IMG/VR virus record: IMGVR_UViG_3300034104_002622
Location: 1 to 64,000 of that record
From: a virus
Length of the DNA: 64,000 bases
Reading direction: 5' to 3' (one strand)
Part shown: one piece after another, positions 1-64,000 of the stretch
How positions within the stretch are numbered: the stretch's first letter is position 1
Layout: the number at the start of each line of letters is the position of its first letter
Notes under the pieces: model-generated
What the model was told of the DNA's origin: nothing
Seen by the model: the letters and a program-made list of their open reading frames with translations, nothing else
Databases searched by the model: none
Made by a program: the position numbers and the translations under genes

Positions 1-2
1 CA

Positions 3-482
3 AGACTTCTTGGTAAGCGTCAGGAAATGCTTCAAGATGCTGAAAAATACATTCAGAAGATTGAAGCTGACCGTGTAATGCAAACTGAAAAAGCATTGGA
101 AGAAAACAGGAAGGTTTATCAAACTCATCTCCGAACCCTATGGGATAAATACAAGGAGAAGATTCCGGGTTTGGTCGGAGAGGATGGCAAAGAAACAGAA
201 GCATTCAAAGAGATGCGAAACAAAACAATGTCTTTGGACTTCTCTAGGGCTGGGACTCGTGATATGGCTCTTGCTTCCTTTTCTGGAGTGATGGTAAAGC
301 ATCTTGCTGGAGAGATTAATAATCTCCGTCAAAGACTTCATGAGTATGAAGTTGGTGATGAAAAAGCAATTAAGGCTAGGGCTAATACTGGGAATAGCAT
401 TAATTCAAGTAAGGCATCTGCACCTTCAGGTGATAACAGGAGCTTTGTAGAGAGATTTGGAGATATGGATTTCTCTGGTTAA
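3..482 (+). CDS. C-terminal part of a helical protein upstream of the capsid gene (scaffold-like); truncated by window start
   Basis: Frame is open from base 3; charged coiled-coil-like sequence; lies directly before the major capsid gene. Confidence 0.55.
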   Translation, partial: RLLGKRQEMLQDAEKYIQKIEADRVMQTEKALEENRKVYQTHLRTLWDKYKEKIPGLVGEDGKETEAFKEMRNKTMSLDFSRAGTRDMALASFSGVMVKHLAGEINNLRQRLHEYEVGDEKAIKARANTGNSINSSKASAPSGDNRSFVERFGDMDFSG

Positions 483-714
483 ATAAATTAATTTTTTTCT
501 GGACAAAGCGGGTGAATTCGGCAATTGTTTCTACGAACCTAAGATTTGGCAGGTTCTAAAAGCAGACCAGATTCACCCGCTCGCCGTGTTAGTGCGTTCT
601 AATTGAAAGCATTTTCTGAGTAATCCCATCTGGGACAAACTCTGTTTTCCTCGTAGTGATACGTCACTATATTAACGCTAACTAACAAACTAAAATTCTA
701 ACTGAAATAAAATT

Positions 715-2265
715 ATGCCTGCTCCAACAATCAACGACTTCCTAGTCGAACAAGCTCCGCAAATCGGAACTGATATTAACCAAAAAATGATGAGCCAACC
801 CACTCCGTGGATTACGCTCTATCGTCAAGAAATGTGGGAGGATGAAAAATCTTCCGTGCAAAAAACATTCCAATTCGACCGCGTAATGCTGACGGATGAG
901 AATGGCGCAAATGCTGCAACTACCGATCCTGTAGATTGGGCAGACATGAGCACTGCTGCATCTGACACTAACAACGGTGCGTATTCGCAAGCCGCTGACA
1001 GCACTGGTGGTGTTCCACCCGCTGACTTCGTTGCTTATTCGCAAACCATTCGTGACTTCAATCTGAAGCACAAAGCTATTTGGGGTCCTCCAATGAACAC
1101 AAACAACCTCCGCGACAAGTTCGTTCGTGTCCAACAAATGAATGCTTGCGTAAAGGCTATGGCCGAGCAAGAGCGTGAGTTTTGGATTGAGCGTAAGCGT
1201 TCTGAGTATGAGCGTGTTTCGGACAATCTTGTTGTTCTTGATTCTGGTTTCAACCTTACTGGTGGTGATTATGATAGCTACGGCTTCCCTTCCGCAACTG
1301 GAACTGATTCCTCGATTCTGACCAATGGATTCCTTGATTCCGTTTATGAATACCTGAACTTCCAAGGCGCTGCTGAAGGTGCTCTTGGCATGGCTGAAAA
1401 CCGTCCTGTTTATGGACTGGTTACTTCCGCTCGCCAATCCCGTCGCCTCATCATGGCTGATCCCGATATTCGTGAGGATTTCCGTTATTCTAGCATGAAT
1501 GAAAAGCTTCTTGGGCCTATGGGTCAAAAGTGGACTTACAACGGATTTAGTCACATCAATGATGACCGGATTCGTCGCTGGGAGAAATATCATACCGCAG
1601 CTTCTGGCGCGGATGATACTCGTCACATCGACGACATTACTCGTGACGCTGGCAACAAGACGGCTGTTATTACTGTCAACTCTGGCTTCAGTTCGGGAAC
1701 GACTCTGAATACCATTCTTGGCACTACCTACATGACTCGTCTGTTCCCGGGAAGTCAAATCACTCCGTCTTCGGGGACTTACAGTGGTGTTCCACTTATT
1801 GTTGTGAAGTATCTTACTGCTACTACCTATCGCGTTAAACGCGCTGATGGTGCAGTGTTCTCAGCAGACGATGCAACTGATGACATCTACTTTAAAGCAT
1901 GGCTTCGTATTCCTCAGTTCGTTATGAACATTGCTGGAACCAAGCGGATTCCTAATCCAGATTGGCTTGAAGGCACTTGGGAAGATTCCTTCATCTTCCA
2001 TCAAGACGTTGTTTGCTCGAAAGTTCCTCGTCCAATCACTTCGGTTGGCAAGGCTCAATTCGATGCCGTCAACTATGCTGGTGAGATTAAGTGGACCAAC
2101 TACGATGACAAGTCGGATAACCCTGATGGAACTATCGGACAATTCCGCGCTGTTCTTGCAAGTGGAACTAAGCCGCTTAATCCTGAGTATGGTATTGTTA
2201 TTCGTCACCTTGCTGTTCCAAGTCCAGATGGCCGAGTTAATCCCGGCGACTCTCTTGGTCTGTAA
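715..2265 (+). CDS. Major capsid protein (probable)
   Basis: 516 aa, strongly biased codon use, position at head of the structural operon, followed by a terminator. Family call is from recollection of similar phage capsid proteins. Confidence 0.75.
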   Translation: MPAPTINDFLVEQAPQIGTDINQKMMSQPTPWITLYRQEMWEDEKSSVQKTFQFDRVMLTDENGANAATTDPVDWADMSTAASDTNNGAYSQAADSTGGVPPADFVAYSQTIRDFNLKHKAIWGPPMNTNNLRDKFVRVQQMNACVKAMAEQEREFWIERKRSEYERVSDNLVVLDSGFNLTGGDYDSYGFPSATGTDSSILTNGFLDSVYEYLNFQGAAEGALGMAENRPVYGLVTSARQSRRLIMADPDIREDFRYSSMNEKLLGPMGQKWTYNGFSHINDDRIRRWEKYHTAASGADDTRHIDDITRDAGNKTAVITVNSGFSSGTTLNTILGTTYMTRLFPGSQITPSSGTYSGVPLIVVKYLTATTYRVKRADGAVFSADDATDDIYFKAWLRIPQFVMNIAGTKRIPNPDWLEGTWEDSFIFHQDVVCSKVPRPITSVGKAQFDAVNYAGEIKWTNYDDKSDNPDGTIGQFRAVLASGTKPLNPEYGIVIRHLAVPSPDGRVNPGDSLGL

Positions 2266-2273
2266 GTAACCTT

Positions 2274-2310
2274 AAACCCCGGTTCGAACGCCCATTCGGG
2301 CCGGGGTTTT
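2274..2310 (+). terminator. Intrinsic terminator after capsid gene
   Basis: AAACCCCGGTTCGAA...TTCGGGCCGGGGTTTT hairpin with T-tract. Confidence 0.8.
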
Positions 2311-2337
2311 CTTCTTAATGGGTAACTCGATAAAAAT

Positions 2338-2766
2338 ATGAAAACAATTCTTTCACTCGTTCTTCCAACTAAGGCCACATGGCGTTACATTAACAAAGGT
2401 CGCAAGGCTCTTGGTTTTGTTGACAGTGTTTTGGCAACAAGAGATGCTGAGGGTAATATCCATGGTGTTAATGAACTCACTGCTAGCGATGTTGATTCAT
2501 CTGTAGCTAATGGTGACGTTATCAATAAGCGTTTGAATGTAGTGGTTGGGACAACTCCAACTGTAACTCTTCCGCTTGCTGCTGCGTTTCCTCGTGAAGT
2601 TTTCATTCTTAACACTGCTTCTGGAAACTGCACTGTTGATGGTTCTGGTTCTGAAGTGATTCTGACTGGCACTGCTGACGCAGCAAACGTTGTTATTGCT
2701 ACAGCAAAAGCTGCAAGGCTGCTGTCTGACGGAACTCGTTGGTATCATGTGTCTAATGATGCCTAA
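2338..2766 (+). CDS. Virion structural protein (head decoration-like)
   Basis: 142 aa, beta-rich C-terminus (TVTLP...LLSDGTRWY), directly after the capsid gene. Confidence 0.55.
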   Translation: MKTILSLVLPTKATWRYINKGRKALGFVDSVLATRDAEGNIHGVNELTASDVDSSVANGDVINKRLNVVVGTTPTVTLPLAAAFPREVFILNTASGNCTVDGSGSEVILTGTADAANVVIATAKAARLLSDGTRWYHVSNDA

Positions 2767-2774
2767 ATAATTAT

Positions 2775-2811
2775 GCTCGCCTCATACTTTTTATGGGGCG
2801 AGCTACTTTTT
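2775..2811 (+). terminator. Intrinsic terminator
   Basis: GCTCGCCTCAT...ATGGGGCGAGC followed by TACTTTTT. Confidence 0.75.
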
Positions 2812-2863
2812 CTCTAATTGCTCCTTATTTAGTCGGGGCTAAAACAACTAAAGAAATCAACCA

Positions 2864-3154
2864 ATGCCTGACTTATACAGAAATAATCCAATTACTGCCA
2901 ATGGCTCTTATGATCTAGCAGTTAATATGGGGGATGTTTATCTCTTCACATTAAAAGGGACTTTTGGTGGCGCGACAGTAGTGATGACCATTCAAAGCAA
3001 TGTTGACAAGAGTTCTTTTGATAGTGTCGCTGATGGATCTTGGACTGCTCAAACAGAGCAGACATTAATTCCATCTGGAACTTTAGTTCGCCTTACTGTT
3101 ACCAATGCCTCTGGCAGCACTTCTATTCGCACAAACTTTGTCCCAATCTCCTAA
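2864..3154 (+). CDS. Small virion structural protein
   Basis: 96-aa beta-rich ORF in the structural operon. Confidence 0.6.
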   Translation: MPDLYRNNPITANGSYDLAVNMGDVYLFTLKGTFGGATVVMTIQSNVDKSSFDSVADGSWTAQTEQTLIPSGTLVRLTVTNASGSTSIRTNFVPIS

Positions 3155-4044
3155 TGTTATTCGGTAAAGGAATACTCAATCCTGCGCAACTCCGCGCTAA
3201 CTCCTTAGTTGGCACAGGGATTATTGGGGGGCTGCATCCCGGAAAGATTCCGGGTCTTTATCCTATTGAATCTGATCCCGATGCGAAGGCATACATCAAT
3301 GCAGTTGTCGCTGCTGGTGGGACGGTTAGCGAAGGGCAGAGGACAGCAATCAATACCTTCTACAAGACAGGGAAAGCCGATGGCTGGTATTCCTCGCTGA
3401 AACGTCTCTACCTTCCAATCTGGGGAGTCGCCGCGCCAAATGCTATCTGCATGACAAGCCTGACTAGCGGCACGTTTGTCGGCAGCGTGACGCACGGGGC
3501 GGGCTTTGTCCTGAGCGACATCACAACCGGCTACATGGACACCAATGTCGGGCTTACGACTTTGGGGCTATCTCTAAGCAGCTACCACTTCGCAGGGCTT
3601 TACAAGGCATCGTCGAGCAAAGCCAACTCCTATTTGTTTGGTGCTTCGTTAGGAAGCAACGTCAACCGGATATTCGTTAGTGGCACAACTGTGACCGCAG
3701 ATTTACATAGTGTGATAACTGGCAGGGCAAGTGGCACCGTGGCTAGTGGAGACAGACTTGGCATCTTTACTTTTAGCGGTGCGGCATCAGCGCGTTTTCT
3801 TAAAAGACGCAAAACCAGCGGAGTCACTACGCTCGGATCGACGACAACGACAATTACAGCGCAGCCAAACAACCTCAACGTCGCGTTCCTAGCCAACAAT
3901 AGTTCAGGAACTGTATCTAGCTTCTGCGGAGAAGAGATCGGCGCGTTCAGCGTCGGGCTTGAACTAACCAACGCGCAGGACACCGCATATTCCCTCGCCC
4001 TCAAAAACCTCTGGGAAGGAACCACTAACTTGGTTCTTCCTTAA
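3154..4044 (+). CDS. Virion/fibre-associated protein (lectin-like beta domain likely)
   Basis: ATG at 3154 overlaps the upstream TAA; DPDAKAYINAV motif, G/S/T-rich. Confidence 0.55.
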   Translation: MLFGKGILNPAQLRANSLVGTGIIGGLHPGKIPGLYPIESDPDAKAYINAVVAAGGTVSEGQRTAINTFYKTGKADGWYSSLKRLYLPIWGVAAPNAICMTSLTSGTFVGSVTHGAGFVLSDITTGYMDTNVGLTTLGLSLSSYHFAGLYKASSSKANSYLFGASLGSNVNRIFVSGTTVTADLHSVITGRASGTVASGDRLGIFTFSGAASARFLKRRKTSGVTTLGSTTTTITAQPNNLNVAFLANNSSGTVSSFCGEEIGAFSVGLELTNAQDTAYSLALKNLWEGTTNLVLP

Positions 4045-4056
4045 ATTCACTTTACC

Positions 4057-4362
4057 ATGATCGGATTCGTCGTCACTCCAGAGCAAGCCGAAGCAGCCAA
4101 CGCTGCCATTGCAGAAGCGCAGACAAGTCGTGGTATGCCCGTGTTTTGGCTGGCGGGCAGCAACCCTATCTACACCGGAGAACACGCGGGAGAATCCTTT
4201 ATTCCATGCGACGACGAAACGCTCTCCACCCCCCTTATCGGACACCCGCCACAGACTCCGCAGGATTTCCCTGAGTTCGCCGTAATCATTGATTCAATGG
4301 GTGGGCTAGACGCTCGCATTGATATTCCAGCCTCCGACATTGCCCCACCCGAACAACCATAA
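4057..4362 (+). CDS. Hypothetical protein (possible fibre assembly partner)
   Basis: 101-aa ORF tightly packed in the operon. Confidence 0.6.
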   Translation: MIGFVVTPEQAEAANAAIAEAQTSRGMPVFWLAGSNPIYTGEHAGESFIPCDDETLSTPLIGHPPQTPQDFPEFAVIIDSMGGLDARIDIPASDIAPPEQP

Positions 4363-4365
4363 CCA

Positions 4366-4728
4366 ATGCTCGCCGCCAACTACAACATCACGATTGATCG
4401 GGCAGCCGAATACACGTTCGTGCTGACGATCCAGAATCAGGCTGGAACCGCCGTGAACATTAGTGGTTTTACTTTTTATGCCGACATTCGTGATTTAGTT
4501 AATGATACAGAAGCTGTTTCTTTTGCTTATGTTATTCTTGATAGTGGAGTAAATGGTCAAGTATCATTTAGTCTTACGGAGGCAAATACGCTATTACTTC
4601 GTCCTGCGGGTAGATACAGTTATGACATATTTATGATTCGAAGTGGCTCGACAGAGCGTTTGCTTTATGGTTCAGTGACTGCGCGGGCCAACATAACTAA
4701 AGGGGTTCCAATAGATCCAATCAGCTAA
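4366..4728 (+). CDS. Fibre adaptor-like protein (BppU N-terminal-like)
   Basis: YNITID...GRYSYDIFM...RLLYGSV pattern typical of these adaptors; precedes the fibre gene. Confidence 0.55.
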   Translation: MLAANYNITIDRAAEYTFVLTIQNQAGTAVNISGFTFYADIRDLVNDTEAVSFAYVILDSGVNGQVSFSLTEANTLLLRPAGRYSYDIFMIRSGSTERLLYGSVTARANITKGVPIDPIS

Positions 4729-4732
4729 TAAA

Positions 4733-6805
4733 ATGCCATCAGACACCTATACCTTAACCATTTCCGACGTTGGCGTTAGTACGCCATCCGCAGGTTCAGT
4801 TACGAATACATCCGTCGCTGCTGGCGCAGCAATCGCGTTTAGCAAGCTGGCGACCCTGACCAGCGGGAACATTCTTGTTGGCAGCAGCGCAAACGTCCCT
4901 ACGTCCGTTGCGGTTACAGGAAATGTTACGTTGTCTAATACGGGAGTAACGACCATTGCCAACGATGCCGTCACCTTCGCCAAGATGCAGAACGTGGCAG
5001 GTTTGTCTATCCTAGGCAAACCAACTTCAGGGTCGGGGGACGTTGAGGAAATCGGGTCTTCCTCTTTCATGCTGGACGCCTCTACTGGATTTTTGAGGCA
5101 AGCTGATGCGACGTCTGCACGATCCACCTTGGGCATAGTCGATGCCGCCACGGGCAACGCTCTTCTATCCAGCGGCGTAGGCGTAGCCCCAGCCTACGGA
5201 AAGGTAGGACTTACCACTCACGTCTCCGGGACTCTGCCCGTTGCGAATGGTGGAACTGGCGTAACTACTTCGACAGGAAGTGGAGCTAACGCACTGGCTA
5301 CTTCTCCGACTTTAGTCACACCGATCCTAGGAACGCCCACCTCTGGCACACTCACAAATTGCACTGGTCTTCCTTTAACTACTGGCGTCACTGGAACTCT
5401 GCTTGTTGCGAATGGCGGCACTGGTGTAACTACTTCGACTGGGAGTGGAGCTAACGCACTGGCTACTTCTCCGACCTTAGTTACACCAATCTTGGGTACG
5501 CCTACTTCCGGCACACTCACAAATTGCACTGGTTTACCAATATCCACTGGAGTTTCTGGACTCGGCACCGGAGTAGCAACTTTCCTCGCAACTCCTTCTA
5601 GCGCAAATCTTGCTGCGGCAGTTACAGGTGAGACGGGATCAGGTGCGCTTGTCTTCGCTACCTCTCCGACCTTAGTTACGCCAATCTTGGGTACGCCCAC
5701 CTCTGGCACGCTTACAAGTTGCACTGGTTTGCCTTTAACTACTGGTGTTACTGGAACTCTGCCCGTTGCAAATGGCGGAACTGGCGTTACCACCTCGACT
5801 GGGAGTGGGGCTAACGCACTGGCTACTTCTCCGACTTTCGTCACTCCCGTCTTGGGCACGCCCACTTCTGGCACGCTCACGAGTTGCACTGGTTTGCCCC
5901 TAACCACTGGCGTTACTGGCACTTTACCTGTTGCGAATGGTGGAACTGGCGTTACCACCTCGACAGGAAGTGGAGCCAACGCACTAGCCACTTCTCCGAC
6001 TTTGGTTACGCCGATCTTGGGCACGCCTACTTCCGGCACACTCACAAATTGCACTGGTCTGCCTTTAACCACTGGCGTTACTGGACTCGGCATCGGAGTG
6101 CCAACTTTCCTTGCAACTCCTTCAAGTGCGAATCTTGCTGCGGCAGTTACAGGAGGGACAGGATCAGGTGCGCTTGTCTTCGCTACCTCTCCGACCTTAG
6201 TTACCCCCGACCTAGGCACACCTACTTCTGGCACGCTTACAGACTGCACTGGTTTACCAATATCCACTGGAGTTTCTGGACTCGGCACTGGAGTAGCAAC
6301 TTTCCTTGCGACCCCGTCTAGCGCGAATCTTGCTGCGGCAGTTACAGGTGAGACAGGATCAGGTGCGCTTGTCTTCGCTACTTCTCCGACTTTGGTTACT
6401 CCTGTAATTGGAGCCGCCACAGGCACGAGTTTAGCGGCTACGGGCGCAATTACTTCTTCCGGCACAGCAGGTATAGGCTATGCAACAGGAGCGGGGGGGA
6501 CAGTAACGCAACTTACAGACAAGGCTACTGAGGTCACACTCAATAAGACTTGTGGTCGGATTATAATGCACGACGATTCATTAGCGCATGGTACTACTGT
6601 TTCATTTACACTAGCCAATAGCACAATAGCCGCTGGTAATGTCCTAATTCTTAATCATGTCAGTGGCGGCACCGCTGGTAAATACCTACTGAATGCTCAG
6701 TGCAGTAATGGATCAGCAAGTATTGACGTAACCAACATAACTTCGGGTGCTGAATCAGAAGCCATTGTCATTGCCTTCGTAGTCATCAAAGCCGTAACAG
6801 CATAA
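4733..6805 (+). CDS. Tail fibre-like protein with internal repeats
   Basis: 690 aa, G/T/A-rich; about 8 copies of ATSPTLVTP(ILGTPTSGTLTNCTGLP). Confidence 0.8.
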   Translation: MPSDTYTLTISDVGVSTPSAGSVTNTSVAAGAAIAFSKLATLTSGNILVGSSANVPTSVAVTGNVTLSNTGVTTIANDAVTFAKMQNVAGLSILGKPTSGSGDVEEIGSSSFMLDASTGFLRQADATSARSTLGIVDAATGNALLSSGVGVAPAYGKVGLTTHVSGTLPVANGGTGVTTSTGSGANALATSPTLVTPILGTPTSGTLTNCTGLPLTTGVTGTLLVANGGTGVTTSTGSGANALATSPTLVTPILGTPTSGTLTNCTGLPISTGVSGLGTGVATFLATPSSANLAAAVTGETGSGALVFATSPTLVTPILGTPTSGTLTSCTGLPLTTGVTGTLPVANGGTGVTTSTGSGANALATSPTFVTPVLGTPTSGTLTSCTGLPLTTGVTGTLPVANGGTGVTTSTGSGANALATSPTLVTPILGTPTSGTLTNCTGLPLTTGVTGLGIGVPTFLATPSSANLAAAVTGGTGSGALVFATSPTLVTPDLGTPTSGTLTDCTGLPISTGVSGLGTGVATFLATPSSANLAAAVTGETGSGALVFATSPTLVTPVIGAATGTSLAATGAITSSGTAGIGYATGAGGTVTQLTDKATEVTLNKTCGRIIMHDDSLAHGTTVSFTLANSTIAAGNVLILNHVSGGTAGKYLLNAQCSNGSASIDVTNITSGAESEAIVIAFVVIKAVTA
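5225..6405 (+). repeat. Imperfect tandem coding repeats in fibre gene, with two alternating linker types
   Basis: Repeated TLPVANGGTGVTTSTGSGANAL and LGTGVATFLATPSSANLAAAVTGETGSGALVF linkers between conserved cores. Confidence 0.9.
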
Positions 6806-6809
6806 TGCC

Positions 6810-7211
6810 ATGACCAAGTTTCCCGACACCGCTATTTTCAAAGACGCAGGGATGCGGGGCGACTCACGCATCTTTCAACTCACTGCGCCGTTCCGATACT
6901 ACTCCCGTATCGGGTGGATTGAGATACCTGCTGGCTTCAAGACGGACGGAGCGTCAGTCCCACGCGTGTTCTGGAACATCCTTTCACCGTTCGGCACGTA
7001 CTTCCCCGCCGCACTCATTCACGACTATCTCTACTCCAAAGCTAGTTCGTTCCACATTACCCGTGAACAGGCGGATCAAATCTTCCTCGACGCGATGGAC
7101 GACCTTGGTGTCGGCTGGCTGATCCGCCGTACGATCCACCGTGCCGTTCGCCTTGGCGGATGGAAAGGCTACAAGAAAAGCAAACTACAAGACGACTTCC
7201 AACCAGAATGA
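6810..7211 (+). CDS. DUF1353-family protein
   Basis: IPAGFKTDGASVP...AALIHDYLY...ADQIF...AVRLGG signature. Confidence 0.85.
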   Translation: MTKFPDTAIFKDAGMRGDSRIFQLTAPFRYYSRIGWIEIPAGFKTDGASVPRVFWNILSPFGTYFPAALIHDYLYSKASSFHITREQADQIFLDAMDDLGVGWLIRRTIHRAVRLGGWKGYKKSKLQDDFQPE

Positions 7212-7474
7212 GCGACAACGAAACATCAGAGCTTTCCCGCGAGTGGCGGCAATCCGTCCGTGATGAAATGCGGAAGAATGGCGAAAAGCTGGATATGGTT
7301 CTTGTGGAGATTGGAAAAATCCGCAACGAGTTCGCCCCTGTTGATAGGCATGAGGATTTAGCAAGCCGCGTCCGTAGCCTAGAGGAAAATCAAGCTCGCT
7401 TTCTTGGTGGAATTCTGATACTTAACTTCATTGGCGGAATTGCTCTGGCAATTATAATGAAAATCTGGAAATGA
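7208..7474 (+). CDS. Holin-like membrane protein
   Basis: Coiled coil plus one C-terminal TM helix; ATGA overlaps on both sides; directly before the endolysin. Confidence 0.55.
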   Translation: MSDNETSELSREWRQSVRDEMRKNGEKLDMVLVEIGKIRNEFAPVDRHEDLASRVRSLEENQARFLGGILILNFIGGIALAIIMKIWK

Positions 7475-7968
7475 AAAACCTCATAACAGAAATTATCCGT
7501 ATCGCCAAGGCGGAAGTCGGCGTTCGTGAAGTCGGCAATACAAACTGCGGCGTTCGCGTGAACGAATACAAGGCTGCGACATGGCTGAACCCAAAGAGAG
7601 GCTGGCCGTGGTGCGCTGCTTTCGTCTGCTGGGTAATCCGCGAGGCGTTGGCATCATCCAACACGAAGCAGACAAAAACATTCAAGCGTCCGAGAACCGC
7701 TGGCGCATGGGACTTTGAGAACTGGTCTATCGAACAAGACTCAACGACTTGGCTGCGGCGTTCTCCAGGCAAAGACATCATGGCAGGGGACATCGTGATA
7801 TTCACCTTCTCCCATATTGGCATCGCAGTTTCCTCGCCCGACAAGAAGGGCAATGTTACTACGGTCGAGGGGAACACGGACGAGGCTGGGTCAAGAGAGG
7901 GTGGTGGGGTTTACCTTAAGACCCGACACCTCTCGAAGATCCGCAGTCGCATTCGATTCAACGTCTGA
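7471..7968 (+). CDS. CHAP-domain endolysin
   Basis: PWCAAFV (catalytic Cys), GDIVIF, SHIGI (His), TVEGNT. Confidence 0.9.
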   Translation: MKNLITEIIRIAKAEVGVREVGNTNCGVRVNEYKAATWLNPKRGWPWCAAFVCWVIREALASSNTKQTKTFKRPRTAGAWDFENWSIEQDSTTWLRRSPGKDIMAGDIVIFTFSHIGIAVSSPDKKGNVTTVEGNTDEAGSREGGGVYLKTRHLSKIRSRIRFNV

Positions 7969-8025
7969 GCAAACAATTGCGCAAAAAGCAACTACTCTGT
8001 CTGATTTGAGCAACATTACACGCAA

Positions 8026-8826
8026 ATGAAACCACTGAAAAGCAAGTCTAGAATTATTGTCCTTTTATCTGACCTGCATATTGGTTCAGTTGTAGGGTTG
8101 TGGCCGTCAGATTTTATATCTAATGAAGGATTTTTGATTGGGCAGAATGCCTTTCAAGAATGGTTATGGGCTTGTTGGCAAGATTGCCATGAGTGGATTT
8201 CAAAGACTGTTGGGGATGAACCCTATGATCTGGTAATCAATGGAGACTTGGTTGAAGGTATCCACCACCGGACAACTCAAGTAATGAGTGCTGATGTTGG
8301 GGATCAATCCTCTGCCGTTATTCAGATTCTTGAACCCGTTACAAATAAAGCTGCTGGTATCCATATCATCAAGGGAACTGAGTGTCACACGCGCAATGAT
8401 GAGATTCGACTTGGCAGAGTTTTGGGCGCATCGAAAAATCCTGAGAACGGGCAAAATGCTTGGGACAACCTTGACATTGAAATCAACGGGACGCTTATCA
8501 ACTTCGCGCACCATATCTCAGCCACCTCCCGCTCGTATCTTGAGGCAGGAGCGCACAGCATTGCCTTGGGAGTAATCACCCACACCCGCGCTAGGGTTGG
8601 CAAGCGTGTCCCATCGGTGATTTGTCGGGCGCATCGCCATCGGCATGGAATCTGGACGGACGGCAACCAAGCCTCGCTTATCACGGGCGCATGGCAGGGC
8701 TTGACCCGCCACGGCTACAAAGTAGTCCCAGACGCTATTGTAGAGCCCTCCTGCATTATTCTAGACGCAAGAACGACCGACAAAGGCGACCTTCCACTAT
8801 TTCACCAACGTAAATACATACCATAA
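8026..8826 (+). CDS. Calcineurin-like metallophosphoesterase
   Basis: SDLHIG, NGDLVEG, GTECH, AHH, AHRH motifs. Confidence 0.85.
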   Translation: MKPLKSKSRIIVLLSDLHIGSVVGLWPSDFISNEGFLIGQNAFQEWLWACWQDCHEWISKTVGDEPYDLVINGDLVEGIHHRTTQVMSADVGDQSSAVIQILEPVTNKAAGIHIIKGTECHTRNDEIRLGRVLGASKNPENGQNAWDNLDIEINGTLINFAHHISATSRSYLEAGAHSIALGVITHTRARVGKRVPSVICRAHRHRHGIWTDGNQASLITGAWQGLTRHGYKVVPDAIVEPSCIILDARTTDKGDLPLFHQRKYIP

Positions 8827-9056
8827 TGGCAAAAAGCATCCCGAAAGTTAGCGGCATGGACTGGATTGTTGAGCAGCTCAGCCAGCAAGAAATGGAGCCT
8901 GACGAGTTCACGGCGGAAATGGTCATGGAGAAAACCAAGACGACTAACTCGTCAGTTCGTTGCCGCCTAGCAAGGATGTGCAAAAGCGGCGAATTGACAA
9001 AGCGAAAAGTCACATTGAACGGAACGCTAGCGAATGTTTACAAAAAAGCAAAATAG
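8826..9056 (+). CDS. Small winged-helix-like protein
   Basis: 76 aa; FTAE...SVRCRLARMCKSGEL pattern. Confidence 0.55.
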   Translation: MAKSIPKVSGMDWIVEQLSQQEMEPDEFTAEMVMEKTKTTNSSVRCRLARMCKSGELTKRKVTLNGTLANVYKKAK

Positions 9057-9115
9057 CTTAATTTCAATTAGATTTAATTTAATTATAATTTAACAATTCA
9101 AACAAATTCAATTCA

Positions 9116-11287
9116 ATGGCTATCGTAAATGAATGGCAACAAGTTAAGTCTTTTCCAACTCCAGTTCCTTCTGATCTTTTATTCTATGAAATAAAAGATT
9201 CAAACATTCCTAGGAATGAGAATTGGAATTATGGAGATCCACATCCTAATAAAACTAGGTATCCAGACCATGAATTGATTTTTGTTACTCCTGTTGTAAA
9301 AGGTTCTAATCCAAGCGCGGAACAACAATGGTGGTATGCTGCTAAGCGTGAGAATCAGGACGACTACAACTTCTCTTATACAAAAGCCGACATCGGTGGC
9401 ACAAGATTCGACGCTGTAGCTCGCACCTACGTCACGCTCCGTTCAGCGTTCACGCCAGACACTCCAGCAATGGGAGCGACTATGCCGAACGACCCTGAGT
9501 CCCTTTTTACTGGAGCTTACGTCCTCGCCGAGAAACGGCAGACTCGTATCGGTGAGCAGGAACTCGATTCTCTCTACGTCGCGGAAACGCACGTTTATGT
9601 GAAAAGGGCAACAATCACCAACAACGGTTTCAACGAAGCCCTCGGCGTGAATCTTTCCCGCACCACCACCCTGTATTACCGGGGCGAGACGGTTAGCGGA
9701 GTCGCTATCGAGACACTAGTGGCCGACGACAAAAACGCCTATTGGGGGACGCAAGTGAACCTCAAGATTTCTCGCTCTGGCGAGCAGCTTTCCGATAACT
9801 GGTTCGCCGTTACTGAGCAGCAGATCACCCTCAAGCGCGAAACTAGCGGGGCACTCACCGATGATTGGCCGATTGGGCAAGTCAAGAGTAAGGCCAGAGA
9901 AAACCCCACTCCACAGAAGTTCCGCGCAAGCACGAATGTAGTGCAGACCACCACCCCCATTGATCTTGCGGCGGCCAACGTGGACAACCTTCCGGCACCC
10001 GCTACACCTACCGGCGATGAGGTGGAGGTTCAAGTAACCAAGATCAATGATTACCGATACGAAAAGAAGATCACAACGGAGACAATCGACACGGATAACC
10101 CTTTGACGGGGACTGAGTGGGTTGCAGCTTTTGGCGGAGGAATCTTGACTACGGAGGAAACACTCGCATCTGAAAGAACGAATGCCGCAGGTGGATTTAG
10201 CATTATCAAAAGCAAAGTCACACCAATTGGTCAAGGTAAGTTCATTGAGGAAGTTGGGACGATGGATTCTTTCCCTTCATTATCAGGCTCCAAGTATGAC
10301 GCCGATCTTGACATCAATCTGCCATTTACCGAGCAAGTTGTTCAGGCGGGGACTAATAGTCCGGGTAGTGACACTGAACCTATTGACGAATACCGCTCTA
10401 AGGAACGCACCGTAGACCGTTCTGCTGTCCAAGCTGCACTAGCCGGGATTCATCTCACCCTGCCATCTCAGGAGAACATCCAACTCCCCAATGTCTTGAA
10501 GAGCGTTTCGGTTTTAGCGTCTCGTTCGGTAGGTAACGGCAACACTTACGGATGGGGTAACTCTTACAGCGGGTCAAACACTAGCTCGTTAGCCGTCAGT
10601 GCCGATCTGACTTACGAGATTGAAGAGGGGTATAGTGGGCCAGTTGCTTCCGAGATTCATGTGTTTTTCCTACCGTTAGGTGGATCATCTCCGGGAGATA
10701 TACTGGCTGCGGTAAATGCCGAACCGTGGCCAATGTATCGGCCTATCTCATCTCGCATCGTCATTTCTGGCAACGGAGGAAAACGATCTTTCTCAGAAAG
10801 TGTATCGGATAATTCTGCCTCGGCCAGTGAGAGTTCTTTGGTTTCTGCATTTACAAATGTAGGCGTACTGCCTGCAACTCTACACGGTACAATGGAAATT
10901 GGAGTAACATACTCCGATTTTACATCTCCAGCAGGGCTACTAGACGCGACTTGGGCAGCGAATGTTGCAGCCAATGAAGCGCGTGTTCAGGCTGTCCGCA
11001 ATGCTCTTGAAACAATTCCTCCAACTTATGCGGGGGAAGCAGTAACGCCCTTACAAAAGCAACTCCTACTGACGAAGCTAGAAACTATTGAGAGCACTAT
11101 GACCGTCAAAACCGACTTTGATCCCACTGATGCTGAAGTGATTGTATCACCTGATACTTTAGCAGCTACATCTCCGACAGGCATACAATACGGACGCTTC
11201 GTCAAATCTAGTTCCGCAAGCATTTATGGCTACGGAATGGTGCGCGTTACCGCAGTGGTTGTGGATCTCTCAGTTCTAGCCCCCTAA
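9116..11287 (+). CDS. Virion (tail) structural protein
   Basis: 723-aa T/S-rich ORF in the structural module; no motif recognised. Confidence 0.55.
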   Translation: MAIVNEWQQVKSFPTPVPSDLLFYEIKDSNIPRNENWNYGDPHPNKTRYPDHELIFVTPVVKGSNPSAEQQWWYAAKRENQDDYNFSYTKADIGGTRFDAVARTYVTLRSAFTPDTPAMGATMPNDPESLFTGAYVLAEKRQTRIGEQELDSLYVAETHVYVKRATITNNGFNEALGVNLSRTTTLYYRGETVSGVAIETLVADDKNAYWGTQVNLKISRSGEQLSDNWFAVTEQQITLKRETSGALTDDWPIGQVKSKARENPTPQKFRASTNVVQTTTPIDLAAANVDNLPAPATPTGDEVEVQVTKINDYRYEKKITTETIDTDNPLTGTEWVAAFGGGILTTEETLASERTNAAGGFSIIKSKVTPIGQGKFIEEVGTMDSFPSLSGSKYDADLDINLPFTEQVVQAGTNSPGSDTEPIDEYRSKERTVDRSAVQAALAGIHLTLPSQENIQLPNVLKSVSVLASRSVGNGNTYGWGNSYSGSNTSSLAVSADLTYEIEEGYSGPVASEIHVFFLPLGGSSPGDILAAVNAEPWPMYRPISSRIVISGNGGKRSFSESVSDNSASASESSLVSAFTNVGVLPATLHGTMEIGVTYSDFTSPAGLLDATWAANVAANEARVQAVRNALETIPPTYAGEAVTPLQKQLLLTKLETIESTMTVKTDFDPTDAEVIVSPDTLAATSPTGIQYGRFVKSSSASIYGYGMVRVTAVVVDLSVLAP

Positions 11288-11291
11288 CACC

Positions 11292-11972
11292 ATGGACGCA
11301 GGAAACTTACAAGCAATCATAGACGAAGCGCTGAAGTCCGCCTCGGATGAAGCGAACCGCCGCTTGGCTGCGCAGGATAAAAAACTACCACCGATCAATA
11401 CTACGGTTGAAGCGTCAGGCCAGACAAACTACCGTCAACCTGCACAGCTTGAGCAGCGTGTTACAGAGATGCGTTTCGACCCCCCACCGCCCGTAGCACC
11501 TAAGCCGGAAGGAGTAATAGGTGACACCCTTCTACTCAGCGCCGGGAGCGGCGATGGGCAGGCTCATCAATGGAAGGTCACAGCCGCGACGAATCAAGGA
11601 GTGAACGTGACGGGTGGCGTTTTTCGCAGTCAAGGGGATTTCGACCAAGCGGATGTGCCCGATGTTGTTGAGTTGGAAGTAGGGGCTAGTGGGTATGTAA
11701 TCCTTACCGTTATCCGCGACATTGATTCCCGCGAAGTAGTTGAGATACCAGAAATCTCGTATGTTGAAGGCGACCTGCCCGAATCAGATTACAACAATCA
11801 AATTATCCCGCTCGCCAAAGTCACCTTTGAAGATGGAGTAATAACCAACATCCTCCAACTAAAATTTGAAGAGTTGCATGTATTCGAGGATCTGGTGGTG
11901 GTCAATGGGGAATTTAGGTTTGCTGAGTTGCTGATGGCTGGGCGCAAAATTTACGAGCTACCACCACCATGA
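11292..11972 (+). CDS. Hypothetical virion protein
   Basis: 226-aa ORF, coupled to its neighbours. Confidence 0.6.
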   Translation: MDAGNLQAIIDEALKSASDEANRRLAAQDKKLPPINTTVEASGQTNYRQPAQLEQRVTEMRFDPPPPVAPKPEGVIGDTLLLSAGSGDGQAHQWKVTAATNQGVNVTGGVFRSQGDFDQADVPDVVELEVGASGYVILTVIRDIDSREVVEIPEISYVEGDLPESDYNNQIIPLAKVTFEDGVITNILQLKFEELHVFEDLVVVNGEFRFAELLMAGRKIYELPPP

Positions 11973-12967
11973 GTCAGGGAGTCTATACACGGATGAAGCG
12001 GTTTGAGTTTGTCAAAGGCTGGGTTACTGGTGGGACAGATCCAGCGGACGGCAGTGTGGAGTGTGGAGATGGAACACACTATCCCCTAGAAGCTACGCTC
12101 GACCAGATTGCAGAAATTTATTATAGGGCTAGGGATTCCTATTTGACCGGATCAATAACCACAACATACACATCTAGTTCTGCTCCTGAATTACTAGCAA
12201 TAACGACAACTGGATTTACAGGGACACCCTCGACCGATTTAGTTGAGTCTGGGGTAACGTCTGAGGGGGAAACTACTTTATCACAAAGAGCTTACTCAAC
12301 AGGGGACGTTGCTGGTTTTGCTCAGTATTTTGGAAGTGCTTACAGTGTTAATGGACAGGATTTCTATGATGCAAATAGTGAGTTAGCTATCTACTCGTTG
12401 CCGTTCAATAGTTATAACTCTAGATCTGGATTGACTCAGAATTTTTTTACTACTTTTTCAGAGGATGCGGTTCGCTTTCACCCTATAACTATGCCGTCTT
12501 TCTATTCGGCGTATCACGAAATCTATCGTAATGATACTACTGCCCCCCAGTCAGGCATATACATTTACGAAGCAATCTCTTCCTCAACAGGAGCATTCTC
12601 TTCCTCAGGAGGAGTGCAAATAGCGTGGATTGATGATAACGAATCTGGAAATCCATTAGATCCGTTAAATAGAAAATTTATCAATTTTCATTTTGCGCTT
12701 CGACAAAATTTTATATATGGTGGCGCTGAGCCATCTTATTCGACATTTCAGAGCTACGATACTTCAAATACTTTAGTCAATTTTAATGTAGAGCTTTCCA
12801 CTTCAACTCTTAGTTGCCCACTTTACGCTGGGAATCGTGGTTATGCCGCGTTTGACGGAATAACTCATTCAGGAGGAATAAATTTAGTGGTGACTAAATG
12901 GTGGCCATACGCCAAGGACTCCCCCGCTGTCCCTGTCTGGGACGCGGATACGGGGTTAAAACTCTAA
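11969..12967 (+). CDS. Hypothetical virion protein (receptor-binding candidate)
   Basis: 332 aa, S/T/Y-rich; AT-richer central part suggests a variable module. Confidence 0.5.
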   Translation: MSQGVYTRMKRFEFVKGWVTGGTDPADGSVECGDGTHYPLEATLDQIAEIYYRARDSYLTGSITTTYTSSSAPELLAITTTGFTGTPSTDLVESGVTSEGETTLSQRAYSTGDVAGFAQYFGSAYSVNGQDFYDANSELAIYSLPFNSYNSRSGLTQNFFTTFSEDAVRFHPITMPSFYSAYHEIYRNDTTAPQSGIYIYEAISSSTGAFSSSGGVQIAWIDDNESGNPLDPLNRKFINFHFALRQNFIYGGAEPSYSTFQSYDTSNTLVNFNVELSTSTLSCPLYAGNRGYAAFDGITHSGGINLVVTKWWPYAKDSPAVPVWDADTGLKL

Positions 12968-13100
12968 TTTGACACGCTCGCGTAATCTGCTCTTTCAAAC
13001 AAATCAAATAGGGTGACAATCCCTAAAACTTTATTGGATTTTAATTATTTTCAATCTTCTCTTGTCTTTTAAGCAAGGGGTAATTACTATTTCTCAAAAG

Positions 13101-13763
13101 ATGGCAAAGCAAATCACATTAGAAGAGGCGATTGTTCAGTTTGGGCCGCTTGTTTCCACAAGGGTAGAAATTGAAGATGCAATTCGTGAGGCGGTTACTC
13201 GCATTTATGAAATGGGTCGTTACCCCGGTACCATTCGCGAACTTTCTTTTAGTGATGGAGATTTTGTTAATGAAGATGATTTGATGTTTTTGTATCTGGA
13301 TGATTCTCTTTACGATGGAATGATTGGTTTCCGTAACAAGAATAGGGGTTGGTCAATCATGGATCAAAGCATTCTCTATTTGAATAAATTGAATGGAGGC
13401 GATATGTCGCTGATTGACATGGGACAGGTTGAAATCACTGTTGATTCCCAGCTTGTTTTACGCAGGAAATACCGTATGCCTCTTGGATTCACCATATCTG
13501 GTGGACCTTATTACGCGTTAATGAAGCTGGAAGCTCCTACACTTCTGCATAATACTATTATTCCAATTCACTCAATTGGAGCTTTGAAGGCTGCGATCAT
13601 AGCAATTAGTTATGAGTATGTGAATGATGATGAAAGAGCTCAATTCAATTGGAGTAAATTTACTCAACTAATGCAACTTTCCGAAAGGCAAGTTGAAGGA
13701 TCTAAAAAATACCACATCGGCATGGACTCAAGTCTACGCCGTCGTCCAACTCAATTCATGTAA
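13101..13763 (+). CDS. Head-tail adaptor / tail tubular-like protein (tentative)
   Basis: ATG at 13101; N- and C-terminal helices flank a beta core; lies before the ejection-type genes. Confidence 0.45.
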   Translation: MAKQITLEEAIVQFGPLVSTRVEIEDAIREAVTRIYEMGRYPGTIRELSFSDGDFVNEDDLMFLYLDDSLYDGMIGFRNKNRGWSIMDQSILYLNKLNGGDMSLIDMGQVEITVDSQLVLRRKYRMPLGFTISGGPYYALMKLEAPTLLHNTIIPIHSIGALKAAIIAISYEYVNDDERAQFNWSKFTQLMQLSERQVEGSKKYHIGMDSSLRRRPTQFM

Positions 13764-13767
13764 AAAT

Positions 13768-15429
13768 ATGAGTGAACGTAATTCACGCTTAAACGAAGAC
13801 ATTGCACCAAGGCTGGGGCAAGATCCCGGACTGCCCACAAAGCAGGAGAGGACTGAGATTGCACAGGCGCGGAGAAGGGAGCAGGATATTGGTAAGTTTG
13901 CCCGTGAAGCTAAGAGGAATGGCGACTTGCGAGGGTATCTTGAAGCTGTTAGAGCGGGTTATACGAATCGTGGGATAGAAAACACTAAGGACAAGGATGC
14001 TCGTTACCGCGAGACTGGATACCAGCGCTTTGTAGCGGGTTCTACGGGGGTTGGCGGACAGCAGCCCGCTGGAGGCGCACAACCAACATCTCGCCTAGAT
14101 GCCAGCCCCACGCCGAGACTGGACGCACAGGGAGCTGCTGGGACATCCCCAGAGAACCCCAGAAGCGCTGCACAGGGATCTAGTGGTGGCCAATGGGTGA
14201 ATGTAGGTGGAGCACCATCAGCAGCCCCTGTAGGCACTACAGCGCCAGTAGCAGGGCAACCAGCAGCGCCAACCAAGCCTAAGTCATTCTTTGAGGAGAG
14301 AGCTTCTGGCAGACAGGCATTTGTGGACACCGTTGGAACTCTTCGCGGTAAGCAAGGCGGAATGACTCCAAAAGAGACTGAACAAGCTAAGGCTCGTGGA
14401 GCAGCGCTTGGCCTTACCCCTCAGCAGATACAGGAAACACTGGACGGGCAAACCGATCTTTCTCCTGAGGCTATTGCTGGCAGAGCCAAGGGGAGGAAAG
14501 AAGAGGCTTACCAGAAGGAATTTGGGGACAGTGATAAGCAATGGGCTAAGCTTCTTGAGAAGTATCCTGATCAAAAAGCAATGCTAGAAGGGCTCACTCC
14601 TCAGCAGAAAAAAGACGCTTTGGCAAAAGGCAAAGAAAATGCTGGAGAAAAGATTGCTAGTGCAAAAGCAAAAGGGGGTCGGGCAGGTAGAGAAGTTCAA
14701 GATTCTTTGGATAGAATTGATGCCTTCATGGAAAAAGCTGATGATGCCTCAGCCACAAGAGAAGGATTCAAAGATTCTCGCTCAAAAAGACTATCTGAAA
14801 AACCAATGCTCGTAGGGGGTAAGGATGTTGCGAAAGCTACGGATGAGGATCGTCGTATGTGGGCGGAAGAGAGCCAACGCAGGAAAGTGGACGCTAATCG
14901 TCCTTCGTTAAATCAATTCATGGATTCATTAGATGATTCCCCTGGCCCTCTTGATAAGCGTCCTGAGATGGACGCTCGTGGAATGCTAGCTGATCAACAG
15001 CCTATTCTTAATGAAACTGCATTACGTAGTGACGCAAAACCGAAAACATTGAGAAATGATTTAGAGGCTACATTAAAAGGCGCTTATGATGTGACAATCG
15101 GAGACTACCAAAGATACAACATCAAAAACAACGCCGAAGCAAACAAAGCAAAAGAACAAGGAAAACTTAAAGAGAATGATGCGTTGATCAATGCCATAAA
15201 TTACACTCATGGGAATACGGGTGACGCAAAAATACCAACCAGTGAGGATATTTCTGCCTACGCTCAAAAAAACAAAGTGTCAGTGAAGGAAGCTGGTAAA
15301 ATATTAAAGAAGAAATCCGCCGAGGCTAGAGGCGAGGCCCCCACAGCACAAATTGACACAAGCAAAGCCTCTAAGGAATTTCGCTCTGGTTACGACAACC
15401 TCAGAGCGCTAGAATCATTCACTATTTAA
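13768..15429 (+). CDS. Internal virion/ejection-type protein
   Basis: ATG at 13768; low-complexity, helical, A/K/Q-rich. Confidence 0.55.
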   Translation: MSERNSRLNEDIAPRLGQDPGLPTKQERTEIAQARRREQDIGKFAREAKRNGDLRGYLEAVRAGYTNRGIENTKDKDARYRETGYQRFVAGSTGVGGQQPAGGAQPTSRLDASPTPRLDAQGAAGTSPENPRSAAQGSSGGQWVNVGGAPSAAPVGTTAPVAGQPAAPTKPKSFFEERASGRQAFVDTVGTLRGKQGGMTPKETEQAKARGAALGLTPQQIQETLDGQTDLSPEAIAGRAKGRKEEAYQKEFGDSDKQWAKLLEKYPDQKAMLEGLTPQQKKDALAKGKENAGEKIASAKAKGGRAGREVQDSLDRIDAFMEKADDASATREGFKDSRSKRLSEKPMLVGGKDVAKATDEDRRMWAEESQRRKVDANRPSLNQFMDSLDDSPGPLDKRPEMDARGMLADQQPILNETALRSDAKPKTLRNDLEATLKGAYDVTIGDYQRYNIKNNAEANKAKEQGKLKENDALINAINYTHGNTGDAKIPTSEDISAYAQKNKVSVKEAGKILKKKSAEARGEAPTAQIDTSKASKEFRSGYDNLRALESFTI

Positions 15430-15432
15430 CCA

Positions 15433-16824
15433 ATGCCATACGAAACCTACACAAATGATTCGGACGCTCAGTTTGCAGCGCAGATTGACCGTTACAAGCT
15501 TGGACCGGGAGTAAGTCCGGGTGGTAATGCTTTTGCTGCTTCTGAAGCCATGATGGATTCCTTGGGGAATGACAACATGAACGTGGCTAAGTTGATGCAA
15601 GCAAGGGCTGCGTTGCACGGAAGCTCAATGGATACGAGGAAGTTGATCAGTGATGACCGGATGCTGAAGCAGGATTTGGACGAGTTTGATTCTTACAGTA
15701 AGATGATGGAAGCTGGTGTCACTGGCGACCCGCTAGAGGACGCAAAGCTTCGCAAGAGGGCTGTATTGCAGTTTGGTGACAATGAGCGCGTGAATAGGCA
15801 TTTGAGCGCCTTTGCTGCGGCAGATGCGGGAGTGATCCAAGGACGTAAAGCTATTTCTGAAAACCGACAGCTTGATTACGAGGATGAAACTTGGGACGAG
15901 CGTAGGGATCTTGATCGTCAGATGCTCTCAATAAGTAAGCAAAAAAATGATTTGGAAATGGTTAGGCAGAATGATCTTATGACTGCTACTAACGAGAATG
16001 TTGGGACGCTTGTGTATGGGAGTGCTGGAGCAATGATTGATAAGAATGGCGCTCTTGCTTCATCAATAACGAAGGCAGCTTATCATTTAAGGGATGACCT
16101 TGAGATGAGTAAAGCTCTTGGAAAAGCTTCTTCAGTAATGTCTCAGACTTACGGATTGGAGTCAGTGTATGCTGAGCGTCACAAGAAAAACGCCCCAGCC
16201 ATGGCGGTAATATCCCAAAAGGTTGGAATGAATGCTGATGACATTGACGATCCGGCGATGTATGACGTTTTTTTAGCCAAGGCTAAAGCTGTGATTGAAA
16301 GTGGGCCAGAGAATGAAAAGGAAGGAGCTTTAGCGGCTCTTGATAACCACGCTTCGATGAAAGGGATTTTCTTGCAGAGAAGTGCCTTGGAAAAAGATTT
16401 CAACTCCCACCTAGATAAAAGGCCAGCAAACCTATCCAGTCCTCAAGGGGAGGAGTGGAAGGCTGGGCTTGTAGCTCTTAGGGAGAAAGCAACATTTATT
16501 GGTGGTCATATCGCCAAGAAGCAAGAAGAGCTCAACGACCAGCTTTCTAAGCAGGATGCGTATACGAAGGCTGCACTTCAGATTCAACGGATGAAGAAAA
16601 ATGACGCTGAGATGAAAAATTCAGCATCTCGCATTATGTTAGCTGAGCGCGCTCATGAATGGAACGTAGAAAAATTTAGCAGGACGGAGAAGTTAAGGCT
16701 TTTGCAAATGGCTATGCCTGATAAGAAAAAAGCAGAACTTGAAGTTGAATTGGAACTTCTTAAGAATGAATTTGAGGAGATGGAGTTGAACTCCTCTTCT
16801 GGAAATGGCTCGCTTATTGATTGA
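15433..16824 (+). CDS. Internal virion/ejection-type protein
   Basis: 463 aa, all-helical; precedes the giant gene. Confidence 0.55.
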   Translation: MPYETYTNDSDAQFAAQIDRYKLGPGVSPGGNAFAASEAMMDSLGNDNMNVAKLMQARAALHGSSMDTRKLISDDRMLKQDLDEFDSYSKMMEAGVTGDPLEDAKLRKRAVLQFGDNERVNRHLSAFAAADAGVIQGRKAISENRQLDYEDETWDERRDLDRQMLSISKQKNDLEMVRQNDLMTATNENVGTLVYGSAGAMIDKNGALASSITKAAYHLRDDLEMSKALGKASSVMSQTYGLESVYAERHKKNAPAMAVISQKVGMNADDIDDPAMYDVFLAKAKAVIESGPENEKEGALAALDNHASMKGIFLQRSALEKDFNSHLDKRPANLSSPQGEEWKAGLVALREKATFIGGHIAKKQEELNDQLSKQDAYTKAALQIQRMKKNDAEMKNSASRIMLAERAHEWNVEKFSRTEKLRLLQMAMPDKKKAELEVELELLKNEFEEMELNSSSGNGSLID

Positions 16825-16842
16825 TAACTATTACATAAAACA

Positions 16843-19800
16843 ATGAATTTCGATAATTATGACTACGGTAGCAATACAGATCAACTTCAAGAAGATCAGC
16901 CAATTAAGGCTCCTGTGGAGTTTGATTTCACTGATGCACTGGGAATTGTTAAGGCCGATAAATGGGTTGGAGCAAACCAAACTCGCCGCATAGCCACTGT
17001 AGACAAGGCTTTTGAAAAGATTGTCGAACAAGCCGAATCAGACAAATCACGTAAGATTAAATGGAATCGCCTTGGTGGAAACAAGGAGCTAGTCGAAATG
17101 CCTTTGTTTCATTCGGATGGAAGCTGGACATCCCAAGGGAAAGAATGGCTTGGTCAGCAAAGGAATTATCTAGAAGCTGCCGCTAATGACGAAACTGGTG
17201 GGATGGTAGTAAATCCTTTGTCTGGAGAATTTGAGATTGCTTCGCATTTGGCCCCGCTACTTGGAAGGAAGCAAAAACAATTTGATCCATTCAAGGATTT
17301 TGACGACATCAAACAAGATGTGGAAAGTGAAGTCGTTGATGGCAAGCCACGAGATTTTACATATGAAGCATTTCTTGAGCGAGTTAATCAAGGTAAAGAT
17401 CCTGATTCTCCATCTGCAATTGATCCTGATAACAAAGCGATGCGTGAGCAGTTTGAATCGCGTAAAAGATTAAATGATTTTGATCCTTCTACAATGGGCA
17501 ACACTCCATTTTTAATGAAAGAGGGAGTCCCTATTTTCAATCCCAAAATGCTCAATGAGCCAACAAAAATTGAAAGCGCTATTGAAACTTCTGAATTGTC
17601 TGTTGCTGATAAGAAAATGGCCCTTATCAATTTTCGTGACACTTACAATAAACTTGGTGCCGGAATAGTTAATGAGGTTTCAGATGCAGATGATATGCAG
17701 ATGCACAAGATGCCTTTGAATGCAATTGCTGATATTTTTGGCGTTGACCGTAATAATATTAGCAAACGCTTTCGTGACCATATGGCTCAGGAAGGTGGCA
17801 AGGGTTCACTGTATACTTTCATTAAAGAGAATGAAGCTGAGTTTAGTGGTGAACAGTTTGGATGGGCTGATAAACTCAATAATGCTTTTTGGAATGCTAA
17901 CCGCTCAACAGGTGGTGGTGCGTTATGGCTACTTACTGCTGGACAGAATAAAGGAGTGAATCAATTTCTTTCTGATTCAGCTCGTTCTTCCGATAGTGCT
18001 TTTGAAGGAATGGGAGGAGTTGAGAACTACCGTGTGCTTGGAATGGATTTCACCAACAAGGGCATGTATGACATGGCTGGGCAGGTTGCTTCAATGCTTG
18101 CTACTGGCGGTGCTAGTTTGGCTTTGAAGGGTGGTATCAAAGCGGCTGGCACAGTTGCTGGCGCTACTGCTGGTTCTCTTGTTCCTAAAGCTGGTGTTCT
18201 TGGAGCTGCGGCAAAAGGAGTGATGGCTTCAGATGAGGCTATTTTAGCCGCGACTAAAGCTCTTGCCCCAAACACTGCTAAGAATTTAACGATCAAAGCG
18301 CTTCGTGATCCATCTGCTTACATTGGTGGTCTTCAAGCTTCGGGTATGTCTTTTGGTTCCACCTTTAATCAAGTGATGGAAGAAACTGGTGACTATGATT
18401 TAGCTACTAAAAAAGCTAACATCGAAGGTATTTCCAGTGGTCTTTCTGCTTTTATTGCTACATCTGTTTTCAACCGGATTGCTCCGGGTGCTGAAAAGAT
18501 GATGACAGGGGTTGAGGGATCGTTGAGCGGCAGCATTGCGTCAAGGATAGCATTTGCCAAGGCTAGTGGCAGCTCCGCTACAAGAAAGGCGACTATTAAA
18601 GCCTTTGAAGACTTAGCTACAGACGAGGTGACCCGTAAGCTCTTATCTAAGGGAATGGCTGAAGCGGCGGATAAAGCTGCTAAACAAGCTGGACTAAAGG
18701 GATTTGGTCCTGCTGCTGGCGTTGTTTCGGAGTTCTTTGAGGAATCTACAGATACAGCACTCAATGATGTCATTAGCGCCGTATTGGATGATTCCAAGAC
18801 TTGGACGGATACTGTCTGGGACAACATCGGGGAGAAGTTTAGCGAGTATATGGCTGCTGGTGTAATGGGTGCTTTTGGTGGCGCTATGGGTGAAAGCGTT
18901 GGTGGTCTTACTTCGTTCTCCAAAGCCAGTCGAGAACAGCGAGCCAAAGCCGTAAAGGAACACGCATTTGCCAAATGGGAGACGATAAAAGGAAACATTG
19001 ATAGTTTTGGTGAATCAGAGATTGCTGACAAGGATGGTAAGTTTCGCCCTATTGCTGAGTTTTTAGCTTGGGATGGAGCTACTTCAGAAGAGAAAAGTAA
19101 GGCATTGGTAAATGCCGCTAGGGAGCGCACAGGGCTCCAGATCTCTCTTGAAGGGCGAGCAGTCGCTCCGGTAGTCGCAAAGCCCCCTGAGGCAGTAGAG
19201 AAGCCCAAGGAGGGAGCTTCTATAATGGATGACCTATTTGAGTCCAGACCAAAGGACGAGAATGGTAACGACATGGAATGGCAGGAAGCTAAGATCACCT
19301 ACGGACCAGAGCATAAGCTTGTGTTGGGTGGCAAGGAGGTAACGATGCAGCAGGTTGACCTTCCAAGGGATGAAGGGGTGGGAGCTCTCATTACCGATGC
19401 TGACGGCAAGAAGACGCACATCTCGGCTGCAAAGGCGAAGAAGATGCTAGAGGAGTCTAAGCCCCTTAAGAAAGGGCTTCGCGTCGGAGCTAGTCCTGAG
19501 ATGAAGCAAAGAGCAGCAATGCTTGAAAGATTTTCCGCTGATTCAAACCCAGCGCAATATGCAAAGAAAAATGAAACCAGTAAACAAAGCACAACAGTTG
19601 ATGCAGATAATAAGCAAATCGCACCTCCCAGCGAAACGCGTTCAAGAGATAGCGCTCCGCCCCAAGATGACGGCGATAGCGGAATTGCAGGGGATGGCGG
19701 GGCTAAGCAGACACGACAGTCAGACATTGGTGCACCTACTTCAACAACCCTAATTCCAGCGGCACAGAAACTTTTAGATGAAAAGGTTTCTGAAGAACGT

Positions 19801-22800
19801 CTTATTGAATTAGCTTCTTGGAAAAAAGAATCCGGAAGCCTAGATCCAAGCAACGAGCAAAAAACCCTTAATCAAATTGCAGCGAAGGCTGTATTAAAAA
19901 GCCAAGGCAAATGGGATGATGCTAACAATTCTCCATTAGCCCAGACTAAATCAGAGACACCCGCTCCAGTATCCACTGAAGCAGCCCCAGAGGTTAAGGA
20001 CACAGAGGAAGATCCTCCATTTCGTCCTGTGAATGATCCTGAAGAAATTGCTTATCGCAAAAATAAAACGATTGCTTGGGCGAAAAATACTGAGTCAGAA
20101 AGAGGTTCAAATGTTGGCAGAAAAACCATCTTTGAAAAGATTGCAGCGCTCTTTGATTCATCTCCAAAGACGGGGAATAAAGAAGAGGTTCTCGAAAGAC
20201 TAAAGAAATTTGGCGCGATGGGTCATGTTTCTGGATGGTTGAATGAAGATGCTATTCGTGAGGATTATCGCTCAGGACTGAAATACATACGTGGTGAAGT
20301 TGCTGATTCTAAGGGATCGGAACAAAAGAAACTTCTATTTGAAAGAATGGGAATCACTCCTGATGAGTTTCTTTCGTTCATAAATGATCATGGTGGAGAA
20401 GAGGCTTACGTCGAATTCATTAAGGCCCATGAGATGGGGCATATTGCTAGCGGCCATCGTGGTCAGAAAACCATCAATCAGGGTGATCTTTTAGATGATC
20501 AACACATGGGTTGGGAAACTGAGGCTAATCATTGGGCTCTAGAAACACTTGGCTTTTACGAATGGAGAAAACAACAACCAAACAAACCAAATGAAAAACA
20601 AACCGAAAACCAAGGTGACGAAGCCAAAGGGCCGCAAGTAGGTAAGATTCACAGGCCCGCTAATTCCAACGGGCTTACTGGTGATATTGTTGCGAAGTTT
20701 GCCAAAGACGGAAACAGCATCATCGTGGCAGACAATGAGACTGCGGCAAACAATGAGATCAAAAGGCAAGGCCTTGAGGGTCGTCCTGTTCTCGTGGTGA
20801 ACGCAGCTACCGCTAGTAACCGCGCAGCCGTGGAAGATGCCATTGAGGACTTCCAGAGTGGTGATAAACAGCTTGGTTCCGAAGTGGAGAGCAACACTCC
20901 CGCAATGGTTGATCCGTTAATGGAAGACCCAACCGCACCTAAGTTTTTTGCTGACATTAGTAGTCTTGATACTGAAGACAAGTTTGGTGGCAAGTGGTAT
21001 AAGTCAGGAGATACTTATACTTACACTCCAACGCAAGGTAAAGTGTTGCCTATTGGCTTAAACTCTGTTGTGGCTATTGATGGTGAACCGGATGCTGTCT
21101 TGCTTCTTGTTGGTGAAAAAGATGGTGTCTATGAATTCCGCAAGGTGGATTACAAGGTGATGGCGAAGACCCTAGGTGAGGACTTCAAGGGATACGGGAA
21201 GTTCTCTAAGGATTGGAATGATAACAGACTTAAGGAAGCAGGAAGGCACATTGAAGCTCATTTAGATAAACTCTTCAGCGGCAAGCTGAGTGAAAAAGAG
21301 TTTGATTCTATGCTCCGCAAGATTATGGCGGTTGTTGCTCCGGGTGTTCGCTTAGAGTCGATTGCTTTTGAGAAGCTTGAAAACGGTGAGTTTTTTGTAG
21401 CCCGCAGAACAACTCCTAAAGATGGAGATGGTAATGCAACGGGATTAGCCCAGACTAAAATTGTGTTAGATCGGCAAGCTTTCATGGCGAATCTTGCGAA
21501 GGTCTTCCGTGGCTATCGCACAGGTCAGGATGCGTTCTACAACAAGCTTGTAGGTAATGAGGTTGCTCGCCAGTTAGCTGCTCACGTTGACGAAGAGCTC
21601 ACCCACGTCGTTGGGATGAAGGAATTCAAAGACATCGAGGTGATTGGTTTGTTTGATGAGTTGGTTGCGTTGTCTAGAAAGGGTAAGCAGAAATTCATTT
21701 CCAGCGTGTTTAATCAGATTGCTGCAAGGCGCGTTAAGGGAAAAACCTTGGACTCTTTCACTGAGGACGAGAAATACATGGTGGGAGCAGAGACGCTACG
21801 TGCGCTCAATCAAATCCTCACCACTGGTTCATGGACGGAAGAGCAAACCAACGACGCTAAGAGGCTTCTCTTTGCGTTGAATGAGGATGCTGCTGAGGCC
21901 AAGGGGCCGCTCAAGACAGTGATCGAGCTTCTACGCCGCTACATGCTGAAGATTCGTAGGATGCTGCATATGCGCCTTCTCATGGGTCAACTGCCTCCAA
22001 ACCTTCAGGCGATGCTGAAGCGTCAGGAAACTGCTTACGTCAGGGCTAATTTGTTCGGTGACGTAGACATGATCAAAGACAAGAACGCTCAGGAAAAGAT
22101 GGAGATGGCTAGGGAGTCTCTTCTTTCCAGCCGTAAGATGATCGGCAAGGTTGCAATGAAAAATACTGGAGCTTTAGTTGAGCTAAAGAGAATTGTTAAA
22201 ACACTAAATCTAAATATCGAAGACATAATTGAAATTGATTACCGCAATGGAACAATCCGTTTGATAGATGATAGTAAGAAAGCATTCAACGGAATGAGCT
22301 TTCAAGATTTAATCAAAAGGTATGAGCCAGATGTTAACCTTGAAGATATTAATAAAGCTCTTTCGGAACTGGAAATGGAAGGTTCTGTTTTTGCTATTAT
22401 GCAGGATTTGGGTTTGGCATATCGCGCTCTTGAGGCCGCTCGCAATCTTACGCCTGATCTTCTCCCCATTCTTGATGATTCGTATGGGTTGTCCGTGAGT
22501 GAAGGTGATGAAGAAGGAGCTACGCGCAGCGATAAGGAAGATGCTGCTGAGACTGAAAAGTATCGGGTGATGCAGATGTTGGTGGCCGCTGCCCCAGCGT
22601 TTGATAACGGCAGTGCATTCATTAAAAGAAAGATGGCTGAGGTTGATTCTCTTGCGAAGAACGATTCGTTAGTTCTTTCGCAAATGAACCTTGATGTGAT
22701 TGCGGTTGTTGCTGAACTTGATTTAGGCGTTGCTAATGATGCAATCAAATTATCTAGAATTGCTGAGATGGTGAAGTATTCGCCGGGGCAAGAGGTGATG

Positions 22801-25800
22801 GATTTAAATATGGCAGCTCCTGACTTCCGGAAAAACTTGCTTAAGCGCCTCCATGAAAGGGCTACTATTAATTCGACTGATTCACTCAATTACGATGGTG
22901 AGTCACTGATTGGTGTTCATAGGATTCTCTTTGGCAAGAGGCCTGACTACAAACCATTTGTTTCTACACGTATGAAAAGGCGTGAGATGTTGGAGGATTT
23001 AGAAGCCTTCCGTCTTGCACAAATGACCGAAGCTCAAGCTGATCGTCTTCAAGCAGAACAGCTAACGCCAGAGCAAGTTAAGTCGCTCAAGCTTCTTCGT
23101 GACGCTCAAGTGGAGTCAGCTATTGCGGCTGGTCAATATGAGCAGTATGGAAGCAGCGCATTCGTAGAAAGAGCAAGGCTGAGGGCTCGTCGTATGCGTT
23201 CTGAGGCAGGAGTGAACATGGAAGTGGCGAATCGCCTTTACCAAGATTACCTCACCTACACAAAAGCATTGGATGACTACAACAAGCTGGCTACTACAGC
23301 CATCCGTGAGATGATCGGTGAAGAGTCACTGGACACAAAAGGTTTTGGTATGAGTCATCAGGACTACAACTATAACATGGATGAGTTGGTAAGCCAAAAA
23401 CCAGAAAATGTAATTCAAGTTCAAAAGGATATGTTGGCACGGCGCAGAGGAAAGATGTTTTCCGAAGCTGAGTATGAAACAGTAACTCCAGTCCGCGCAG
23501 GATTACCAAAGGAACAATCTCATAGCATAGCTCATGGTTATCCTTATAAAGATGTAGCTTGGAACGTCGCCAATAAAGACAAATCAATGACTTTAATAAC
23601 GGTCACTCAAAGTGATCCTATTACTCCTTGGTTTCCAAAGAAAGAAGGTGATCAACCTCCCAGCGATTCATTCAAAGTCACTGCGCTTCCAACTTCTAGC
23701 AATCCTTTATTTAAAAGAGGAATTCTATCTAGTGCTGCTTTTCGTGGAAACATCAATGCAATGCAGTTTTTGCAAATGCTTGATCGTGGTATCACGGGAG
23801 ACACGGCTGAGCGCTACATGGCTACTTTGGGATACGTTTCTGAGGTTGTTGAAAACGAGGATTTTGATGACATCCAATACGAAAGTATTGATAGGATACT
23901 GCCTCGCTACGCAGTCTCTAGGCTTTATGCTTTTCAAAAGGAAGAACTTTATCTTGGTAGCAGTAACGGAAAAAACCGTGCCTTAGGAATTAAAGATTTG
24001 AACAAGACATTTGGATCTAATTTAGATAAAAATCATCCTGATTACAAAAACTCAATACAAAGTTTAATTGACTCAATTCGTGACTACGCTACAAAACTTA
24101 GTCGCTCCACTAATCCTGATCTTACGATTAATGATATTGATGGACTTCAGACTCTTGCGGGAAGAAGTGCTCCGGTTATTAACGATAGAGCTAGTGAGGT
24201 TCTAAAATATCTAGCTGAGTTTGAAGCTGAGGTAAATTCTATTTCATATGCAATTAGAACTGCTGGTGAAAAAGCAACCCGTAATGAGATGGTTGGATTT
24301 TCTTCTAGGCTTTTTGCTCTTTTTAACACTAAGACAAATAGCGCTTTTGAAAATCTTGATGTTGCTATTCGTTTAGCAAACGTAAGCTCTGAAATTGCAA
24401 GGCAGGAAGCCAACTCGTTTAAGCGCATTATTCCTAATGTAATCCGAGAAAAAACTAGAACGGCTCGTGACGCTGGTTATGCTTCTAGCGAACTCTTCAG
24501 AGAGACTCGTGACAGCATGATTGATCCGGTCACGTTGACAAACATGAAGTGGTGGATTAACCGTTTTGGTAAAGATTCTCTTGCTTCGGTTGGGGGAACG
24601 TGGGCTATTGATTTAATGGAGCGGGCTGGTCGGATTGGTTTTGGCACAGCTGGAGAAATGCTGGTTACTGATGCTGCATGGGTTTGGACTCAGGCTCCAG
24701 TGTTTGAGTTTGATTCAAACGGTGATGTTGTGATGGAGCCTTTGCTTGATGAAGACGGCAAGCCTGTCATGGAGTTTTACATTGAAGATGGTCTCCAGAA
24801 AATTCAGCCAGCCATGAAGTTCAAGGCTAAGCTTGATGAGTTTGGAGAGCCTCTTACGGAGCTTCGCCAAGTTCACATAGATATGAGCGATGATGACGCA
24901 ATTGCTTACTTGATTTCCGAAAAAGACAATGCTGGTCGTGCTCCTATAAGTAGCAATATGAATGAAATTGGCTCTTCCGTTAAAGATGCGAAGATCGGAC
25001 GTTCTAGTAGCGAATCAAAGCAGTCTCCTTACGAAAAAAGTTTGCGTCAGATGGATGTGGAGAGGCAGCTTCAAAAGAAGTTTATTACTGAGGCTGGTCT
25101 ATTGATCGGCTTGCGTATTGGTGTGGATAAGAGCGCTGACGATGCTCAAGATTTTTTGAATAGGCTTTTAGCTTTGGATAGTGATTCATCTAGTTATAAT
25201 GATGTCCTTCGGGATGGACTGTCTGGTTTGTTTGGTATTGATCCATCTAATGTTGGCGAACTGATTGGAAAATTCAAAGATTTCCAACAAGGGATTTTTG
25301 AAATTAAAAGCGCACCTATTACTTCAAGGACTGAAGAGTTTGTAACTCAGAAAAAATTAGACTTATTTTCTCCATCAGGAACAATTGCAGAAAATAGAAT
25401 TGATCCCTTCTCTTTTTTAATGGAGATGATTGAGTTCAAGTCTCGGTTTGAGCGTGATCTTATTGATGCTGCACGGGTTGGTTCTGTTGACTTAGAGACA
25501 GGTGAACTTATAAGTGGTGGAAGGGGAGACTTCCGGCTTACTGAAGCGCTTAGAACGCTTTCTAACCACGCTACAGCAGGAGGACAGAATCCTCAACTTC
25601 GTGATGATTTGGCCGCAATGAATGAATCAATGATTAGGAAGGGTCGTAAGACTCTTTTCTCTGAGGTGGGTTTAGCCCAGACTAATCAGGAAGAAGCCGC
25701 TGTGATCGCTAAAATGCTTCATGATGAAAGCTTAGGAAAGGGTGAGGTTTACCTGTATGACGCGAACACGTTTGCTAAGATGGGTGACCAAGGAATTATT

Positions 25801-28800
25801 TCAACTAACGAAACAATCAACCTTATTCTCCAAAACATCCCAGACGCAATCCTCTACAAACCAACCAAGCAAACAAAAGCCAAAAACGAAGCCTACTTTG
25901 GGACGCGGTTTTTTGTTCCTATGGATGGTTCTCCTCCGGTGATCTACGTGGGAGACACGAGCAATCAGGAGGACAACAGGGTTCTCATCGAGCAAGCGCT
26001 TGGTTATCTCACCCGCCAGAAGACCGCAGAGGCCGATTTGATCGCTCAGAGGCTTATTCAGACGGCTTCCAGCATCCGGCTGGCACTAAGTCCCATAACG
26101 CACCTAGAGGAGCTAATACGCGGCCTAGGAAACAAAGCTGATTCCATCGACAATTTTATCCGTCAATACACAGATGAGCTCGCCCTAGCTAATCCAGCCT
26201 CAATGGATGGTTTAGACGAGGCTAAAAAGGCTGAGTTAAGTGGAATGATCAGAGCCTACTTCATGAAGATGCAGGACATCGGATTGATCAACACCGCCCA
26301 AAAAGCGGAACTAAACAAGATCACCGCGCTTCTGAACGAGACATCCCCTGAAGACAGCCGGAATTCTTATTCCACAGAGCGCTCACTTCTCAGTGATTCT
26401 GACCAACGTGCAGTTGAAAGAGAAAGGGACTATATAAGGCTTATGGCGGCAGACCCAATCAATGATTCAATTTCTTTGATTGCTGAAGTTTGGAGCAATC
26501 CAGAAGCTAAACGACTGTTGGATCGTGTGATGATTGGGGATAACATCGTCAACACGCTCGACTCTCTTTCCGATCAAACCCTTGCCCGTGGCATTCAAGC
26601 CGTGAAGCAAATGGGTGAATCCAATCCAGAGGATCAGACAATCGCTGATCATTTTGATTCCGTTAATTCCCAAGAAGTGGCTCAGGACAACCTCAATGAA
26701 GAGGGTTCTGAGGACATCGACAACAGGGACGTTGACACATGGGCTGATGAGTATGACAAAGCCCTAGAGCAAGCTAGGAAAGAGGCTGGTGAGCAATCCG
26801 ATCTTGAGAAACCACAGGAGCTTTCTACTGAAGACAAGGAAAAGTTTCTTGCTCTTGTTCCATCGGCAAACAACATCCGTCGATTCTTCCGTGCTCGCTT
26901 GTTCGACAAGGCCGAGTTTGGCCCAATGGACGACAAGTTAGCTGCTATTGTTGAGGATTACTCCCAGAATGGGGGGTTGAGCCCAGCAGATGCGTTGCTC
27001 TTCAATACCTTGATGGATGTGGTGAGCGTTCAAAAGACGCTACAAGCTCCCGTTATTGTGGATAACAACAGCGATGTCACTCCGGGTCGTGAAATTCTTG
27101 GTGATCTTGGCACTCGTGATGGCGCAAATCCTATAGTTGGAAACAACGAGGGATCAAAATGGAGGGGTCGCCGTGGTGAGCGAGCTCCGTTTGTTGGGGC
27201 ATGGCACACGTTAATGACTGGAAGACAGAACGGAAGAACCGCTCCTACTCTTGTTTTTGAACGGAAACGCTATCAAAAGTTTGCTGGTGGATTTCTTGAT
27301 CGTGTTCCTTTTATTAATGAGATAATTCAGACTCAAGCTGAAAAATCAATTAATGAAGCTGTCGATAATTACAATGAAGCTAAGCATAAGAATTTGCCTA
27401 ATTTTATTTCTTATCCACGTGCATACGTTGACATCCCGCTAACTCAGGAGGTTTACGAGCAGATTGGTTCTTACCTGCCTACTGGCAAGCTTGCTGCGGC
27501 TGAGGCCGAAGTAAGGGAGAATATCCAGAAGATGTTTAAGTTGCGCGAGAACGCAGAGAGACAGCGGGATAAGGCCAAGGCTGTAATCGAGGAGTTTGAG
27601 AATCGGGCTCTGGAGAATCCATTGTTTGAGCGTATTCAGCAATGGCAATTCCAAGGAAACGTCCGTAGCATGATTGAGGCTCAAATCTTGGATGAGGCCT
27701 ACAATACAGCTTTGGAGGTTAAGTCTGCTGCTGGTGGGGATACAAGGCTTGAGAAACTGCTGAACACCTACGCTACAAAATCACGTTTTCAGAGTGATCG
27801 TTACAAAGAAGTTTTCAACGACATTCAACAGGATGCTATTCGCCTTCGTCAGTTGATTGCTAATGCTGATGCGCTGATTGAGGCAGAGCAAGAGGCTACT
27901 GGTGAGATTGTGAAAGATCGTGGGGTCGTTTACTACGCTGATCCAAAAATTTTTCTTCAGCAGAAATTATTGAATAGCAATATCCAGAAGCTCAATCAGA
28001 TCGTTAACAAGGACATGGAATCCGTATGGCGGCTTGTTATCGAGGATGACAATAACGCTAAGTCGGTATTCTCTGAGAACTCCAAGAAGTTCATCAAGAT
28101 TAATGAAGTGGAAGACCTTTTCAAATTTAGGTTTGGAATGCTTGAAGATGATTTAACGAGGATGTTTTCTCGTGATGGTTTGCGTAATGTGTTTCTTCGT
28201 CCGTTGGTTGAACAAGCGGTTGGCGGGTTTGGTCGGGAAACTTCTTCTCTTGCTTCCCGCGAGATGCAGATGCCGACGAAGACCACGGCTAAGAAAAAAT
28301 CGAAAGAGATTGAAGCAGTAAGGCTGCAAGCGAAGCGTCAACGCAGAAAGATGATTTCTCGCCTTGTCAATATGATTAAGCAGGGCAGCACACGTAATGA
28401 GATTAAAATGTATCTGACTCGTCAGCTTGAAGGTCGTTTTAACGCGCTAGAAAGTAATGCGAATAGTCCATTCAATGATTCTTTTCGCGCTATGCTGGAT
28501 GAGATTTCAATGCCTAGTGATGCGCTTGTTGAAATCCTTCGCTATGACGAAGGAGTTAAGAGTACGGAAGAAGCAGCAAGGCTTACAAAAGCAGAGAACG
28601 TCTTATTAAAAAGTGAGCGCTTACTGGCTCAGATGAACGACCCAAACGTCACAGTTAAATCTGGTGGATATTTTTCTCGTCTGGCTTTTAATAATACAAG
28701 CGATGCTCTCGCTGGTATCCACACTCACATCGGTAGCGATCAATCTTTAAATCCGCTTGGTGGTCGCCACAAAGTCCCTATCACCATGACGTTTGTCCCT

Positions 28801-31800
28801 GAGGACGCGTTAAGTCCAATGGTCACTGAGATGACCCGCAAGGATGAGCTTGCGGCCTACCGCTCTAAGTGGAACAAGGAGTTTAAGGATGCAGCTAATC
28901 CGTATGAGTTTTACATTAGGCAACAAGCTATCTCTCGCGCATTGAGCGACTACGCTGAAAAAGCTGACGTTCTGCACCGTGCAATTAAGCAACAAGAAAC
29001 CTATATCAACAACTACAACCCAGCAGCCATCATCCAACAAGTTACGGATACGATGGCTATTCAGGACAGGCTCTCACAAGAGCGGATTAACCGTATCAAA
29101 GCTGATTCTGAAGGAGTGAGCCATCATGCTGTTGCACCGGACGTAGTAGCCCTCTTAGCCGTCCCTGAAGAGCAGAGCTTCTACTCTGTGAGTAACGTGA
29201 AGGAACTCAACAAGCTCGCTGATAAGGCGAAGCAGAAAGGCCTTGAGTTATCGAAGGCTATTGATGAAGTGAAGGGTTACGAGACGCGGATTGCACAAGC
29301 AAAGAACAAAGGCCAATTCATGCAAGCCGACAAGCTTGGAGTTCTTTTAGTTAAGGCTAAAGCAAATAGGGATGGCATTGCCGACGATCTTAAGACCATT
29401 GGGAAACGTCGTGTGGCTCTTCGGGCTGCACGTAGGGTTTCTAGGCACACGATTCCAGAGAACATGAAAGAGCGCCGCGAGTTGGTTGCTCACCTTGTTA
29501 ATGATGGCGAATGGTTGCTTCTTGGTTCCATCACCGCAGCGCAGGACTTGAAGAACCGATTCGTAGTTCAGAGCGGGAAAGCCCAAAGTGGAGAGTCAAT
29601 GATGCGTGACATCGTATTGAGTTCCGTTCCTGAAGAAGATGAATCAGAAGACGGGACAGTTCACCTCCAGAACAGGATGGGCTTTACTTCCGTATACAGG
29701 AATGAAGCATGGACTCACACTGATTTCACATCTCCCGCTTGGAGTCTCGCTGCAAATTCAACCAGAGAAAGCGCATCAAAACAATTTGCTGCTCGCTATT
29801 CATCGAACGTAGTTGAACGAGCCAATAGAAGGCTGGCAGAAAGAAGGAATGATCCACTTGCTCGCGCTGGAGACGAAGACAGGAAGATTGACACGAACAA
29901 CACTTTCGTTAAAAAACAACTGGAGATGTTTGAGTTCTACGTTGAATCCATTGCTCTTGCCTATGACCGAAACACTTTGAGTGGGGAAACAAGGAAAAGG
30001 GTTTTTGATTTCCTGAAAACGCTAGCGGATGGAAAGATTGCCCAATCGAATGATGCTGCTGAGTCTGTCGATCTCATTGATCTTTATGCCTCGGTTGTTT
30101 CTGAGATTGAAGGACCGGAGGCTATGAAGCTGCTGATTGCTGGTATCGTGCCGCTGTCGGGACCTGCTCGCTTCTCAATGAAGGCTTTGCACCACCATGA
30201 GTCTAAGCTAAGAATGACGTTTATGAAGACCCATATTGCTCAGATGGAGGCCCGTAGGCTTCATGGATACCTTGAGCACGGCTTCGACCTGAAATCAGGA
30301 CGCAACACCCACACAAACGAATTCAACAAAGCAAAGGCAAAACTAGAAGAAAAGGCAAAGCTCTTAGGATTGGATTCTTTGCAGCAGTCAATTCCTTATG
30401 TGATTGCTAGTCTAAAGGGTTTGACTAAAACTAGATCGGCTTCTCTTGCTGGCAATCTTTCGATGTGGGCTAGTGATTTCCAAACAGGATCGCGTGATCT
30501 TAAGCAGTTGTTTGATTCTCAAAATGAATTAGCAGCGGGACAAAAGTTTGGGAAGATACGCAAGTATTTCACAGCGGAGCATGTGGATGTCATTCGTGAC
30601 TACGCAATGGTCAAAGAAGTGTATGAAACCATTCGCCCTATTTTGCGTGATGTTGGAACGAGCCCGTCTGGAACTGATAAGAACGCTCATGCTTTGGAAT
30701 TGATCAATAAAGCTATCGCTGCGCTAGAGGAAAAGATTCCAGCGAACTTGCAACAAGCATCCAAAGACTACTCTGACACTTTAGGAACAACTTTCAAAGG
30801 CTTATCGGATGCTTCTGAGTTGACATTGATTATGATGAGTCATCCTGATGCCACTCCAGATGAAGGACAGGCTTACCAGAAGTGGTTGCATGGAGGATTA
30901 AGAGGTGACGCTACGTTCGTGACTACAGTTCCTCTTCGCTACGGACACGCGGCCAATCCTAAGTCTATTGGTAAAAGTTTTGAACCCCGCCAATACAAGG
31001 AAGACCCATTAGAAGAGGTTGGCATGATGAGTCTTTCGCTTTTGGGTGGTCCGGGAAAACAAGCTAGAACTCGTAAAGATAACGAAGATGCTCAAACTTA
31101 CCGCCCAATCAATCTCAATGGGCTGTCTGGGACTATCGCTCTTTTGGATGATACTCTTTACCGCCTTAACGTAACTCCTACCTACTCTATTCTCAGGAAG
31201 ATTGTAGGAAAGGAGGAAGTGAATCAGCGGAATCAGGGTGAGGTTGTTGGATCAAAGGTGATGGCTAAGCTTGGTGATTCTCCCGAAGGTGAAATAGCTA
31301 GGAAGTGGCGTGTGGCGCTTGGTGCAATCTCGGAAGAAATGGACATCAAGGTTGCTAACGACATGAAGTTTGGAGTGGCGAACACTGCTTTCTCTGAAAC
31401 CCTCAATTACCTTTCATCGTTGATGATGGTTAGGTCGTTGTTTTCTTTCCAGCAGTTCTGGAACCAATCTGGTCCATCAGTATTGGGATACATTGTGAAA
31501 AAGTCTGTGACGGGGAATTACAAGGATGCTATTCAGATGGTTCGCCTACTATCTAAGATTATCGCTTCAAAAGCTGGAGGTGATTCTCAATTTAACGACG
31601 AAGCTAAGCAGTTTGTAGCGAATGTTGCTACTTGGGTAAACTTCCGTGGTGCTGATGGCATTGATAAGCTTGACCAACTTCGCAGGAAGCAAGTCAGGCA
31701 TGGCGCTGGGCTTGGTAAAAAATGGTCAGGATATGCTCTTAATCAGATTACCAACCTTGGAGAAAAGTCTCTTGACTTTAGTATAGCTAAAGTTGAGCGG

Positions 31801-32904
31801 GCTTTATCTCGCTCTATTTTCATTACTGAATTGTTAGCTGAACTTCGATGGATGGAAAAGAACGGACAAATTGAAAAGGCTCCAAAGGACGAAATGGAAT
31901 TGATTGGCAGGAAGGATTTTAAAAACATTCCCATGGAAGCTGTTCAATACGCTGAGGCGAAAGTGAGCGATCACATGGGGGTTGCTGACCAAGCCAAGAA
32001 AGCAATGCCTTTCCAAAATCTCACTAGGTCTCCTTCGTGGAATGCCTTGATCCGCACCATATCTAGGTTCTCTAATCACCAAGCCTCCACTTCAAGCGGT
32101 ATGGCTGCTATGCTGCCGATGATCTGGAAGGCTGAGACAGGAGAGGATGGTAAGCTCACAATTGGTGGTCAGAGAGCGAGACAAGAAGCCATCGAGAACA
32201 TTACGGGAACGGTAATCCAAAACAGCTTGTTCCACATTATGAAGCTCAAGGTGCTTGTTCCAATTGTTTTGTCGGTGATTTACGGAATGGGTGACGACGA
32301 TGACGAGGAAGCTCAAGTTAGGGCTCAGGAGATGGCCGACAAATTAATGGCCCCGGACGAAGAGGGTAATCCAATAGTCAATGCGGCCAAAGCGGTGATT
32401 TTTGGAAAGCAGTCCCAATTTTTCAGGGACGAAAAAACACCCGAGGCTGCGGCGGCTTCGGCATATGCTTCGCTAGGATCGAGCATTGTGTCTGAAATAA
32501 TCCCTATGGCTCACCCGCTAACTGCGGCATTTGGGTTTTATCCTGCGCATTTTGCGTTTAAGGCAGCGATTACGAACCAGTTGATTCAAGATGCTACAGC
32601 AAAAATGACTGGATTAGATTCAGCACAAAGCAGATGGGAAGATGATGCGGTTTACATTTACGAGCGAGAAGAAGGTGGGGTGCAGACTGCTATGGGCATG
32701 ACTGCTCCTAGTTCTGTTGTTTACGACTTGGGTGCTGCGGCCGCATTATCAACAGAAGCTGCTTTCGCAGAAGAATCTAATGTCTTAGACATTATTGCTT
32801 ACATGATAAGCGAAGTCGTTCCGGTTACTCGTGAACTTCGCGGAAGGTTGAAGCAGAAGGTTGAAGAGTCTGTCTGGGAACAGCGTTCAGAAGATAATCG
32901 TTAG
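16843..32904 (+). CDS. Giant (5353 aa) internal virion / DNA-ejection polyvalent-type protein
   Basis: Uninterrupted 16-kb ORF; G/A-rich membrane-like N-terminal region; zincin HEMGH...E motif; last gene of the structural operon. Confidence 0.75.
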   Translation: MNFDNYDYGSNTDQLQEDQPIKAPVEFDFTDALGIVKADKWVGANQTRRIATVDKAFEKIVEQAESDKSRKIKWNRLGGNKELVEMPLFHSDGSWTSQGKEWLGQQRNYLEAAANDETGGMVVNPLSGEFEIASHLAPLLGRKQKQFDPFKDFDDIKQDVESEVVDGKPRDFTYEAFLERVNQGKDPDSPSAIDPDNKAMREQFESRKRLNDFDPSTMGNTPFLMKEGVPIFNPKMLNEPTKIESAIETSELSVADKKMALINFRDTYNKLGAGIVNEVSDADDMQMHKMPLNAIADIFGVDRNNISKRFRDHMAQEGGKGSLYTFIKENEAEFSGEQFGWADKLNNAFWNANRSTGGGALWLLTAGQNKGVNQFLSDSARSSDSAFEGMGGVENYRVLGMDFTNKGMYDMAGQVASMLATGGASLALKGGIKAAGTVAGATAGSLVPKAGVLGAAAKGVMASDEAILAATKALAPNTAKNLTIKALRDPSAYIGGLQASGMSFGSTFNQVMEETGDYDLATKKANIEGISSGLSAFIATSVFNRIAPGAEKMMTGVEGSLSGSIASRIAFAKASGSSATRKATIKAFEDLATDEVTRKLLSKGMAEAADKAAKQAGLKGFGPAAGVVSEFFEESTDTALNDVISAVLDDSKTWTDTVWDNIGEKFSEYMAAGVMGAFGGAMGESVGGLTSFSKASREQRAKAVKEHAFAKWETIKGNIDSFGESEIADKDGKFRPIAEFLAWDGATSEEKSKALVNAARERTGLQISLEGRAVAPVVAKPPEAVEKPKEGASIMDDLFESRPKDENGNDMEWQEAKITYGPEHKLVLGGKEVTMQQVDLPRDEGVGALITDADGKKTHISAAKAKKMLEESKPLKKGLRVGASPEMKQRAAMLERFSADSNPAQYAKKNETSKQSTTVDADNKQIAPPSETRSRDSAPPQDDGDSGIAGDGGAKQTRQSDIGAPTSTTLIPAAQKLLDEKVSEERLIELASWKKESGSLDPSNEQKTLNQIAAKAVLKSQGKWDDANNSPLAQTKSETPAPVSTEAAPEVKDTEEDPPFRPVNDPEEIAYRKNKTIAWAKNTESERGSNVGRKTIFEKIAALFDSSPKTGNKEEVLERLKKFGAMGHVSGWLNEDAIREDYRSGLKYIRGEVADSKGSEQKKLLFERMGITPDEFLSFINDHGGEEAYVEFIKAHEMGHIASGHRGQKTINQGDLLDDQHMGWETEANHWALETLGFYEWRKQQPNKPNEKQTENQGDEAKGPQVGKIHRPANSNGLTGDIVAKFAKDGNSIIVADNETAANNEIKRQGLEGRPVLVVNAATASNRAAVEDAIEDFQSGDKQLGSEVESNTPAMVDPLMEDPTAPKFFADISSLDTEDKFGGKWYKSGDTYTYTPTQGKVLPIGLNSVVAIDGEPDAVLLLVGEKDGVYEFRKVDYKVMAKTLGEDFKGYGKFSKDWNDNRLKEAGRHIEAHLDKLFSGKLSEKEFDSMLRKIMAVVAPGVRLESIAFEKLENGEFFVARRTTPKDGDGNATGLAQTKIVLDRQAFMANLAKVFRGYRTGQDAFYNKLVGNEVARQLAAHVDEELTHVVGMKEFKDIEVIGLFDELVALSRKGKQKFISSVFNQIAARRVKGKTLDSFTEDEKYMVGAETLRALNQILTTGSWTEEQTNDAKRLLFALNEDAAEAKGPLKTVIELLRRYMLKIRRMLHMRLLMGQLPPNLQAMLKRQETAYVRANLFGDVDMIKDKNAQEKMEMARESLLSSRKMIGKVAMKNTGALVELKRIVKTLNLNIEDIIEIDYRNGTIRLIDDSKKAFNGMSFQDLIKRYEPDVNLEDINKALSELEMEGSVFAIMQDLGLAYRALEAARNLTPDLLPILDDSYGLSVSEGDEEGATRSDKEDAAETEKYRVMQMLVAAAPAFDNGSAFIKRKMAEVDSLAKNDSLVLSQMNLDVIAVVAELDLGVANDAIKLSRIAEMVKYSPGQEVMDLNMAAPDFRKNLLKRLHERATINSTDSLNYDGESLIGVHRILFGKRPDYKPFVSTRMKRREMLEDLEAFRLAQMTEAQADRLQAEQLTPEQVKSLKLLRDAQVESAIAAGQYEQYGSSAFVERARLRARRMRSEAGVNMEVANRLYQDYLTYTKALDDYNKLATTAIREMIGEESLDTKGFGMSHQDYNYNMDELVSQKPENVIQVQKDMLARRRGKMFSEAEYETVTPVRAGLPKEQSHSIAHGYPYKDVAWNVANKDKSMTLITVTQSDPITPWFPKKEGDQPPSDSFKVTALPTSSNPLFKRGILSSAAFRGNINAMQFLQMLDRGITGDTAERYMATLGYVSEVVENEDFDDIQYESIDRILPRYAVSRLYAFQKEELYLGSSNGKNRALGIKDLNKTFGSNLDKNHPDYKNSIQSLIDSIRDYATKLSRSTNPDLTINDIDGLQTLAGRSAPVINDRASEVLKYLAEFEAEVNSISYAIRTAGEKATRNEMVGFSSRLFALFNTKTNSAFENLDVAIRLANVSSEIARQEANSFKRIIPNVIREKTRTARDAGYASSELFRETRDSMIDPVTLTNMKWWINRFGKDSLASVGGTWAIDLMERAGRIGFGTAGEMLVTDAAWVWTQAPVFEFDSNGDVVMEPLLDEDGKPVMEFYIEDGLQKIQPAMKFKAKLDEFGEPLTELRQVHIDMSDDDAIAYLISEKDNAGRAPISSNMNEIGSSVKDAKIGRSSSESKQSPYEKSLRQMDVERQLQKKFITEAGLLIGLRIGVDKSADDAQDFLNRLLALDSDSSSYNDVLRDGLSGLFGIDPSNVGELIGKFKDFQQGIFEIKSAPITSRTEEFVTQKKLDLFSPSGTIAENRIDPFSFLMEMIEFKSRFERDLIDAARVGSVDLETGELISGGRGDFRLTEALRTLSNHATAGGQNPQLRDDLAAMNESMIRKGRKTLFSEVGLAQTNQEEAAVIAKMLHDESLGKGEVYLYDANTFAKMGDQGIISTNETINLILQNIPDAILYKPTKQTKAKNEAYFGTRFFVPMDGSPPVIYVGDTSNQEDNRVLIEQALGYLTRQKTAEADLIAQRLIQTASSIRLALSPITHLEELIRGLGNKADSIDNFIRQYTDELALANPASMDGLDEAKKAELSGMIRAYFMKMQDIGLINTAQKAELNKITALLNETSPEDSRNSYSTERSLLSDSDQRAVERERDYIRLMAADPINDSISLIAEVWSNPEAKRLLDRVMIGDNIVNTLDSLSDQTLARGIQAVKQMGESNPEDQTIADHFDSVNSQEVAQDNLNEEGSEDIDNRDVDTWADEYDKALEQARKEAGEQSDLEKPQELSTEDKEKFLALVPSANNIRRFFRARLFDKAEFGPMDDKLAAIVEDYSQNGGLSPADALLFNTLMDVVSVQKTLQAPVIVDNNSDVTPGREILGDLGTRDGANPIVGNNEGSKWRGRRGERAPFVGAWHTLMTGRQNGRTAPTLVFERKRYQKFAGGFLDRVPFINEIIQTQAEKSINEAVDNYNEAKHKNLPNFISYPRAYVDIPLTQEVYEQIGSYLPTGKLAAAEAEVRENIQKMFKLRENAERQRDKAKAVIEEFENRALENPLFERIQQWQFQGNVRSMIEAQILDEAYNTALEVKSAAGGDTRLEKLLNTYATKSRFQSDRYKEVFNDIQQDAIRLRQLIANADALIEAEQEATGEIVKDRGVVYYADPKIFLQQKLLNSNIQKLNQIVNKDMESVWRLVIEDDNNAKSVFSENSKKFIKINEVEDLFKFRFGMLEDDLTRMFSRDGLRNVFLRPLVEQAVGGFGRETSSLASREMQMPTKTTAKKKSKEIEAVRLQAKRQRRKMISRLVNMIKQGSTRNEIKMYLTRQLEGRFNALESNANSPFNDSFRAMLDEISMPSDALVEILRYDEGVKSTEEAARLTKAENVLLKSERLLAQMNDPNVTVKSGGYFSRLAFNNTSDALAGIHTHIGSDQSLNPLGGRHKVPITMTFVPEDALSPMVTEMTRKDELAAYRSKWNKEFKDAANPYEFYIRQQAISRALSDYAEKADVLHRAIKQQETYINNYNPAAIIQQVTDTMAIQDRLSQERINRIKADSEGVSHHAVAPDVVALLAVPEEQSFYSVSNVKELNKLADKAKQKGLELSKAIDEVKGYETRIAQAKNKGQFMQADKLGVLLVKAKANRDGIADDLKTIGKRRVALRAARRVSRHTIPENMKERRELVAHLVNDGEWLLLGSITAAQDLKNRFVVQSGKAQSGESMMRDIVLSSVPEEDESEDGTVHLQNRMGFTSVYRNEAWTHTDFTSPAWSLAANSTRESASKQFAARYSSNVVERANRRLAERRNDPLARAGDEDRKIDTNNTFVKKQLEMFEFYVESIALAYDRNTLSGETRKRVFDFLKTLADGKIAQSNDAAESVDLIDLYASVVSEIEGPEAMKLLIAGIVPLSGPARFSMKALHHHESKLRMTFMKTHIAQMEARRLHGYLEHGFDLKSGRNTHTNEFNKAKAKLEEKAKLLGLDSLQQSIPYVIASLKGLTKTRSASLAGNLSMWASDFQTGSRDLKQLFDSQNELAAGQKFGKIRKYFTAEHVDVIRDYAMVKEVYETIRPILRDVGTSPSGTDKNAHALELINKAIAALEEKIPANLQQASKDYSDTLGTTFKGLSDASELTLIMMSHPDATPDEGQAYQKWLHGGLRGDATFVTTVPLRYGHAANPKSIGKSFEPRQYKEDPLEEVGMMSLSLLGGPGKQARTRKDNEDAQTYRPINLNGLSGTIALLDDTLYRLNVTPTYSILRKIVGKEEVNQRNQGEVVGSKVMAKLGDSPEGEIARKWRVALGAISEEMDIKVANDMKFGVANTAFSETLNYLSSLMMVRSLFSFQQFWNQSGPSVLGYIVKKSVTGNYKDAIQMVRLLSKIIASKAGGDSQFNDEAKQFVANVATWVNFRGADGIDKLDQLRRKQVRHGAGLGKKWSGYALNQITNLGEKSLDFSIAKVERALSRSIFITELLAELRWMEKNGQIEKAPKDEMELIGRKDFKNIPMEAVQYAEAKVSDHMGVADQAKKAMPFQNLTRSPSWNALIRTISRFSNHQASTSSGMAAMLPMIWKAETGEDGKLTIGGQRARQEAIENITGTVIQNSLFHIMKLKVLVPIVLSVIYGMGDDDDEEAQVRAQEMADKLMAPDEEGNPIVNAAKAVIFGKQSQFFRDEKTPEAAAASAYASLGSSIVSEIIPMAHPLTAAFGFYPAHFAFKAAITNQLIQDATAKMTGLDSAQSRWEDDAVYIYEREEGGVQTAMGMTAPSSVVYDLGAAAALSTEAAFAEESNVLDIIAYMISEVVPVTRELRGRLKQKVEESVWEQRSEDNR

Positions 32905-32915
32905 CCTAGACTAAA

Positions 32916-33161
32916 TCACCAAGTTGAAACATCTGGAATTGGAACGGAGAAAACCGAACCTTCTCCACCCACTACTAAGTCAATAACCTCGATGTTACTG
33001 CATAGTCCGTGGTCAATGTAGGTGTATTTCCACCTGCTCATGGAGTTGACGCAATTGTCGTAATCGTGATCAGGGCGTGTAGCCATCCATTGTTTGACTA
33101 AGTGAACGTCTTCTTTGTGGATTAGGCGAGGCAGGGTTATTGGGATGCTGGTTGCTTTCAT
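32916..33161 (-). CDS. Hypothetical protein
   Basis: Last gene of the minus-strand block; likely start MKATSI. Confidence 0.55.
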   Translation of the reverse strand: MKATSIPITLPRLIHKEDVHLVKQWMATRPDHDYDNCVNSMSRWKYTYIDHGLCSNIEVIDLVVGGEGSVFSVPIPDVSTW

Positions 33162-33163
33162 AA

Positions 33164-33478
33164 TTACCGATGGAACGAGGAACTTAAGTGCCAGCTTTTG
33201 CAAGTGTCGCAAAAATACTGCCTAAGCTTTCCTACATTGGCTGAGTTGCGAAGTCTGTGCTTGGCTCCAGCTTTTGCGTTAGACTCACTAGAGTAGCACA
33301 CTTTATTGCATTCGTTGTCGAGACGGACTCCTGATCGCGTTTCAATCTCAACTCCTTCCATTTCAGCCAACATCCTAGCTTCTTCTATGCTGGTAGGTGG
33401 AGCCCCAGCGTCTTCTCCTAGTAATTCTAGGAGGCGCTTTTTGGATTCGGCTTTTTTTTTGCCGGGGCTTATTTTCAT
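33164..33478 (-). CDS. Small Zn-finger protein
   Basis: C...K.Y and YFCDTCKSWHLSS motifs. Confidence 0.7.
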   Translation of the reverse strand: MKISPGKKKAESKKRLLELLGEDAGAPPTSIEEARMLAEMEGVEIETRSGVRLDNECNKVCYSSESNAKAGAKHRLRNSANVGKLRQYFCDTCKSWHLSSSFHR

Positions 33479-34035
33479 TGCAGGGCTTTTATGAGCTCTT
33501 CCAGACGTGTAATCCTGAGATTTAAGATCGCACAGGTTTTAAGAGGCAGGTTTCTAGCTTTCTGAGATAGCCATTTAATAGCATCTACGGCCTGTTCTAG
33601 GCGCTCTACGGAGTCTTTGGGTAGATTGTAGCTGAATTGAATTGAACTGGCTTTAGGGGCATCCTCAGCTTCAGCAACAGACTCCTCTAGGGACATTGCT
33701 GCTTTATCTGTTTCGACAACCTTAATATCATCAATCGAATGCCAGTATCCGGGTTTAATTGCAGTTTCTTGGGTCTCTCCTTGCGCTAGAGGCACGTTGT
33801 TTGCTTTTGGAGCATAGGGCTCCCACTCATCTGCGTCTAGGTTGCTATTTGTTGGTGGAGGCAAATGGATTCCATCGTCATCATGACTTTGAAAATCTGC
33901 TGCTTTTATGGTTTCGTTTACTGGTTGTGTTTCAAGAACCTCTTTAAACATTGCTGCTTCCTTTTTAGCTTTTTTATTGGCTAGGTAACGTTTGTTTGAT
34001 TCGGCCTTGGTCATTGCTTTTTTTCTTGCTGGCAT
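33475..34035 (-). CDS. Hypothetical protein
   Basis: 186 aa, ATGA-coupled to the next gene. Confidence 0.7.
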   Translation of the reverse strand: MPARKKAMTKAESNKRYLANKKAKKEAAMFKEVLETQPVNETIKAADFQSHDDDGIHLPPPTNSNLDADEWEPYAPKANNVPLAQGETQETAIKPGYWHSIDDIKVVETDKAAMSLEESVAEAEDAPKASSIQFSYNLPKDSVERLEQAVDAIKWLSQKARNLPLKTCAILNLRITRLEELIKALQ

Positions 34036-34053
34036 TGTTTTATTTTATTTGAA

Positions 34054-34710
34054 TTATTGTTTGATTCCTTTGTGTTCGTCTCCTTCAAGTGTTGCCTTAA
34101 AGCCTATGTTTCCTGCTACATGAAATAGAATGATTCCTTCTGGTTTCATAAAGCCCGGTGCTGCTACACTTCCATTAGTTCTTAGTAGCTCTAGGCATTG
34201 TTCTGCTTTATATGTATCAAACAGTCCTTGATAGATAACTGGGACTAGATGGCAGCACTCTGGAAGGACTTCTTGCATTTTCACAATGCGTGGATCAGCA
34301 GTTGGTATTTGTTTAGGTTCTGTTCCATGGAGCACCCAACGCTGCGTATTAAATAGGCTGAAACGCTTTTCTTTCATCCCATATTTTCTTTGGATGCCTT
34401 GTCCCCACCATTCGCCAAAATGTTGACCAACTCCAAGATTGATAAGCTCATCTCTGTTTTGATTTACCCATGCGGCAAATTCAAAGTTGTCATCACTTGG
34501 CGTGATCCATCTATTTCGGCTTCCGGCGCGAATAGTTAAATCGCCAACAATAGCAATGATACCTTGGGAATCCCAAGATTCGGAACCTTTTTCATCAACA
34601 GTTGTTTTAGTAATCATAATGGAAGCATTTGTTCCATCAATTTTTTCACTTATGATTACTTCCCTTAAAAGGCGCGGCATTTTGGGAAACCCTTTGAATT
34701 CTAATTTCAT
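34054..34710 (-). CDS. RNA ligase (Rnl2-like nucleotidyltransferase domain)
   Basis: Motif I SEKIDGTN, GSRNR, FGEWWG, FSLF, motif IV PEGII, motif V FK. Confidence 0.85.
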   Translation of the reverse strand: MKLEFKGFPKMPRLLREVIISEKIDGTNASIMITKTTVDEKGSESWDSQGIIAIVGDLTIRAGSRNRWITPSDDNFEFAAWVNQNRDELINLGVGQHFGEWWGQGIQRKYGMKEKRFSLFNTQRWVLHGTEPKQIPTADPRIVKMQEVLPECCHLVPVIYQGLFDTYKAEQCLELLRTNGSVAAPGFMKPEGIILFHVAGNIGFKATLEGDEHKGIKQ

Positions 34711-34774
34711 ATATATTTGTATGTGTTGAGATTTTGGTATTTAACTGAAATGTTTTTTAACTTGTTACCTTAGA

Positions 34775-35158
34775 CTACTGGCAGGATTCGCACACTTCAC
34801 CATCAGTGCAAGTGCGTTCTGGAAGCGGATCATTAAAGTCGTCGTCAGGTAAGTCTTTAACAAATGCGCCATCTACAATCTTGCCAGTGCGTTCTTTGAT
34901 TTCATTGTATGCGCTGAGAAGGCAGTCTTCAAACTTTACTCCAGCCAATTCAGAAAGTAGAATTAGAACAACTGTGCAGTCACCGACCGCATCTACAAGT
35001 TCATCATGGTTAGGAATGGCAATCGCGACATTGAGTTCTTCGACTTCTTCGAGCAGCTTAACAAATTGAGTTTGTGTAGTTGCTTTTGCATTTGTTCCGA
35101 TAATGTTGCGTTCTTCACCCCATGTGCGGATGGCTTCGATTAGTTCTTGTGTTGTCAT
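34775..35158 (-). CDS. MazG-like NTP pyrophosphohydrolase
   Basis: KLLEEVEEL...DAVGD...AYNEIKERTG...FVK signature. Confidence 0.85.
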   Translation of the reverse strand: MTTQELIEAIRTWGEERNIIGTNAKATTQTQFVKLLEEVEELNVAIAIPNHDELVDAVGDCTVVLILLSELAGVKFEDCLLSAYNEIKERTGKIVDGAFVKDLPDDDFNDPLPERTCTDGEVCESCQ

Positions 35159-35171
35159 TTTTGTTTATTGT

Positions 35172-35459
35172 TTAGAGTTGGATTTCGTCAGAAAAAATAT
35201 TGAGGTCTTCTGCGTTGCGTTGGATTTCAGATGCAATTCCGAGAAGGCGTTCTACAAATTGTGAATTAGTTAATTGGTTTTTATCTTTATCAGTGGCAGG
35301 ATAAGCAGGAGACGTGATTCGGATTTTATCTGTTTTTATTCCAATTCGAGTAACTGCTTCGGCAAGAATAGTTAATAAGTGGTCGATTTCACGAAACGCT
35401 TTTTCTGCTGGTGATTGGGATTCTGTTACACATTCTCCTTTGTATTGTTGTGTGTTCAT
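35172..35459 (-). CDS. Hypothetical protein
   Basis: Likely start MNTQQY after an A-rich leader. Confidence 0.6.
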   Translation of the reverse strand: MNTQQYKGECVTESQSPAEKAFREIDHLLTILAEAVTRIGIKTDKIRITSPAYPATDKDKNQLTNSQFVERLLGIASEIQRNAEDLNIFSDEIQL

Positions 35460-35599
35460 TTTTGTTTTTGTTGTTGTTTGGTTAATTTGGTTGAATTTAA
35501 AACTTGTGTGTGATGGCGCTAGCTGGTCAGGCCAATTGTCTGAGTTGAACATCTCCCTTGCTGCCCATGAGTAAACTGATTCGATTCCGTTCCATTCTT

Positions 35600-35857
35600 T
35601 CATAATTGCTGGTTGGTTTCTATTCTGTTTTTGAGATAAGCGCGTGATCCTATAATCGGCCTTAGCATAGCTCGGCAGTTGCGGATTTCCTGTGCGGTAA
35701 GTTCCCCCATTCGGAGACGTAACTCGCTGTCTGACATGTGCAGCCACTCCCAGCAACGGGAATGCACCGCTTCCATCTCATCCACTTCCACGGAGGAGAG
35801 CTTGAGCTTGATGTATTTCTTCCCGATTTTGCCGTAGAGGGGTCCTTCGTATTTCAT
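35600..35857 (-). CDS. Hypothetical protein
   Basis: 85 aa; ELRLRMGELTAQEIR motif; ATGA-coupled. Confidence 0.65.
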   Translation of the reverse strand: MKYEGPLYGKIGKKYIKLKLSSVEVDEMEAVHSRCWEWLHMSDSELRLRMGELTAQEIRNCRAMLRPIIGSRAYLKNRIETNQQL

Positions 35858-36111
35858 GGCTTGATTTTATTTATGAACCGAAGGGCTCGTTCTCCAGCTT
35901 GATGAGCTTTGTTCCAAGTTCTGAACTTCTTTTTGAAGCGGCGATCCCCAAAGTCTCCTTTGCTGGCGAAGTAGCGGAACGAAACGGTAAACCCGTCATT
36001 TTGACCTACGTAATCAGCACCGGGGGAAACAAAGGGGCAAACTGTATTGTCCCACTCAAGATACCCGCCATAAGGCAATATCCATGTCCATTTATGTCTC
36101 AGGATTCTCAT
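35854..36111 (-). CDS. Hypothetical protein
   Basis: 85 aa, coupled on both sides. Confidence 0.6.
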   Translation of the reverse strand: MRILRHKWTWILPYGGYLEWDNTVCPFVSPGADYVGQNDGFTVSFRYFASKGDFGDRRFKKKFRTWNKAHQAGERALRFINKIKP

Positions 36112-36626
36112 TAGTCAGGGCTAAATTGTTTCAGGATTATAAGAGGATAGAAGCATGGGAAAGGCCACCTAGCTACCAACCCCACTGCGTCTGCATAGGT
36201 GAAGACTTTACTGTTACGTCCTTTCCAGAGGAGGCCTTGTTCTTGAGCCCACAGGGGGTTTTCATGGACTTTGCGGTGACATTGGCTATGGAGCAACACG
36301 GTGAAGCAGAACGCTGTTTTACGTCGTCCGGCCGGATGGTGTCTTTCCATTGTGGAGGACTGGGCTTTAACCCCGCAGACGGCACAAATGGCTTCAGTTG
36401 GTAGCAACGCACCACTTGCCCTGTAATCGGATTCAAGTTTGGCTCTCCTACAAGCGGCATCACTCTTGTTCTTTGTAGGTGTCGAAGCGGGCTTGTTCGG
36501 TTTCTTCTTCACTTGGGCTGAAGAGTTTAGCAAATCCCCCAATGCCTTGTTCCACGAGGGCTTTTTGTGCTGCTTGCTCTGCTTCAATGTTGAGAAATTC
36601 TTCGAGAGCTTTTTGGGAGTATTCAT
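36111..36626 (-). CDS. HNH-like nuclease/Zn-binding protein
   Basis: CAVCG...ERHH...R...CHRKVH pattern. Confidence 0.65.
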   Translation of the reverse strand: MNTPKKLSKNFSTLKQSKQHKKPSWNKALGDLLNSSAQVKKKPNKPASTPTKNKSDAACRRAKLESDYRASGALLPTEAICAVCGVKAQSSTMERHHPAGRRKTAFCFTVLLHSQCHRKVHENPLWAQEQGLLWKGRNSKVFTYADAVGLVARWPFPCFYPLIILKQFSPD

Positions 36627-36798
36627 GTATGATAGAAAGTTCTAAGAATTCTTTTCCACGGTTTGGTGTTGCCATCGCTATACGAGCTATTACTAGCCCC
36701 ATTGCTTGTTGGATAGTTTTATAATCAGGCTCTTCATGAAACAAAGGCCCTAAAGCGTATGTCATGGATTCGACTAGGTTGTGTGTTTTACTTAACAT
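36460..36798 (-). CDS. Hypothetical protein
   Basis: 112 aa, protein-like composition; overlaps the next gene by 167 nt. Confidence 0.55.
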   Translation of the reverse strand: MLSKTHNLVESMTYALGPLFHEEPDYKTIQQAMGLVIARIAMATPNRGKEFLELSIIHEYSQKALEEFLNIEAEQAAQKALVEQGIGGFAKLFSPSEEETEQARFDTYKEQE

Positions 36799-37045
36799 AT
36801 TTTTGATTAAATTCGTTTTCTAGTTTTTTTGCAGTTGTTAAAGCGCATACATAATTGTCTGAGTCTTTTATTCCTACAAGCTTTTTAAGCTCAAGAGATA
36901 AACAACTTAAACAAATATTGCTACCGCGAGCGTTATTGCCACATTTCTTTTCACAATAACCCCATGTTGAAATTCCTTCGTATGCTTGATAATGAATTTC
37001 ACTAATTAAAGCTTTTAACTTTTGATGCTTTTCTTTTTTAGTCAT
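36788..37045 (-). CDS. Small Cys-rich protein
   Basis: CxxxC...CxxC. Confidence 0.55.
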   Translation of the reverse strand: MTKKEKHQKLKALISEIHYQAYEGISTWGYCEKKCGNNARGSNICLSCLSLELKKLVGIKDSDNYVCALTTAKKLENEFNQKYVK

Positions 37046-37262
37046 TGTTATTTTTGCTTTCTGGGGGGCATTGGTATCCACATTTTTTACACCAGTTCAT
37101 TTCTGTGTGATACGGAGCAAGATGATCCATCTTATGATACCATTTACCACAAAGGCAAATAGCAATTTCTGAACCAGTCCATTTTTCATTTACTTCTAAC
37201 CATGCTTTTGTATCAGCGGGAATCCTTCCTACAGGTCGCTTAATATTATTCTTTGGTTTCAT
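37038..37262 (-). CDS. Small Zn-ribbon protein
   Basis: CxCG...CxxCG. Confidence 0.6.
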   Translation of the reverse strand: MKPKNNIKRPVGRIPADTKAWLEVNEKWTGSEIAICLCGKWYHKMDHLAPYHTEMNWCKKCGYQCPPESKNNND

Positions 37263-37291
37263 TTTAATTGATAATGAAATTGGTTATGCTT

Positions 37292-37516
37292 TTAATTGTC
37301 GTAGTAGTCGCGCTGCGGTGGGTCTTGGATAATCATCTCGTATACTTCGTCACGCTCATCGTCGGTTAGCTCAATTCTATCGCCGTCAACGTGTGCTCCA
37401 ATGATTTCGACGTTAGCGTGTTCCTCCGGCTGCAAGTGGGTTGCAGGTGTGCCAGAGAAATAGTGAACCTTGACTTCAATCTCAACCTCGCGGATTATTG
37501 TAACTGTCGTTCTCAT
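37292..37516 (-). CDS. Hypothetical protein
   Basis: 74-aa acidic ORF. Confidence 0.65.
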   Translation of the reverse strand: MRTTVTIIREVEIEVKVHYFSGTPATHLQPEEHANVEIIGAHVDGDRIELTDDERDEVYEMIIQDPPQRDYYDN

Positions 37517-37616
37517 AGATTGGTTTCTATAGTAAATTGTGGAACGTTTTTTGGGATGCGTTACCTTTCCCCTTTGCCCCTGCTCGTCGGGTCATCCCAA
37601 TCTGCGAGGAAATTGT

Positions 37617-37814
37617 TTATTGGGCAAACTCATCCATCCAGAATGTTGTAGGCTTTACAGTTTGAGTTATTCCTACGCACATAAGGATTTCAAATGCGTC
37701 TCCTTTGTGCTGTTCTGATAGGCGCAGCGACTCTTTATGAGCTGATGCTATGGTGTTGTGTTTTACTGTTGCTTTTTGTCCGTCTGTTTTTTGCACGTAG
37801 TAGTATGGTTTCAT
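37617..37814 (-). CDS. Hypothetical protein
   Basis: 65 aa; HxTxxSAxxExxRL pattern. Confidence 0.65.
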   Translation of the reverse strand: MKPYYYVQKTDGQKATVKHNTIASAHKESLRLSEQHKGDAFEILMCVGITQTVKPTTFWMDEFAQ

Positions 37815-37827
37815 ATAGTTTTGTTTT

Positions 37828-39663
37828 TTATTTCCAAGGACATTCAGAATACATTGGCATTGGACCAGATGGTTTTGATGTGAACCTTTTTGTTTCTTTG
37901 TGAAACCAAAAATTAGTCAATGGTGTTTCTCCTGTAGTTCTTTGCTTTCTTACAATTAATTTTCCGCATGGAGTAGACTCAAAGAATCTTTCAATATCAG
38001 AACTGTCAAAGTCACTGTCAGTCATTTCAGCCATGCGTTCACTTTTTGCCATGTCGCGCCATACTGTGATAATGTTATGTGGCATATCGCCCCACTCTGA
38101 TGCTCCTCGAATTTCTGCCATTCCGGGTGGTTTGGATGTGTTTTCGGGAGGCTTGCGTGGATGAGCTACAATCATTAAATGAACTGGATACTTGGAAACA
38201 AATACACGCAGTCCGTCAATTGCTTCTGCTTGAGCTGTATTATCACCACGGTCAATGTTCATTGTCATTACGTTGTCGATTACAAATGTATCGACTCCAT
38301 AACGTTTATGAGCATGGATGAATGTTGATATTAGGTGTTTTGGGTCAGCTCTCTCCATACTTTTATACATGAACACTAAATTGCTCAGGTGATCATAAGC
38401 CAACTCAAAGTCATCCGTATATGGAAGATTGGGATAAGCTGTGAACTGTGTAAGTATTTGAGAGAAGGTAAGCTCAGGTGGTTGCTCGAATGAAGCAACG
38501 CATACTTGCTTTCCTTTCGCCGCAAGTGATGCAACTTGATTAGCCACAGCAACAGATTTACCATGGAAAGAAAAACCAAACCACAAAGTAATCTCATGCT
38601 TTCTGAATGATAGGTCAAAATTAGGCAAGAAGAATGGATCGCCATCAACAAGATGGTCTCCCTTCATGTAAGAGCGAACACCTTCTCGCATTGATGTTGG
38701 ATCAACAATTTCAGCAATTGGTTCTGGCGCAGTGTTTTCAATCACTGTAGCAATTTCTTTACCTCTGCCAGCACGGAGCATATCATTTGCATCCTTGAGT
38801 GGTAGTGTAACAATAAGGCATCGTTCTTGACCGAGCCTTGCTGCTGCATCTTTTGCTGCTTTCTTACCTGCTTGATCGTTATCAAACAACAATACAATCT
38901 CATCGTAATGAGAAAGAAATTGATAGTCTTCTGTGATCCATTGTGTATTAGAACAACCCATTGGTATGCTTACCGCTGGAATGCCCATTTCCCAACAAGC
39001 CATTGCATCCCATTCGCCTTCAGTAATTACTAGTTTCTGAATGCCGGTATCTGGATCGCAAACATCTTTTCCAAATAAAGACATGATAGGATCGGAGCTT
39101 GTCCATGTATCTTTTTTGCCATCTGGTTTCAACGTAAGCCCCCAATGCTTAATCATGCCAAGCCTTCCATAAGCGTCATAATATGGAAATGAGATTTTCC
39201 CTTGAGCATCTGTGCCTACTCCATACTTAAGCAATGTTTCTTCACTGATCCCGCGATTCTTTGCATATTCAATACAAGATGGGGACAAGGTGCGTATATC
39301 CTTAGCTAATTTTTCTGGGTCTTTTGATTTACTTACAGTTCCAAAGGATTGAATTGGTTTGATGTTAAGGAAGTTAGCAAGCCACTGAAGTCCTTCCTTG
39401 AAAGACATTGACTTGTTGAGTGATACAAGTCTCCATGCTTTTCCTTTTTCCCCTGTAGCGAAATCAATGAAGTAACCAGCATTATTAGCTCGTGTGCTAA
39501 TAAGCATTGAGTCACCTTTTTCACCGTTTATATTACCAATTCGATACCCTTGGCTTTCTCGTTTTGCATTAGGGTAAATGGTAAGAACAAATTCATCTAT
39601 CCTGCTAGCTAATGCGCTTTTGATTTCTTCTAAGTCGTAGAAGCGACCTTCTTGTTCATTCAT
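37828..39663 (-). CDS. T7 gp4/Twinkle-type primase-helicase
   Basis: TOPRIM ITEGEWDA and FDNDQAG; Walker A GFSFHGKS; VIDN, VAHPRK, IRGAS (SF4 motifs). Confidence 0.92.
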   Translation of the reverse strand: MNEQEGRFYDLEEIKSALASRIDEFVLTIYPNAKRESQGYRIGNINGEKGDSMLISTRANNAGYFIDFATGEKGKAWRLVSLNKSMSFKEGLQWLANFLNIKPIQSFGTVSKSKDPEKLAKDIRTLSPSCIEYAKNRGISEETLLKYGVGTDAQGKISFPYYDAYGRLGMIKHWGLTLKPDGKKDTWTSSDPIMSLFGKDVCDPDTGIQKLVITEGEWDAMACWEMGIPAVSIPMGCSNTQWITEDYQFLSHYDEIVLLFDNDQAGKKAAKDAAARLGQERCLIVTLPLKDANDMLRAGRGKEIATVIENTAPEPIAEIVDPTSMREGVRSYMKGDHLVDGDPFFLPNFDLSFRKHEITLWFGFSFHGKSVAVANQVASLAAKGKQVCVASFEQPPELTFSQILTQFTAYPNLPYTDDFELAYDHLSNLVFMYKSMERADPKHLISTFIHAHKRYGVDTFVIDNVMTMNIDRGDNTAQAEAIDGLRVFVSKYPVHLMIVAHPRKPPENTSKPPGMAEIRGASEWGDMPHNIITVWRDMAKSERMAEMTDSDFDSSDIERFFESTPCGKLIVRKQRTTGETPLTNFWFHKETKRFTSKPSGPMPMYSECPWK

Positions 39664-40015
39664 GTGTTGAGTTGTTGATTTGTTGAATTTTCTCGCCTAC
39701 AATAACCATTGAATCAGCGAGCGTAGGATTGCCTGTTATTGATGAATGTGTGGCAATTACATTCATTATGATGTTTACTCCATAGCTTTCAGCTATAGCC
39801 ATAGAAACAATAAAATCTCTTACGCTTTTATTTAAGCTTTCTACAATTTCATGGTCTGGCTTATTGATTATTTTTTCTATCCGAGTCCTAATTTTTGGAC
39901 TCATTACTAAAGCTATAGCAATTTCATTTTGTATAGCTTGAGTAAATTGCGTCATTCCAAACATCATTTCCTCAAAGCTTTCATTTTCATTAGCTTCTTG
40001 AATGTATTCTGACAT
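39656..40015 (-). CDS. Hypothetical protein
   Basis: 119-aa ORF overlapping the helicase start. Confidence 0.6.
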   Translation of the reverse strand: MSEYIQEANENESFEEMMFGMTQFTQAIQNEIAIALVMSPKIRTRIEKIINKPDHEIVESLNKSVRDFIVSMAIAESYGVNIIMNVIATHSSITGNPTLADSMVIVGEKIQQINNSTHE

Positions 40016-40021
40016 TTGAAA

Positions 40022-41032
40022 TTAAGCTTTGCTTTTTTTGATTTCTACAGGTTCTCCGTTATTTGCTCTTGCTGTCCAGTTTTTTAAGTCGATTACAACT
40101 TTACCTTGCGGGATAGATGATGCGGTTCCGCTAATGCGTCTCCAACCATCATCAAAAACAAGATAGGTTACTTTGTTTGATTTGTGCGCTAGAATAAGGT
40201 TTTCTGCTTGTTGCTTGCTTCGGATGTTTTTAATCACCTGATCGTCTCCCATAGTCTTGACGATGCAGGCTAGGTGGCGAATTGGTTTTGGTCCAAGCTT
40301 GAACACTTCTGCCTTGTGAAGAATTAGATGCTTTGATTCATCTGGAATCTTTTGATGGAACGCTTCTTTGTGGGATGAGAATGACAGCTTGTAACGCTTT
40401 TTCTTGAATGCACGATAGACGCTAACGGTTGTCCAGATGGTATTCAAGGATTTGTCTGTGGTTTCTGCTACTTGTCCTACTTCGAAGTTTTCTCCATGCA
40501 GATTTTCAAGCTCATCAATGATTGATCCAAGCATCCATGAGGTCTTGTCTTCCATTTTAGGAGCTAGGTCGCGTAGCTTCAGGACGTTTGCAACTACTTC
40601 GTATGACTCAATAAGTGAAGGAGGTGAGCTTTTGTTAATCGTGCAAATTCCATCTTCGGTAATAATGAAGCTTCCAGTTTTGGTTTCGGACATGGCTTGC
40701 ATCAAAGAAATTGCAGCGTGTTCAACAATGTCGTCTTCTTCGCTTACAGGGAGCGGTTCTAGGCTTTCTTGCTCTTCTTTGGGGCTTTCTACCACGGACT
40801 CTTCTTGAGCTTCCTCAGAGGGCTTTTCTGGCTCAAGAGAAATGTTATCTACCATTTGGCCGATTCTTTGTCGGATGGTTCCTGTGTATGAAGCCCAATT
40901 TGGGAATCCGTCTTCTTGCATTTGCTCAATGACTTCAGCAACAGTGTCGTAAGGAACACGGAATCTTTCTGAAAGATCGGAAAAATCTTCTGGTTGGATA
41001 AGGCAGTTTTGGTAATATAGTGGTTTGTTCAT
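40022..41032 (-). CDS. Hypothetical protein (possible DNA-binding)
   Basis: 336 aa; WMLG...VYRAF...LSFSSHKE pattern. Confidence 0.65.
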   Translation of the reverse strand: MNKPLYYQNCLIQPEDFSDLSERFRVPYDTVAEVIEQMQEDGFPNWASYTGTIRQRIGQMVDNISLEPEKPSEEAQEESVVESPKEEQESLEPLPVSEEDDIVEHAAISLMQAMSETKTGSFIITEDGICTINKSSPPSLIESYEVVANVLKLRDLAPKMEDKTSWMLGSIIDELENLHGENFEVGQVAETTDKSLNTIWTTVSVYRAFKKKRYKLSFSSHKEAFHQKIPDESKHLILHKAEVFKLGPKPIRHLACIVKTMGDDQVIKNIRSKQQAENLILAHKSNKVTYLVFDDGWRRISGTASSIPQGKVVIDLKNWTARANNGEPVEIKKSKA

Positions 41033-41083
41033 TTGTTATTTTGGTGAGAATGAAAACGGTCAATATGGTATTGATCAGTTTGT

Positions 41084-41338
41084 TTAGTTGTCGATTTTAT
41101 AATGGGTGATTACAAAGTCCTCACCTGTTTCTTTGCCAAGTGACTCAGCGATTTCGGACTCGGTTAACCCGTAAAAGAAGATGCTGTCGTCATCCTCTTC
41201 GATGTCATTGGATTGGGATATGACATACCCCTCGAACTTGGTGCGGTCGTTTACCCAGTAGCCATCTACGATGATGTGAGGGAGGCCCCAGCAGTCATCT
41301 ACGATGATGTGAGGGAGGAGTGTAATGGTGTTGCTCAT
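41084..41338 (-). CDS. Hypothetical protein with an 11-aa tandem duplication
   Basis: LPHIIVDDCWG-LPHIIVDGYWV. Confidence 0.65.
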   Translation of the reverse strand: MSNTITLLPHIIVDDCWGLPHIIVDGYWVNDRTKFEGYVISQSNDIEEDDDSIFFYGLTESEIAESLGKETGEDFVITHYKIDN

Positions 41339-41352
41339 ATTTTTAGTCAAGG

Positions 41353-41568
41353 CTAAAAGAATTTTACTTCTGGGGGTTCATCGACTTTATAAGAATCGCA
41401 ATACCCAAATGCTTCGGTAATGTCTTCTGACTTGTTTGCATAGGCTAATGTTAAATCTACAATTCTTTTTTGCAGTCCAGCAATTAATTGAATTGCTGGG
41501 ACATCTTCAGGTAGCTCCCAAGGTCCTTCGACCGTGAAAGCTACGTCGAACATAAAGTTGGTTTTCAT
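41353..41568 (-). CDS. Hypothetical protein
   Basis: Start MKTNFM overlaps the upstream stop (ATGA). Confidence 0.6.
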   Translation of the reverse strand: MKTNFMFDVAFTVEGPWELPEDVPAIQLIAGLQKRIVDLTLAYANKSEDITEAFGYCDSYKVDEPPEVKFF

Positions 41569-41855
41569 GGCTTTTGTCCAGTGGCTAGGTTGATGGCGGA
41601 GCGAGCAAGCTTGACGGCGGCTGCGGAGTCGTCGTCGTATTGTTCGTGGGCGCAAAACATGGAATACATTTCCTGAAGCGCCGAAAGAAGGTCAGGGCTG
41701 GACGCTATAAGGCGGGCGTTGGCTTCAATATTACAAGGAGTGATAATTGCAAGATGGCTTTTGTCTTTTGCGACAATGTGCGTTGTAATGCAAAATTCTC
41801 CTTGTTTTGTTCGATTTTCAATTCCCCATGGTCCGGGCGTGAATGAGGTTTTCAT
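41565..41855 (-). CDS. Conserved phage hypothetical protein
   Basis: TPGPW...EANARLIASSPDLL family motif. Confidence 0.75.
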   Translation of the reverse strand: MKTSFTPGPWGIENRTKQGEFCITTHIVAKDKSHLAIITPCNIEANARLIASSPDLLSALQEMYSMFCAHEQYDDDSAAAVKLARSAINLATGQKP

Positions 41856-42010
41856 AAAGTATTATTTTTAGATTTTCCATCCGAAGAAAGTATTTGGATT
41901 AGATGCTTCTCTAAAAAATCCAAAGCGTTTGTCGTCTTGGTATCCAAGAAAAATAGCTAATGTGCCATCAGACAGGATAATTTGATCATTTATGTTCATA
42001 GATTCAGAGT

Positions 42011-42280
42011 TTAATTAAGTGGCGAGTTGTCTGAAGCCCACGCTTGAAAGAATGTGATTTTGTCTCTAATCTTCATTAAAGAGTTAATCATTGTGCAGAT
42101 TGCTTCTTTTGAGGCTTTAGCTTCTTTTAAGCACAATTCTTCATTGTTATCATAATCGCCAGCTCTATACGCATTGCGAAGACTTGCTGTGATAAACGAT
42201 AAGTCATGAATTAAATCATATCCGTCTAGTCTCGCCTCTCCAAGAAGATCAGCGCATGGAAATTCTTTTTTTTTCTTCAT
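42011..42280 (-). CDS. Hypothetical protein
   Basis: 89-aa ORF in operon. Confidence 0.6.
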   Translation of the reverse strand: MKKKKEFPCADLLGEARLDGYDLIHDLSFITASLRNAYRAGDYDNNEELCLKEAKASKEAICTMINSLMKIRDKITFFQAWASDNSPLN

Positions 42281-42283
42281 GAT

Positions 42284-43291
42284 TTAAACGGTTAGCATTT
42301 CTTCGGTAAGGAGCTTTTCACCATGTCTTACATGGCGTGTCCAGTCTTTCTCCAGTCCGGCAATTGCGAGCGTTTTTACTTGAGCCGATGTTCCCCACTC
42401 TGAGGAGTAGTATTGAGAGCCATTGCTTTTGCGGTTGGAAGATTCATGACTATGGAACTCTGTGAGGGCTGAGAATGCGTCAAGGCGTGTGCGTCCTACG
42501 TTTCCTCGTCCACCAGTGAACAGTTCCATCATTCTTGCTCCTTTTTGTTTGAGTCCGTTGGAGAGATTTTCAGTATTCCGCCCTTCGATACCAGTGAGCC
42601 ATGCGCGAGCTTCGTCTGGTGAGCATACTGTGCGATCAGCCTGACTCAAGACTTCTTGGTAAACTTTACTTGTTCCCATGAAGTTTTTCATGGCTACAAC
42701 AAGCCGTTCGATGTTTACATCAAGGTTGAGTGTGTGCTTGGCTTTACCGATGGTCTGTCCGGTTTGCATGGATGCTGCGAACGTATTGGCGCAAACTACG
42801 CAGATATTGGTGTAGCGGGCTTGGAAGCTAGTGCTTTTGTCGTAGGAGTCGATTACTGTGATAAAGTCGTTGAACTCACGATCACCGATCTTGAATCCAT
42901 CTGTTACTTTAAGAGAGGCAAATAGCTTGCAGCGGTTGTCTACCGTGCCAGCGGAAGCAATCTCGAACGGAATTTCCTCCATTCCTTTAGCAATGACGTT
43001 CCAGAACGTCTCTACCGTGGAGGGGTGGTAGCTGCTACCATACGGTTCTCCGATTGGGAGAAAATCGTCATTAGCAATGAGTTGCTTGAACTCAGGGGAT
43101 TCGATCATCACGTCCTGATAAAAGTCAGGAATTGTGTCGTGTGGCTTTTGCACTTTGTAGTAGATAGGGCTTTCTACTACGTCGAATGGCATGGAGTTTT
43201 CCCGTGTTACCGTATCTACGATGGTAGTTAGTCCGTGCCAAGCTTGTGTTGATGCTGCTTGAATGTCGCGTTCAGTTATATTGTGGCTCAT
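42284..43291 (-). CDS. DUF932-family protein
   Basis: AWHGL, SYD, VVCANT, KHT, ALTEFHSH motifs. Confidence 0.85.
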   Translation of the reverse strand: MSHNITERDIQAASTQAWHGLTTIVDTVTRENSMPFDVVESPIYYKVQKPHDTIPDFYQDVMIESPEFKQLIANDDFLPIGEPYGSSYHPSTVETFWNVIAKGMEEIPFEIASAGTVDNRCKLFASLKVTDGFKIGDREFNDFITVIDSYDKSTSFQARYTNICVVCANTFAASMQTGQTIGKAKHTLNLDVNIERLVVAMKNFMGTSKVYQEVLSQADRTVCSPDEARAWLTGIEGRNTENLSNGLKQKGARMMELFTGGRGNVGRTRLDAFSALTEFHSHESSNRKSNGSQYYSSEWGTSAQVKTLAIAGLEKDWTRHVRHGEKLLTEEMLTV

Positions 43292-43318
43292 TGTTGTTTG
43301 TTTTTTTCTTGGTTGTTG

Positions 43319-43537
43319 TTATTGAGAGTGTTTGTTTTTTATTTGTTTTCCTATTTCCGGATCATCTAGCATGACCACAGCTTCTAGGATAGAGTAAATT
43401 CCTGCTCTAGCTACTTGCCAGTAAGGTTCGCCTAAGCGTTGTGTGATGGGTTCATAGATGCTCCAAACTTCTTGATATGCTCGGAACAAAGCGTGTGCTT
43501 CTGAAGATAGATGATTAGGAAGATGTAGTTCATTCAT
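43319..43537 (-). CDS. Hypothetical protein
   Basis: 72 aa, directly downstream of a GAA hairpin element. Confidence 0.6.
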   Translation of the reverse strand: MNELHLPNHLSSEAHALFRAYQEVWSIYEPITQRLGEPYWQVARAGIYSILEAVVMLDDPEIGKQIKNKHSQ

Positions 43538-43542
43538 AAATA

Positions 43543-43560
43543 CCTCCAGCCCGAAGGGCT
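43543..43560 (-). promoter_or_regulatory. GAA-triloop hairpin element (N4-like promoter candidate), copy 1 of 5
   Basis: + strand CCTCC-AGCCC-GAA-GGGCT; other copies at 47505-47524, 52254-52272, 61742-61759, 63540-63557. Confidence 0.5.
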
Positions 43561-43974
43561 CTATGAAAGCAGCTTGTTAAACTGTCTTCCGATACGTTCT
43601 TGCGCTGTTATTTCGCCGTGGCACTTTTTGCAGACGACACGAAATCCTTCTGCGGGACAAAACAGCCTCTGAATAAACCGATCCCATGAGACGAATCCTT
43701 CTGATCCGACAACTGGGATGATATGATCCGCTTGAACAGCGTTTTGGGGGAATAGATTTCCGCATACGGAGCATTTGTGTAGCTTGCATTTGCGCCCAGT
43801 GGCGGGGTTGATTCCGTGCTCGACGAAGGCAAGGTTGATAGCTCGGTATTTCTCGGGCCACCTAGCTCCTCGCAAGGCGCTTTTGATAAAGCTAATGTAT
43901 CTTGCTTCTGTCCATTCTCCATTGCAGTAGGGGCGTTCGATGTCGGTTCTTTTTTTTGTCGATTTTTTAGCCAT
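43561..43974 (-). CDS. HNH endonuclease
   Basis: CSVC...ADHIIPV...CKKCH. Confidence 0.85.
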   Translation of the reverse strand: MAKKSTKKRTDIERPYCNGEWTEARYISFIKSALRGARWPEKYRAINLAFVEHGINPATGRKCKLHKCSVCGNLFPQNAVQADHIIPVVGSEGFVSWDRFIQRLFCPAEGFRVVCKKCHGEITAQERIGRQFNKLLS

Positions 43975-43984
43975 GACTAAATAA

Positions 43985-44390
43985 AAAGTGAAGCCAGTTA
44001 CCGTATCTGGCGCTAGCTTGACGCTACTAGCGGTTTCATAAATACCACATATTTCAGAGGGTTTCTTAGTTTATGCTTAAGGCAACGTCTTTCCGTTGTG
44101 TCACTATTTTACCAGCTTTTGTCAATTGTTTTGACGCATTTTCGGACTACTGGTTTCCGAGCCGTGCCTTCCGTCTCGTTGCGGCTATGCGCTTCCGTTT
44201 ATGATCCCAAGGGAGCTTATACAGGGACGACGCAGAAATTGTCCAGCTTACCGTTTACTGGGACGGCATTACGCTCCGTCGGTTCCGTTTCAATCCTTGG
44301 AGCACCATGCAACTCTAGGTATTTATCCGTATTCTCGTTTTACCGTAGTCTCTTGGTTCTATCTGCTGCACGGTTAACACAACAGCAAGA
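43985..44390 (-). ncRNA. Candidate structured ncRNA with repeated ACGG(A/T) motifs
   Basis: No credible ORF; 10 ACGG copies on the - strand, several in hairpin loops; ends in a stem plus U-tract. Confidence 0.55.
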
Positions 44391-44392
44391 GA

Positions 44393-44863
44393 TTATTCTG
44401 CTTTTGCACCTTGAAGCATTGCATTGGCAGCGAAAGTGAATGCTACTTCTGCAAGTTCAGGGCGTTCTTTGCGGATCATGTAATCGGCTGCTCTTATTCC
44501 AGTTTCAAGACATTCTTTGATTGTTGGCTTCTCAACTGGCTTTTGGATGTCTTCAGGCTTAACTGCTACTGCTCCTTCAGGTTTTGATAGCTCATCACAA
44601 TTAAGACTTGCTGATCCATTGAAGGTGTTTTTTGTAAACCTTCCTCGCAGTGTCAGTGTTTCTCCTAGTGGTAGTTTCCATTCAGCGGCTGTTTCCCACA
44701 TTGTCATGAACATTTCGTCTGATCCGCTTTTCAATACTACGGATGAGAAGATTTTATTGTTCTTTGCTGTTTTGGGATTGAACTGCTTGTGAATGGTTAC
44801 TGGGCCAATTGAAATGAATGTCTCTCCATCTTTGGCCGAGGCTACTTGGTGGAGAGTGCTCAT
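44393..44863 (-). CDS. OB-fold ssDNA-binding-like protein
   Basis: VVLKSGSDEMFMTMW...LGETLTLRG OB-like pattern; lies next to recombination genes. Confidence 0.55.
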   Translation of the reverse strand: MSTLHQVASAKDGETFISIGPVTIHKQFNPKTAKNNKIFSSVVLKSGSDEMFMTMWETAAEWKLPLGETLTLRGRFTKNTFNGSASLNCDELSKPEGAVAVKPEDIQKPVEKPTIKECLETGIRAADYMIRKERPELAEVAFTFAANAMLQGAKAE

Positions 44864-45157
44864 TTAGAATGCTTCTTCTGAACTGCCGCTATTTGCTGCA
44901 ATTTCTTTTGCTGTTTTGATGTCACCTTTTGAAAACACAACCTTACCATTACCTAGATAGGTTTTGGTTTTCTTTGCTTCGCGATCTTCTTGGCTTTGAG
45001 AAAGCTGAACGGATACGTTATTTCCATAATTGTCATTCTTGTCATCGACAAAAATGGACAAAGGAATGAATGTGGCGGTTTTACCTTTGATCATTTGATC
45101 TTCGGTGAGTTTTGCGATGTCTTCTTTTTTGATGCTGGCGCTAATAATAAGTCCCAT
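44864..45157 (-). CDS. Small phage SSB-like protein
   Basis: DNYGNN...QSQEDREAK...YLGNGK; acidic/aromatic C-terminus EEAF. Confidence 0.7.
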   Translation of the reverse strand: MGLIISASIKKEDIAKLTEDQMIKGKTATFIPLSIFVDDKNDNYGNNVSVQLSQSQEDREAKKTKTYLGNGKVVFSKGDIKTAKEIAANSGSSEEAF

Positions 45158-45185
45158 ATTTTTGTTTTTCTTGTTTGTTTGTTGT

Positions 45186-45776
45186 TTACTTAATGAAAAC
45201 TGAAGCGCATTCTGAATAAGCTGCGACTACGAGTGGTTCTTTCCCATAGGGAGTGTTTCTGGCTTTTTCCATCTTGGCATTTAGATCCTCTAAGGATTTT
45301 TGGATCTTAAAGGATTCGATGATTTTGTCCATCATTCCGTCACTTTTTTGCGAGGTGGCTTTACTTTGATCAGAATTGTCCTTTCCGTGCGTTTCCGTAG
45401 CGTCTGCGTCTTTGGTGTCATCAATGCAGAACAAGCCGTTCAGGGCGTATTTACGGGCGTAGGAGGAGCAAGCGCCCGTCACTTGAGCGTCATCCATACC
45501 TTTTTTGCTTTCAGCTTCACGAGCAAATGCTGTGGTGGAGATGCTTTCTCCTGCATGAGTGAATGTTGCTGTAGCTTTTACGTAAACACGCCCACCAACT
45601 TCAACAATTTCATCGCTGATGGTTAGGATTGCGTCCACTGCATGAAGAAATGGCTTGAGGGCTTCAAGAATTCCCTCTGCGGATCTGTATTTGTAATTTC
45701 CAAATTTGTTCTCAAGGTTTTTTGGAGCGTTGAGGTCAACTTGGATTGTTCTTAGTTTGTCTGCTGCTTTTTGCAT
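45186..45776 (-). CDS. erf: ERF-family single-strand annealing protein
   Basis: NKFGNYKYRSAE...KKGMDDAQVTGACSSYARKYALNGLF. Confidence 0.9.
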   Translation of the reverse strand: MQKAADKLRTIQVDLNAPKNLENKFGNYKYRSAEGILEALKPFLHAVDAILTISDEIVEVGGRVYVKATATFTHAGESISTTAFAREAESKKGMDDAQVTGACSSYARKYALNGLFCIDDTKDADATETHGKDNSDQSKATSQKSDGMMDKIIESFKIQKSLEDLNAKMEKARNTPYGKEPLVVAAYSECASVFIK

Positions 45777-45855
45777 TTATTTATTTGTTTTGATTTAGTT
45801 AAGGCTAAAATATATTCGAACAGTTCGATACACTGAACGCTGCGCATCAGTGATC

Positions 45856-46059
45856 TTAGCTGTTATCCAAAGAAATCAGCAGTTTGGCGGCGCGTTCCAG
45901 TTCAGGATTGAGCCAGTCCCTCTTTTGCGGTAGATCCGTAAGGATGTTGCGAATCACATAGAGCGCATCCGCTAGGCGGTCAGCGGCTTCATTCGATGGG
46001 CGATAGACTCCCGAGCTATTGTCTCGGAGCCATTTGATTAGTTCAGCGTTTGATTTCAT
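45856..46059 (-). CDS. Cassette-borne hypothetical protein
   Basis: 67 aa; ends LDNS* inside an attC. Confidence 0.7.
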   Translation of the reverse strand: MKSNAELIKWLRDNSSGVYRPSNEAADRLADALYVIRNILTDLPQKRDWLNPELERAAKLLISLDNS

Positions 46060-46114
46060 AATTTCGGAAGATGGATAACAAGTTTGTAGAGGCGACGACG
46101 GGCAGCGTCCCCAT

Positions 46115-46354
46115 TCAGGTTGGTAGTCCTTTCCCGTCGTCGCGCCTCACATCGGCGTTAGCGGAAGATTTCAGAATGGCTTCCAGTTTCCATTTAACGT
46201 GATAGAACCAGTCCTGACTGATCCGCCCTGAGAAGGTTGCCATGTCTCCATCGTCCTCAACGTCCGAGTAGTCCAACTCGTCAAGAATCCCGAAGATCGC
46301 TAACAAGTCATGCGAGGCAACCTCTACAACGTCTTTTGGTGGATTCTGGCTCAT
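46115..46354 (-). CDS. Cassette-borne hypothetical protein
   Basis: 79 aa; starts in one attC and stops in the next. Confidence 0.65.
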   Translation of the reverse strand: MSQNPPKDVVEVASHDLLAIFGILDELDYSDVEDDGDMATFSGRISQDWFYHVKWKLEAILKSSANADVRRDDGKGLPT

Positions 46355-46641
46355 GCGTTCGGTGCCTCCATATTTGCGTTAGGCAGAATTAAATCTTCAC
46401 GTTCGCGCCAGAATGCCAGTTGTTCAGACCAATCGCCGGCAAACATCTCCAACGGATATATTTCGTCGTTTTTCCGGTGCAGTTCCCTCCATGAGGATTC
46501 AAAATCCTCAAGGGATTTGAGTTGCTCAAATATAAACTCGTCTAACGTCAAAGAATGCCGAACAAGACGTGAGACGCAATCCCCACTAGTCTCCTGTTGG
46601 GTTAGGGTTTTCTGCTTCGGTGGTGATTTATCGTTTGGCAT
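46351..46641 (-). CDS. Cassette-borne hypothetical protein
   Basis: 96 aa; starts and stops in attC loops; ATGA overlap at 46351-46354. Confidence 0.7.
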   Translation of the reverse strand: MPNDKSPPKQKTLTQQETSGDCVSRLVRHSLTLDEFIFEQLKSLEDFESSWRELHRKNDEIYPLEMFAGDWSEQLAFWREREDLILPNANMEAPNA

Positions 46642-46903
46642 GGTCTTGGGGTATAAGTGGTGGGGATGCGTCTACATTGACGTTCGTAGGTGAGAATTGC
46701 AGTTCATCCAGCATATCGCTTGGATTGTTATTTCCGTTTGCCATCGCTTCAATCCATCGCGCTGGGTCAATCGTTGCGGTGTGCTTCCATCCTTTATCTA
46801 AAAGTTTTGCTTCTACTTCTTGAAGCTCTTGGTCTGAGTAACATTTTATCATTCCATCAAGAGCGTAAATAAAAAGCATTCGATCTAATCTAATTGTTTT
46901 CAT
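46628..46903 (-). CDS. Hypothetical protein ending in attC of array 1
   Basis: Likely start MKTIRL; GWKHTATIDP motif. Confidence 0.65.
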   Translation of the reverse strand: MKTIRLDRMLFIYALDGMIKCYSDQELQEVEAKLLDKGWKHTATIDPARWIEAMANGNNNPSDMLDELQFSPTNVNVDASPPLIPQDHAKR

Positions 46904-47144
46904 GTGTTTTGGGTTTTGCTGGTAAAACATTAAATATTTCAACTACTGGCTTTCCTGTCTCTGGATGACTAATCATTTTAAACTCAACATCAAATTTTTT
47001 GATGCGTTCTCTAAAGTTATAAGCCATGTCAAAATCTGGAAACTCAACGTAAAGGTTAGAGTCGCGTTGGCTTACTTCTTCTTCAAGTCCAGAGTCTTCT
47101 AAAGCTCGCTGAAGGTAATAAGGTAAGTATTGGATGACACTCAT
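46890..47144 (-). CDS. Hypothetical protein
   Basis: 84 aa, coupled to neighbours. Confidence 0.6.
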   Translation of the reverse strand: MSVIQYLPYYLQRALEDSGLEEEVSQRDSNLYVEFPDFDMAYNFRERIKKFDVEFKMISHPETGKPVVEIFNVLPAKPKTHENN

Positions 47145-47494
47145 TTTTTAAGTTGTTTTAGGTTTTCGATGAATTGCGCTGCTTCTGTTGCTGTTACCGT
47201 AATGTTAGAGCCGGGGTCGATAGTTGTTTGTGCTCCTCCTGTCCAAGAGTTGCCTATTCGTTTAGCTGGAGAAGGCATAGACATTATCTTCCAATGGACA
47301 ACTGAGCATTCTGATACTTTCCATGAATAGGGATTACCAGCTTGCCATTCATGATAGATGGCTGATGCCGACTGTTTAAGTGACCATTCAACCACTTTAT
47401 TTTCTTTAAGTAGTTCTTGGGTGTAACGCATAGCATTTAGCCAAAGCTTCTGCTTGGCTACTTGATGCAGCGATTCGATTAGATTCACACTCAT
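47141..47494 (-). CDS. Hypothetical protein
   Basis: Likely start MSVNLI, just downstream of a GAA hairpin. Confidence 0.6.
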   Translation of the reverse strand: MSVNLIESLHQVAKQKLWLNAMRYTQELLKENKVVEWSLKQSASAIYHEWQAGNPYSWKVSECSVVHWKIMSMPSPAKRIGNSWTGGAQTTIDPGSNITVTATEAAQFIENLKQLKK

Positions 47495-47499
47495 GACAA

Positions 47500-47754
47500 T
47501 CAATCCTCTAGCCCCGAAGGGGCTTTGCGCGCTATTAGCATTGCGTCGGCGATTGAGTATGCTCCTTTGGCAACGTCGCAATTCCAGTTGTAAGACATTG
47601 CGGCTCTTCCGGACGCTACCATGATGGCAATAGCGATATTTTCACTTTGCATGGCTTGCCCAGCGAACCAGTCGCGCAGACTCATGCCGCGTAATGCGTC
47701 GTCTCTTTCGTGCATCGGGAACGCTTGCCCGCCGTTGTCTTGTGGTGTGTTCAT
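47500..47754 (-). CDS. Conserved phage hypothetical protein
   Basis: GGQAFP...GMSLRDWFAGQAM...AYSIADAML family motif. Confidence 0.8.
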   Translation of the reverse strand: MNTPQDNGGQAFPMHERDDALRGMSLRDWFAGQAMQSENIAIAIMVASGRAAMSYNWNCDVAKGAYSIADAMLIARKAPSGLED

Positions 47755-47756
47755 TT

Positions 47757-48599
47757 TTATTTTGATTCACGTTTGTATTGTTCGCAAACATCTTTGAATC
47801 CACAGAATGAATTGCAGAATGTTTTTTCACCTTTGCGAATTTCTACTGTTTGATTTGGTTTTTTGAGTTCTTCTGCTTCTGATAGCGTGTCGCATAGTTT
47901 TGAAGCTCGCTTGGCTCCGGGCGACATGATTGCGTAAACTGATGGCTTTTCCCATTGCTCTTCTGCTGTGCATGGGCGTGGTGAGCCATTATAAGCCTTC
48001 CAGTGGTCTTCTACGGTCTCTTTAATTAGCTTGGCTGCGAAGTCTTGATCATAGGGTTCTACGTAGATAGCAAAGGGTGTTTGCGGATACGTGGGGTCGA
48101 AGGTTGAGCGCATGTAGGACCAATCACGTTGAAGGTAAACAATTGAAACGTGTTCTACTTCATATCCATTTTTTTCTGCTAACCATCCATTGATTTGAAT
48201 TTGTTGGCGATGTTCTGGTTTCATTTTTTCCTGAAAACCAGCAGTGTTTTTGTAGTCGAACACTGTTTTATTTTCGTAGAAGTCTATTTGTCCTGAAATT
48301 GCAATGGTCTCTCCAAGATATGGATACTCATAGTGAAGTCGTTCTTCTGCTACTTCTCCGTTTTCAGTATCTACGTTATCTTCTAGGATGGAATGAATAG
48401 CTGTTCCCATCAAAGCATGGAACATAGTGTAGGGATTTTCTTGCTTTTCGTGGTTCTTTGCCAGCCATGTGCGTTGCGGAGGAGAGATTAACTGCGTGGT
48501 TGAAAATAAAGACTTTCCTTTTTCATACTTGTCTTTTGACAAAGCGCGAATGAACGGGCTAGGAAAGCTTTTGAGGTAGGATGCTGGTGTTTGTTTCAT
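47757..48599 (-). CDS. PD-(D/E)xK (Cas4-like) exonuclease
   Basis: GTAIHSILE, ISGQID, FDYK, QIQIN, C-terminal CxxxC-C; lies near erf. Confidence 0.85.
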   Translation of the reverse strand: MKQTPASYLKSFPSPFIRALSKDKYEKGKSLFSTTQLISPPQRTWLAKNHEKQENPYTMFHALMGTAIHSILEDNVDTENGEVAEERLHYEYPYLGETIAISGQIDFYENKTVFDYKNTAGFQEKMKPEHRQQIQINGWLAEKNGYEVEHVSIVYLQRDWSYMRSTFDPTYPQTPFAIYVEPYDQDFAAKLIKETVEDHWKAYNGSPRPCTAEEQWEKPSVYAIMSPGAKRASKLCDTLSEAEELKKPNQTVEIRKGEKTFCNSFCGFKDVCEQYKRESK

Positions 48600-48796
48600 T
48601 GTTCGATAATAGTGTATTCGTTTTTTTCGAGCAGGAATCCCGGTAATGGACCGATGAAGATCAATTCTCTTTCTTTCCAGTCAGGAATATTCATTGCGTA
48701 GACTGCCGTATAAATTTTTTGTGGATCAAGCTCTAAGTCAGTTCCTAAGAGCTTGTAAGCTTTGTCTGGTTTTACTTTGAATTTTTTGGATCTCAT
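48596..48796 (-). CDS. Hypothetical protein
   Basis: 66 aa, ATGA-coupled. Confidence 0.6.
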   Translation of the reverse strand: MRSKKFKVKPDKAYKLLGTDLELDPQKIYTAVYAMNIPDWKERELIFIGPLPGFLLEKNEYTIIEQ

Positions 48797-48800
48797 TTAT

Positions 48801-49049
48801 TTAATCTTGAGCTTCTATAATTACGTTCCAGATTGAGTCAGGTATCATATCTCTAACTGCTGTGTCTGCGTATCTTGCTAGATTTCCAGCTTCTTTCCAC
48901 TTTTTTGATTTGTAAAAAAAAAGGATTTTTCTTAGGATTTTTCTGTCTTCTGTATACATTTTTCTTATGCTTTGATCTTCATCATGCTCAGCTTGGTGAT
49001 TTTTAATGATGTGCTTAAAAAGTTTGATTGCGTTTTCATCTATTGTCAT
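48801..49049 (-). CDS. Hypothetical protein
   Basis: 82-aa ORF. Confidence 0.6.
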   Translation of the reverse strand: MTIDENAIKLFKHIIKNHQAEHDEDQSIRKMYTEDRKILRKILFFYKSKKWKEAGNLARYADTAVRDMIPDSIWNVIIEAQD

Positions 49050-49083
49050 TTTGAATTCTTTTTTTATTTAGTCAGGCTAAATT

Positions 49084-49284
49084 TTAATCGAGCACACTGC
49101 GTCCACATAGCATTATAATGGTGTAATATGGCGGGAAATCATCTCCTGCACACATTTCTATTCCCTTCAGCAACCCAAATTCAATGCAATTTGCGTTGAT
49201 GCTGTTTTTTCTGAATCCTGAATTTTTAATCAGTTTTTCCAGTTTGTTTTTTATTTCTTCTTCTGTCGGTATGTTTTTATTCAT
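49084..49284 (-). CDS. Hypothetical protein
   Basis: 66-aa ORF. Confidence 0.55.
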   Translation of the reverse strand: MNKNIPTEEEIKNKLEKLIKNSGFRKNSINANCIEFGLLKGIEMCAGDDFPPYYTIIMLCGRSVLD

Positions 49285-49331
49285 TGTGATTTTAGCGTTG
49301 ACAAATTTTTTGATTGCTTTAGGTAGCGCTC

Positions 49332-49574
49332 ATGGAAAAGAGATTCAAGAAAGTAATCACTAACCCTGCGACTGGTCGCAAGAAAACTGTGAAGTTTGGA
49401 CAGGCTGGCAAGGCTGCTGACGGTGGGGATCGCATCAGGCCGGGAACTTCTAAGGGTGACGCTTATTGCGCTCGCTCTGCTAAGATTAAAGGTGATTGGA
49501 AGTCCAATCCTAATTCGCCTAACAACCTTTCACGCCGGAAATGGAAGTGCAAAGGCAGCAAGTCTATGAAGTAA
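49332..49574 (+). CDS. Small basic phage protein
   Basis: VKFGQ...PGTSKGDAYCARS...SRRKWKC, a widespread aquatic-phage family. Confidence 0.75.
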   Translation: MEKRFKKVITNPATGRKKTVKFGQAGKAADGGDRIRPGTSKGDAYCARSAKIKGDWKSNPNSPNNLSRRKWKCKGSKSMK

Positions 49575-49600
49575 TTGCTTTCTGAATCAGAAACAGCTTT

Positions 49601-49777
49601 ATGAAAAAAAAATCTACTGTCAACTCTTCTGGTAACTACACAAAGCCTACCATGAGAAAAGCCTTGTTTAATCGCATTAAAGCTGGCACGAAAGGCGGTG
49701 ATCCCGGCGAGTGGAGCGCCAGAAAAGCTCAGCTTTTAGCTTCTGAGTATAAGAAAAAAGGCGGAGGCTACAAATAA
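49601..49777 (+). CDS. Small basic protein (58 aa; below ORF-track cutoff)
   Basis: NYTKPTMRK...GGDPGEWSARKAQLLASEYKKKGGGYK. Confidence 0.8.
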   Translation: MKKKSTVNSSGNYTKPTMRKALFNRIKAGTKGGDPGEWSARKAQLLASEYKKKGGGYK

Positions 49778-49810
49778 CAACTCTCATTAAACGTAAACTA
49801 AAATAAAAAT

Positions 49811-49972
49811 ATGAAAGCAAAACCAAAGAAAGCAATGGTGTCTCCTAAGTCTAAAAAAGCAATGTCCAAGCCAATGTTAAAAGCAGCGGCTTCGAAAAAG
49901 ATGGCCAAGAAAATGCCTAAGAGTATGGCAATGGGCATGAAGATGGGAATGCCTAGCAATATGGGATATTAA
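49811..49972 (+). CDS. Lys/Met-rich basic peptide (53 aa)
   Basis: MKAKPKKAMVSPKSKKAMSKPM... after an A-rich leader. Confidence 0.65.
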   Translation: MKAKPKKAMVSPKSKKAMSKPMLKAAASKKMAKKMPKSMAMGMKMGMPSNMGY

Positions 49973-49987
49973 TCCTATTTTGATTGA

Positions 49988-50218
49988 ATGAAAGCACCTC
50001 AACAATCCTTGAAAGATTGGACAGCCCAAAAATGGCGAACCTCTGATGGTAAGCCAAGCAAGGGCAAAAAGAGGTATTTGCCTGATTCTGCGTGGAAGTC
50101 TTTGACGGCTTCTGAAAAGGCTTCCACGAATCGGGCAAAGGCTAAGGGTAATGCTCAAGGCAAGCAGTTTGTTAAGCAACCTAAGTCGATAGCTAGAAAA
50201 ACATCAGCACACAGATGA
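49988..50218 (+). CDS. Small basic protein (DUF5872-like, tentative)
   Basis: SLKDWTAQKWRT...RYLP...GKQFVKQPK. Confidence 0.7.
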   Translation: MKAPQQSLKDWTAQKWRTSDGKPSKGKKRYLPDSAWKSLTASEKASTNRAKAKGNAQGKQFVKQPKSIARKTSAHR

Positions 50219-50847
50219 GAAACGCCAACCTACCAAAGTGTCGAGTTTACGTCCGTTGTGATGCCTTTGGTGGCAGTGAGACAGAGTTTGAACCTGCGTG
50301 GTTAGTCAGCGTCCGAGCGATGCGTAATCGTCCATTTTGTTTTCAAGTTTGGGTAGATAAATACGCTGCTTGCTTTGACAAGATTCCGCCACAGTGCATC
50401 TACCATTACGAGCCGGATGGGAATCAAGCTAACTTACCGCTTCACAAGGTGCAAATGTGGGAGTGTTTATCTGGCAGCATTGAAGTCTGGCAGAAGAGTC
50501 AGCTTTGCGATGTGCCGATGCTTGTCAACATGGGTAAGGGTTTTGCTCCGATGACTGGGCATTACTGGTTTACGATTGATTTTTTACCCGAACATCAATG
50601 TGCAGGAATACTGGACATTGGTGACGTTGAGTTGCTGGAAGAGCACAAAGAGGGAAACGTGGTAAAGTTGTCGAACGGACAGATTGCCATCTACCCAAAT
50701 AATAGGCTTAAATGGTTGCCTATAAGCCTTGTGAAAGAAGGCGCGGCAGAACGCATCCCTAGCTGGGAGGTTGCCACAAACGAGCAATGGGACGACTGGT
50801 GGCAAGACTCATCAGAAATCCTCGGAGACTCCAAGTGGGCTTACTAA
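50215..50847 (+). CDS. Conserved phage hypothetical protein
   Basis: 210 aa; YWFTIDF...EHK...NGQIAIYPNNR. Confidence 0.75.
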   Translation: MRNANLPKCRVYVRCDAFGGSETEFEPAWLVSVRAMRNRPFCFQVWVDKYAACFDKIPPQCIYHYEPDGNQANLPLHKVQMWECLSGSIEVWQKSQLCDVPMLVNMGKGFAPMTGHYWFTIDFLPEHQCAGILDIGDVELLEEHKEGNVVKLSNGQIAIYPNNRLKWLPISLVKEGAAERIPSWEVATNEQWDDWWQDSSEILGDSKWAY

Positions 50848-51043
50848 TATTTAATTGTTTAGCTTTAATTTGTAGGTCTTTTGTTGTTTTTTCCATGTGC
50901 TCAAGAAGAATGTCTTGCATCCAATATGGAGGACAGCGTCTTCCTGACCTCCAATCGTAAGCTGTTGGCATAGAGCATCCAATTTTTTCAGCAATTTGCT
51001 TAGCTGTGTATTTTGATATTTTTTGTTTGAATGTTTTTTTCAT
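50759..51043 (-). CDS. HTH DNA-binding protein
   Basis: TAKQIAEKIGCSMPTAYDWRSGRRCP, Cro-like HTH. Confidence 0.75.
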   Translation of the reverse strand: MKKTFKQKISKYTAKQIAEKIGCSMPTAYDWRSGRRCPPYWMQDILLEHMEKTTKDLQIKAKQLNISKPTWSLRGFLMSLATSRPIARLWQPPS

Positions 51044-51051
51044 GTTTTTAA

Positions 51052-52221
51052 TTACAGGTCAATTTCCAAATGAATGCTCCATGCTTTAACAAGTTCGTTC
51101 ATTAGAAATTGCTCAAAACGTCTTGATTCGTCTGAATAGCCAATTGTATGACAATGCTCTTCTAGCAGCGTGGTAATCAAAAAAAACAATCCTTGGTCAA
51201 AAGAACGTTCTGTTAAGTGGATAATTTCTGAATGAACAAAAGCGATGTTTAAGTTATCTTCATTTGAGATATATTTGATTTTTGCTTTTACGTCGTATCC
51301 CATTTTTGCCAAAAACTCTTTAGCCTTGGCTAACATCCGTTCGTGGCGCTCAGGCATTTCAATTTGATTGAACTCAGCGTCAGGCAATTGGCTGCGTATT
51401 TGGTGTTGGAGATTACTGATTAGTTTGGTGGGGGATTCTTCCCAGATTTCAGCTACAACTTCTTTCATTGTTACTCCCCACGTGCCGTAATATCCACGGT
51501 CAGCTTCCCAATTAGGTTTTTTCGCTGTAAATAAGTGTTTTAAGATAGACTTATTCGTTAGTTTTTCGATGCCTCTTTCAATAGACCGATAGACATCGTA
51601 GATATTAAAGATAGTGCGATCTTCTGTAAGTTTTACTTCATCTAGCAATTCGTAAGAATACATCGCTTCTTCGATGAAGCCTACCTTAACTCCACGATAA
51701 AATATTTCGCCATCTCCTTTGTAAATGTTGATTTTGTCGGAAGAGGCAATAGGGACGCGAGCACCTACGAAAATGTTTTCGTGATTGTCATAGCACTCTG
51801 CAAATTTTTTGTGAGTGATATAGATAGTGCTGTCTTGTATTGAAACTGGGTGGCGACCCCATTCTCCTCCTTCGTCTATTGTATTCGAAACAAGCTCACG
51901 GTAGGCTCCTTCTAGCTCCCACTGCTTTCCAAGTTCTGTTGTAAATCCAAGCTCACGATCATTGCAAGTAATTACATCAAATGTTTTTCCACGGAATTCT
52001 TTAGTTTCTTTTCCAAATTCATATATCCCATTGGGAGTGATGATGCTGACTGTTGCGTTTTCACGAATGAGAACAGCTAAGGCTAATTTCATTCCGGTTC
52101 CAAAGAAGCCAATTGGAGAATTATTATCTGGTTTAGCATTAATTCCCATAATACTCCAGCTTTCAGGGTGAAGAATGCCAGGAGTGGTAAGCATTATTGT
52201 ATTTGAACAATCTGTATTCAT
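51052..52221 (-). CDS. GHKL-like ATPase domain protein with C-terminal zincin-like motif
   Basis: IGFFGTGMKLA, RELVSNTIDE, TLLEEHCH. Confidence 0.65.
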   Translation of the reverse strand: MNTDCSNTIMLTTPGILHPESWSIMGINAKPDNNSPIGFFGTGMKLALAVLIRENATVSIITPNGIYEFGKETKEFRGKTFDVITCNDRELGFTTELGKQWELEGAYRELVSNTIDEGGEWGRHPVSIQDSTIYITHKKFAECYDNHENIFVGARVPIASSDKINIYKGDGEIFYRGVKVGFIEEAMYSYELLDEVKLTEDRTIFNIYDVYRSIERGIEKLTNKSILKHLFTAKKPNWEADRGYYGTWGVTMKEVVAEIWEESPTKLISNLQHQIRSQLPDAEFNQIEMPERHERMLAKAKEFLAKMGYDVKAKIKYISNEDNLNIAFVHSEIIHLTERSFDQGLFFLITTLLEEHCHTIGYSDESRRFEQFLMNELVKAWSIHLEIDL

Positions 52222-52306
52222 TGTTTATTTGTTTATTTGTTGTTACAAATCAACCTCAAGCCCGAAGGGCTTTAAGTTTATTGATTTATGATTTATTTGT
52301 AATTGT

Positions 52307-52438
52307 TCAGTATCTCTTTGAGCAATTAGAGCAAACGCTCTGTCCGTGCTTTGTGAAGATCAAGGGTGTTTTGCAGTCGCGGCAAAAGCCGAAGAACTTG
52401 CAGGGTTTTCTGAGGTAGTAGCGTAGTTTGCATCTCAT
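52307..52438 (-). CDS. 43-aa Zn-ribbon peptide (founder cassette, copy 1)
   Basis: MRCKLRYYLRKPCKFFGFCRDCKTPLIFTKHGQSVCSNCSKRY; paralog at 56823-56954. Confidence 0.75.
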   Translation of the reverse strand: MRCKLRYYLRKPCKFFGFCRDCKTPLIFTKHGQSVCSNCSKRY

Positions 52439-52484
52439 GGTGTTTGTTGTTGTTCAAACAGGTTGATGCACTGAACGCTTTGCG

Positions 52485-52712
52485 TCACCGATCTTGGCTG
52501 TTCGGAATAAAAACTCGCATCCAGAATGCGACGGGCTGAGACGATGTTTGTCCGCGCCACCCGAATCTTTTGCTCCATGATCCTTTGTCCCACCAACCGT
52601 CAGCGCGGATGATGACTACTTGTTCACCGTCATTCGGCAATGTTGAATCGGCAGAAAAGATTTCCGAACAATTCGTGAGAGGCAACGCCTCGGAGTTTTC
52701 TTGTGTATTCAT
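52485..52712 (-). CDS. Cassette-borne hypothetical protein
   Basis: 75 aa; LPNDGEQV...VAFWM (DUF551-like); starts and stops in attC sites. Confidence 0.65.
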   Translation of the reverse strand: MNTQENSEALPLTNCSEIFSADSTLPNDGEQVVIIRADGWWDKGSWSKRFGWRGQTSSQPVAFWMRVFIPNSQDR

Positions 52713-52748
52713 AGTCGTTAAGGGCGTGCCTCCACAGAGGCGTTCGAC

Positions 52749-52907
52749 TTACTCATAGAAGGCCAGCTTGATCTTTTGTTGTGTCACATCCAGACTCAGC
52801 AATGACCAAGAGTGCCCGGTGTTGAAGTTTTGGACATCAATGACTGAGATTCTCCAGCCACCGTCAGGCCGGATGTAGAGTTTGAAGAGTTGTATTTCGA
52901 TTTCCAT
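52749..52907 (-). CDS. Cassette-borne hypothetical protein
   Basis: Likely start MEIEIQ; stop lies just before the core site. Confidence 0.55.
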   Translation of the reverse strand: MEIEIQLFKLYIRPDGGWRISVIDVQNFNTGHSWSLLSLDVTQQKIKLAFYE

Positions 52908-52927
52908 GTTAGTGTGGTGTGTTGTCG

Positions 52928-53203
52928 TTACAAAGTCGAACAAGGCGCGGCAGATAACCGCTCTGGGCTATCTGTCGTATTTGCCACGTCCTGGGTTCGC
53001 GGTATCTGCGCTTGGGCGTTAGCCTGAAGAATAAATTTTGCCTCACGCTCAAGCTGCGGGTCGAGCCAATCCCTTTTTTGCGGAAGGTCATTGATGATTC
53101 GCCGCAAGACCGATTCGACCGATCCAGCAAATGCAATCATGTCTTCGATGGCTCGCGGCTTAGGGATGCGGCTTCGTATTTCGTCTCGTATTGGTGTATT
53201 CAT
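52928..53203 (-). CDS. Cassette-borne hypothetical protein
   Basis: 91 aa; reads completely through attC 52935-53024. Confidence 0.65.
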   Translation of the reverse strand: MNTPIRDEIRSRIPKPRAIEDMIAFAGSVESVLRRIINDLPQKRDWLDPQLEREAKFILQANAQAQIPRTQDVANTTDSPERLSAAPCSTL

Positions 53204-53258
53204 AATTCAAAGAGGCTAACAAGTGGATGCTGGCAACGGCGGGAGTTGCCCTGTTGGT

Positions 53259-53534
53259 TTATTCGGAGTCCAGCGCCCGCCGCGCCAGATCCTTGTCGTT
53301 CGGCTTAGAAAGCATGAGTAGCGTCCATGAGATTGTAACCAGCACCAAGATACCCAACGGGAGTCCGATCTTAGCGGTATTGCCTGAGTCCAGACGGGTC
53401 AGCACCGATGAGAGAAGAAAGCCCATCTGGAAGGTTACAATCAGTGTCGTGATTAGCCACGCTTTGAAACGTGCCGAACAAAGCGTAGATGGCGATTCCG
53501 AGGAATCGCTCTGTTCAAGTTTTGGGGTAGTCAT
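53259..53534 (-). CDS. Cassette-borne membrane protein (2 TM)
   Basis: Two hydrophobic helices; starts and stops in attC loops. Confidence 0.7.
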   Translation of the reverse strand: MTTPKLEQSDSSESPSTLCSARFKAWLITTLIVTFQMGFLLSSVLTRLDSGNTAKIGLPLGILVLVTISWTLLMLSKPNDKDLARRALDSE

Positions 53535-53580
53535 AATGTTTGATTGATGTTGAGAGAGTCACTGAGCCTCGGAACCGCCA

Positions 53581-53835
53581 TTACTCGACGTTCTGGCCAT
53601 ACAATGCAGACAAGATGGCATCGACGCGCCCTTGCGCTGGATCGGTTCCTTTGCGCCGGTGTTCGTGCAGATCCTCGTCCTCCATGAATGGGACTTTCAC
53701 GATGACTATCAACTCGCCCGCTTCGTCTCGGAGCCATCCCCAATCAGCATGTTTGGATCGGTCATGGGAGAGACGCCCAACCCAGCCAGAACAAGTCGTG
53801 AGAGGCAACGCCTCGGAGTTTGTTGGTGTATTCAT
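53581..53835 (-). CDS. Cassette-borne hypothetical protein
   Basis: Start MNTPTN in attC loop; DWGWLRD...EHRRKGTDP. Confidence 0.7.
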   Translation of the reverse strand: MNTPTNSEALPLTTCSGWVGRLSHDRSKHADWGWLRDEAGELIVIVKVPFMEDEDLHEHRRKGTDPAQGRVDAILSALYGQNVE

Positions 53836-53881
53836 AGTCGTTATTGGCGTGCCTCCACAAAGGCGTTGTAGCAAAGAATGC

Positions 53882-54187
53882 TCATTTGCGGCGATCTCCG
53901 AGGATTCCAAGCATGGAGGTTGTGCCGCGTTGCCGTGGCATCAAGACCCGCTCTCCGGGTTCGCCGCGATCCCCTCCGCATTGGGCGTGTGTCCCATCCT
54001 CGAATCGGGCAAGGGTCATTACATCCGTTCCCACGTATCCCCAATTCGTGCCCTCTTTGACGACCTTCCTGACGATTGCGGGTTCGTCCACGTAGTAAGG
54101 CATTACAGACATTGCCTCCAGCCCGAATCCGAAGACTGCTATTGCGGATGCGCAGAGCGCGGCGATTCCAAGGTGTTCAAGTTTCAT
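53882..54187 (-). CDS. Cassette-borne protein with N-terminal TM/signal segment
   Basis: 101 aa. Confidence 0.65.
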   Translation of the reverse strand: MKLEHLGIAALCASAIAVFGFGLEAMSVMPYYVDEPAIVRKVVKEGTNWGYVGTDVMTLARFEDGTHAQCGGDRGEPGERVLMPRQRGTTSMLGILGDRRK

Positions 54188-54262
54188 ATTTTATCGGAGT
54201 TTGAGATTGGTTCGGAAGAGCTACAACAAGCGGATCGTGGCAACCCGCTCCCGCCCGCCATT

Positions 54263-54505
54263 TTAGATTTGATCGGGCTTCACTGGTGCGGGATCGGTTG
54301 CCACATCCTCGGCGTTCTCGGATAACTTGTTGAGGGCGCGGCGGTGGTGCTTGTAGCGGTTGTCGTGGTGGCATGATCCATCGGAGCAAGTGAAGGTCAC
54401 GGGGTCGCCTACTCTTTCGAGGTGGTAACACGCCCACACTGAATGCCAGCTTCCGAGAACAAGGCGTCGCACGCCGACGCCGCGAAGTTTTGTGATGATT
54501 TTCAT
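54263..54505 (-). CDS. Cassette-borne hypothetical protein
   Basis: 80 aa; ATGA overlap inside attC 54454-54541. Confidence 0.55.
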   Translation of the reverse strand: MKIITKLRGVGVRRLVLGSWHSVWACYHLERVGDPVTFTCSDGSCHHDNRYKHHRRALNKLSENAEDVATDPAPVKPDQI

Positions 54506-54825
54506 GGTTTATTTTCGGCGCGGGTGGACTCGACGTTCGCAGAAATAAGGCCCGCGACGAGTTCGGGGACTTTCAGAGCCAGAACGTCTTCCTGTATGCT
54601 CCCATCGTCCGATGTCTTTGCTGCCTCGCCGAACATCTCCCCTATCTGGGTGACGATTCCGTGATAGAACGCCTCGTTCCGTGAGAACTGAGCGGCAGAG
54701 TCCATCCATGCGGCAATCCGCTTTGCCACGGCTTCCGCAAGGACAACGTCCATTTCAATGTGCTTGGTTTCATCGTCGCACCAGCATTGGGCGGCGATCT
54801 GTCTTGCTTCTTCGATGTATGTCAT
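54502..54825 (-). CDS. Cassette-borne conserved phage protein
   Basis: AAQCWCD...MDVVLAEA...SDDGSIQEDVLALKVPELV. Confidence 0.75.
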   Translation of the reverse strand: MTYIEEARQIAAQCWCDDETKHIEMDVVLAEAVAKRIAAWMDSAAQFSRNEAFYHGIVTQIGEMFGEAAKTSDDGSIQEDVLALKVPELVAGLISANVESTRAENKP

Positions 54826-54863
54826 AAGATAAAATTCTGCGAACAAGGCGGTCCACGGAACGG

Positions 54864-55235
54864 CTACCCGTTGGACGCTTTGGGTGAAGGTTGAGTCTCA
54901 GCCACGGGTAGCCGCGCGTGGCCTTGTTCGTTCGGGGTTAGGGATTGGAGGGCATCACAAATCATGGATTGCAGTGCCTGACGTGCAAACAGAGCTTGAT
55001 CTTCGCCTCCGCATTCTCGGCAACTTGTCCCATCCGCTATTAGACGCAGTTTCTCCGCCAGCCTGTCGCGCTGCTCGGTGACTGTCTTATTTTCCATCAT
55101 CAGGGATAAAGCGGTTGTCTCTATATTTGCATATTTGTTTTTTAGAATATCCAGTTCTTCTGCAATCTGATACCAAGATTTACCGCTAAGGCATAGAGCC
55201 TTCCATCTTTCGTTTGTGGTTGGTGTATTGTTCAT
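54864..55235 (-). CDS. Modular coiled-coil family protein; ends in attC
   Basis: QRDRLAE and QSLTP blocks. Confidence 0.7.
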   Translation of the reverse strand: MNNTPTTNERWKALCLSGKSWYQIAEELDILKNKYANIETTALSLMMENKTVTEQRDRLAEKLRLIADGTSCRECGGEDQALFARQALQSMICDALQSLTPNEQGHARLPVAETQPSPKASNG

Positions 55236-55528
55236 GCTTCCTTCGGGGTTAGGGATTGGAGGGTTGTTTCGGCAAGGTCTTTTGCTGATTGTGGGTCTTC
55301 GTGAATCAAATTGAAAACACTACAAAGATTATCCGCCAGCCTGTCCCGCTGTGCGGTGACGGTGGCGAGTTCCTCCTGTGCCTTGGCGAATCCGTAGTCC
55401 ATAAACTCGCGGGTTCGGATTGTCTCCTCCCGTGCCTCGTCCCGCTCGCGTTCTAACCTTCTGGCGAAGTCTATGCTAACTCTACCTGTCCCAAACTGGG
55501 CTTCGTCGGTTTCTGGTGTGTCGCTCAT
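55232..55528 (-). CDS. Modular coiled-coil family protein
   Basis: TPETD, ERERDEARE, QRDRLA, QSLTP blocks. Confidence 0.75.
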   Translation of the reverse strand: MSDTPETDEAQFGTGRVSIDFARRLERERDEAREETIRTREFMDYGFAKAQEELATVTAQRDRLADNLCSVFNLIHEDPQSAKDLAETTLQSLTPKEA

Positions 55529-55884
55529 TTCGCGCCCTCCAATGCTTTTTCTGCTTTGATTTGTGATCTATCCCATCCAACTCCGTAAAGGTCGCCGTGA
55601 ACTTGCCTAATGTATCGCCAGCCAGATAGCATATCGCGCAAAGCCTCCCGCGCCTTGTCCCGCTCGCGTTGCAATGTCTTAGCATGATCCCAGATAGTTC
55701 CGTTGGGGTCGCGGAGTTCGCAACCAAGGTCTTTGTTTTGTTGGATGTATTTTGCCTTCCATTCGTCGCGTTCGCGTTTGAGTTCTGCGTTGGTTTCCTT
55801 TAGGAATTGCTTGTATGCTTTTATGTCCTCTATGTTGGTTGCTTTTAACGTAGATTCGTCCGTCTCAGGTGTGTCAGTTTTCAT
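55525..55884 (-). CDS. Modular coiled-coil family protein
   Basis: TPETD and two RERD blocks. Confidence 0.75.
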   Translation of the reverse strand: MKTDTPETDESTLKATNIEDIKAYKQFLKETNAELKRERDEWKAKYIQQNKDLGCELRDPNGTIWDHAKTLQRERDKAREALRDMLSGWRYIRQVHGDLYGVGWDRSQIKAEKALEGAK

Positions 55885-56132
55885 GGCTTCTGGGTTAGGG
55901 ATTGGAGGGCTTGCTGGGCTTTTTCAAATGCTTCTGGCATGGATACTGGCATAAAATCAACGCTGTCAATACAGTTGCAAGATTCTATCAAGTCTTGTAG
56001 TGCCTCCGCCAGCCTGTCCCGCTGTGCGGTGATGGTGGAGAGTTGGTGTTTGAGTCTTGTTATGATTTGACTAATGTAACATGCGACTGCAATGATTGTA
56101 ATGGCTGGGGCAATTATGTCTAAATAGTTCAT
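55881..56132 (-). CDS. Modular family protein with N-terminal TM
   Basis: QRDRLAEAL and QSLT blocks. Confidence 0.7.
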   Translation of the reverse strand: MNYLDIIAPAITIIAVACYISQIITRLKHQLSTITAQRDRLAEALQDLIESCNCIDSVDFMPVSMPEAFEKAQQALQSLTQKP

Positions 56133-56452
56133 GGCTTATGGGTTAGGGATTGGAGGGCTTCGGTTGCAACAAATCTAGCTCCGTGACCATTATCGCATTG
56201 GAGGTCTGAGTAATCGAATGTCGTAATCATTTGCAACGCTTCCACCAGCCTGTCGCGCTCGTCTAATGTCTGTGCCAGTTTCTTGCCCATGCGCTCGTTG
56301 GCATCGTTTAGTTCTCGGCAAACACTCGACATCCTCCATTGCTCCCGTGCCTCGTCCCGCTCGCGCCTTGCTTCTTTTAAGAGTTCCCATGCAGCCAGTT
56401 CACATTGAAGGTCGTTCTCAGCATCCGTCTTAGGTGTTGGTTGTGTATTCAT
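56129..56452 (-). CDS. Modular coiled-coil family protein
   Basis: Start MNTQPTPKTD; RERDEARE, ERDRL, QSLT blocks. Confidence 0.7.
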   Translation of the reverse strand: MNTQPTPKTDAENDLQCELAAWELLKEARRERDEAREQWRMSSVCRELNDANERMGKKLAQTLDERDRLVEALQMITTFDYSDLQCDNGHGARFVATEALQSLTHKP

Positions 56453-56811
56453 GGTTCTTTGTTCGGGTTGGTTGTCCACTTTCTAATCGTGCGAAAGAAA
56501 GCTTCTGCGCGTTGGGCGGCGGTTGCGGTAATGCACATATCAAAATCCATTTGTGCTTTTGTTACTCCAGCTTCTCGGCGGATCGCTTTTTTGATTTGTT
56601 GCGTGTATTTCTTTGGGAGATTCGGGTCGCCATAAAGCATTTTCTCGGCTTCGTGCATCGCGTTTAAGTCGTTGCAGTAGTCGGGAAGCTGGTGAACGTC
56701 ACGCGATAGACGCGCTTGTGGCGGTCGCCAGTATCGAATCTGTGAATTTCCCACGTGGGAAATCCATCCGCACGACTCAGCGATGGCGATTCTTTGCGCT
56801 TTTGGTTTCAT
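56449..56811 (-). CDS. Conserved phage protein, paralog of 58387-58842
   Basis: RIAIAESCGW...LPDYCNDLNAMHEAEK...ATAAQRAEAF. Confidence 0.75.
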   Translation of the reverse strand: MKPKAQRIAIAESCGWISHVGNSQIRYWRPPQARLSRDVHQLPDYCNDLNAMHEAEKMLYGDPNLPKKYTQQIKKAIRREAGVTKAQMDFDMCITATAAQRAEAFFRTIRKWTTNPNKEP

Positions 56812-56822
56812 ATTTTTGTAGT

Positions 56823-56954
56823 TCAATATCTCTTTGAGCATCTAGGGCAGATGCCCTGTCCGTGTTTTGTGAACATCAAGGTCGCCCTGCAATCGCGGCA
56901 GAAACCGAGAAACTTGCAGAGTTTTCCGAGGTAGTATCGTAGTTTGTATTTCAT
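56823..56954 (-). CDS. 43-aa Zn-ribbon peptide (founder cassette, copy 2)
   Basis: MKYKLRYYLGKLCKFLGFCRDCRATLMFTKHGQGICPRCSKRY. Confidence 0.75.
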   Translation of the reverse strand: MKYKLRYYLGKLCKFLGFCRDCRATLMFTKHGQGICPRCSKRY

Positions 56955-57002
56955 TGTGATAATTGAATTATAATCGAACAGGTTGATGCGGTGAACGAAG
57001 CG

Positions 57003-57308
57003 TCACCGATCTTGGCTGTTCTCGGAAGAAATTTCCGCAGCCATCTTGTCCATGACAGCTTCAGCCGCCACATGCCCGCGATGTTTCAGCAGTTGCCGGA
57101 TGCGGTGCTTTAGCTTGTTTTCGCTGCGTTCGAGCGCCTTGGCGTGTTCCTCCATCTTTTCGAGGTTGTGCCAGTCTTGCCAGTTGTTCCGCTTTATCTC
57201 TTCGGAGAGAGCGGCGGTCTTGGGAGTTTCGCGGAGTCGCTCGGACAAAGAAGACCGAGAACAAGTCGCCGCACGCAACGGGCTATCACTTTTCAATTTC
57301 TTTTTCAT
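57003..57308 (-). CDS. Cassette-borne hypothetical protein
   Basis: Start MKKKLK in attC loop; ends ENSQDR* in the next attC. Confidence 0.7.
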   Translation of the reverse strand: MKKKLKSDSPLRAATCSRSSLSERLRETPKTAALSEEIKRNNWQDWHNLEKMEEHAKALERSENKLKHRIRQLLKHRGHVAAEAVMDKMAAEISSENSQDR

Positions 57309-57336
57309 GGTCGTTTCAGGTTCGCCCGTGCGTGGG

Positions 57337-57612
57337 CTAGGCGTTAGCAAGATGAAGTTTCACGTAGTCCATCGCCGCCCGTTTCGCTTTGTCCTCGGAG
57401 AGAGGTTCGTCGTTGCAGGAATTGTAAAGCGGCACACTTTTGCCTCTTGCCACCCAATACCAACCTTGCTTCCCGCTGTGTCGGCGAGAATACTCGTAGG
57501 CGTTGGCGTATTCCTCCCCTCCCATGTTGAGCGAGTGTCCGGGATGACCGCTGCATACACCCGCAAGCCCTGTCGGACGCGGATTCTTTTTCCATCTCAA
57601 TGCCTGTTTCAT
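57337..57612 (-). CDS. Cassette-borne conserved phage protein
   Basis: LRWKK...TGLAGV...GWYWVA...AKRAAMDYVK; ends LANA* in attC. Confidence 0.75.
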   Translation of the reverse strand: MKQALRWKKNPRPTGLAGVCSGHPGHSLNMGGEEYANAYEYSRRHSGKQGWYWVARGKSVPLYNSCNDEPLSEDKAKRAAMDYVKLHLANA

Positions 57613-57645
57613 ATTTGTTTGGAGTTTTGGGGTTATTCGGTTTCG

Positions 57646-57882
57646 CTAACAAATCGCCGTATCCAACGGCGGCCAGATCTTTATTTTAGTCGGCGTCCTT
57701 TCCGCCGTGGATAGGTTCGGCGTACACTTTTGGACTTCGATGCAAAGCTGTTCGTAAATCATGGTCGCTTTATAAGGGTGTAGTGTGACCCCTCGGGCTT
57801 TGAAATTCGCCACGATTCGGTGGCGTTCTTCCGAGAGAAAACGAATGAGGCTGTCCGGCTACGGGGGCGGTACTGTATTCAT
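57646..57882 (-). pseudogene. Small ORF with in-frame TAG at codon 8
   Basis: MNTVPPP*PDSLIRFLSEERHRIVANFKARG...; TAG at 57861-57859. Confidence 0.45.
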
Positions 57883-57904
57883 TTGCTGAATTTTTTTATT
57901 GAAA

Positions 57905-58363
57905 TTATACTTTGATAACTAAATGTTCTTTTGAATTGAAAATAGACTCTAATAAATTTTCTAAAGCAATTGAAAGATCTGGGTTATCAAGCAATGGGTT
58001 AGGGCTTTTTAATGATTCTTTAATTTTATTTTTGGTTTCATTTTTATCGAAATATCCAATTGAATCAGCTTTTTGGTATTTTTCTCCAAGTTTATTGAAC
58101 AACGAGTCATTCATAACAAATCTGATGCTTACATCTCCCCGGTAATTTACTTCTACTTCAAGTTCGTTTAGTCGCTTTGGGATAGCGATTATTGCCTTTT
58201 CTTTGATTTCTTCTATGATTTTTTCTTGTTTGATGTTGGCTTCTTCTTTTTGCTTATTGAACTTTTCTTTAGCTTTTACAACTAAAGCTTCGATAAGTTG
58301 AGATTTAGTGGGTTTAGGTTGTGTTTTTTTGATTTTGTTTGGCAGTATTAGTGTTGTATTCAT
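57905..58363 (-). CDS. Hypothetical protein
   Basis: 152 aa, AT-rich. Confidence 0.7.
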   Translation of the reverse strand: MNTTLILPNKIKKTQPKPTKSQLIEALVVKAKEKFNKQKEEANIKQEKIIEEIKEKAIIAIPKRLNELEVEVNYRGDVSIRFVMNDSLFNKLGEKYQKADSIGYFDKNETKNKIKESLKSPNPLLDNPDLSIALENLLESIFNSKEHLVIKV

Positions 58364-58386
58364 ATCGTTTGATTTTATTTTGTGTT

Positions 58387-58842
58387 TTATTTGGAAAGAG
58401 TTTTTACGAAAGCTTCTGCGCGTTGCGCGGCGGTTGCGTCAAGTAAAGTTTCTGCATCCCATTCGTTACGATTTACTTTTCGCTTTTTTATTATGTTGGC
58501 TAAGTGGTCGTTAAAAATACTTCGGAAGCTCCAGTCCATTTCCCAAAGCACTTTTTCCGCTTCGTGCATCGCGTTGAGGTCGCTGAGGTAGTCGGGTAAG
58601 TTTTCTACAACGAAGCATTTTTCTTCTTTGCGAAAAAGCAGGGTTTTAACTGGTTCGTATCCTCCTTGGTAACTATTAAGGGAGGCGTTCCACGTTGGGA
58701 CATCGGCGTATTCACGAGTCCACCCACACGCTTCTGCTATGGCTATTCTGATCGCAGATTTGCTGTTTTGCTGGTCGATCTCTTGCTGGAGTTTGTGCTC
58801 TTTGGCCAGACCCATATCATCTTCTTCGGGGAATCCGTTCAT
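58387..58842 (-). CDS. Conserved phage protein, paralog of 56449-56811
   Basis: RIAIAEACGW...LPDYLSDLNAMHEAEK...ATAAQRAEAF. Confidence 0.75.
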   Translation of the reverse strand: MNGFPEEDDMGLAKEHKLQQEIDQQNSKSAIRIAIAEACGWTREYADVPTWNASLNSYQGGYEPVKTLLFRKEEKCFVVENLPDYLSDLNAMHEAEKVLWEMDWSFRSIFNDHLANIIKKRKVNRNEWDAETLLDATAAQRAEAFVKTLSK

Positions 58843-58991
58843 GGTTGGTAGTCTTGGTGTATTTTTGTGTCGTGATCAAAAGATTCGTAGATTTCTTTTT
58901 TTATTGATTGAATTAATAGTTTTGTATCTTCAATCATTAGTTGCAGTATTAGTATTAGCATTCCTGTTAATGCGAATGTTAGAGTTATCAT
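58839..58991 (-). CDS. 50-aa membrane peptide
   Basis: MITLTFALTGMLILILQLM...; TGA overlaps the next ATG. Confidence 0.55.
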   Translation of the reverse strand: MITLTFALTGMLILILQLMIEDTKLLIQSIKKEIYESFDHDTKIHQDYQP

Positions 58992-59049
58992 ATTATATTG
59001 TTTTGGGAAAGCGTCTCCCCTAGAAATTCTTTATTTAGCCGAGGCTAAA

Positions 59050-59880
59050 AACCCAGTAACTAGGGAATTCGAATTGCTAGAGGAGACATTTACACACACA
59101 CTGAGAAAGTGATTGCCACTGGAGGTAGAGGGCGAGCTACTTGCGCCTCACTCATTCGTTCCATCTCCAGCGGCAAATTGATTGCTTCGCCCATGTTCTA
59201 GTTAGCATGGCTCAACCTGAGGCTTAGTGACTGCTGCTAAAGTCTACTTATTGCCTACGAAGCAAAGGGGTTTTGGTTGTACAAGTTACGTCTCCAAGAG
59301 TGGGATTGCACCATCTAGTATTCACTGGCATACGCCCTTACTGTTTTCACTTTACAACCAAAATTCATTACGTTTTTGAAAGTGGCAGTCTTTGTCAGCA
59401 ATTGGCGTGTGGAGACGCCTACGTTTTACACAGCAACCAAAGAGCTTATCATACTCATTTGGCTCTTTGCACCCGCTCCGTATCGTGATTACCGGATGCT
59501 GACTCACTGACAAAGACCTTTAGATAGCAGCTTACGGCTGCAAGTCGTAACGACTATGCTCAAACGGTCGTTAAGCGTCAGTGTGGGAGGAGTATTTTCT
59601 GCGTGGCTGCGAGGGCGCATACTCCATGGATATTTCTCACTCTTTAGCCATGACCTCATTTAAGCACCACATCTCAACCTTTGGTCAGGTCGCTCACGTA
59701 TCAGACCTCTGCCTACATGCTGTGACTGATAGCTAATCAGTTTGCCAAGGTGGGTTGAATGGGGCTGGCAAGTGTTCTTTTTTACCCTAAGTAAGATCGT
59801 CAGGTCATGCCCTCACTGCAAAGGCTGAAATGTGGTGACTGCTTACGCCAGTCAATCGAAGTGATGTTTTTTGTAGGCTC
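59050..59880 (-). ncRNA. Large highly structured ncRNA candidate (~830 nt)
   Basis: No credible ORF; many 7-12 bp helices, GNRA loops and G-U pairs on the - strand; a long-range pseudoknot. Confidence 0.75.
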
Positions 59881-59900
59881 ACTTATTTATCCCAGATTGT

Positions 59901-60113
59901 TTAGAACAAAGTGTTTGGAGCAAATTTGAATTTATGCCATCCAGCTTTGTGCTTTTCTTGCGCAAGTGCTTTGCGTTCTTTGTGATCTTGCAACATGGCT
60001 TGATGTTTTTCATGCCTGTCTTGACATTTTTGCGGTGTTTCTTTTGCTTTGAATTGCGGAGTCCATTTTGTTATGAATTCGATTTTATCGCTGTATTTTA
60101 CTGGGTTTGTCAT
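59901..60113 (-). CDS. Hypothetical basic protein
   Basis: 70-aa ORF. Confidence 0.55.
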   Translation of the reverse strand: MTNPVKYSDKIEFITKWTPQFKAKETPQKCQDRHEKHQAMLQDHKERKALAQEKHKAGWHKFKFAPNTLF

Positions 60114-60148
60114 GATTGAGTTGGTTAAAAAAAGTGGAGATGGGAGAG

Positions 60149-60688
60149 TTACCTATTGGTAAGAGTTCTGTATTTTCCGGTTTTTGACAATTGGTAAGAT
60201 AGTGATGAAGGGCTAATTCCGTATTTTAATTTTAGTTTTTTGTATCCGAGTCCAGCTTTGTGATCTGCTCGAACTTCCGCCCATGTTTCATCTGTGTGAC
60301 GGCTTGCTGATCTTGATGCTTTTTGTGCGTGAAGTCTTCTTTCTTTTGGGCATCTATCCATTGCATTTTCCGATCCTGTTCCTAAGCGGATGTTTTGAGG
60401 AGTGTTATTTAGGGAGTTCCCATCAAGATGTCTTGTGTGTATGGAATTTTTTAAAGCATCTTCGCCAAATAGCTGAAAAGCTAGTAGTCGATGCACTTTT
60501 ACTGGGTAGCGTTTGGAATTACCTATTCCTACGTTGAAAACATAATACGGGATTGGGTTTTGTCCTGTTCCTGATTTTGTGATTTGTAGTTTTCGGGTTT
60601 TTCCTATTGCATTGCATACACTTCCATCATTCATTACTCGATAGCCTTTCTTGAACGCTATTCTGATTGCTTCTTTTGTTTTAGACAT
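60149..60688 (-). CDS. Free-standing HNH homing endonuclease
   Basis: VHRLLA...RHLDGNSLNN...N...N plus C-terminal HTH; likely start MSKTKE. Confidence 0.85.
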   Translation of the reverse strand: MSKTKEAIRIAFKKGYRVMNDGSVCNAIGKTRKLQITKSGTGQNPIPYYVFNVGIGNSKRYPVKVHRLLAFQLFGEDALKNSIHTRHLDGNSLNNTPQNIRLGTGSENAMDRCPKERRLHAQKASRSASRHTDETWAEVRADHKAGLGYKKLKLKYGISPSSLSYQLSKTGKYRTLTNR

Positions 60689-60736
60689 GTTCAAACTTAC
60701 TTGATTAAGGGTTTGATGCAAGTCTTAATTTGGAAC

Positions 60737-61128
60737 TGGAGCTGGCGGGAGTCGAACCCGCGTCCACAACACTGTTAAATACATTTTCTACAAGCTTAGT
60801 CCTTTCGGACATTGGGGACGCTGGTTAGGCGACCTTCCACCACTCAGTTTTTACGCCGCTGAGTTGCGTTGTTTGCCTTACTGTTTCAGGTCATCCGCCC
60901 GAAGGCACGGCGTAGGATGATCTTACCCGGTTTGTTTCCCTTCGTAGAGCGAGCGTTTCGGAGGGCGTGTTTTGCTTAGGCTACGAGAGCAACTGTGTTG
61001 CTTCCGAAGTTTCCGCGAATGACGTTGTTGCCATTTGTTTGTTTTGAGCGGCTTATTAAAGAGGCCAGCCGATCAACCTCTACTTGCTTATGTATCCTAT
61101 CGCGTTGTGTCGAAACCATTACAGCCCC
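60737..61128 (-). ncRNA. ssrA: tmRNA (392 nt), tag (A)GNNVIRGNFGSNTVALVA
   Basis: 5' GGGGCTGTAATGGTTTCGAC; 3' GGACGCGGGTTCGACTCCCGCCAGCTCCA with G3-U70 acceptor pair; tag ORF 61032-60976; CCA not encoded. Confidence 0.95.
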
Positions 61129-61145
61129 GTAAGATTGATATTGCT

Positions 61146-61190
61146 AAAAAAAGTGATAGCTCCACCCAAGATTTTGTCAAGGGTGGAGCT
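61146..61190 (-). terminator. Intrinsic terminator
   Basis: AGCTCCACCC...GGGTGGAGCT followed by a T7 run on the - strand. Confidence 0.75.
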
Positions 61191-61198
61191 AGGTATGA

Positions 61199-61651
61199 TT
61201 AGAACGCTACGTCAAGCGATGTTGGAGCTGTGAAAGCTGCGTCCAACTCGTCAAGATCAACGTCTTCAGCTTCTGTGCTGTTGTCTGGACCGACATAGCG
61301 AACTTTGGCTTGGATGCGTCCATTGTATTCTTCGTGTTCGATGCGTAGTGCGCATTTCTGATTTACAATTTGTGCAACGTCTTTGAAGGACTCGATGCTG
61401 AATGCTTCTTTGACTTGTTTTGCTGTGTTTTGCGCTGCTGCTGGTGTCGAGCAATACATTTCGTGGTTCACGATGCGCGTTCCTGTGTCGCAATCAAGTG
61501 CAAGGTGAAGCTTGCCGTTGCGATTACGGCGCATTGCTGCACCAATTACGACTGCATTGTGAATCCCGGGCTTAATAAGTCCGATGAACGGTGCGTTGGT
61601 GATGTTAGGTGCTGCTGCTGTTTCGATTTGTTCTGTAGTTTCAGTGTTCAT
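61199..61651 (-). CDS. DUF669-like / SSB-like protein
   Basis: PGIHNA...IEHEEYNG...KVRYV, acidic tail ending in F. Confidence 0.65.
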   Translation of the reverse strand: MNTETTEQIETAAAPNITNAPFIGLIKPGIHNAVVIGAAMRRNRNGKLHLALDCDTGTRIVNHEMYCSTPAAAQNTAKQVKEAFSIESFKDVAQIVNQKCALRIEHEEYNGRIQAKVRYVGPDNSTEAEDVDLDELDAAFTAPTSLDVAF

Positions 61652-61764
61652 TGTTTTTCCTTTTTGTTTGTTTTAGATTGTGCGTTGTCGTTGTGTCGCA
61701 CCCCACTGCTTGTTCTATTTCGTATCTTTTACATACTATAACCTCAAGCGCGAAGCGCTCCCGA

Positions 61765-63492
61765 CTAACTCAGGAGTGCGTCGAGTGTAGAGGCGAATTC
61801 TTTTGCTGCGGCTTTTTCACGAATGAGCATACCGAAGCGGTTATGAGTGATGCTGTTTTCTACTGCTTTGCGACGGCGAAGCTGTTTTGCATCATTTAAG
61901 GTGCATGAAATCACTTTGCGGTTCATGTAGCGTGATGGCGACATGATGAACGTGGTTTCAGGCTCAATGTTGTTATCTGGTGCAATGGTCATGCACGGCA
62001 GGGTTTTGACTGGCTCCATCACGGATTTCTCCGTTCTTCCCATTGTCCACATATTGTGGGTTTGGGGATACCAGTAGCGACTTACATCTTGGGATGAGGA
62101 CTCAGTGCAGAATGCGTTGTGCAGTGTTGTGAGGCGTGTAAGGCGCTCAATCTTCTCTTGCATCCATTCGATGATTTGCTCGCTAAGCTCATTCGGCTCC
62201 TGCTTCATGCAACGCTCGATGGTTGCTTTGGCGCTCTCAATGCCTTCGTGGAGGTAGTCCTCGGTGAAGGCTTTGGATTGCGCGTCTCCCATCGTGATGC
62301 CGCTCTCAGACCGCTCTATGACGCTGGAAACAGCGCGGAACAGTTCAAGCTCGTCATCATCTTCGGCAAACTTGGATAGATCAATGAAGACTTGATCGTC
62401 CTCACGCTGTGGAAAGCAGGTTAGGAACTCTTCTTCTTCGTTCATGAAGTCCACAACTTCGCCGTTTTCGTTCTCAATTGCCAAGTCTGAGCTTTCGCTG
62501 AGTAAGTGGTAATCAAGCTGTGAAAGGCTTAATGGAGCCTGATACGCTTCGTGGCCTTCAGGAATACCCTTGTTGGGGTTGTCCTGTGTAAGCTCGTTGT
62601 TTGCATCAACCCAATAGCTAGATGGTGTGCATTTTGGATTCAACCTCCAGCCGATGTAAACCAGCCAGACGTTGCCTTGCCATGCCGATGTGTAGCTTGG
62701 GAGCCACTTGTAGCATTGTTCAATCTCACCCTTGTCGTTTGTCCACTCAATGAGCGGTGCTTCTAGGATTTGATTGAGGACTGCGGTGTCTCCACCTACA
62801 GGCACGATTCCTATGCGCGTAGCGATGTTTCTAAGAGCCCTTGACGGATACTTGTTCAGTATCGGAGCCAAGGAGCCTTGCGAAGCTCCTAGGTTGACGA
62901 TACGGCCATCTGGGAGCTTCATCGCATAGTAGGCTTCAGCGTGTGCCTTGCCTTTAACTGCTGGTGGCAACTCGTGAATCACCGAATCAACCCATTGGAA
63001 CCGATCTCCAACCTTTTCCTTTTTAGCCACGGCTAAATTAGCATAGTTGGATGGTGTTTGATGCTTGGATTGTTCTGCTTTCCACGCTTTGCGCGACTTT
63101 ACCGACTCAACTGCGTAGCAAGCTGCTGCCAGCCTGTCTTCTACGCTTTCAAGTCCTTCTTTGGCACGGTCAATGATGGCAATCTCATCTTTCTCCAGCC
63201 CGTAACGGCCAAAGTTGCGATAGATCATCAGCTTTTGCTGCCACATTGCGTTTGCGAGCTGCCGGGATTCGGCAAATTTCGCCATTTCATCAGCCATTGA
63301 ACTCATCACTGGGTCGTTGGCGATTAGTTCATTCAGTGGCACTCGCGGTGCAAGCTGGATAAACGGTGCTGGTTTGATGAAGTTGCGAGCGAACGCTTCT
63401 TCCAGTTGGCACACGATGTCGTGTGGGGTGACGCTATTCTCTGCCAGAGCGTCAATTGCGGCGTTAGGATATGCTGTAACCGATTTTGTCAT
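61765..63492 (-). CDS. Large hypothetical early protein
   Basis: Likely start MTKSV; flanked by two GAA hairpin elements; no motif recognised. Confidence 0.75.
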   Translation of the reverse strand: MTKSVTAYPNAAIDALAENSVTPHDIVCQLEEAFARNFIKPAPFIQLAPRVPLNELIANDPVMSSMADEMAKFAESRQLANAMWQQKLMIYRNFGRYGLEKDEIAIIDRAKEGLESVEDRLAAACYAVESVKSRKAWKAEQSKHQTPSNYANLAVAKKEKVGDRFQWVDSVIHELPPAVKGKAHAEAYYAMKLPDGRIVNLGASQGSLAPILNKYPSRALRNIATRIGIVPVGGDTAVLNQILEAPLIEWTNDKGEIEQCYKWLPSYTSAWQGNVWLVYIGWRLNPKCTPSSYWVDANNELTQDNPNKGIPEGHEAYQAPLSLSQLDYHLLSESSDLAIENENGEVVDFMNEEEEFLTCFPQREDDQVFIDLSKFAEDDDELELFRAVSSVIERSESGITMGDAQSKAFTEDYLHEGIESAKATIERCMKQEPNELSEQIIEWMQEKIERLTRLTTLHNAFCTESSSQDVSRYWYPQTHNMWTMGRTEKSVMEPVKTLPCMTIAPDNNIEPETTFIMSPSRYMNRKVISCTLNDAKQLRRRKAVENSITHNRFGMLIREKAAAKEFASTLDALLS

Positions 63493-63616
63493 GTTATCAT
63501 CCTTTCTATTTTGTCCATACACTCGCATGGACGCTGGTATCTCAAGCGCGAAGCGCTCGAAACCCAGTCCTATCGCCTCTCAGTGTGAACCAAGAGACGA
63601 ATGGACTAGGCTTTAG

Positions 63617-63793
63617 TTAGGCTAAATACTGATTTAGGTCGTGGTGCTTCCTTAGCGATCTTAGTAGCAGTAGTTCCTTGGCGAGCTTGTTTCTAAGTGA
63701 TGGTTTTTTTGGGTTGGTAGCTAGATTAGCTCTAGCTTCTTTTACCATTTGCCTGTGGTGGTGCTTTACGTAGTGGTAGTCTTTTGGACTCAT
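63617..63793 (-). CDS. 58-aa basic peptide
   Basis: MSPKDYHYVKHHHRQ...; ATGA-coupled to the upstream ORF. Confidence 0.5.
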   Translation of the reverse strand: MSPKDYHYVKHHHRQMVKEARANLATNPKKPSLRNKLAKELLLLRSLRKHHDLNQYLA

Positions 63794-63999
63794 GGGATTA
63801 GTGTTGTTGAAGGGATGAACTTGAATGACATTCTGACTTCATCGTAGTCGCAGTTGTCGTTTGCTACGTCTTCATAGTGCCTGTTCCGCAGCCATTTCAT
63901 TCGATCAAGGATTTGCTTGGCGGTTCTTGATGGGTAGATAATTTCGGGTTTGCCCCATTTGTCAAAGTAGCGTTTTTCAACCTGTATTCTCCATGGATA
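63790..63999 (-). CDS. Partial ORF truncated by window end
   Basis: Open frame YPWRIQVEKRYFDKWGKPE... to TGA at 63790. Confidence 0.5.
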   Translation of the reverse strand, partial: YPWRIQVEKRYFDKWGKPEIIYPSRTAKQILDRMKWLRNRHYEDVANDNCDYDEVRMSFKFIPSTTLIP

Positions 64000-64000
64000 G

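Follow-up and report, generated by a model that had tools for sequence, protein, structure and literature searches.

The locus analysed here raises the question of what a series of integron-like hairpins does among the genes of a phage, and how those genes are read across them. The window (the whole stretch of 64,000 nucleotides) belongs to a complete, integrase-less 73-kb lake phage, which carries two cassette arrays. Re-deriving the attC-like hairpins from the sequence gave 16 sites, 15 with a GTT core and one with a GTA core, arranged in arrays at 45815-46688 (four attC) and 52453-57728 (12 attC) with 5.8 kb of conserved phage backbone between them. The top strand of 16/16 attC lies on the + strand, the sites are co-oriented inside each array, and all cassette genes are on the - strand. 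Seven genes at 54937-56972 have no intervening attC, and an ERF recombinase and an exonuclease are encoded beside array 1. The features are listed below, with the positions of AAC and core given for each site and a slash marking the recombination point.

45815..45868, + strand: attC site 1 (AAC 45819, core 45862), short type, 54 nt; fold and descriptor; docking site that bounds array 1 on the left, adjoining the ERF gene; the incoming ORF ends N/S-stop
45856..46059, 46115..46354 and 46351..46641, - strand: array 1 cassette genes, with no stop of their own and ending in the next attC; no Pfam or PHROG family was found for them
46073..46163, + strand: attC site 2 (AAC 46077, core 46157); fold, descriptor and model R1; tail NADVRRDDGKGLPT, then stop
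46298..46384, + strand: attC site 3 (AAC 46302, core 46378); fold, descriptor and model R1; ATGA in loop at 46351-46354
46557..46688, + strand: attC site 4 (AAC 46561, core 46682), last of array 1; fold, descriptor and model R1; its GTT joins backbone gene 46628..46942
46628..46942, - strand: backbone gene; its C-terminal end runs across the site 4 GTT
52453..52506, + strand: attC site 5 (AAC 52457, core 52500), short type; tail NSQDR-stop; docking site of array 2, belonging to the conserved backbone
52485..52712, 52749..52943, 52928..53203, 53259..53534, 53581..53835, 53882..54187, 54263..54505 and 54502..54846, - strand: left cassette genes of array 2
52663..52748, + strand: attC site 6 (AAC 52667, core 52742); fold, descriptor and model R1; repeat family D5; 91% identical to site 10; gene 52485..52712 starts in its loop, and the ORF entering it has its own stop
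52935..53024, + strand: attC site 7 (AAC 52939, core 53018); fold, descriptor and model R1; ORF 52928..53203 reads through all of it
53214..53304, + strand: attC site 8 (AAC 53218, core 53298); fold and model R1
53473..53596, + strand: attC site 9 (AAC 53477, core 53590); descriptor; fold z-score -4.0; tail NVE-stop; gene 53259..53534 starts in its loop
53786..53871, + strand: attC site 10 (AAC 53790, core 53865); fold, descriptor and model R1; gene 53581..53835 starts in its loop
54221..54320, + strand: attC site 11 (AAC 54225, core 54314); fold, descriptor and model R1
54454..54541, + strand: attC site 12 (AAC 54458, core 54535); fold and model R1; ATGA overlap at 54502-54505
54838..54936, + strand: attC site 13 (AAC 54842, core 54930); fold and model R1; its GTT joins the first gene of the LQSL paralogue block
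54864..56954, - strand: seven attC-free genes, namely five LQSL-type paralogues, one paralogue of backbone gene 58387..58842 and one zinc-ribbon gene
56973..57024, + strand: attC site 14 (AAC 56977, core 57018), short type; fold and descriptor; repeat families D1, D14 and D16; with its zinc-ribbon gene, a duplicate of site 5
57003..57308 and 57337..57612, - strand: right cassette genes of array 2
57256..57349, + strand: attC site 15 (AAC 57260, core 57343); fold, descriptor and model R1; gene 57003..57308 starts in its loop
57644..57728, + strand: attC site 16 (AAC 57648, core 57722), GTA core; fold and model R1 (56 bits); right end of array 2

The hairpins follow the order AAC, 5 nt, 3 bp, bulge, 6 bp, bulge, stem and loop, 5-6 nt, GTT, and on the + strand both bulges belong to the 5' arm. 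The R'' AAC and R' GTT are present in 15/16 sites, site 16 having GTA. A structure descriptor set to 3 bp, a bulge and then 4 bp or more, with spacers of 4-6 nt and 5-7 nt and a minimum score of 9, recovered 11/16 sites, all on the + strand. When a structure-only descriptor was compared with 50 shuffles, the + strand gave 11 strict matches against 0.86 by chance and the - strand three against 0.46, none of these three inside the arrays. Mean column identity across the different attCs was 44%.

Real attCs were used to read the orientation. The aadA1 attC of plasmid R100 showed identical geometry on the gene-sense strand, fitting parameters (5, 6, 6, 6). The descriptor produced four strong matches in class 1 arrays, 4/4 on the gene-sense strand, and model R1, which was built on the + strand, matched the aadA1 and blaIMP-1 attCs solely on that strand. 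In Nivina 2016 (PMC5027507), the extrahelical bases are located close to L'' and the bottom-strand R' is cut within its AAC. In the TJE1 array, called typical in PMC9892861, the same descriptor put an attC at the 3' end of each of orf1-3, three in all and on the gene-sense strand, which is the canonical arrangement; among the phage arrays of that paper, which has 14 others, the comparison of orientation covered TJE1. Because the phage hairpins have the geometry of the aadA1 attC on its gene's sense strand, the cassettes invert the canonical order of gene followed by attC. The original prediction that all cassette ORFs run on the - strand against this order was thus upheld against the class 1 attCs and TJE1. 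A canonical cassette has its ORF on the attC top strand and its own attC after it; here all genes are on the bottom strand, and comparison across genomes ties a gene to the attC at its 5' end.

A fixed reading frame at the cores had also been proposed, and a recount agreed in every detail. In 13/15 GTT cores, the long - strand ORF passes over the core reading AAC (Asn) in frame (binomial at 1/3, P 3.1e-5), with the junction peptides LDN/S-stop, SAN/ADV, LPN/ANM, PTN/VNV, IPN/SQDR-stop, QAN/AQA, KPN/DKD, GQN/VE-stop, SEN/AED, SAN/VES, TPN/EQG, SEN/SQDR-stop and LAN/A-stop. The two exceptions are site 6, where ORF 52749..52943 has its own TAA at 52749, and site 10, where ORF 53882..54187 has its own TGA at 53882. 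Twelve of the 13 crossing ORFs terminate within the attC, and 52928..53203 passes through site 7. Seven genes start in attC loops (46354, 46641, 52712, 53534, 53835, 54505 and 57308), and stop and start overlap as ATGA twice (46351-46354 and 54502-54505).

The frame was then tabulated in a larger sample, a check suggested with the prediction. The AAC frame was the longest open frame at 49/62 unique sites from 22 loci, a count that uses an open-run heuristic and in which the 62 sites are not independent because they share ancestry and were fished with one attC type. Outside the window, the proportion was 37/47. An ATG ORF began inside the attC at 46/60 sites, with a frame-0 stop no more than 20 nt from that ATG in 35/46, 16 being ATGA overlaps. 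The + strand was open for at least 50 codons at 35/57 sites; since it is often open too, the strand call rests on homology and substitution patterns and not on ORF length. Third positions of the AAC frame take 14/23 substitutions, giving 8/81 residue changes, and the same substitutions give 12-21 residue changes plus stops in the five other frames. ORFs 52928..53203 and 45856..46059 are paralogues at the protein level (E 4e-13). The substitution pattern and the protein-level paralogy support the minus-strand frames as the probable coding frames.

Because the stop-less genes finish in the neighbouring hairpin, cassette shuffling changes each protein's tail. The second suggested check, a search for the same cassette gene behind different attCs with different tails, yielded three cases, and the C-termini proved swappable at AA/C, as predicted, in these three same-gene pairs and one protein family. 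The junction Asn is retained by 13/13 homologues of 46115..46354, which continue into 12 unrelated tails, and in the four relatives nearest to 54502..54846 a common ..LISAN runs into four tails with no relation to one another. The tail of backbone gene 46628..46942 differs between the window phage and its sister phage G001.

G001 has a backbone 94-99% identical to that of the window phage and different cassettes. Homology between the two breaks at 45822, 46157, 46676-46682 and 52502-52507; backbone homology stops at site 5 (52502-52507) and resumes at site 4 (46676-46682). The cassette at 46157-46349+ has another attC in front of it in G001, with the junction at G/TT, and site 3 travels into G001 together with gene 46115..46354. 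In a second cassette, common to G001 and L021, homology begins at GTT and its right end lies in the loop, off the core. Lake metagenome contigs diverge just past the GTT cores at 53300-53304 (site 8) and 53867 (site 10), and in one contig the match begins at 54926 (site 13). Two metagenome joints start at 52505 and 53300, with a shorter side of 24 letters in each. One population variant has a 1123-nt deletion joined within a 26-nt stretch that sites 6 and 10 share in their 5' arms. Comparative junctions (46157, 46682, 52500-52507 and the G001/L021 cassette) and the population breakpoints at 53300-53304 and 53867 place the recombination point at G/TT, though not at every junction. Some junctions look like homologous recombination, and 37/40 homology ends in a general survey of the other loci were far from detected attCs.

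Searches of this phage and of G001 for a tyrosine recombinase, a serine recombinase or a Y1 transposase came back empty, with 0 candidates from the TIGR02249 and PF00589 profiles in either phage, and 273 kb of related loci yielded no IntI (best IntI1 tblastn E-value 1.1). For the gene at the intI position, 51052..52221, the fold is Hsp90/GHKL-like. The arrays lack the intI, attI and Pc of a complete integron. Both have at least two co-oriented attC within a few kb and no intI nearby, as defines a CALIN. Exact 29-mers or 20-mers of the attC family were absent from 185,579 representative bacterial and archaeal genomes, and the scan therefore identified no donor integron or host. The recombinase is presumed to be a host IntI.

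The arrays are probably genuine integron-type gene cassettes, forming CALINs with an inverted internal layout in the early-gene region of the phage. It is unlikely that the hairpins are instead phage linker elements like the PeSL of T4-type phages, shuffled by homologous or single-strand-annealing recombination of the phage with no integron integrase. The ERF recombinase and exonuclease next to array 1, the lack of a site-specific recombinase in the phage and the absence of the attC family from bacterial genomes in the exact-word scan would fit such linkers, as would the population variant joined in 26 bases common to two 91%-identical attCs; shuffling via PeSL is documented (PMC2839356, PMC4122927). 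However, junctions fall at GTT with unrelated sequence to their left in two genomes, and a mean column identity of 44% makes the attCs too dissimilar for homology-driven exchange. The bulge geometry is that of IntI substrates, with no evident part to play in homologous recombination, and of the six phage attCs that Qi et al. (PMC9892861) tested, five were recombined by IntI1. PeSLs combine an early promoter with a stem-loop terminator. Here, one sigma-70-like promoter overlaps short site 14, a point in favour of linkers, but it is the single overlap; no promoter match was found in the long attCs, and promoter-like sites are not enriched (11 against 17.1 expected).

We regard as very improbable the proposal that the hairpins are mainly RNA elements for translational coupling or stability in the early operon, with a convergent likeness to attC and variable content due to ordinary phage mosaicism. 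The mRNA sense strand is indeed the bottom strand, starts sit in the loops with stops beside them, and the predicted bottom-strand RNA fold beats shuffles at 11/12 sites (z -2 to -5.4). Yet convergence would have to recreate the AAC/GTT cores, the 5/6-nt spacers and the 3 bp-bulge-6 bp-bulge layout, and breakpoints lie at GTT; an RNA role would fit alongside the cassette explanation without replacing it. It is hardly credible that the orientation call is wrong, with minus-strand ORFs that are not genes or with canonical cassettes that carry their own attC after them. The R boxes by themselves are symmetric, and long + strand ORFs exist (e.g. 53540..54325; open at 35/57 sites), but the bulges and spacer asymmetry fix the orientation and match real attCs on the gene-sense strand. 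The position of the linked attC at the gene's 5' end across genomes contradicts this reading, as does the substitution pattern, and protein-level paralogy also favours the minus-strand frames.

The observed structure, orientation, frame rule, turnover at GTT cores and tail swapping of these integron-type cassettes can be put together as follows. A cassette extends from the TT of one GTT core through the G of the next, with its gene on the attC bottom strand and its own attC at the gene's 5' end, where it often provides the start codon together with the first residues. Without a stop codon of its own, the gene ends ...AA/C at the recombination point. Translation would run on into the attC of the downstream cassette or docking hairpin, which would give a short tail and a stop, usually a few bases from the next gene's start. 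Because the AA/C frame is common to all, any cassette order would yield terminated genes placed for translational coupling. A host integron integrase would do the recombining, and the cassette ORFs would be translated and coupled, making insertion non-polar. Tentatively, freshwater phages may keep their own pool of inverted cassettes with a common grammar, in which attC acts as a plug-and-play junction giving the upstream gene its tail and stop and its own gene a start and N-terminus. Early-operon accessory genes would then swap between phages with translation intact and C-termini rewritten, driven by host integrases hijacked in infection or by an unrecognised recombinase.

The inverted, stop-less, fixed-frame layout is a real and new variant of integron cassette organisation. 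The original prediction knew of no description of the design; this stands for the layout, for which no earlier description was found in the literature searched, but attC clusters in virulent phages were already published (PMC9892861). The phage sites share with the attCs of bacterial integrons (class 1 examples aadA1, aac(6')-IIc, aac(6')-Ib-cr, blaIMP-1) the AAC/GTT cores, the 5-nt and 6-nt spacers, two bulged L'' arm bases 6 bp apart and a variable loop. The L''/L' stem and unpaired central spacer of an attC are present as well. Cassette boundaries at G/TT and co-oriented sites in each array are likewise common to both. Unlike in bacterial integrons, the phage genes are on the bottom and not the top strand, with attC before its gene; the ORFs are stop-less and end in the neighbour's attC, and intI, attI and Pc are missing. 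Inverted cassettes of chromosomal integrons, e.g. toxin-antitoxin cassettes, are a minority and self-contained, with their own promoter and stop. Their genes are also antisense to the array direction, whereas in the phage the whole array is inverted and termination depends on neighbours. Toxin-antitoxin orientation is mentioned in a figure legend of PMC13108822.

Like the PeSL of T4-type phages (PMC2839356, PMC4122927), the present hairpins are stem-loop repeats flanking small variable genes in plastic regions of close relatives. PeSLs are described as promoter and terminator motifs exchanged by homology, whereas the present sites have attC anatomy, GTT junctions and no promoter enrichment. 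Qi et al. 2023 (PMC9892861) reported attC clusters without integrase in virulent phages and that such attCs can serve as IntI1 substrates; as here, these CALINs lie in lytic phage genomes and carry small, mostly unknown cargo genes. Recombination of other phage attCs as folded bottom strands by an integron integrase was shown in that paper. The arrays they describe have 2-4 attCs each, whereas the present phage has 16, all inverted and with a fixed crossing frame. ORF-11 in attI1 (PMC8876359) is similar in that a short ORF spans a recombination junction, with translational coupling at the attI1/cassette junction. It is one fixed ORF at the class 1 attI, whereas in the phage every cassette gene crosses and the protein varies with its neighbour.

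The virus record is 73,283 bp in length, with the window covering its first 64 kb, and was rated complete by CheckV. The two ends share an overlap of about 115 nt, with a single mismatch, which indicates a complete, circularly permuted phage genome. Between about 33 and 65 kb the genes, including those for primase/helicase, an ERF recombinase, and an exonuclease, are carried on the minus strand, and GC skew is positive on the plus strand across 13-64 kb; excision is reported to be favoured when the bottom strand is on the lagging template (PMC13108822). No match was obtained when 20 kb of the window was compared with 50,697 phage records by megablast. The sole Rfam match was a tmRNA, and the hairpins were covered by no Rfam family. 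The features of the window were as follows:

16843-32904 (+), single ORF of 5353 codons in the structural half of the 73-kb phage
45815-46688, first array of attC-like hairpins (sites 1-4)
47144-47753, module of 609 nt replaced by 982 nt in the sister phage G001, with boundaries at gene starts and stops and without attC, which is ordinary phage mosaicism alongside the cassette system
50215-50847 (+), PHROG match annotated as ferredoxin (host-takeover category), on the plus strand inside the minus-strand early block
51052..52221 (-), gene of 389 aa left of the second array on the bottom strand, where intI would sit
52305-52506 and 56821-57024, zinc-ribbon gene with a short attC, duplicated at 81% identity
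52453-57728, second array (sites 5-16)
54864-56479 (-), five tandem paralogues with internal repeats (families D3, D4, and D9) and a C-terminal LQSLT motif, linked through ATGA-type overlaps and lacking intervening attCs
56995-56967 (-), sigma-70-like promoter (10/12) overlapping short site 14 and pointing into the zinc-ribbon gene
57722-57878, beside the last attC and the backbone, apparent truncated LQSL-type gene start (MNTVPPP followed by a stop)
60149..60721 (-), HNH endonuclease gene directly adjoining the tmRNA
60734-61128 (-), full-length tmRNA, 137 bits, tag peptide GNNVIRGNFGSNTVALVA

The attC sites were re-derived from the sequence. Fifteen hairpins with AAC and GTT cores were recovered, as originally predicted, and the core of the sixteenth and last (57722) was GTA; this region may represent a secondary-site insertion. 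Folding of the window sites gave a repeated layout of AAC, a 5-nt spacer, 3 bp, a bulge, 6 bp, a second bulge (usually A), more stem, a loop that varies in length, a further spacer of 5-6 nt, and GTT, with both bulged bases on the 5' arm of the plus strand. Because the R boxes are symmetric, orientation is set only by the asymmetry of bulges and spacers. A strict structure-only descriptor matched 11 times on the plus strand, versus 0.86 in shuffled sequences, and three times on the minus strand, versus 0.46 in shuffles, with none of these three falling within the arrays. A scan demanding 6/7 complementary R-box bases missed nearly all sites. A 53-nt site with its core at 53519 was rejected for site 9, which was placed at 53473-53596.

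The attC of aadA1 in plasmid R100 showed the same layout, with identical descriptor parameters, on the sense strand of the gene. Twelve window sites, taken in plus-strand orientation, were used to build a covariance model, and its matches to the attCs of aadA1 (26 bits) and blaIMP-1 (21 bits) were confined to the gene-sense strand. When the descriptor was applied to four class 1 arrays, it gave four strong matches, all just downstream of cassette genes on the sense strand, and three weak matches (score 8-9) on the other strand, within or overlapping annotated resistance-gene features. According to Nivina et al. 2016 (PMC5027507), extrahelical bases lie near L'' and cleavage of the bottom strand takes place within the R' AAC. 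Together with the layout shared with real attCs, this indicates that the plus strand of the window is the top strand and that the genes are on the recombinogenic bottom strand. The window cassettes are thus the reverse of the canonical orientation, supporting the prediction that their ORFs run antisense to attC.

Long minus-strand ORFs kept AAC in frame on crossing 13 of the 15 GTT cores, and their tails were those originally predicted (probability of at least 13/15 at one in three, 3.1e-5). At the remaining two (sites 6 and 10), the incoming ORF carried its own stop just ahead of the core. Twelve tails stopped inside the attC and one ORF read through site 7, while seven genes started in attC loops, with ATGA overlaps at two junctions; each of these counts agreed with the prediction. 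A context-free TAA stop would be possible in another frame at the five cores reading TAAC and was used at none of them, suggesting that hairpin entry is what selection favours.

A 29-mer of the attC type of sites 6 and 10 matched 12 contigs of viral and 21 of metagenomic origin, and gave no match in 185,579 representative bacterial and archaeal genomes. One Bacteroidetes contig with a lone 20-mer match was considered as a bacterial source and dismissed as a chance match, since it contained no attC (best score 10.8 bits). The covariance model detected 26 further attCs in 11 viral loci and 34 in 15 of the 21 metagenome loci, and all matches of any one locus, viral or metagenomic, shared one strand. 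The frame at the core was then scored as the longest open bottom-strand frame of at least 50 codons reaching it, at 62 sites with a GTT core and enough flank after removal of exact duplicates (15 in the window, 47 spread over 21 other loci). The predicted fixed frame was retained in this larger sample: the AAC frame was longest at 49 of the 62 sites (37 of the 47 outside the window), another frame at 8, and none at 5, counts which, like those of starts below, overstate independence because the sites are related by descent and were all retrieved with a single attC type. In 45 of these 49 cases, the stop in the AAC frame lay within the attC. ATG ORFs of at least 45 codons, counted at 60 sites with enough left flank, started within the attC at 46 sites and no more than 40 nt beyond it at 10; an AAC-frame stop was located within 20 nt of the ATG in 35 of the 46, including 16 ATGA overlaps among the junctions.

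Frames of at least 50 codons were open at 52 of 57 sites on the minus strand and at 35 of 57 on the plus strand, so ORF length cannot decide the coding strand. Two cassette proteins were paralogues (E 4e-13), and minus-strand ORFs had protein-level relatives in other loci despite diverged DNA. In a cassette common to two contigs (90% identity), 14 of 23 substitutions fell at third positions of the AAC frame, which had 8 of 81 residues changed and no stops; the other five frames had 12-21 changes and contained stops. At the sequence level, paralogy, relatives with diverged DNA, and the substitution pattern support the minus-strand ORFs as genes. As to the functions of the cassette proteins, none of 20 ORFs matched a Pfam family above cut-off and none of 10 matched a PHROG.

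The backbone of G001 (70.6 kb) was 94-99% identical to that of the window phage, and its cassette content was different. Homology between the two broke at attC cores (45822, 46676-46682, and 52502-52507). The segment 46157-46349, consisting of gene 46115..46354 and the 5' part of attC site 3, recurred at 99% identity in the other array of G001, directly behind a short attC; at the 46157 junction the two phages were identical to the right of the recombination point (G/TT) and unrelated to the left. In a second cassette, common to G001 and the related locus L021, homology likewise started at GTT, and its right end fell in a loop. These junctions indicate that the attC travelling with a gene is the one at its 5' end, which is what the inverted model requires. 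The short attCs of 52-54 nt (sites 1, 5, and 14) were conserved backbone, each array beginning with one and ending where the 3' end of a backbone gene meets the last GTT. At the left end of the first array (45815-45822), G001 homology ran only as far as the R'' AAC belonging to site 1, instead of a GTT, and was followed in G001 by about 370 nt of unrelated sequence and a minimal AAC..GTT remnant.

Contigs from four lake metagenomes diverged from the window just past GTT cores (53302, 53304, and 53867), and two contig joints started at 52505 and 53300, the shorter side being only 24 letters in each. When homology ends were surveyed more generally among other loci, 16 of 19 at the left and all 21 at the right were distant from model-detected attCs, a count that discriminates little, in part because the model misses short sites. 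A 7.5-kb contig from one lake metagenome lacked the 1123 nt between sites 6 and 10 (52672-53796), and the deletion joint lay in 26 bases common to these two sites; the repeated attCs therefore also serve as homologous recombination substrates. Diverged copies of the LQSL paralogues were present in G001 and the related locus L023, and joints that go back among them were seen in metagenome contigs.

The prediction that one cassette would carry different tails in other genomes was borne out by three gene pairs. After the junction Asn, gene 46115..46354 ended in ADVRRDDGKGLPT in the window versus S in G001, and backbone gene 46628..46942 in VNVDASPPLIPQDHAKR versus AIGKARADNAT. The membrane-protein gene common to G001 and L021 ended in ITITK in one and VDVMASLPNAKHTHPPTQNHE in the other. 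A search of 5.8 billion proteins gave 12 relatives of the 46115..46354 protein, one with a body 98% identical; the junction Asn was kept in 13 of 13 sequences, query included, and was followed by 12 unrelated tails. When the best 120 of 157 relatives of the 54502..54846 protein were aligned, the four closest (87-100% identity) read LISAN and then four unrelated tails, and many remoter ones stopped near this point.

Neither the window phage nor G001 yielded a tyrosine recombinase, a serine recombinase, or a Y1 transposase (TIGR02249, PF00589, PF00239, and PF01797), and IntI1 tblastn over all 273 kb of related loci detected no IntI. Gene 51052..52221 belongs to phrog_8203 (function unknown; 2703 representatives in a 50% library), and its product has the invariant motifs GxFGxGxK and RE..N..DEgG. 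Its predicted structure (pLDDT 94) best matched Hsp90/TRAP1 (GHKL ATPases), weakly (E 3e-6, TM 0.2-0.3), and on this modelling its candidacy as a recombinase was rejected. IntI1 recombined 5 of 6 attCs from other lytic phages (Qi et al., PMC9892861). The cassette unit would most likely comprise the TT of one core, a stop-less bottom-strand gene, and the gene's own attC, which would carry its start. Ribosomes translating the upstream gene would read over the recombination point (AA/C), enter the following hairpin by its 5' arm, and stop close to where the next gene begins. We infer that neighbouring genes may be translationally coupled, that insertion may be non-polar, and that a host integrase may be involved. 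The bottom strand as RNA was predicted to out-fold shuffled sequences in 11 of 12 sites. GGAGG sits in the would-be paired arm at sites 3, 6, and 10, so a ribosome arriving from the upstream gene could unfold the hairpin and permit re-initiation.

Integron biology presumes promoterless genes on the attC top strand that are expressed from Pc, and the strand choice of the integrase is presumed to secure this orientation. The lytic-phage array family has the opposite layout and another solution to expression, namely one agreed frame across the recombination point, with each gene terminating in the hairpin of its neighbour. If this is true, phages would own a dedicated cassette economy for fast-evolving early genes, a probable location of host-takeover and anti-defence functions. 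The site of recombination would double as a translational junction, making site-specific recombination a routine source of C-terminal protein variation, and gene callers and integron finders should look to the bottom strand of phage attC arrays for cassette ORFs. The claim that the design is undescribed stood in part. attC clusters in lytic phages are already known, 17 having been published among 10,705 genomes (Qi et al., PMC9892861), whereas the integron and PeSL literature searched gave no description of whole arrays with bottom-strand genes, of stop-less ORFs terminating in a neighbour's attC, or of a fixed core frame. The orientation of the other arrays of Qi et al. may be given in their supplementary tables. 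By the same orientation test, the published array of Tetrasphaera phage TJE1 differs in being canonical, with three hairpins on the gene-sense strand, placed at the 3' ends of orf1-3. For coupling across the junction, ORF-11 of attI1 provides a precedent (PMC8876359).

Follow-up and report, generated by a model that had tools for sequence, protein, structure and literature searches.

Three integron-type attC arrays have been identified in the genome of a lake-water phage, G000 (IMG/VR virus record IMGVR_UViG_3300034104_002622). The genome comprises 73,283 bases and is rated 100% complete, and the window, the 64,000-nucleotide stretch analysed here, covers most of it. The arrays contain four, nine and three sites (arrays 1, 2 and 3, respectively), lack both an integron integrase gene (intI) and an attI site, and each starts on the left with the same short, minimal attC, referred to here as the head. 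They are most readily interpreted as phage CALINs in which the head forms an attI-like anchor, a reading to which a probability of about 0.6 is assigned. A profile search for the tyrosine recombinase family PF00589 returned no match in the 73,283-base genome or in any of five further phage records with arrays, of which two are rated 100% complete.

The attC sites were called by an ad hoc scanner and by inspection, rather than by IntegronFinder or HattCI. The scanner accepts a site if it has AAC...GTT, spacers and a stem whose AAC arm carries two additional bases. At a threshold of 14, it reported 14 sites on the + strand of the 73-kb genome, 13 of them within the three arrays, and none on the − strand; no site was returned from any of three shuffled versions of the genome. 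The sites at 52457, 54458 and 54842 were added by eye or at a lower threshold. All 16 sites have their top strand on + and their recombining bottom strand on −, and the 13 cargo ORFs are all coded on this − strand. Each cargo ORF begins beside its own attC, or within the loop of that site, and continues outwards past the G/TT boundary, a layout that is the mirror image of the textbook cassette.

Array 1 (45798-46684, + strand) has a candidate left junction at G45798/TT, followed by a 19-nt leader and the head (AAC at 45819 to GTT at 45864), and opens without an ORF, as the earlier note had observed. Its three cargo cassettes carry attCs at 46077-46159, 46302-46380 and 46561-46684 (+ strand), and its right junction, G46682/TTCGTAGG, lies within the 3' end of a phage gene. 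An Erf-type annealing protein is encoded beside this array. Array 2 has a 46-nt head (52457-52502, +, AAC...GTT) with two stem mismatches and eight cargo cassettes (52503-54932, +), with one − strand ORF per cassette. The cargo attCs (+) are located at 52667-52744, 52939-53020, 53218-53300, 53477-53592, 53790-53867, 54225-54316, 54458-54537 and 54842-54932, and the cargo matches no Pfam family at the curated cut-off. The right junction, G54930/TTCGGGG, is in the end of a gene of the QSLT family, which consists of five tandem paralogues that are resident phage genes (54864-56479, −). The C-termini are ...QSLT(P/Q/H) extended by a few residues in four of them and ...ALEGAK in the middle one; the reading frame of the leftmost paralogue now continues into the final attC of array 2. 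Array 3 contains a 44-nt head (56977-57020, +) and two cargo cassettes (57021-57724, +; attCs 57260-57345 and 57648-57724), the last attC ending in G57722/TA instead of GTT. The gene on its right flank (gene X, 57722-57882, −) is absent from the sister phage G001; it has an in-frame TAG after codon 7, attC sequence replacing its 3' end.

The junctions at gene ends, G/TTCGTAGG, G/TTCGGGG and G/TACAC in arrays 1, 2 and 3, respectively, fit insertion at secondary sites of the G/TT-like type. All sequences compared were metagenomic. Logan contigs of run X13 carry 51900-52693, 53791-55082 and 56401-58300 with 0-1 differences (none in 56401-58300, the array 3 region), and since this independent assembly agrees, the junctions are not an artefact of a single assembly.

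The head is a minimal attC of 44-46 nt whose parts are an R box, a spacer of 4-5 nt, a stem of 12 bp in which two bases are bulged, and a loop of 2-3 nt. Spacer lengths of 5 nt and 5-6 nt and bulged bases at positions 4 and 11 of the stem agree with those of attC-aadA7. In the folded − strand, AAC belongs to the 5' arm and both bulged bases to the arm facing it, as Nivina 2016 (PMC5027507) describes for the wild-type attC bottom strand. Among 21 head sequences, two compensatory stem pairs occur as A-U/C-G in 12 and as G-C/G-C in 7, with 96% of cells paired, whereas sliding the partner leaves no more than 44% paired; this covariation involves two adjacent pairs and may reflect one event. The two mismatches in the array 2 head combine the two covarying variants. 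The predicted stability of the hairpin is modest (z −0.9 to −2.6).

Twenty-two copies of the head were found in 21 other IMG/VR stretches. No other attC-like site occurs within 1.5 kb to the left of any of the 22, further attCs lie to the right of 13, and several of the remaining stretches end within 300 nt. The contexts comprise 21 distinct combinations of flank, head and first cassette, with 8 left-flank and 19 first-cassette classes. At one locus, which follows a 70-aa gene and the terminator of that gene, 29 instances with at least 400 nt on the right were compared. The head was the first attC in all 14 head-bearing instances, 10 of which contain further attCs; of the 15 without the head, 10 lack any attC and two carry the scar AACAGGGCTGTT, with the hairpin deleted. 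A search for the head pattern in 185,579 prokaryote species genomes gave 22 matches, none a real copy, as all 22 lack the 3' half and are therefore chance matches.

The sister phages G000 and G001 are 91-99% identical in their shared blocks. Both flanks of arrays 1 and 2 are common to them, as are a zinc-ribbon (Zn) gene, the first gene beyond the head in both, and the head itself; the cassettes differ. A cassette starting TTAGCGGAAGATTTCAG follows the attC at 46077-46159 in the window and follows the head in G001 and three other contigs (L025, L034 and L036), and similarity among these contexts begins at GTT. These alignments show cassette turnover between near-identical phages.

The earlier note had singled out a repeated Zn-ribbon gene at the left ends of arrays 2 and 3, and this part of its description was confirmed. 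The segments 52305-52502 and 56821-57020 are homologous (81% nt), both encode a 43-aa CxxC...CxxC peptide followed by the 44-46-nt attC, and there is no attC-like site further left. A repeat search aligned 52305-52449 with 56821-56965 (145 nt, 81% identical, ungapped), and a MAFFT alignment extends the similarity through the short attC to ...GGCTGTT. Copy A (52307-52438, −; CRDC...CSNC) is upstream of a 389-aa gene, and its peptide is 70% identical (E 5e-19) to that of copy B (56823-56954, −). Residues C19, C22, C36 and C39 are invariant across 21 homologues, and the two CxxC knuckles are 13 residues apart, as in the zinc-ribbon domains A2L_zn_ribbon (PF08792) and Zn_Ribbon_TF (PF08271). The predicted structure has a helix followed by short strands. 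All Pfam matches are under the curated cut-offs (best 17.7 bits vs 24.1) and the best Foldseek E-value is 0.08, so no function can be read for the peptide.

The note had further proposed that the Zn gene was the cargo of a founder cassette that nucleated the arrays. In its narrow form, the unit from TT through Zn gene, leader and head to G would be a composite cassette moved by the integron integrase (IntI) in the G000/G001 lineage, copy B having been re-inserted at a G/TA site upstream of a 130-aa gene; in a variant, the unit may be newly minted, the attC beside the resident gene having been excised with that gene via a secondary GTT. Excision past the insertion point, which can remove neighbouring DNA, is reported in the Loot 2023 preprint (10.1101/2022.09.11.507474). 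The similarity does begin at GTT and end at the G in the GTT of the head, and a G/TT left junction with a G/TA right junction is expected if TT arrived with the insert. Between the copy B ATG and its head there is no GTT, which would place a canonical left junction of array 3 at or left of 56821, and the B-type leader-plus-head haplotype occurs at two loci, array 3 of G000 and array 2 of G001. The in-silico joins were also reproduced: G52305 to T54931 yields the short, neat end ...QSLTPNNYK-stop, and G56821 to T57723 yields ...EVQKCTTKI-stop, with its TGA (56808-56810) overlapping the ATG at 56811. No join that retains the Zn gene restores a short QSLT gene end: four GTTs are candidates between the ATG of the Zn gene and the array 2 head, and joins at these give a 146-aa fusion or 141-143-aa run-ons. 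However, two of the three frames of the A+T-rich spacer contain a stop within 7 codons, which gives clean ends little evidential weight, and the left edge of the homology is 2 nt from the Zn stop codon, so a start at GTT is also expected of two paralogous genes in different contexts.

Comparison with relatives makes this proposal unlikely. Of 25 further Zn loci (4 from IMG/VR and 21 from metagenomes), 23 have no head adjoining the Zn gene, the two exceptions being G001 itself and a G001-like contig, and 20 of the 21 IMG/VR head stretches lack the Zn gene, which is present only in G001. Synteny around the Zn gene is retained without an attC in L019, L181/183, L182/184 and L185-189, and a 4-nt ATGA overlap couples the gene to its upstream neighbour in L019, L184, L185 and, by sequence, L182. 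In L181, the 389-aa gene, spacer and Zn gene are contiguous with the window (87% over 1552 nt); the homology crosses the proposed copy A junction, with A in place of the G of the proposed GTT. The head-less L017 is 94% identical in DNA to copy B from 56807, that is, from 14 nt left of the proposed junction and beyond the Zn stop. In L182/L184, a QSLT-family gene closes with ...ALQSLTPNAEL-stop and its TGA overlaps the start codon (ATG) of the Zn gene; the 24-nt sequence GTTCGGGGTTAGGGATTGGAGGGC found there also occurs on the right flank of array 2. The ancestral order was therefore QSLT gene then Zn gene, not an end in QSLTPNNYK-stop, and this arrangement looks like an empty site that retains the Zn gene. 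Array-less relatives thus show junctions other than those predicted for array 2, and no empty site of array 3 was found among the relatives.

On these comparisons, the Zn-ribbon gene is an ordinary resident gene of this phage group and not a mobile founder, and copies A and B are paralogues. From its distribution, the conserved array head is the short attC and not the peptide. Of the earlier proposal, the absence of attI and intI, the location of the arrays at gene ends and their G/TT-like junctions are supported, and the Zn founder is not. In other phages it is the short attC that heads arrays (21 IMG/VR stretches), with the Zn gene beside it in G001 alone of these. Copy B probably originated when the head-plus-Zn-gene haplotype spread between two loci, most likely by homologous recombination or segmental duplication and not as a cassette.

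Recombination of this kind might also account for the arrays as a whole, heads and arrays having spread ready-made by homologous or illegitimate recombination, with the head as the last survivor of an old array instead of a preferred landing pad. The Zn-plus-head haplotypes are mosaic (that of G001 is B-like in its 5' half and A-like in its 3' half), the heads of array 2 in G000 and G001 are reciprocal hybrids of two stem variants, cassette pairs are shared in the same order by array 1 of G000 and L034/L036, and the genome encodes the Erf-type annealing protein. Nevertheless, the first cassettes adjoining this one head are of 19 different kinds; a single locus that is conserved in other respects accounts for more than 10 of these, and similarity there breaks exactly at GTT. 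Such exact breaks are expected of site-specific exchange and not of homologous recombination; wholesale import is unlikely. That the hairpins are phage regulatory elements or terminators, or sites of another recombinase, is very improbable, for despite the lack of an integrase in the six searched records, the restriction of the head to phage contigs and unremarkable folding energies, all features of attC geometry (the AAC/GTT boxes, the spacers and, on the arm facing the AAC of the bottom strand, two bulged bases) are present in 16 sites that range from 44 to 124 nt and have unrelated loop sequences, modular units swap exactly at G/TT, the inserts have a G+C content of 0.50-0.56 vs about 0.39 in flanking phage DNA, and no T-run follows the hairpins.

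The CALIN reading has precedents. According to the phage section of Qi 2023 (PMC9892861), virulent phages without intI carry CALINs, arrays of attCs with small ORFs, and IntI1 recombined five of the six phage attCs that were tested. G000 differs in having three arrays in one genome, each headed by a conserved cargo-less minimal attC that also heads arrays in about 20 other phage contigs, and in coding all its cargo ORFs on the bottom strand, whereas TJE1 and PH101 are described there as having the typical co-oriented layout; section 3.4 of that paper describes no conserved head. Insertion by IntI at 5'-GWT-3' attG sites outside attI, which leaves flank-G/TT-cassette-attC-G/TT-flank, is described in the Loot 2023 preprint, along with SALINs and a proposed origin of small CALINs by attG insertion. 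That account concerns single cassettes in bacterial genomes; here, one founder attC would have been used repeatedly in phages, in arrays of up to nine sites, and one junction (G/TA) falls outside the GWT consensus. Like the attI of a complete integron, the head occupies a constant place at the array end that is upstream on the top strand, and the cassettes beside it vary. Unlike attI, which is double-stranded with direct repeats, it is a folded attC-type hairpin, has no adjacent intI or Pc promoter and is distal to the cargo genes in the direction of their transcription.

In the proposed mechanism for these phage CALINs, a host-supplied integron integrase, presumably IntI, would set down the head, alone or with cargo, at a G/TT-type secondary site in the 3' end of a phage gene. 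Cassettes would then be gained, lost and exchanged at the GTT of the head, the putative preferred landing pad, as well as at the remaining attCs. Since no insertion is possible on the left side of a first attC, the head would stay as a fixed anchor, doing the job of attI in these phages.

The attC sites of the phage were located with a scanner for AAC...GTT sites that required spacer lengths of 4-6 and 5-7 nt and two extra stem bases on the + strand AAC arm. At a threshold of 14, the 73-kb genome yielded 14 sites, all on the + strand and 13 grouped in three clusters; no site was found on the - strand or in three shuffles of the genome. Scanner calls and three more sites recognized by eye make up array 1 (45819-46684), array 2 (52457-54932) and array 3 (56977-57724), which contain 4, 9 and 3 sites, respectively, all with the attC top strand on +. 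The bounds are AAC...GTT in 15 of the 16 sites, and the remaining site ends in GTA. As expected of attC sites, an imperfect inverted repeat is bounded by R''/R' (7-mer examples are TCCGAAC/GTTCGAC and GGCTAAC/GTTCGGC), with an unpaired spacer and a variable terminal structure; the loops range from 2-3 nt in the heads, the short leftmost attC of each array, to more than 60 nt. The 3' arms were not aligned consistently in a MAFFT alignment of the 16 sites. Folding of the - strand DNA of two heads (52453-52506 and 56973-57024) gave a hairpin with AAC in the 5' arm and two bulges, formed by C and T, in the 3' arm. The extrahelical bases of attC are usually G and T. In the bottom-strand layout of attC these bases lie near L'', on the arm opposite AAC (Nivina 2016, PMC5027507), and this layout is found in both heads. 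The three arrays are real attC arrays, and modular G|TT exchange between genomes gives indirect support to their putative recombination by an integron integrase.

With 4, 9 and 3 sites and no integrase nearby, the arrays belong to the CALINs (at least two attC sites without a nearby integrase). They are not complete integrons, in which intI, attI and Pc stand beside the array; the left flanks of the arrays or heads are the start of a phage gene, the Zn gene or a terminator. The IMG/VR source record, of which the window is bases 1-64000 (G000; 73,283 bases, rated 100% complete), contains no match to the tyrosine-recombinase family PF00589 over its whole length, and the same search was positive in 14 of 14 control genomes; five further array-bearing records also lack a match. 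CALINs in virulent phages are already in print (Qi 2023, PMC9892861). CALINs are described as outnumbering complete integrons, and most of them as not lying near intI remnants (Loot 2023, 10.1101/2022.09.11.507474). Among the titles and abstracts retrieved by literature searches, none mentions a conserved anchoring attC, a phage with several arrays or all-inverted cargo, and supplements may list more phage CALINs.

No close relative of G000 was found among 50,697 GenBank phage records. The array flanks gave just distant matches (4% cover) to Erf genes of GenBank phages, and array 2 gave none. The stretch is present in 24 lake or freshwater metagenome runs, and the Logan contigs of one run (X13) cover array 3 completely, flanks included, as well as both ends of array 2, at 0-1 differences. 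The genes between 33 and 64 kb are mostly on the - strand. The phage also encodes a tmRNA at 60734-61128 (-), with a score of 137 bits for Rfam RF00023 (gathering score 47) and an ARAGORN-predicted tag peptide GNNVIRGNFGSNTVALVA*.

A 43-aa CxxC...CxxC ORF, the Zn gene, adjoins the heads of arrays 2 and 3 (copy A, 52307-52438, and copy B, 56823-56954, both on the - strand). The earlier note described these sequences accurately. Segments 52305-52449 and 56821-56965 are homologous over 145 nt (81%, no gaps), with likeness continuing through the short hairpin to ...GGCTGTT; the peptides encoded by the two copies are 70% identical; and the two in-silico joins were reproduced, giving ...QSLTPNNYK* and ...EVQKCTTKI*, the TGA of the second overlapping the ATG at 56811. 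Its proposal that the ORF and the head form a mobile founder cassette, absent from empty sites, is not borne out, as just 2 of 25 further Zn loci have an adjoining head, both of the type of the sister phage record G001. By tblastn the Zn gene adjoins a head in G000 and G001 only. An alignment-based scan detected the gene in three other IMG/VR contigs and 21 metagenome loci, with a head only in L179, a G001-like contig.

In locus L019, an 83-aa ORF and the Zn ATG share 4 nt, and a homologue (398 aa) of the 389-aa gene that flanks array 2 on the left lies downstream; L185-189 show the same 4-nt coupling between the Zn gene and a 284-aa ORF. In L182 and L184, a 118-aa gene of the QSLT family, the resident family to the right of array 2, is coupled directly to the Zn gene, ending ...ALQSLTPNAEL* on its ATG, and the 24 nt preceding this junction recur without change in the right flank of array 2. 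L181 aligns unbroken with 50903-52444 (87%), with ATT where the window reads GTT, and L017 is 94% identical to copy B from 56807; flank contiguity in these two relatives runs through both proposed GTT junctions. These loci indicate that the Zn gene is a resident gene of the phage and that the arrays lie upstream of it. To the right of the Zn ATG, L181 retains an attC remnant, the 3' half of a site of the 52667/53790 type, which indicates that an array was once there in that lineage and has mostly been lost.

Four Cys are invariant among 21 homologues of the Zn peptide. Its Pfam matches are zinc ribbons, all below the cut-off; the AF2 model (pLDDT 70) consists of a helix followed by short strands; and Foldseek returned generic zinc-ribbon modules only, with E values of 0.08 or higher. 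The outcome for the founder claim is negative, and useful as such: the peptide lies outside the mobile element and hence gives no reason to expect action on IntI.

The short attC itself is the conserved element of the arrays. A 21-letter pattern of the 5' half of the head occurs in 21 IMG/VR stretches, with the full hairpin in all. In a search of prokaryotes (one genome per species, 185,579 species), 22 matches to the pattern were obtained, all in ordinary genes and without the 3' half, and they were rejected as chance hits. For all 22 viral copies, the 1.5 kb to the left is free of other attC-like sites; 13 copies have further attC-like sites to the right, and several others lie 300 nt or less from a contig end. 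Flank, head and first cassette occur in 21 distinct combinations, with 8 classes of left flank (two of them variants of one locus) and 19 classes of first cassette.

The commonest position of the head is just past a 70-aa gene and a terminator, and 80 such loci were fetched. The head is present in 17 of these, and two contain AACAGGGCTGTT, the sequence that a deletion of the hairpin would leave. A subset of 29 loci has the terminator motif and at least 400 nt to its right. In the 14 of these with a head, the head is always the first site and is followed by further attCs in 10; among the 15 without a head, 10 have no attC-like site whatever. To the right of the terminator, L117 and L119 carry the scar GAACAGGGCTGTT in place of the full 46-nt head, with attCs further right, a pattern consistent with deletion of the hairpin through slippage. 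Among the 21 distinct sequences of the head, pairing is seen in 96% of stem cells, compared with at most 44% with a slid partner. Two adjacent stem pairs switch together (A-U/C-G in 12 and G-C/G-C in 7 of the 21), which may represent a single event. The heads of array 2 in G000 and G001 are reciprocal hybrids of two stem variants, which accounts for their mismatches.

G001 (70,641 bases, rated 100% complete) is 91-99% identical to G000 in shared blocks. The two phages agree in both flanks of arrays 1 and 2, and in the Zn gene and head at array 2, and differ in their cassettes, which indicates a turnover of the arrays on a short timescale, with flanks and head retained. The 130-aa gene to the left of array 3, copy B, array 3 and gene X to its right are absent from G001. 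The main strain of another metagenome run (X20) has a G001-like layout, its contigs joining 55360 to 57895. The head of array 1 in G001 (7676-7660, window orientation) is cut off directly after the R'' AAC, reading ...AAAATATAATCGAAC|ACTAGATATGG..., which suggests an event at the R'' box rather than at R'.

Five tandem QSLT paralogues occupy 54864-56479 (-). The C-terminus ...ALQSLT is common to all except the middle one, and the DNA repeat TCCGCCAGCCTGTC(C/G)CGCT is present in four of the five; their copy number and order are different in G001 and in run X20. Gene X at 57722-57882 (-) reads MNTVPPP*PDSLIRFLSEERH... with an in-frame TAG and has a G+C of about 0.5 by eye; it may be a pseudogene or a cassette remnant. 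Genome-wide recoding of TAG is unlikely because a single 5353-aa ORF at 16843-32904 (+) is open in the standard code.

Insertion at a secondary attG site uses a 5'-GWT-3' target and would give G|TT at the left end and attC-G|WT at the right. The right junctions of array 1 (G|TTCGTAGG) and array 2 (G|TTCGGGG) agree with a GWT target, whereas that of array 3 (G|TACAC) does not. The first two are common to G000 and G001 although the last attCs differ. The sequence GTTCGTTCG, common to L018 and the right end of array 2, was dropped as a crossover mark, as the G001 junction puts the crossover at the second GTT. Joining G45798 to T46683 across array 1 ends the flank gene in ...LQFSPTN*, and its homologues end in ...LQFTR* (L126), ...LQFLPTC* (L148) and ...IQFTPAN* (L024), the first two read by eye; these ends fit an insertion of array 1 at the last codons of the gene.

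A narrower form of the founder proposal holds that, in this lineage, a composite cassette arose when the resident gene beside an attC was mobilized together with it, and was then re-inserted. Joins that keep the Zn gene never give the QSLT gene a short end, no GTT separates the ATG of copy B from its head, and the B-type leader-plus-head haplotype is present at two loci, all of which would suit such a cassette. The clean gene ends obtained by joining carry little weight, however, because a stop within a few codons is likely in A+T-rich spacers, and re-insertion of a composite cassette is considered improbable.

No exact same-strain empty site was found in the loci and contigs compared. The 130-aa protein retrieved 36 loci (31-70% identity) with scattered single attC-like hits only, and with no Zn gene, head or array 3 empty site. 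Erf retrieved 80 loci (69% identity or less), none with the 104-aa neighbour or a same-context array 1 empty site. A search for close relatives with the 389-aa flank protein, a member of phrog_8203 (PHROGs; annotated as of unknown function), gave G001 only. The Logan contigs of four runs contain no joint at the predicted empty sites, and these contigs are broken at repeats and cannot show absence.

All 13 cargo ORFs are encoded on the - (bottom) strand and start beside or inside the loop of their own attC, with start codons within attC loops in several cassettes (46354, 52712, 53534, 53835, 54505 and 57308). In the canonical cassette, a promoterless CDS lies on the top strand and is ended by its attC (Loot 2023, 10.1101/2022.09.11.507474), and the cargo of the window differs from it in being all on the bottom strand. 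The - strand is also the attC bottom strand, so that the recombining strand carries the cargo, with each ORF starting at its own attC. A cassette starting TTAGCGGAAG follows the attC at 46077-46159 in the window and follows the head in G001, L025, L034 and L036. Its likeness begins at GTT, which indicates that the units run TT...attC...G on the + strand. The G+C content is 0.50-0.56 within arrays 2 and 3, compared with about 0.39 in the phage sequence flanking array 2 on the left. Nine cargo ORFs gave nothing in Pfam at the curated cut-off, and four others matched no family in PHROGs.

In some cassettes, the attC itself encodes the start codon and as many as 17 residues of the N-terminus. The attC type at 52667-52744 and 53790-53867 has an ATG in its loop, and in different cassette proteins the first ~17 residues, MNT(Q/P)(E/T)NSEALPLT(N/T)CS, come from its bottom strand. 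L185 (reverse complement, 3708-3758) retains only the 5' half of this attC type, which forms the N-terminus of a 130-aa ORF without the L'/R' arm. Paralogous cassette proteins of arrays 1 and 2 (45856-46059 and 52928-53203, both on the - strand) have ...DLPQKRDWL(N/D)P(E/Q)LER(A/E)AK... in common. An MNT start (ATGAATAC) is common to many cargo ORFs and to resident phage genes, which hints that the cassette pool is phage-adapted.

In the favoured mechanism, a host integron integrase would place the head, with or without cargo, in secondary sites of the G|TT type where genes end. Cassette insertion at secondary sites has been demonstrated for bacterial genomes (Loot 2023, 10.1101/2022.09.11.507474). 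The head would persist because nothing can enter to the left of the first attC, and its GTT and the remaining attCs would serve for the gain and loss of cassettes. Recombination with IntI1 in vitro has been reported for phage attCs of this general type (Qi 2023, PMC9892861); the integrase, its host and a preference for the head are inferred. A more far-reaching reading, held tentatively at a probability of about 0.4, is that a minimal attC specific to phages stands in for attI in portable form. Set at a gene end, it would let phages without an integrase build, shuffle and exchange arrays of accessory genes via the integron integrase of the infected host, the cassettes forming a phage-adapted pool in which the coding strand is the recombining bottom strand. 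A bolder sub-case would see the Zn-plus-head unit as a cassette caught being made from a resident gene.

These arrays bear on the origin of attC arrays away from the integron platform and on the pairing of gene and attC in cassettes. They offer a natural series of dozens of related contigs that have the conserved anchor attC, lack it or show its scar at one and the same locus, and in which the cassettes beside it differ among otherwise near-identical genomes of the same lakes. Should the head prove to be a landing pad, lytic phages would actively exploit the integron machinery of the host for accessory genes of their own, beyond merely carrying cassettes, and the mirror-image layout of their cargo would define a distinct phage cassette pool.

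Follow-up and report, generated by a model that had tools for sequence, protein, structure and literature searches.

A conserved structured RNA module of about 190 nt (59666-59856, minus strand) was found next to the tmRNA gene of a phage genome, and the comparison with its relatives and with Rfam 15 indicates a genuine new RNA family that is absent from that collection. The module is composed of a leader hairpin P0, the closing helix P1 with the short helix P1b, P2, and a branched apical domain (P3-P6), and it was described by the covariance model R1, which is based on 16 aligned homologs. The best overall explanation, with a probability of about 0.7, is that the ~190-nt module belongs to a new family of structured RNAs, and that the adjoining ~600 nt (59065-59665), here termed the tail, are a lineage-specific extra rich in hairpins. 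A preliminary description of the region had proposed one ornate RNA of ~830 nt. The structured non-coding RNA near the tmRNA proved to be real at the size of the module, and homologs and covariation backed these ~190 nt only (59666-59856, minus strand).

Genomic setting of the ORF-free gap

The window analyzed here, the whole stretch of 64,000 nt, covers the initial 64 kb of an IMG/VR virus record of 73,283 bp, rated 100% complete by CheckV. From about 33 kb on, the genes lie on the minus strand, and around the gap their order along this strand is a 587-aa gene, a 150-aa gene, the tmRNA gene, an HNH endonuclease gene, a 70-aa ORF (ORF70), the ORF-free stretch, a 50-aa ORF and a 151-aa gene. 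No known family was found for the 587-aa and 150-aa genes, which lie 5' of the tmRNA. The tmRNA gene (60734-61128, minus strand) was detected by Rfam with 137 bits and by ARAGORN with a tag peptide, which agrees with the placement near a tmRNA that had been read from the letters. The HNH gene (60149-60721, minus strand; PHROG HNH families at E 6e-17, and Pfam HNH_3) is located between the tmRNA and the module, and ORF70 (59901-60113, minus strand), for which no family was found, lies directly upstream of the module. Coding restarts after the gap with the 50-aa ORF (58839-58991, minus strand), which has a hydrophobic N-terminus. The module sits in the early/replication gene block and on the gene strand.

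The region had been said to hold no credible ORF in an otherwise gene-dense genome, and both parts of this statement were borne out. Coding-strand ORFs of at least 60 aa cover 91% of the window, and in 59040-59900 each of the six frames contained 12-27 stops of all three kinds, with a longest open run of 85 codons. No other gap of the window lacking a coding-strand ORF of at least 60 aa is as long as 58843-59900 (1058 nt, compared with 592 nt for the next).

A near-identical sibling contig was available for comparison, and the neighbourhood of the gap appeared mosaic between the two. The HNH gene showed 0 differences, ORF70 and the tmRNA were heavily different, a 99-nt patch of ORF70 being strongly diverged in the sibling, and the 151-aa gene was affected by a 340-nt indel.

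Relatives and fold of the module

The minus strand of 59000-59900 was used as the nhmmer query against 82 loci which had been retrieved via two neighbouring proteins. The match to the sibling contig was full-length, and two other phage contigs matched query positions ~50-239 only, corresponding to window ~59662-59851. More copies were recovered from IMG/VR and metagenome contigs by exact-pattern scans with conserved words, and finally a total of 17 distinct phage or metagenome sequences carrying the module were collected, the window included. Model R1 matched the window once, with 177 bits and an E-value of 1e-48 over model positions 1-193, and one copy was likewise found in each of the five whole viral records searched, four of which are rated complete. 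The labelled sources were lake or freshwater samples, except for L095, a marine metagenome assembly by its title, and the family appears to occur in a small group of lake-water phages. No match to 59000-59900 was obtained by distant blastn in the GenBank phage collection.

Pattern matches were also found that do not belong to the family. The ACCTTGGC..CACAGCATGT pattern gave 30 new loci in viral contigs, all of which were coincidences in coding sequence and none of which was matched by R1. The five matches of the core pattern in genome contigs were all judged by eye to be coincidences in coding-looking sequence, as were the 9 of 19 metagenome loci that had the pattern only, and the doubtful pattern matches L103/L110 and L105 were not matched by R1.

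The consensus fold was obtained by RNAalifold from an alignment of 16 sequences (A1) and comprised 53 pairs. Compensatory changes were seen in 21 of these 53 pairs, and in an independent count 96.9% of the 845 base-pair cells were able to pair. On each of five measures, all 500 column shuffles fell short of the observed value, and when the 3' partners were slid by 1-3 columns the pairing was 34-47%, with 2-6 compensatory pairs. In a second alignment (A2), which includes the mini variant L073 and was fitted to the model, the compensatory pairs numbered 28 of 53. The family has little depth, cmbuild giving 1.3 effective sequences, and the covariation was drawn from about eight lineages, mostly L091, L073, the window lineage and L084/L092. 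G-U pairs occupied 103 cells, some positions being G-U in all or all but one of the 16 sequences, and the opposite strand would pair 86.3% of the cells; therefore the RNA was assigned to the minus strand of the window, which is the gene strand.

Seven helices were recognized in the module, and 69 of the 190 aligned positions of the window copy were invariant. P0 (59837-59853, minus strand) is a hairpin with the stem GACUG/CAGUC and the loop GCGUAAG, which abuts P1. It was present as a hairpin in every lineage with a different sequence in each, and its loop contained GUAA or GCAA in 6 of 8 lineages. P1 is the 18-bp closing helix, with its 5' strand at 59819-59836 and its 3' strand at 59666-59683 (minus strand), and it was supported both by the inverted repeat and by covariation; the helix that contains it covaried in 8 of 23 pairs on A1 and in 15 of 23 on the model-fitted A2. 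The outer helix was wholly rewritten in L091 and changed from CC/GG to UU/AA in the window lineage. Sequence conservation ended exactly at the ends of P0 and P1, on the tail side with the 3' end of the P1 3' strand. The pairing 59666-59683/59819-59836, the sole helix conserved elsewhere, was missing from the preliminary description, which had placed a helix at 59649-59656/59802-59809 around a multibranch domain; the latter is a perfect 8-bp repeat, but it lies outside the conserved fold and crosses P1.

Inside P1 follows P1b, a short helix with a G-G mismatch, then an invariant asymmetric AGCGA loop, and then P2. The 3' strand of P1b together with the AGCGA internal loop (59684-59694, minus strand) forms the sequence UGAGCGACCUG, which was invariant in 16 of 16 sequences and kept in L073. 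P2 and the apical three-way domain (P3/P3a and P4-P5-P6; 59695-59809, minus strand) contain the invariant sequences CACAGCAUGU, CCUUGGC and GCCAG. Covariation was observed in P3, P3a and P6: in L091, GGGG/CCCC was replaced by GAAG/CUUC, and the P6 stem CCGAU/AUCGG by CAAGC/ACUUG. The helix containing P5 was invariant, with 0 of 6 pairs covarying, and one of the three P4 pairs covaried; the window copy has mismatches in each of P2, P4 and P5. A single-column covariation scan for pseudoknots was dominated by lineage effects, and the tertiary pairings GCCA/UGGC and GCU/AGC are candidates that were read from invariant bases only. All the elements that define the new family (P0, the 18-bp P1, P1b with its G-G mismatch, the invariant UGAGCGACCUG, and P2) were readable in the window copy.

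A shorter natural variant was found by covariance search at L073:67-200 (47 bits, E 5e-11). It keeps P0, P1, P1b, the invariant UGAGCGACCUG with its AGCGA loop, and P2, with one P1b pair changed from U-A to C-G, and its P3-P6 region (84 model positions) is replaced by a 24-nt hairpin. Because the closing-stem motif P1b/AGCGA/P2 is conserved in L073, we infer that it would be the functional core of the RNA, and that the apical domain would be exchangeable.

The genes around the module were compared as well. In G002, which is syntenic but distant (amino-acid identity of 38-55% in the proteins that both have), the tmRNA ends 25 nt before P0 and no gene lies between tmRNA and module; the window has tmRNA and module in the same order, separated by the HNH gene and ORF70. 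Downstream tRNAs were found at ~300 nt from the module in G004 and at 109 nt in L073, where a strong 12-bp hairpin with a U-run comes after the tRNA. The module was present without a tmRNA in G001 and G003, so the link to tmRNA is frequent but not obligatory. In several lineages the module and tRNA-type genes form an "RNA gene island".

The position on the gene strand and the many invariant unpaired bases, which resemble ligand pockets, would also suit a cis-acting leader that controls the downstream gene as a riboswitch or in response to a protein, and by ORF motif reading a DNA polymerase A gene indeed lies downstream in L084 (~30 nt) and L100 (266 nt). Such a leader was considered quite improbable, given that the downstream gene varies: small ORFs follow the module in lineages other than L084 and L100, a tRNA follows in L073, and ~600 nt of non-coding sequence follow in the window. 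In addition, the ends of the module are locked in the 18-bp helix together with P1b and P2, no overlapping alternative terminator or anti-terminator was found, and the conservation breaks off right at the end of P1. The sealed stem of 18+5+6 bp, the lack of an expression platform and the variable downstream genes point instead to a stable RNA that would act in trans. On the upstream side, a primase-helicase was identified by ORF motif reading in L085.

Small ribozymes of known kinds are common in phage RNA regions. This prevalence, the complex fold with ~70 invariant positions, and the tmRNA or tRNA genes which adjoin the module in four examined lineages would fit a self-cleaving or catalytic RNA that processes a polycistronic early transcript or the tmRNA/tRNA precursors. 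There is little likelihood of this, as no Rfam ribozyme family matched the module, its size exceeds that of most self-cleaving classes, and an active site is hard to reconcile with L073, where the entire apical domain and most of the invariant loops are absent.

The adjoining lineage-specific tail

The tail (59065-59665) is a non-coding sequence rich in perfect inverted repeats, and the sibling contig, 98-99% identical to the window there, was its only homolog. No other relative was found by nhmmer, blastn and tblastx against all retrieved loci, by BLAST against the five whole viral records, or by two back-translated ORF scans of IMG/VR, and the tail was absent from the syntenic relatives G001 and G002. 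Judged by this distribution, the tail is not part of the conserved RNA. The homolog search that had been proposed for the whole region thus gave relatives of the ~190-nt module, and for the other ~600 nt none except the sibling. One tblastx match in L008 (E 0.001) was rejected because it lies antisense within a 314-aa ORF of another phage. An origin of the tail by duplication and divergence of the module was rejected: with its filters off, R1 gave at most 6.8 bits, and the local alignment was no better than that of shuffles, 89-470 of 500 of which reached the observed score.

The helices that had been listed from the letters are present in the sequence. The repeats 59271-59281/59353-59363 (11 bp), 59388-59398/59507-59517 (11 bp) and 59438-59445/59462-59469 (8 bp) are perfect, and by direct reading 59113-59124/59165-59176 has 11 Watson-Crick pairs and a single A-C that reads as G-U in the minus strand; 59548-59554/59567-59573 and 59589-59595/59619-59625 have 7 bp each. 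The 8-nt pairing proposed as a pseudoknot does exist as an 8-bp repeat, but at 59289-59296/59410-59417, one position off the earlier coordinates; it has a second perfect partner at 59011-59018 and sits within a local hairpin (59404-59419). In 59040-59665, six local perfect inverted repeats of at least 8 bp were counted, compared with 1.33 on average in shuffles (6 of 1000 of which reached this number), and two of at least 11 bp, a number reached in 0 of 1000 shuffles. Among 19 control windows of the same size, 0-4 repeats were found in each, and just one window had a repeat of at least 10 bp. The local inverted repeats of this stretch are therefore above chance. This excess is not accounted for by the best overall explanation.

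The folding energy of the whole region was only mildly unusual (z -2.0 for the minus and -1.7 for the plus strand). The tail alone gave z -2.7 to -2.9 against its own shuffles and -1.97 against 20 shuffles, and 59380-59525 on the minus strand gave -3.5. Of six control folds from coding sequence, one came to z -3.2, and the gap of ~400 nt which follows the module in G002 folded no better than its shuffles (z -0.47).

Sequence variation in the tail was taken from public data. All 24 public runs with the region were DNA, and it is from DNA alone that the module RNA is known here. Lake metagenome runs from 2016-2024 contained two haplotypes only, differing at the same 13 sites, 9 of which are in the tail, and the four DNA runs examined held both known haplotypes and no new variants. 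On the minus-strand minimum free energy (MFE) fold, three of six paired substitution sites kept their pairing and three broke it; on the plus-strand MFE fold four of five kept it and one broke it. Among the substitutions in the helices listed earlier, the one at 59279 speaks for the minus strand and those at 59390 and 59569 for the plus strand, whereas 59125/59126 can be read either way. Overall, the tail substitutions favour neither strand.

At the far end of the gap a weak terminator-like hairpin (59052-59064) with a T-run was found at 59047-59064 on the minus strand, having a 5-bp stem with three G-C pairs followed by TTTTT. A consensus scan of the region gave six terminator-like sites where 3.8 were expected, and by itself this site is therefore no evidence. 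The tail may be co-transcribed with the module up to this point. The A/T and G/C skews were balanced across the gap, with the tail behaving like the module, unlike the flanking genes.

One large RNA of ~810 nt, running on the minus strand from ~59860 to ~59050 with the module as its 5' core and the tail as further domains, would bring several of these observations together: the single uninterrupted ORF-free gap, the excess of long perfect local helices, the folding of the tail and of 59380-59525, the terminator-like site at the far end and the balanced skews. L073 also has a non-coding tail of ~260 nt before its strong terminator, though with the tRNA lying inside it. This large RNA is nevertheless unlikely, because across the collections searched the tail has the sibling as its only homolog and is missing from G001 and G002, where the sequence after the module in G002 folds like its shuffles; because substitutions broke half of the affected pairs on the minus-strand fold compared with one in five on the plus-strand fold; and because a coding control reached a comparable folding z. 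The 11-bp helices are perfectly Watson-Crick and so strand-neutral, and no Rfam family matched. A single ornate RNA of 830 nt is thus a minority reading that the comparison with relatives does not back, and the observations in its favour come from one lineage.

A considerably stronger candidate, though still short of even odds, is that only the module is functional and that the tail either acts at the level of DNA, for instance as inverted repeats to which a protein binds, as an origin-like region or as a recombination scar, or is decaying sequence that arrived with the adjacent mobile HNH cassette. Its lineage-specific occurrence, the long repeats with perfect Watson-Crick palindromic arms and no G-U pairs, the lack of strand preference among the substitutions and the mosaic neighbourhood (the unchanged HNH gene beside the diverged ORF70 and tmRNA, and the indel in the 151-aa gene) are all consistent with this. 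On the other hand, no iterons or A+T-rich block were seen in the tail, direct repeats were few and short, tblastx gave no protein-gene remnant apart from the rejected L008 match, the inverted-repeat excess is unusual for junk, and the sequence was unchanged across the lake runs. What probability these two readings leave falls to the tail being a separate RNA on either strand.

Comparison with known RNAs and possible role

Rfam 15 (4227 families) was searched by cmscan with the whole window at gathering scores and with 58800-60200 at E <=10. In the window only the tmRNA was found at gathering scores, and 58800-60200 gave three chance-level matches to unrelated families. All non-tmRNA matches were below the gathering score, with E >=0.57, and were off the module or unrelated; three other members of the family had no match on the module at E <=10. 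The GOLLD and ROOL models were presumably among the families searched. Since no Rfam 15 match was obtained, the module is not a GOLLD, ROOL, OLE, intron or RNase P RNA, in line with the earlier remark that the sequence could not be matched to GOLLD or ROOL by eye and might be a new class. By the same searches, the module is judged not to be a 6S RNA, pRNA, Y RNA or a member of any other Rfam 15 family. It would form a new family among the orphan structured RNAs that occur in phage RNA-gene islands, a kind already known.

GOLLD is an orphan structured phage RNA which was first seen in lake metagenomes and often adjoins tRNA genes, and ROOL is a large orphan RNA that phages and prophages carry close to tRNA loci; such orphan phage RNAs, manA among them, have complex folds and unexpected architectures. 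The module resembles GOLLD in phage habitat, lake source and tRNA-type neighbours. Its conserved unit is ~190 nt, whereas that of GOLLD is ~800 nt, and only 59666-59856 has homologs beyond the sibling; no sequence or architectural correspondence between the two was found. With ROOL the module shares the phage habitat and tRNA-type neighbours, but size and helix layout are unrelated. A phage location near tRNA-type genes is common to many RNAs and does not define membership in either family. A new functional RNA class of tRNA/tmRNA islands could also be imagined, catalytic or handling tRNA/tmRNA through GCCA, UGGC, CACAGCAUGU and AGCGA as active or binding site, and lengthened in this phage by the ~600-nt tail to an ornate RNA of ~810 nt on the scale of GOLLD and ROOL; this was regarded as a long shot.

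6S RNA has a length like that of the module and a long closing stem. It carries a central bubble and a terminal stem, whereas the module has a branched apical domain, and no 6S match was obtained in Rfam at E <=10. In the pRNA of phi29 (~170 nt), the 5' and 3' ends pair to a long closing helix beneath a three-way junction, and the RNA serves in trans as a scaffold bound to protein. It is a phage RNA of similar size with a long closing helix and a three-way domain like those of the module, but there was no Rfam match between them and no link of the module to packaging was found. In Y RNAs of the YrlA type, a conserved protein-binding closing stem with an internal-loop motif is combined with a variable apical module, and these RNAs are linked to tRNA-like elements. 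The modular logic of the present RNA is similar, with P1b/AGCGA/P2 kept and the apical domain swapped in L073. No tRNA-like T-arm was detected on the module by ARAGORN or Rfam, and in a search of phage genomes the Ro/TROVE gene (PF05731) was present in none of the five phage records, the window's own included; it was detected in the control genomes D. radiodurans and B. thetaiotaomicron.

Candidate structured RNAs from IMG/VR intergenic regions have been proposed on the basis of covariation (Fremin et al. 2023, PMC10690425). The candidates of that screen are 29-151 nt long, so the whole 190-nt module cannot be among them, and a fragment of it might be. In the accessible portions of the literature on phage tmRNA with structured RNA, or on GOLLD or ROOL with tmRNA, no description of the module was found.

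The module adds a compact, well-defined member to the orphan phage RNAs, and its natural mini variant pinpoints a stem-loop core. Should the module prove to bind a factor of the host or to act on tRNA-type RNAs, phages would have a new route to tamper with translation or RNA metabolism. The family is narrow, known from lake phages, which limits its immediate reach, and the module is small enough for direct biochemistry.

For the preferred reading, the following mode of action may be suggested. The module would be a stable stand-alone RNA acting in trans, its closing-stem motif the putative place where a protein of host or phage binds, and its apical domain an exchangeable effector part. A conserved stem motif beneath a swappable apical domain suggests the design of a protein-bound RNA, as in Y RNAs and phi29 pRNA, rather than that of a riboswitch. 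That this RNA is produced early in infection, binds a protein and acts in trans is a tentative proposal, with the odds against it. The closing-stem motif is kept in the L073 mini variant, which has no apical domain, and so it is a probable protein-binding site.

Haplotype differences around the HNH endonuclease gene

The two haplotypes, represented by the window and by the near-identical sibling contig, were compared around the HNH endonuclease gene. This gene (60149-60721) was identical in both, while the adjoining ORF70, a 70-aa ORF, contained a 99-nt patch with 29 differences (60026-60124), and the tmRNA of the sibling lacked a block of 50 nt and contained two small insertions compared with that of the window (60800-60930). 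Since the HNH gene was identical while ORF70 and the tmRNA had diverged, the mosaic, as judged from sequence comparison, fits recombination around a mobile endonuclease. Inside the 151-aa gene, at about position 58583 of the window, the sibling contained approximately 340 additional bases, and as a result two tandem genes of this family were present in the sibling compared with one in the window. The family is widespread in phages, with 572 relatives in IMG/VR.

Sequences adjoining the module and its relatives

A AAACCCGC-like word was read from the sequences of L089, L090, L100 and L102, four other contigs with the module, and was located 10-30 nt upstream of hairpin P0. This shared word, which might be a phage promoter, was absent from the window. 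P2 of the window copy was weakened by two mismatches. The 5' strand of P2 also has a perfect 8-bp complement in the first bases of the tail (59802-59809/59649-59656), the adjoining non-coding sequence; this complement was restricted to the window's lineage, and the pairing would compete with P2.

Downstream of the mini variant L073, a tRNA (L073:309-398) was detected with a score of only 33 bits, an unusually long insert (34 nt, compared with 18 expected by the model) and an odd anticodon, called as att. A 12-bp hairpin with a U-run was located 3' of this tRNA (L073:460-513). In G002, the distant syntenic relative, about 800 nt (L157:8517-9320) separated the homolog of the 150-aa gene from the tmRNA, and the sole ORF in this interval was a doubtful one of 132 aa.

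Other features of the window

Three more ORF-free gaps of 400-600 nt each were observed on the coding strand (43975-44392, 49285-49876 and 50180-50583). No match was obtained in them by the Rfam search of the window, and other RNAs or small genes might lie inside. The largest phage gene by far was a single open reading frame of 5353 aa (16843-32904, plus strand).
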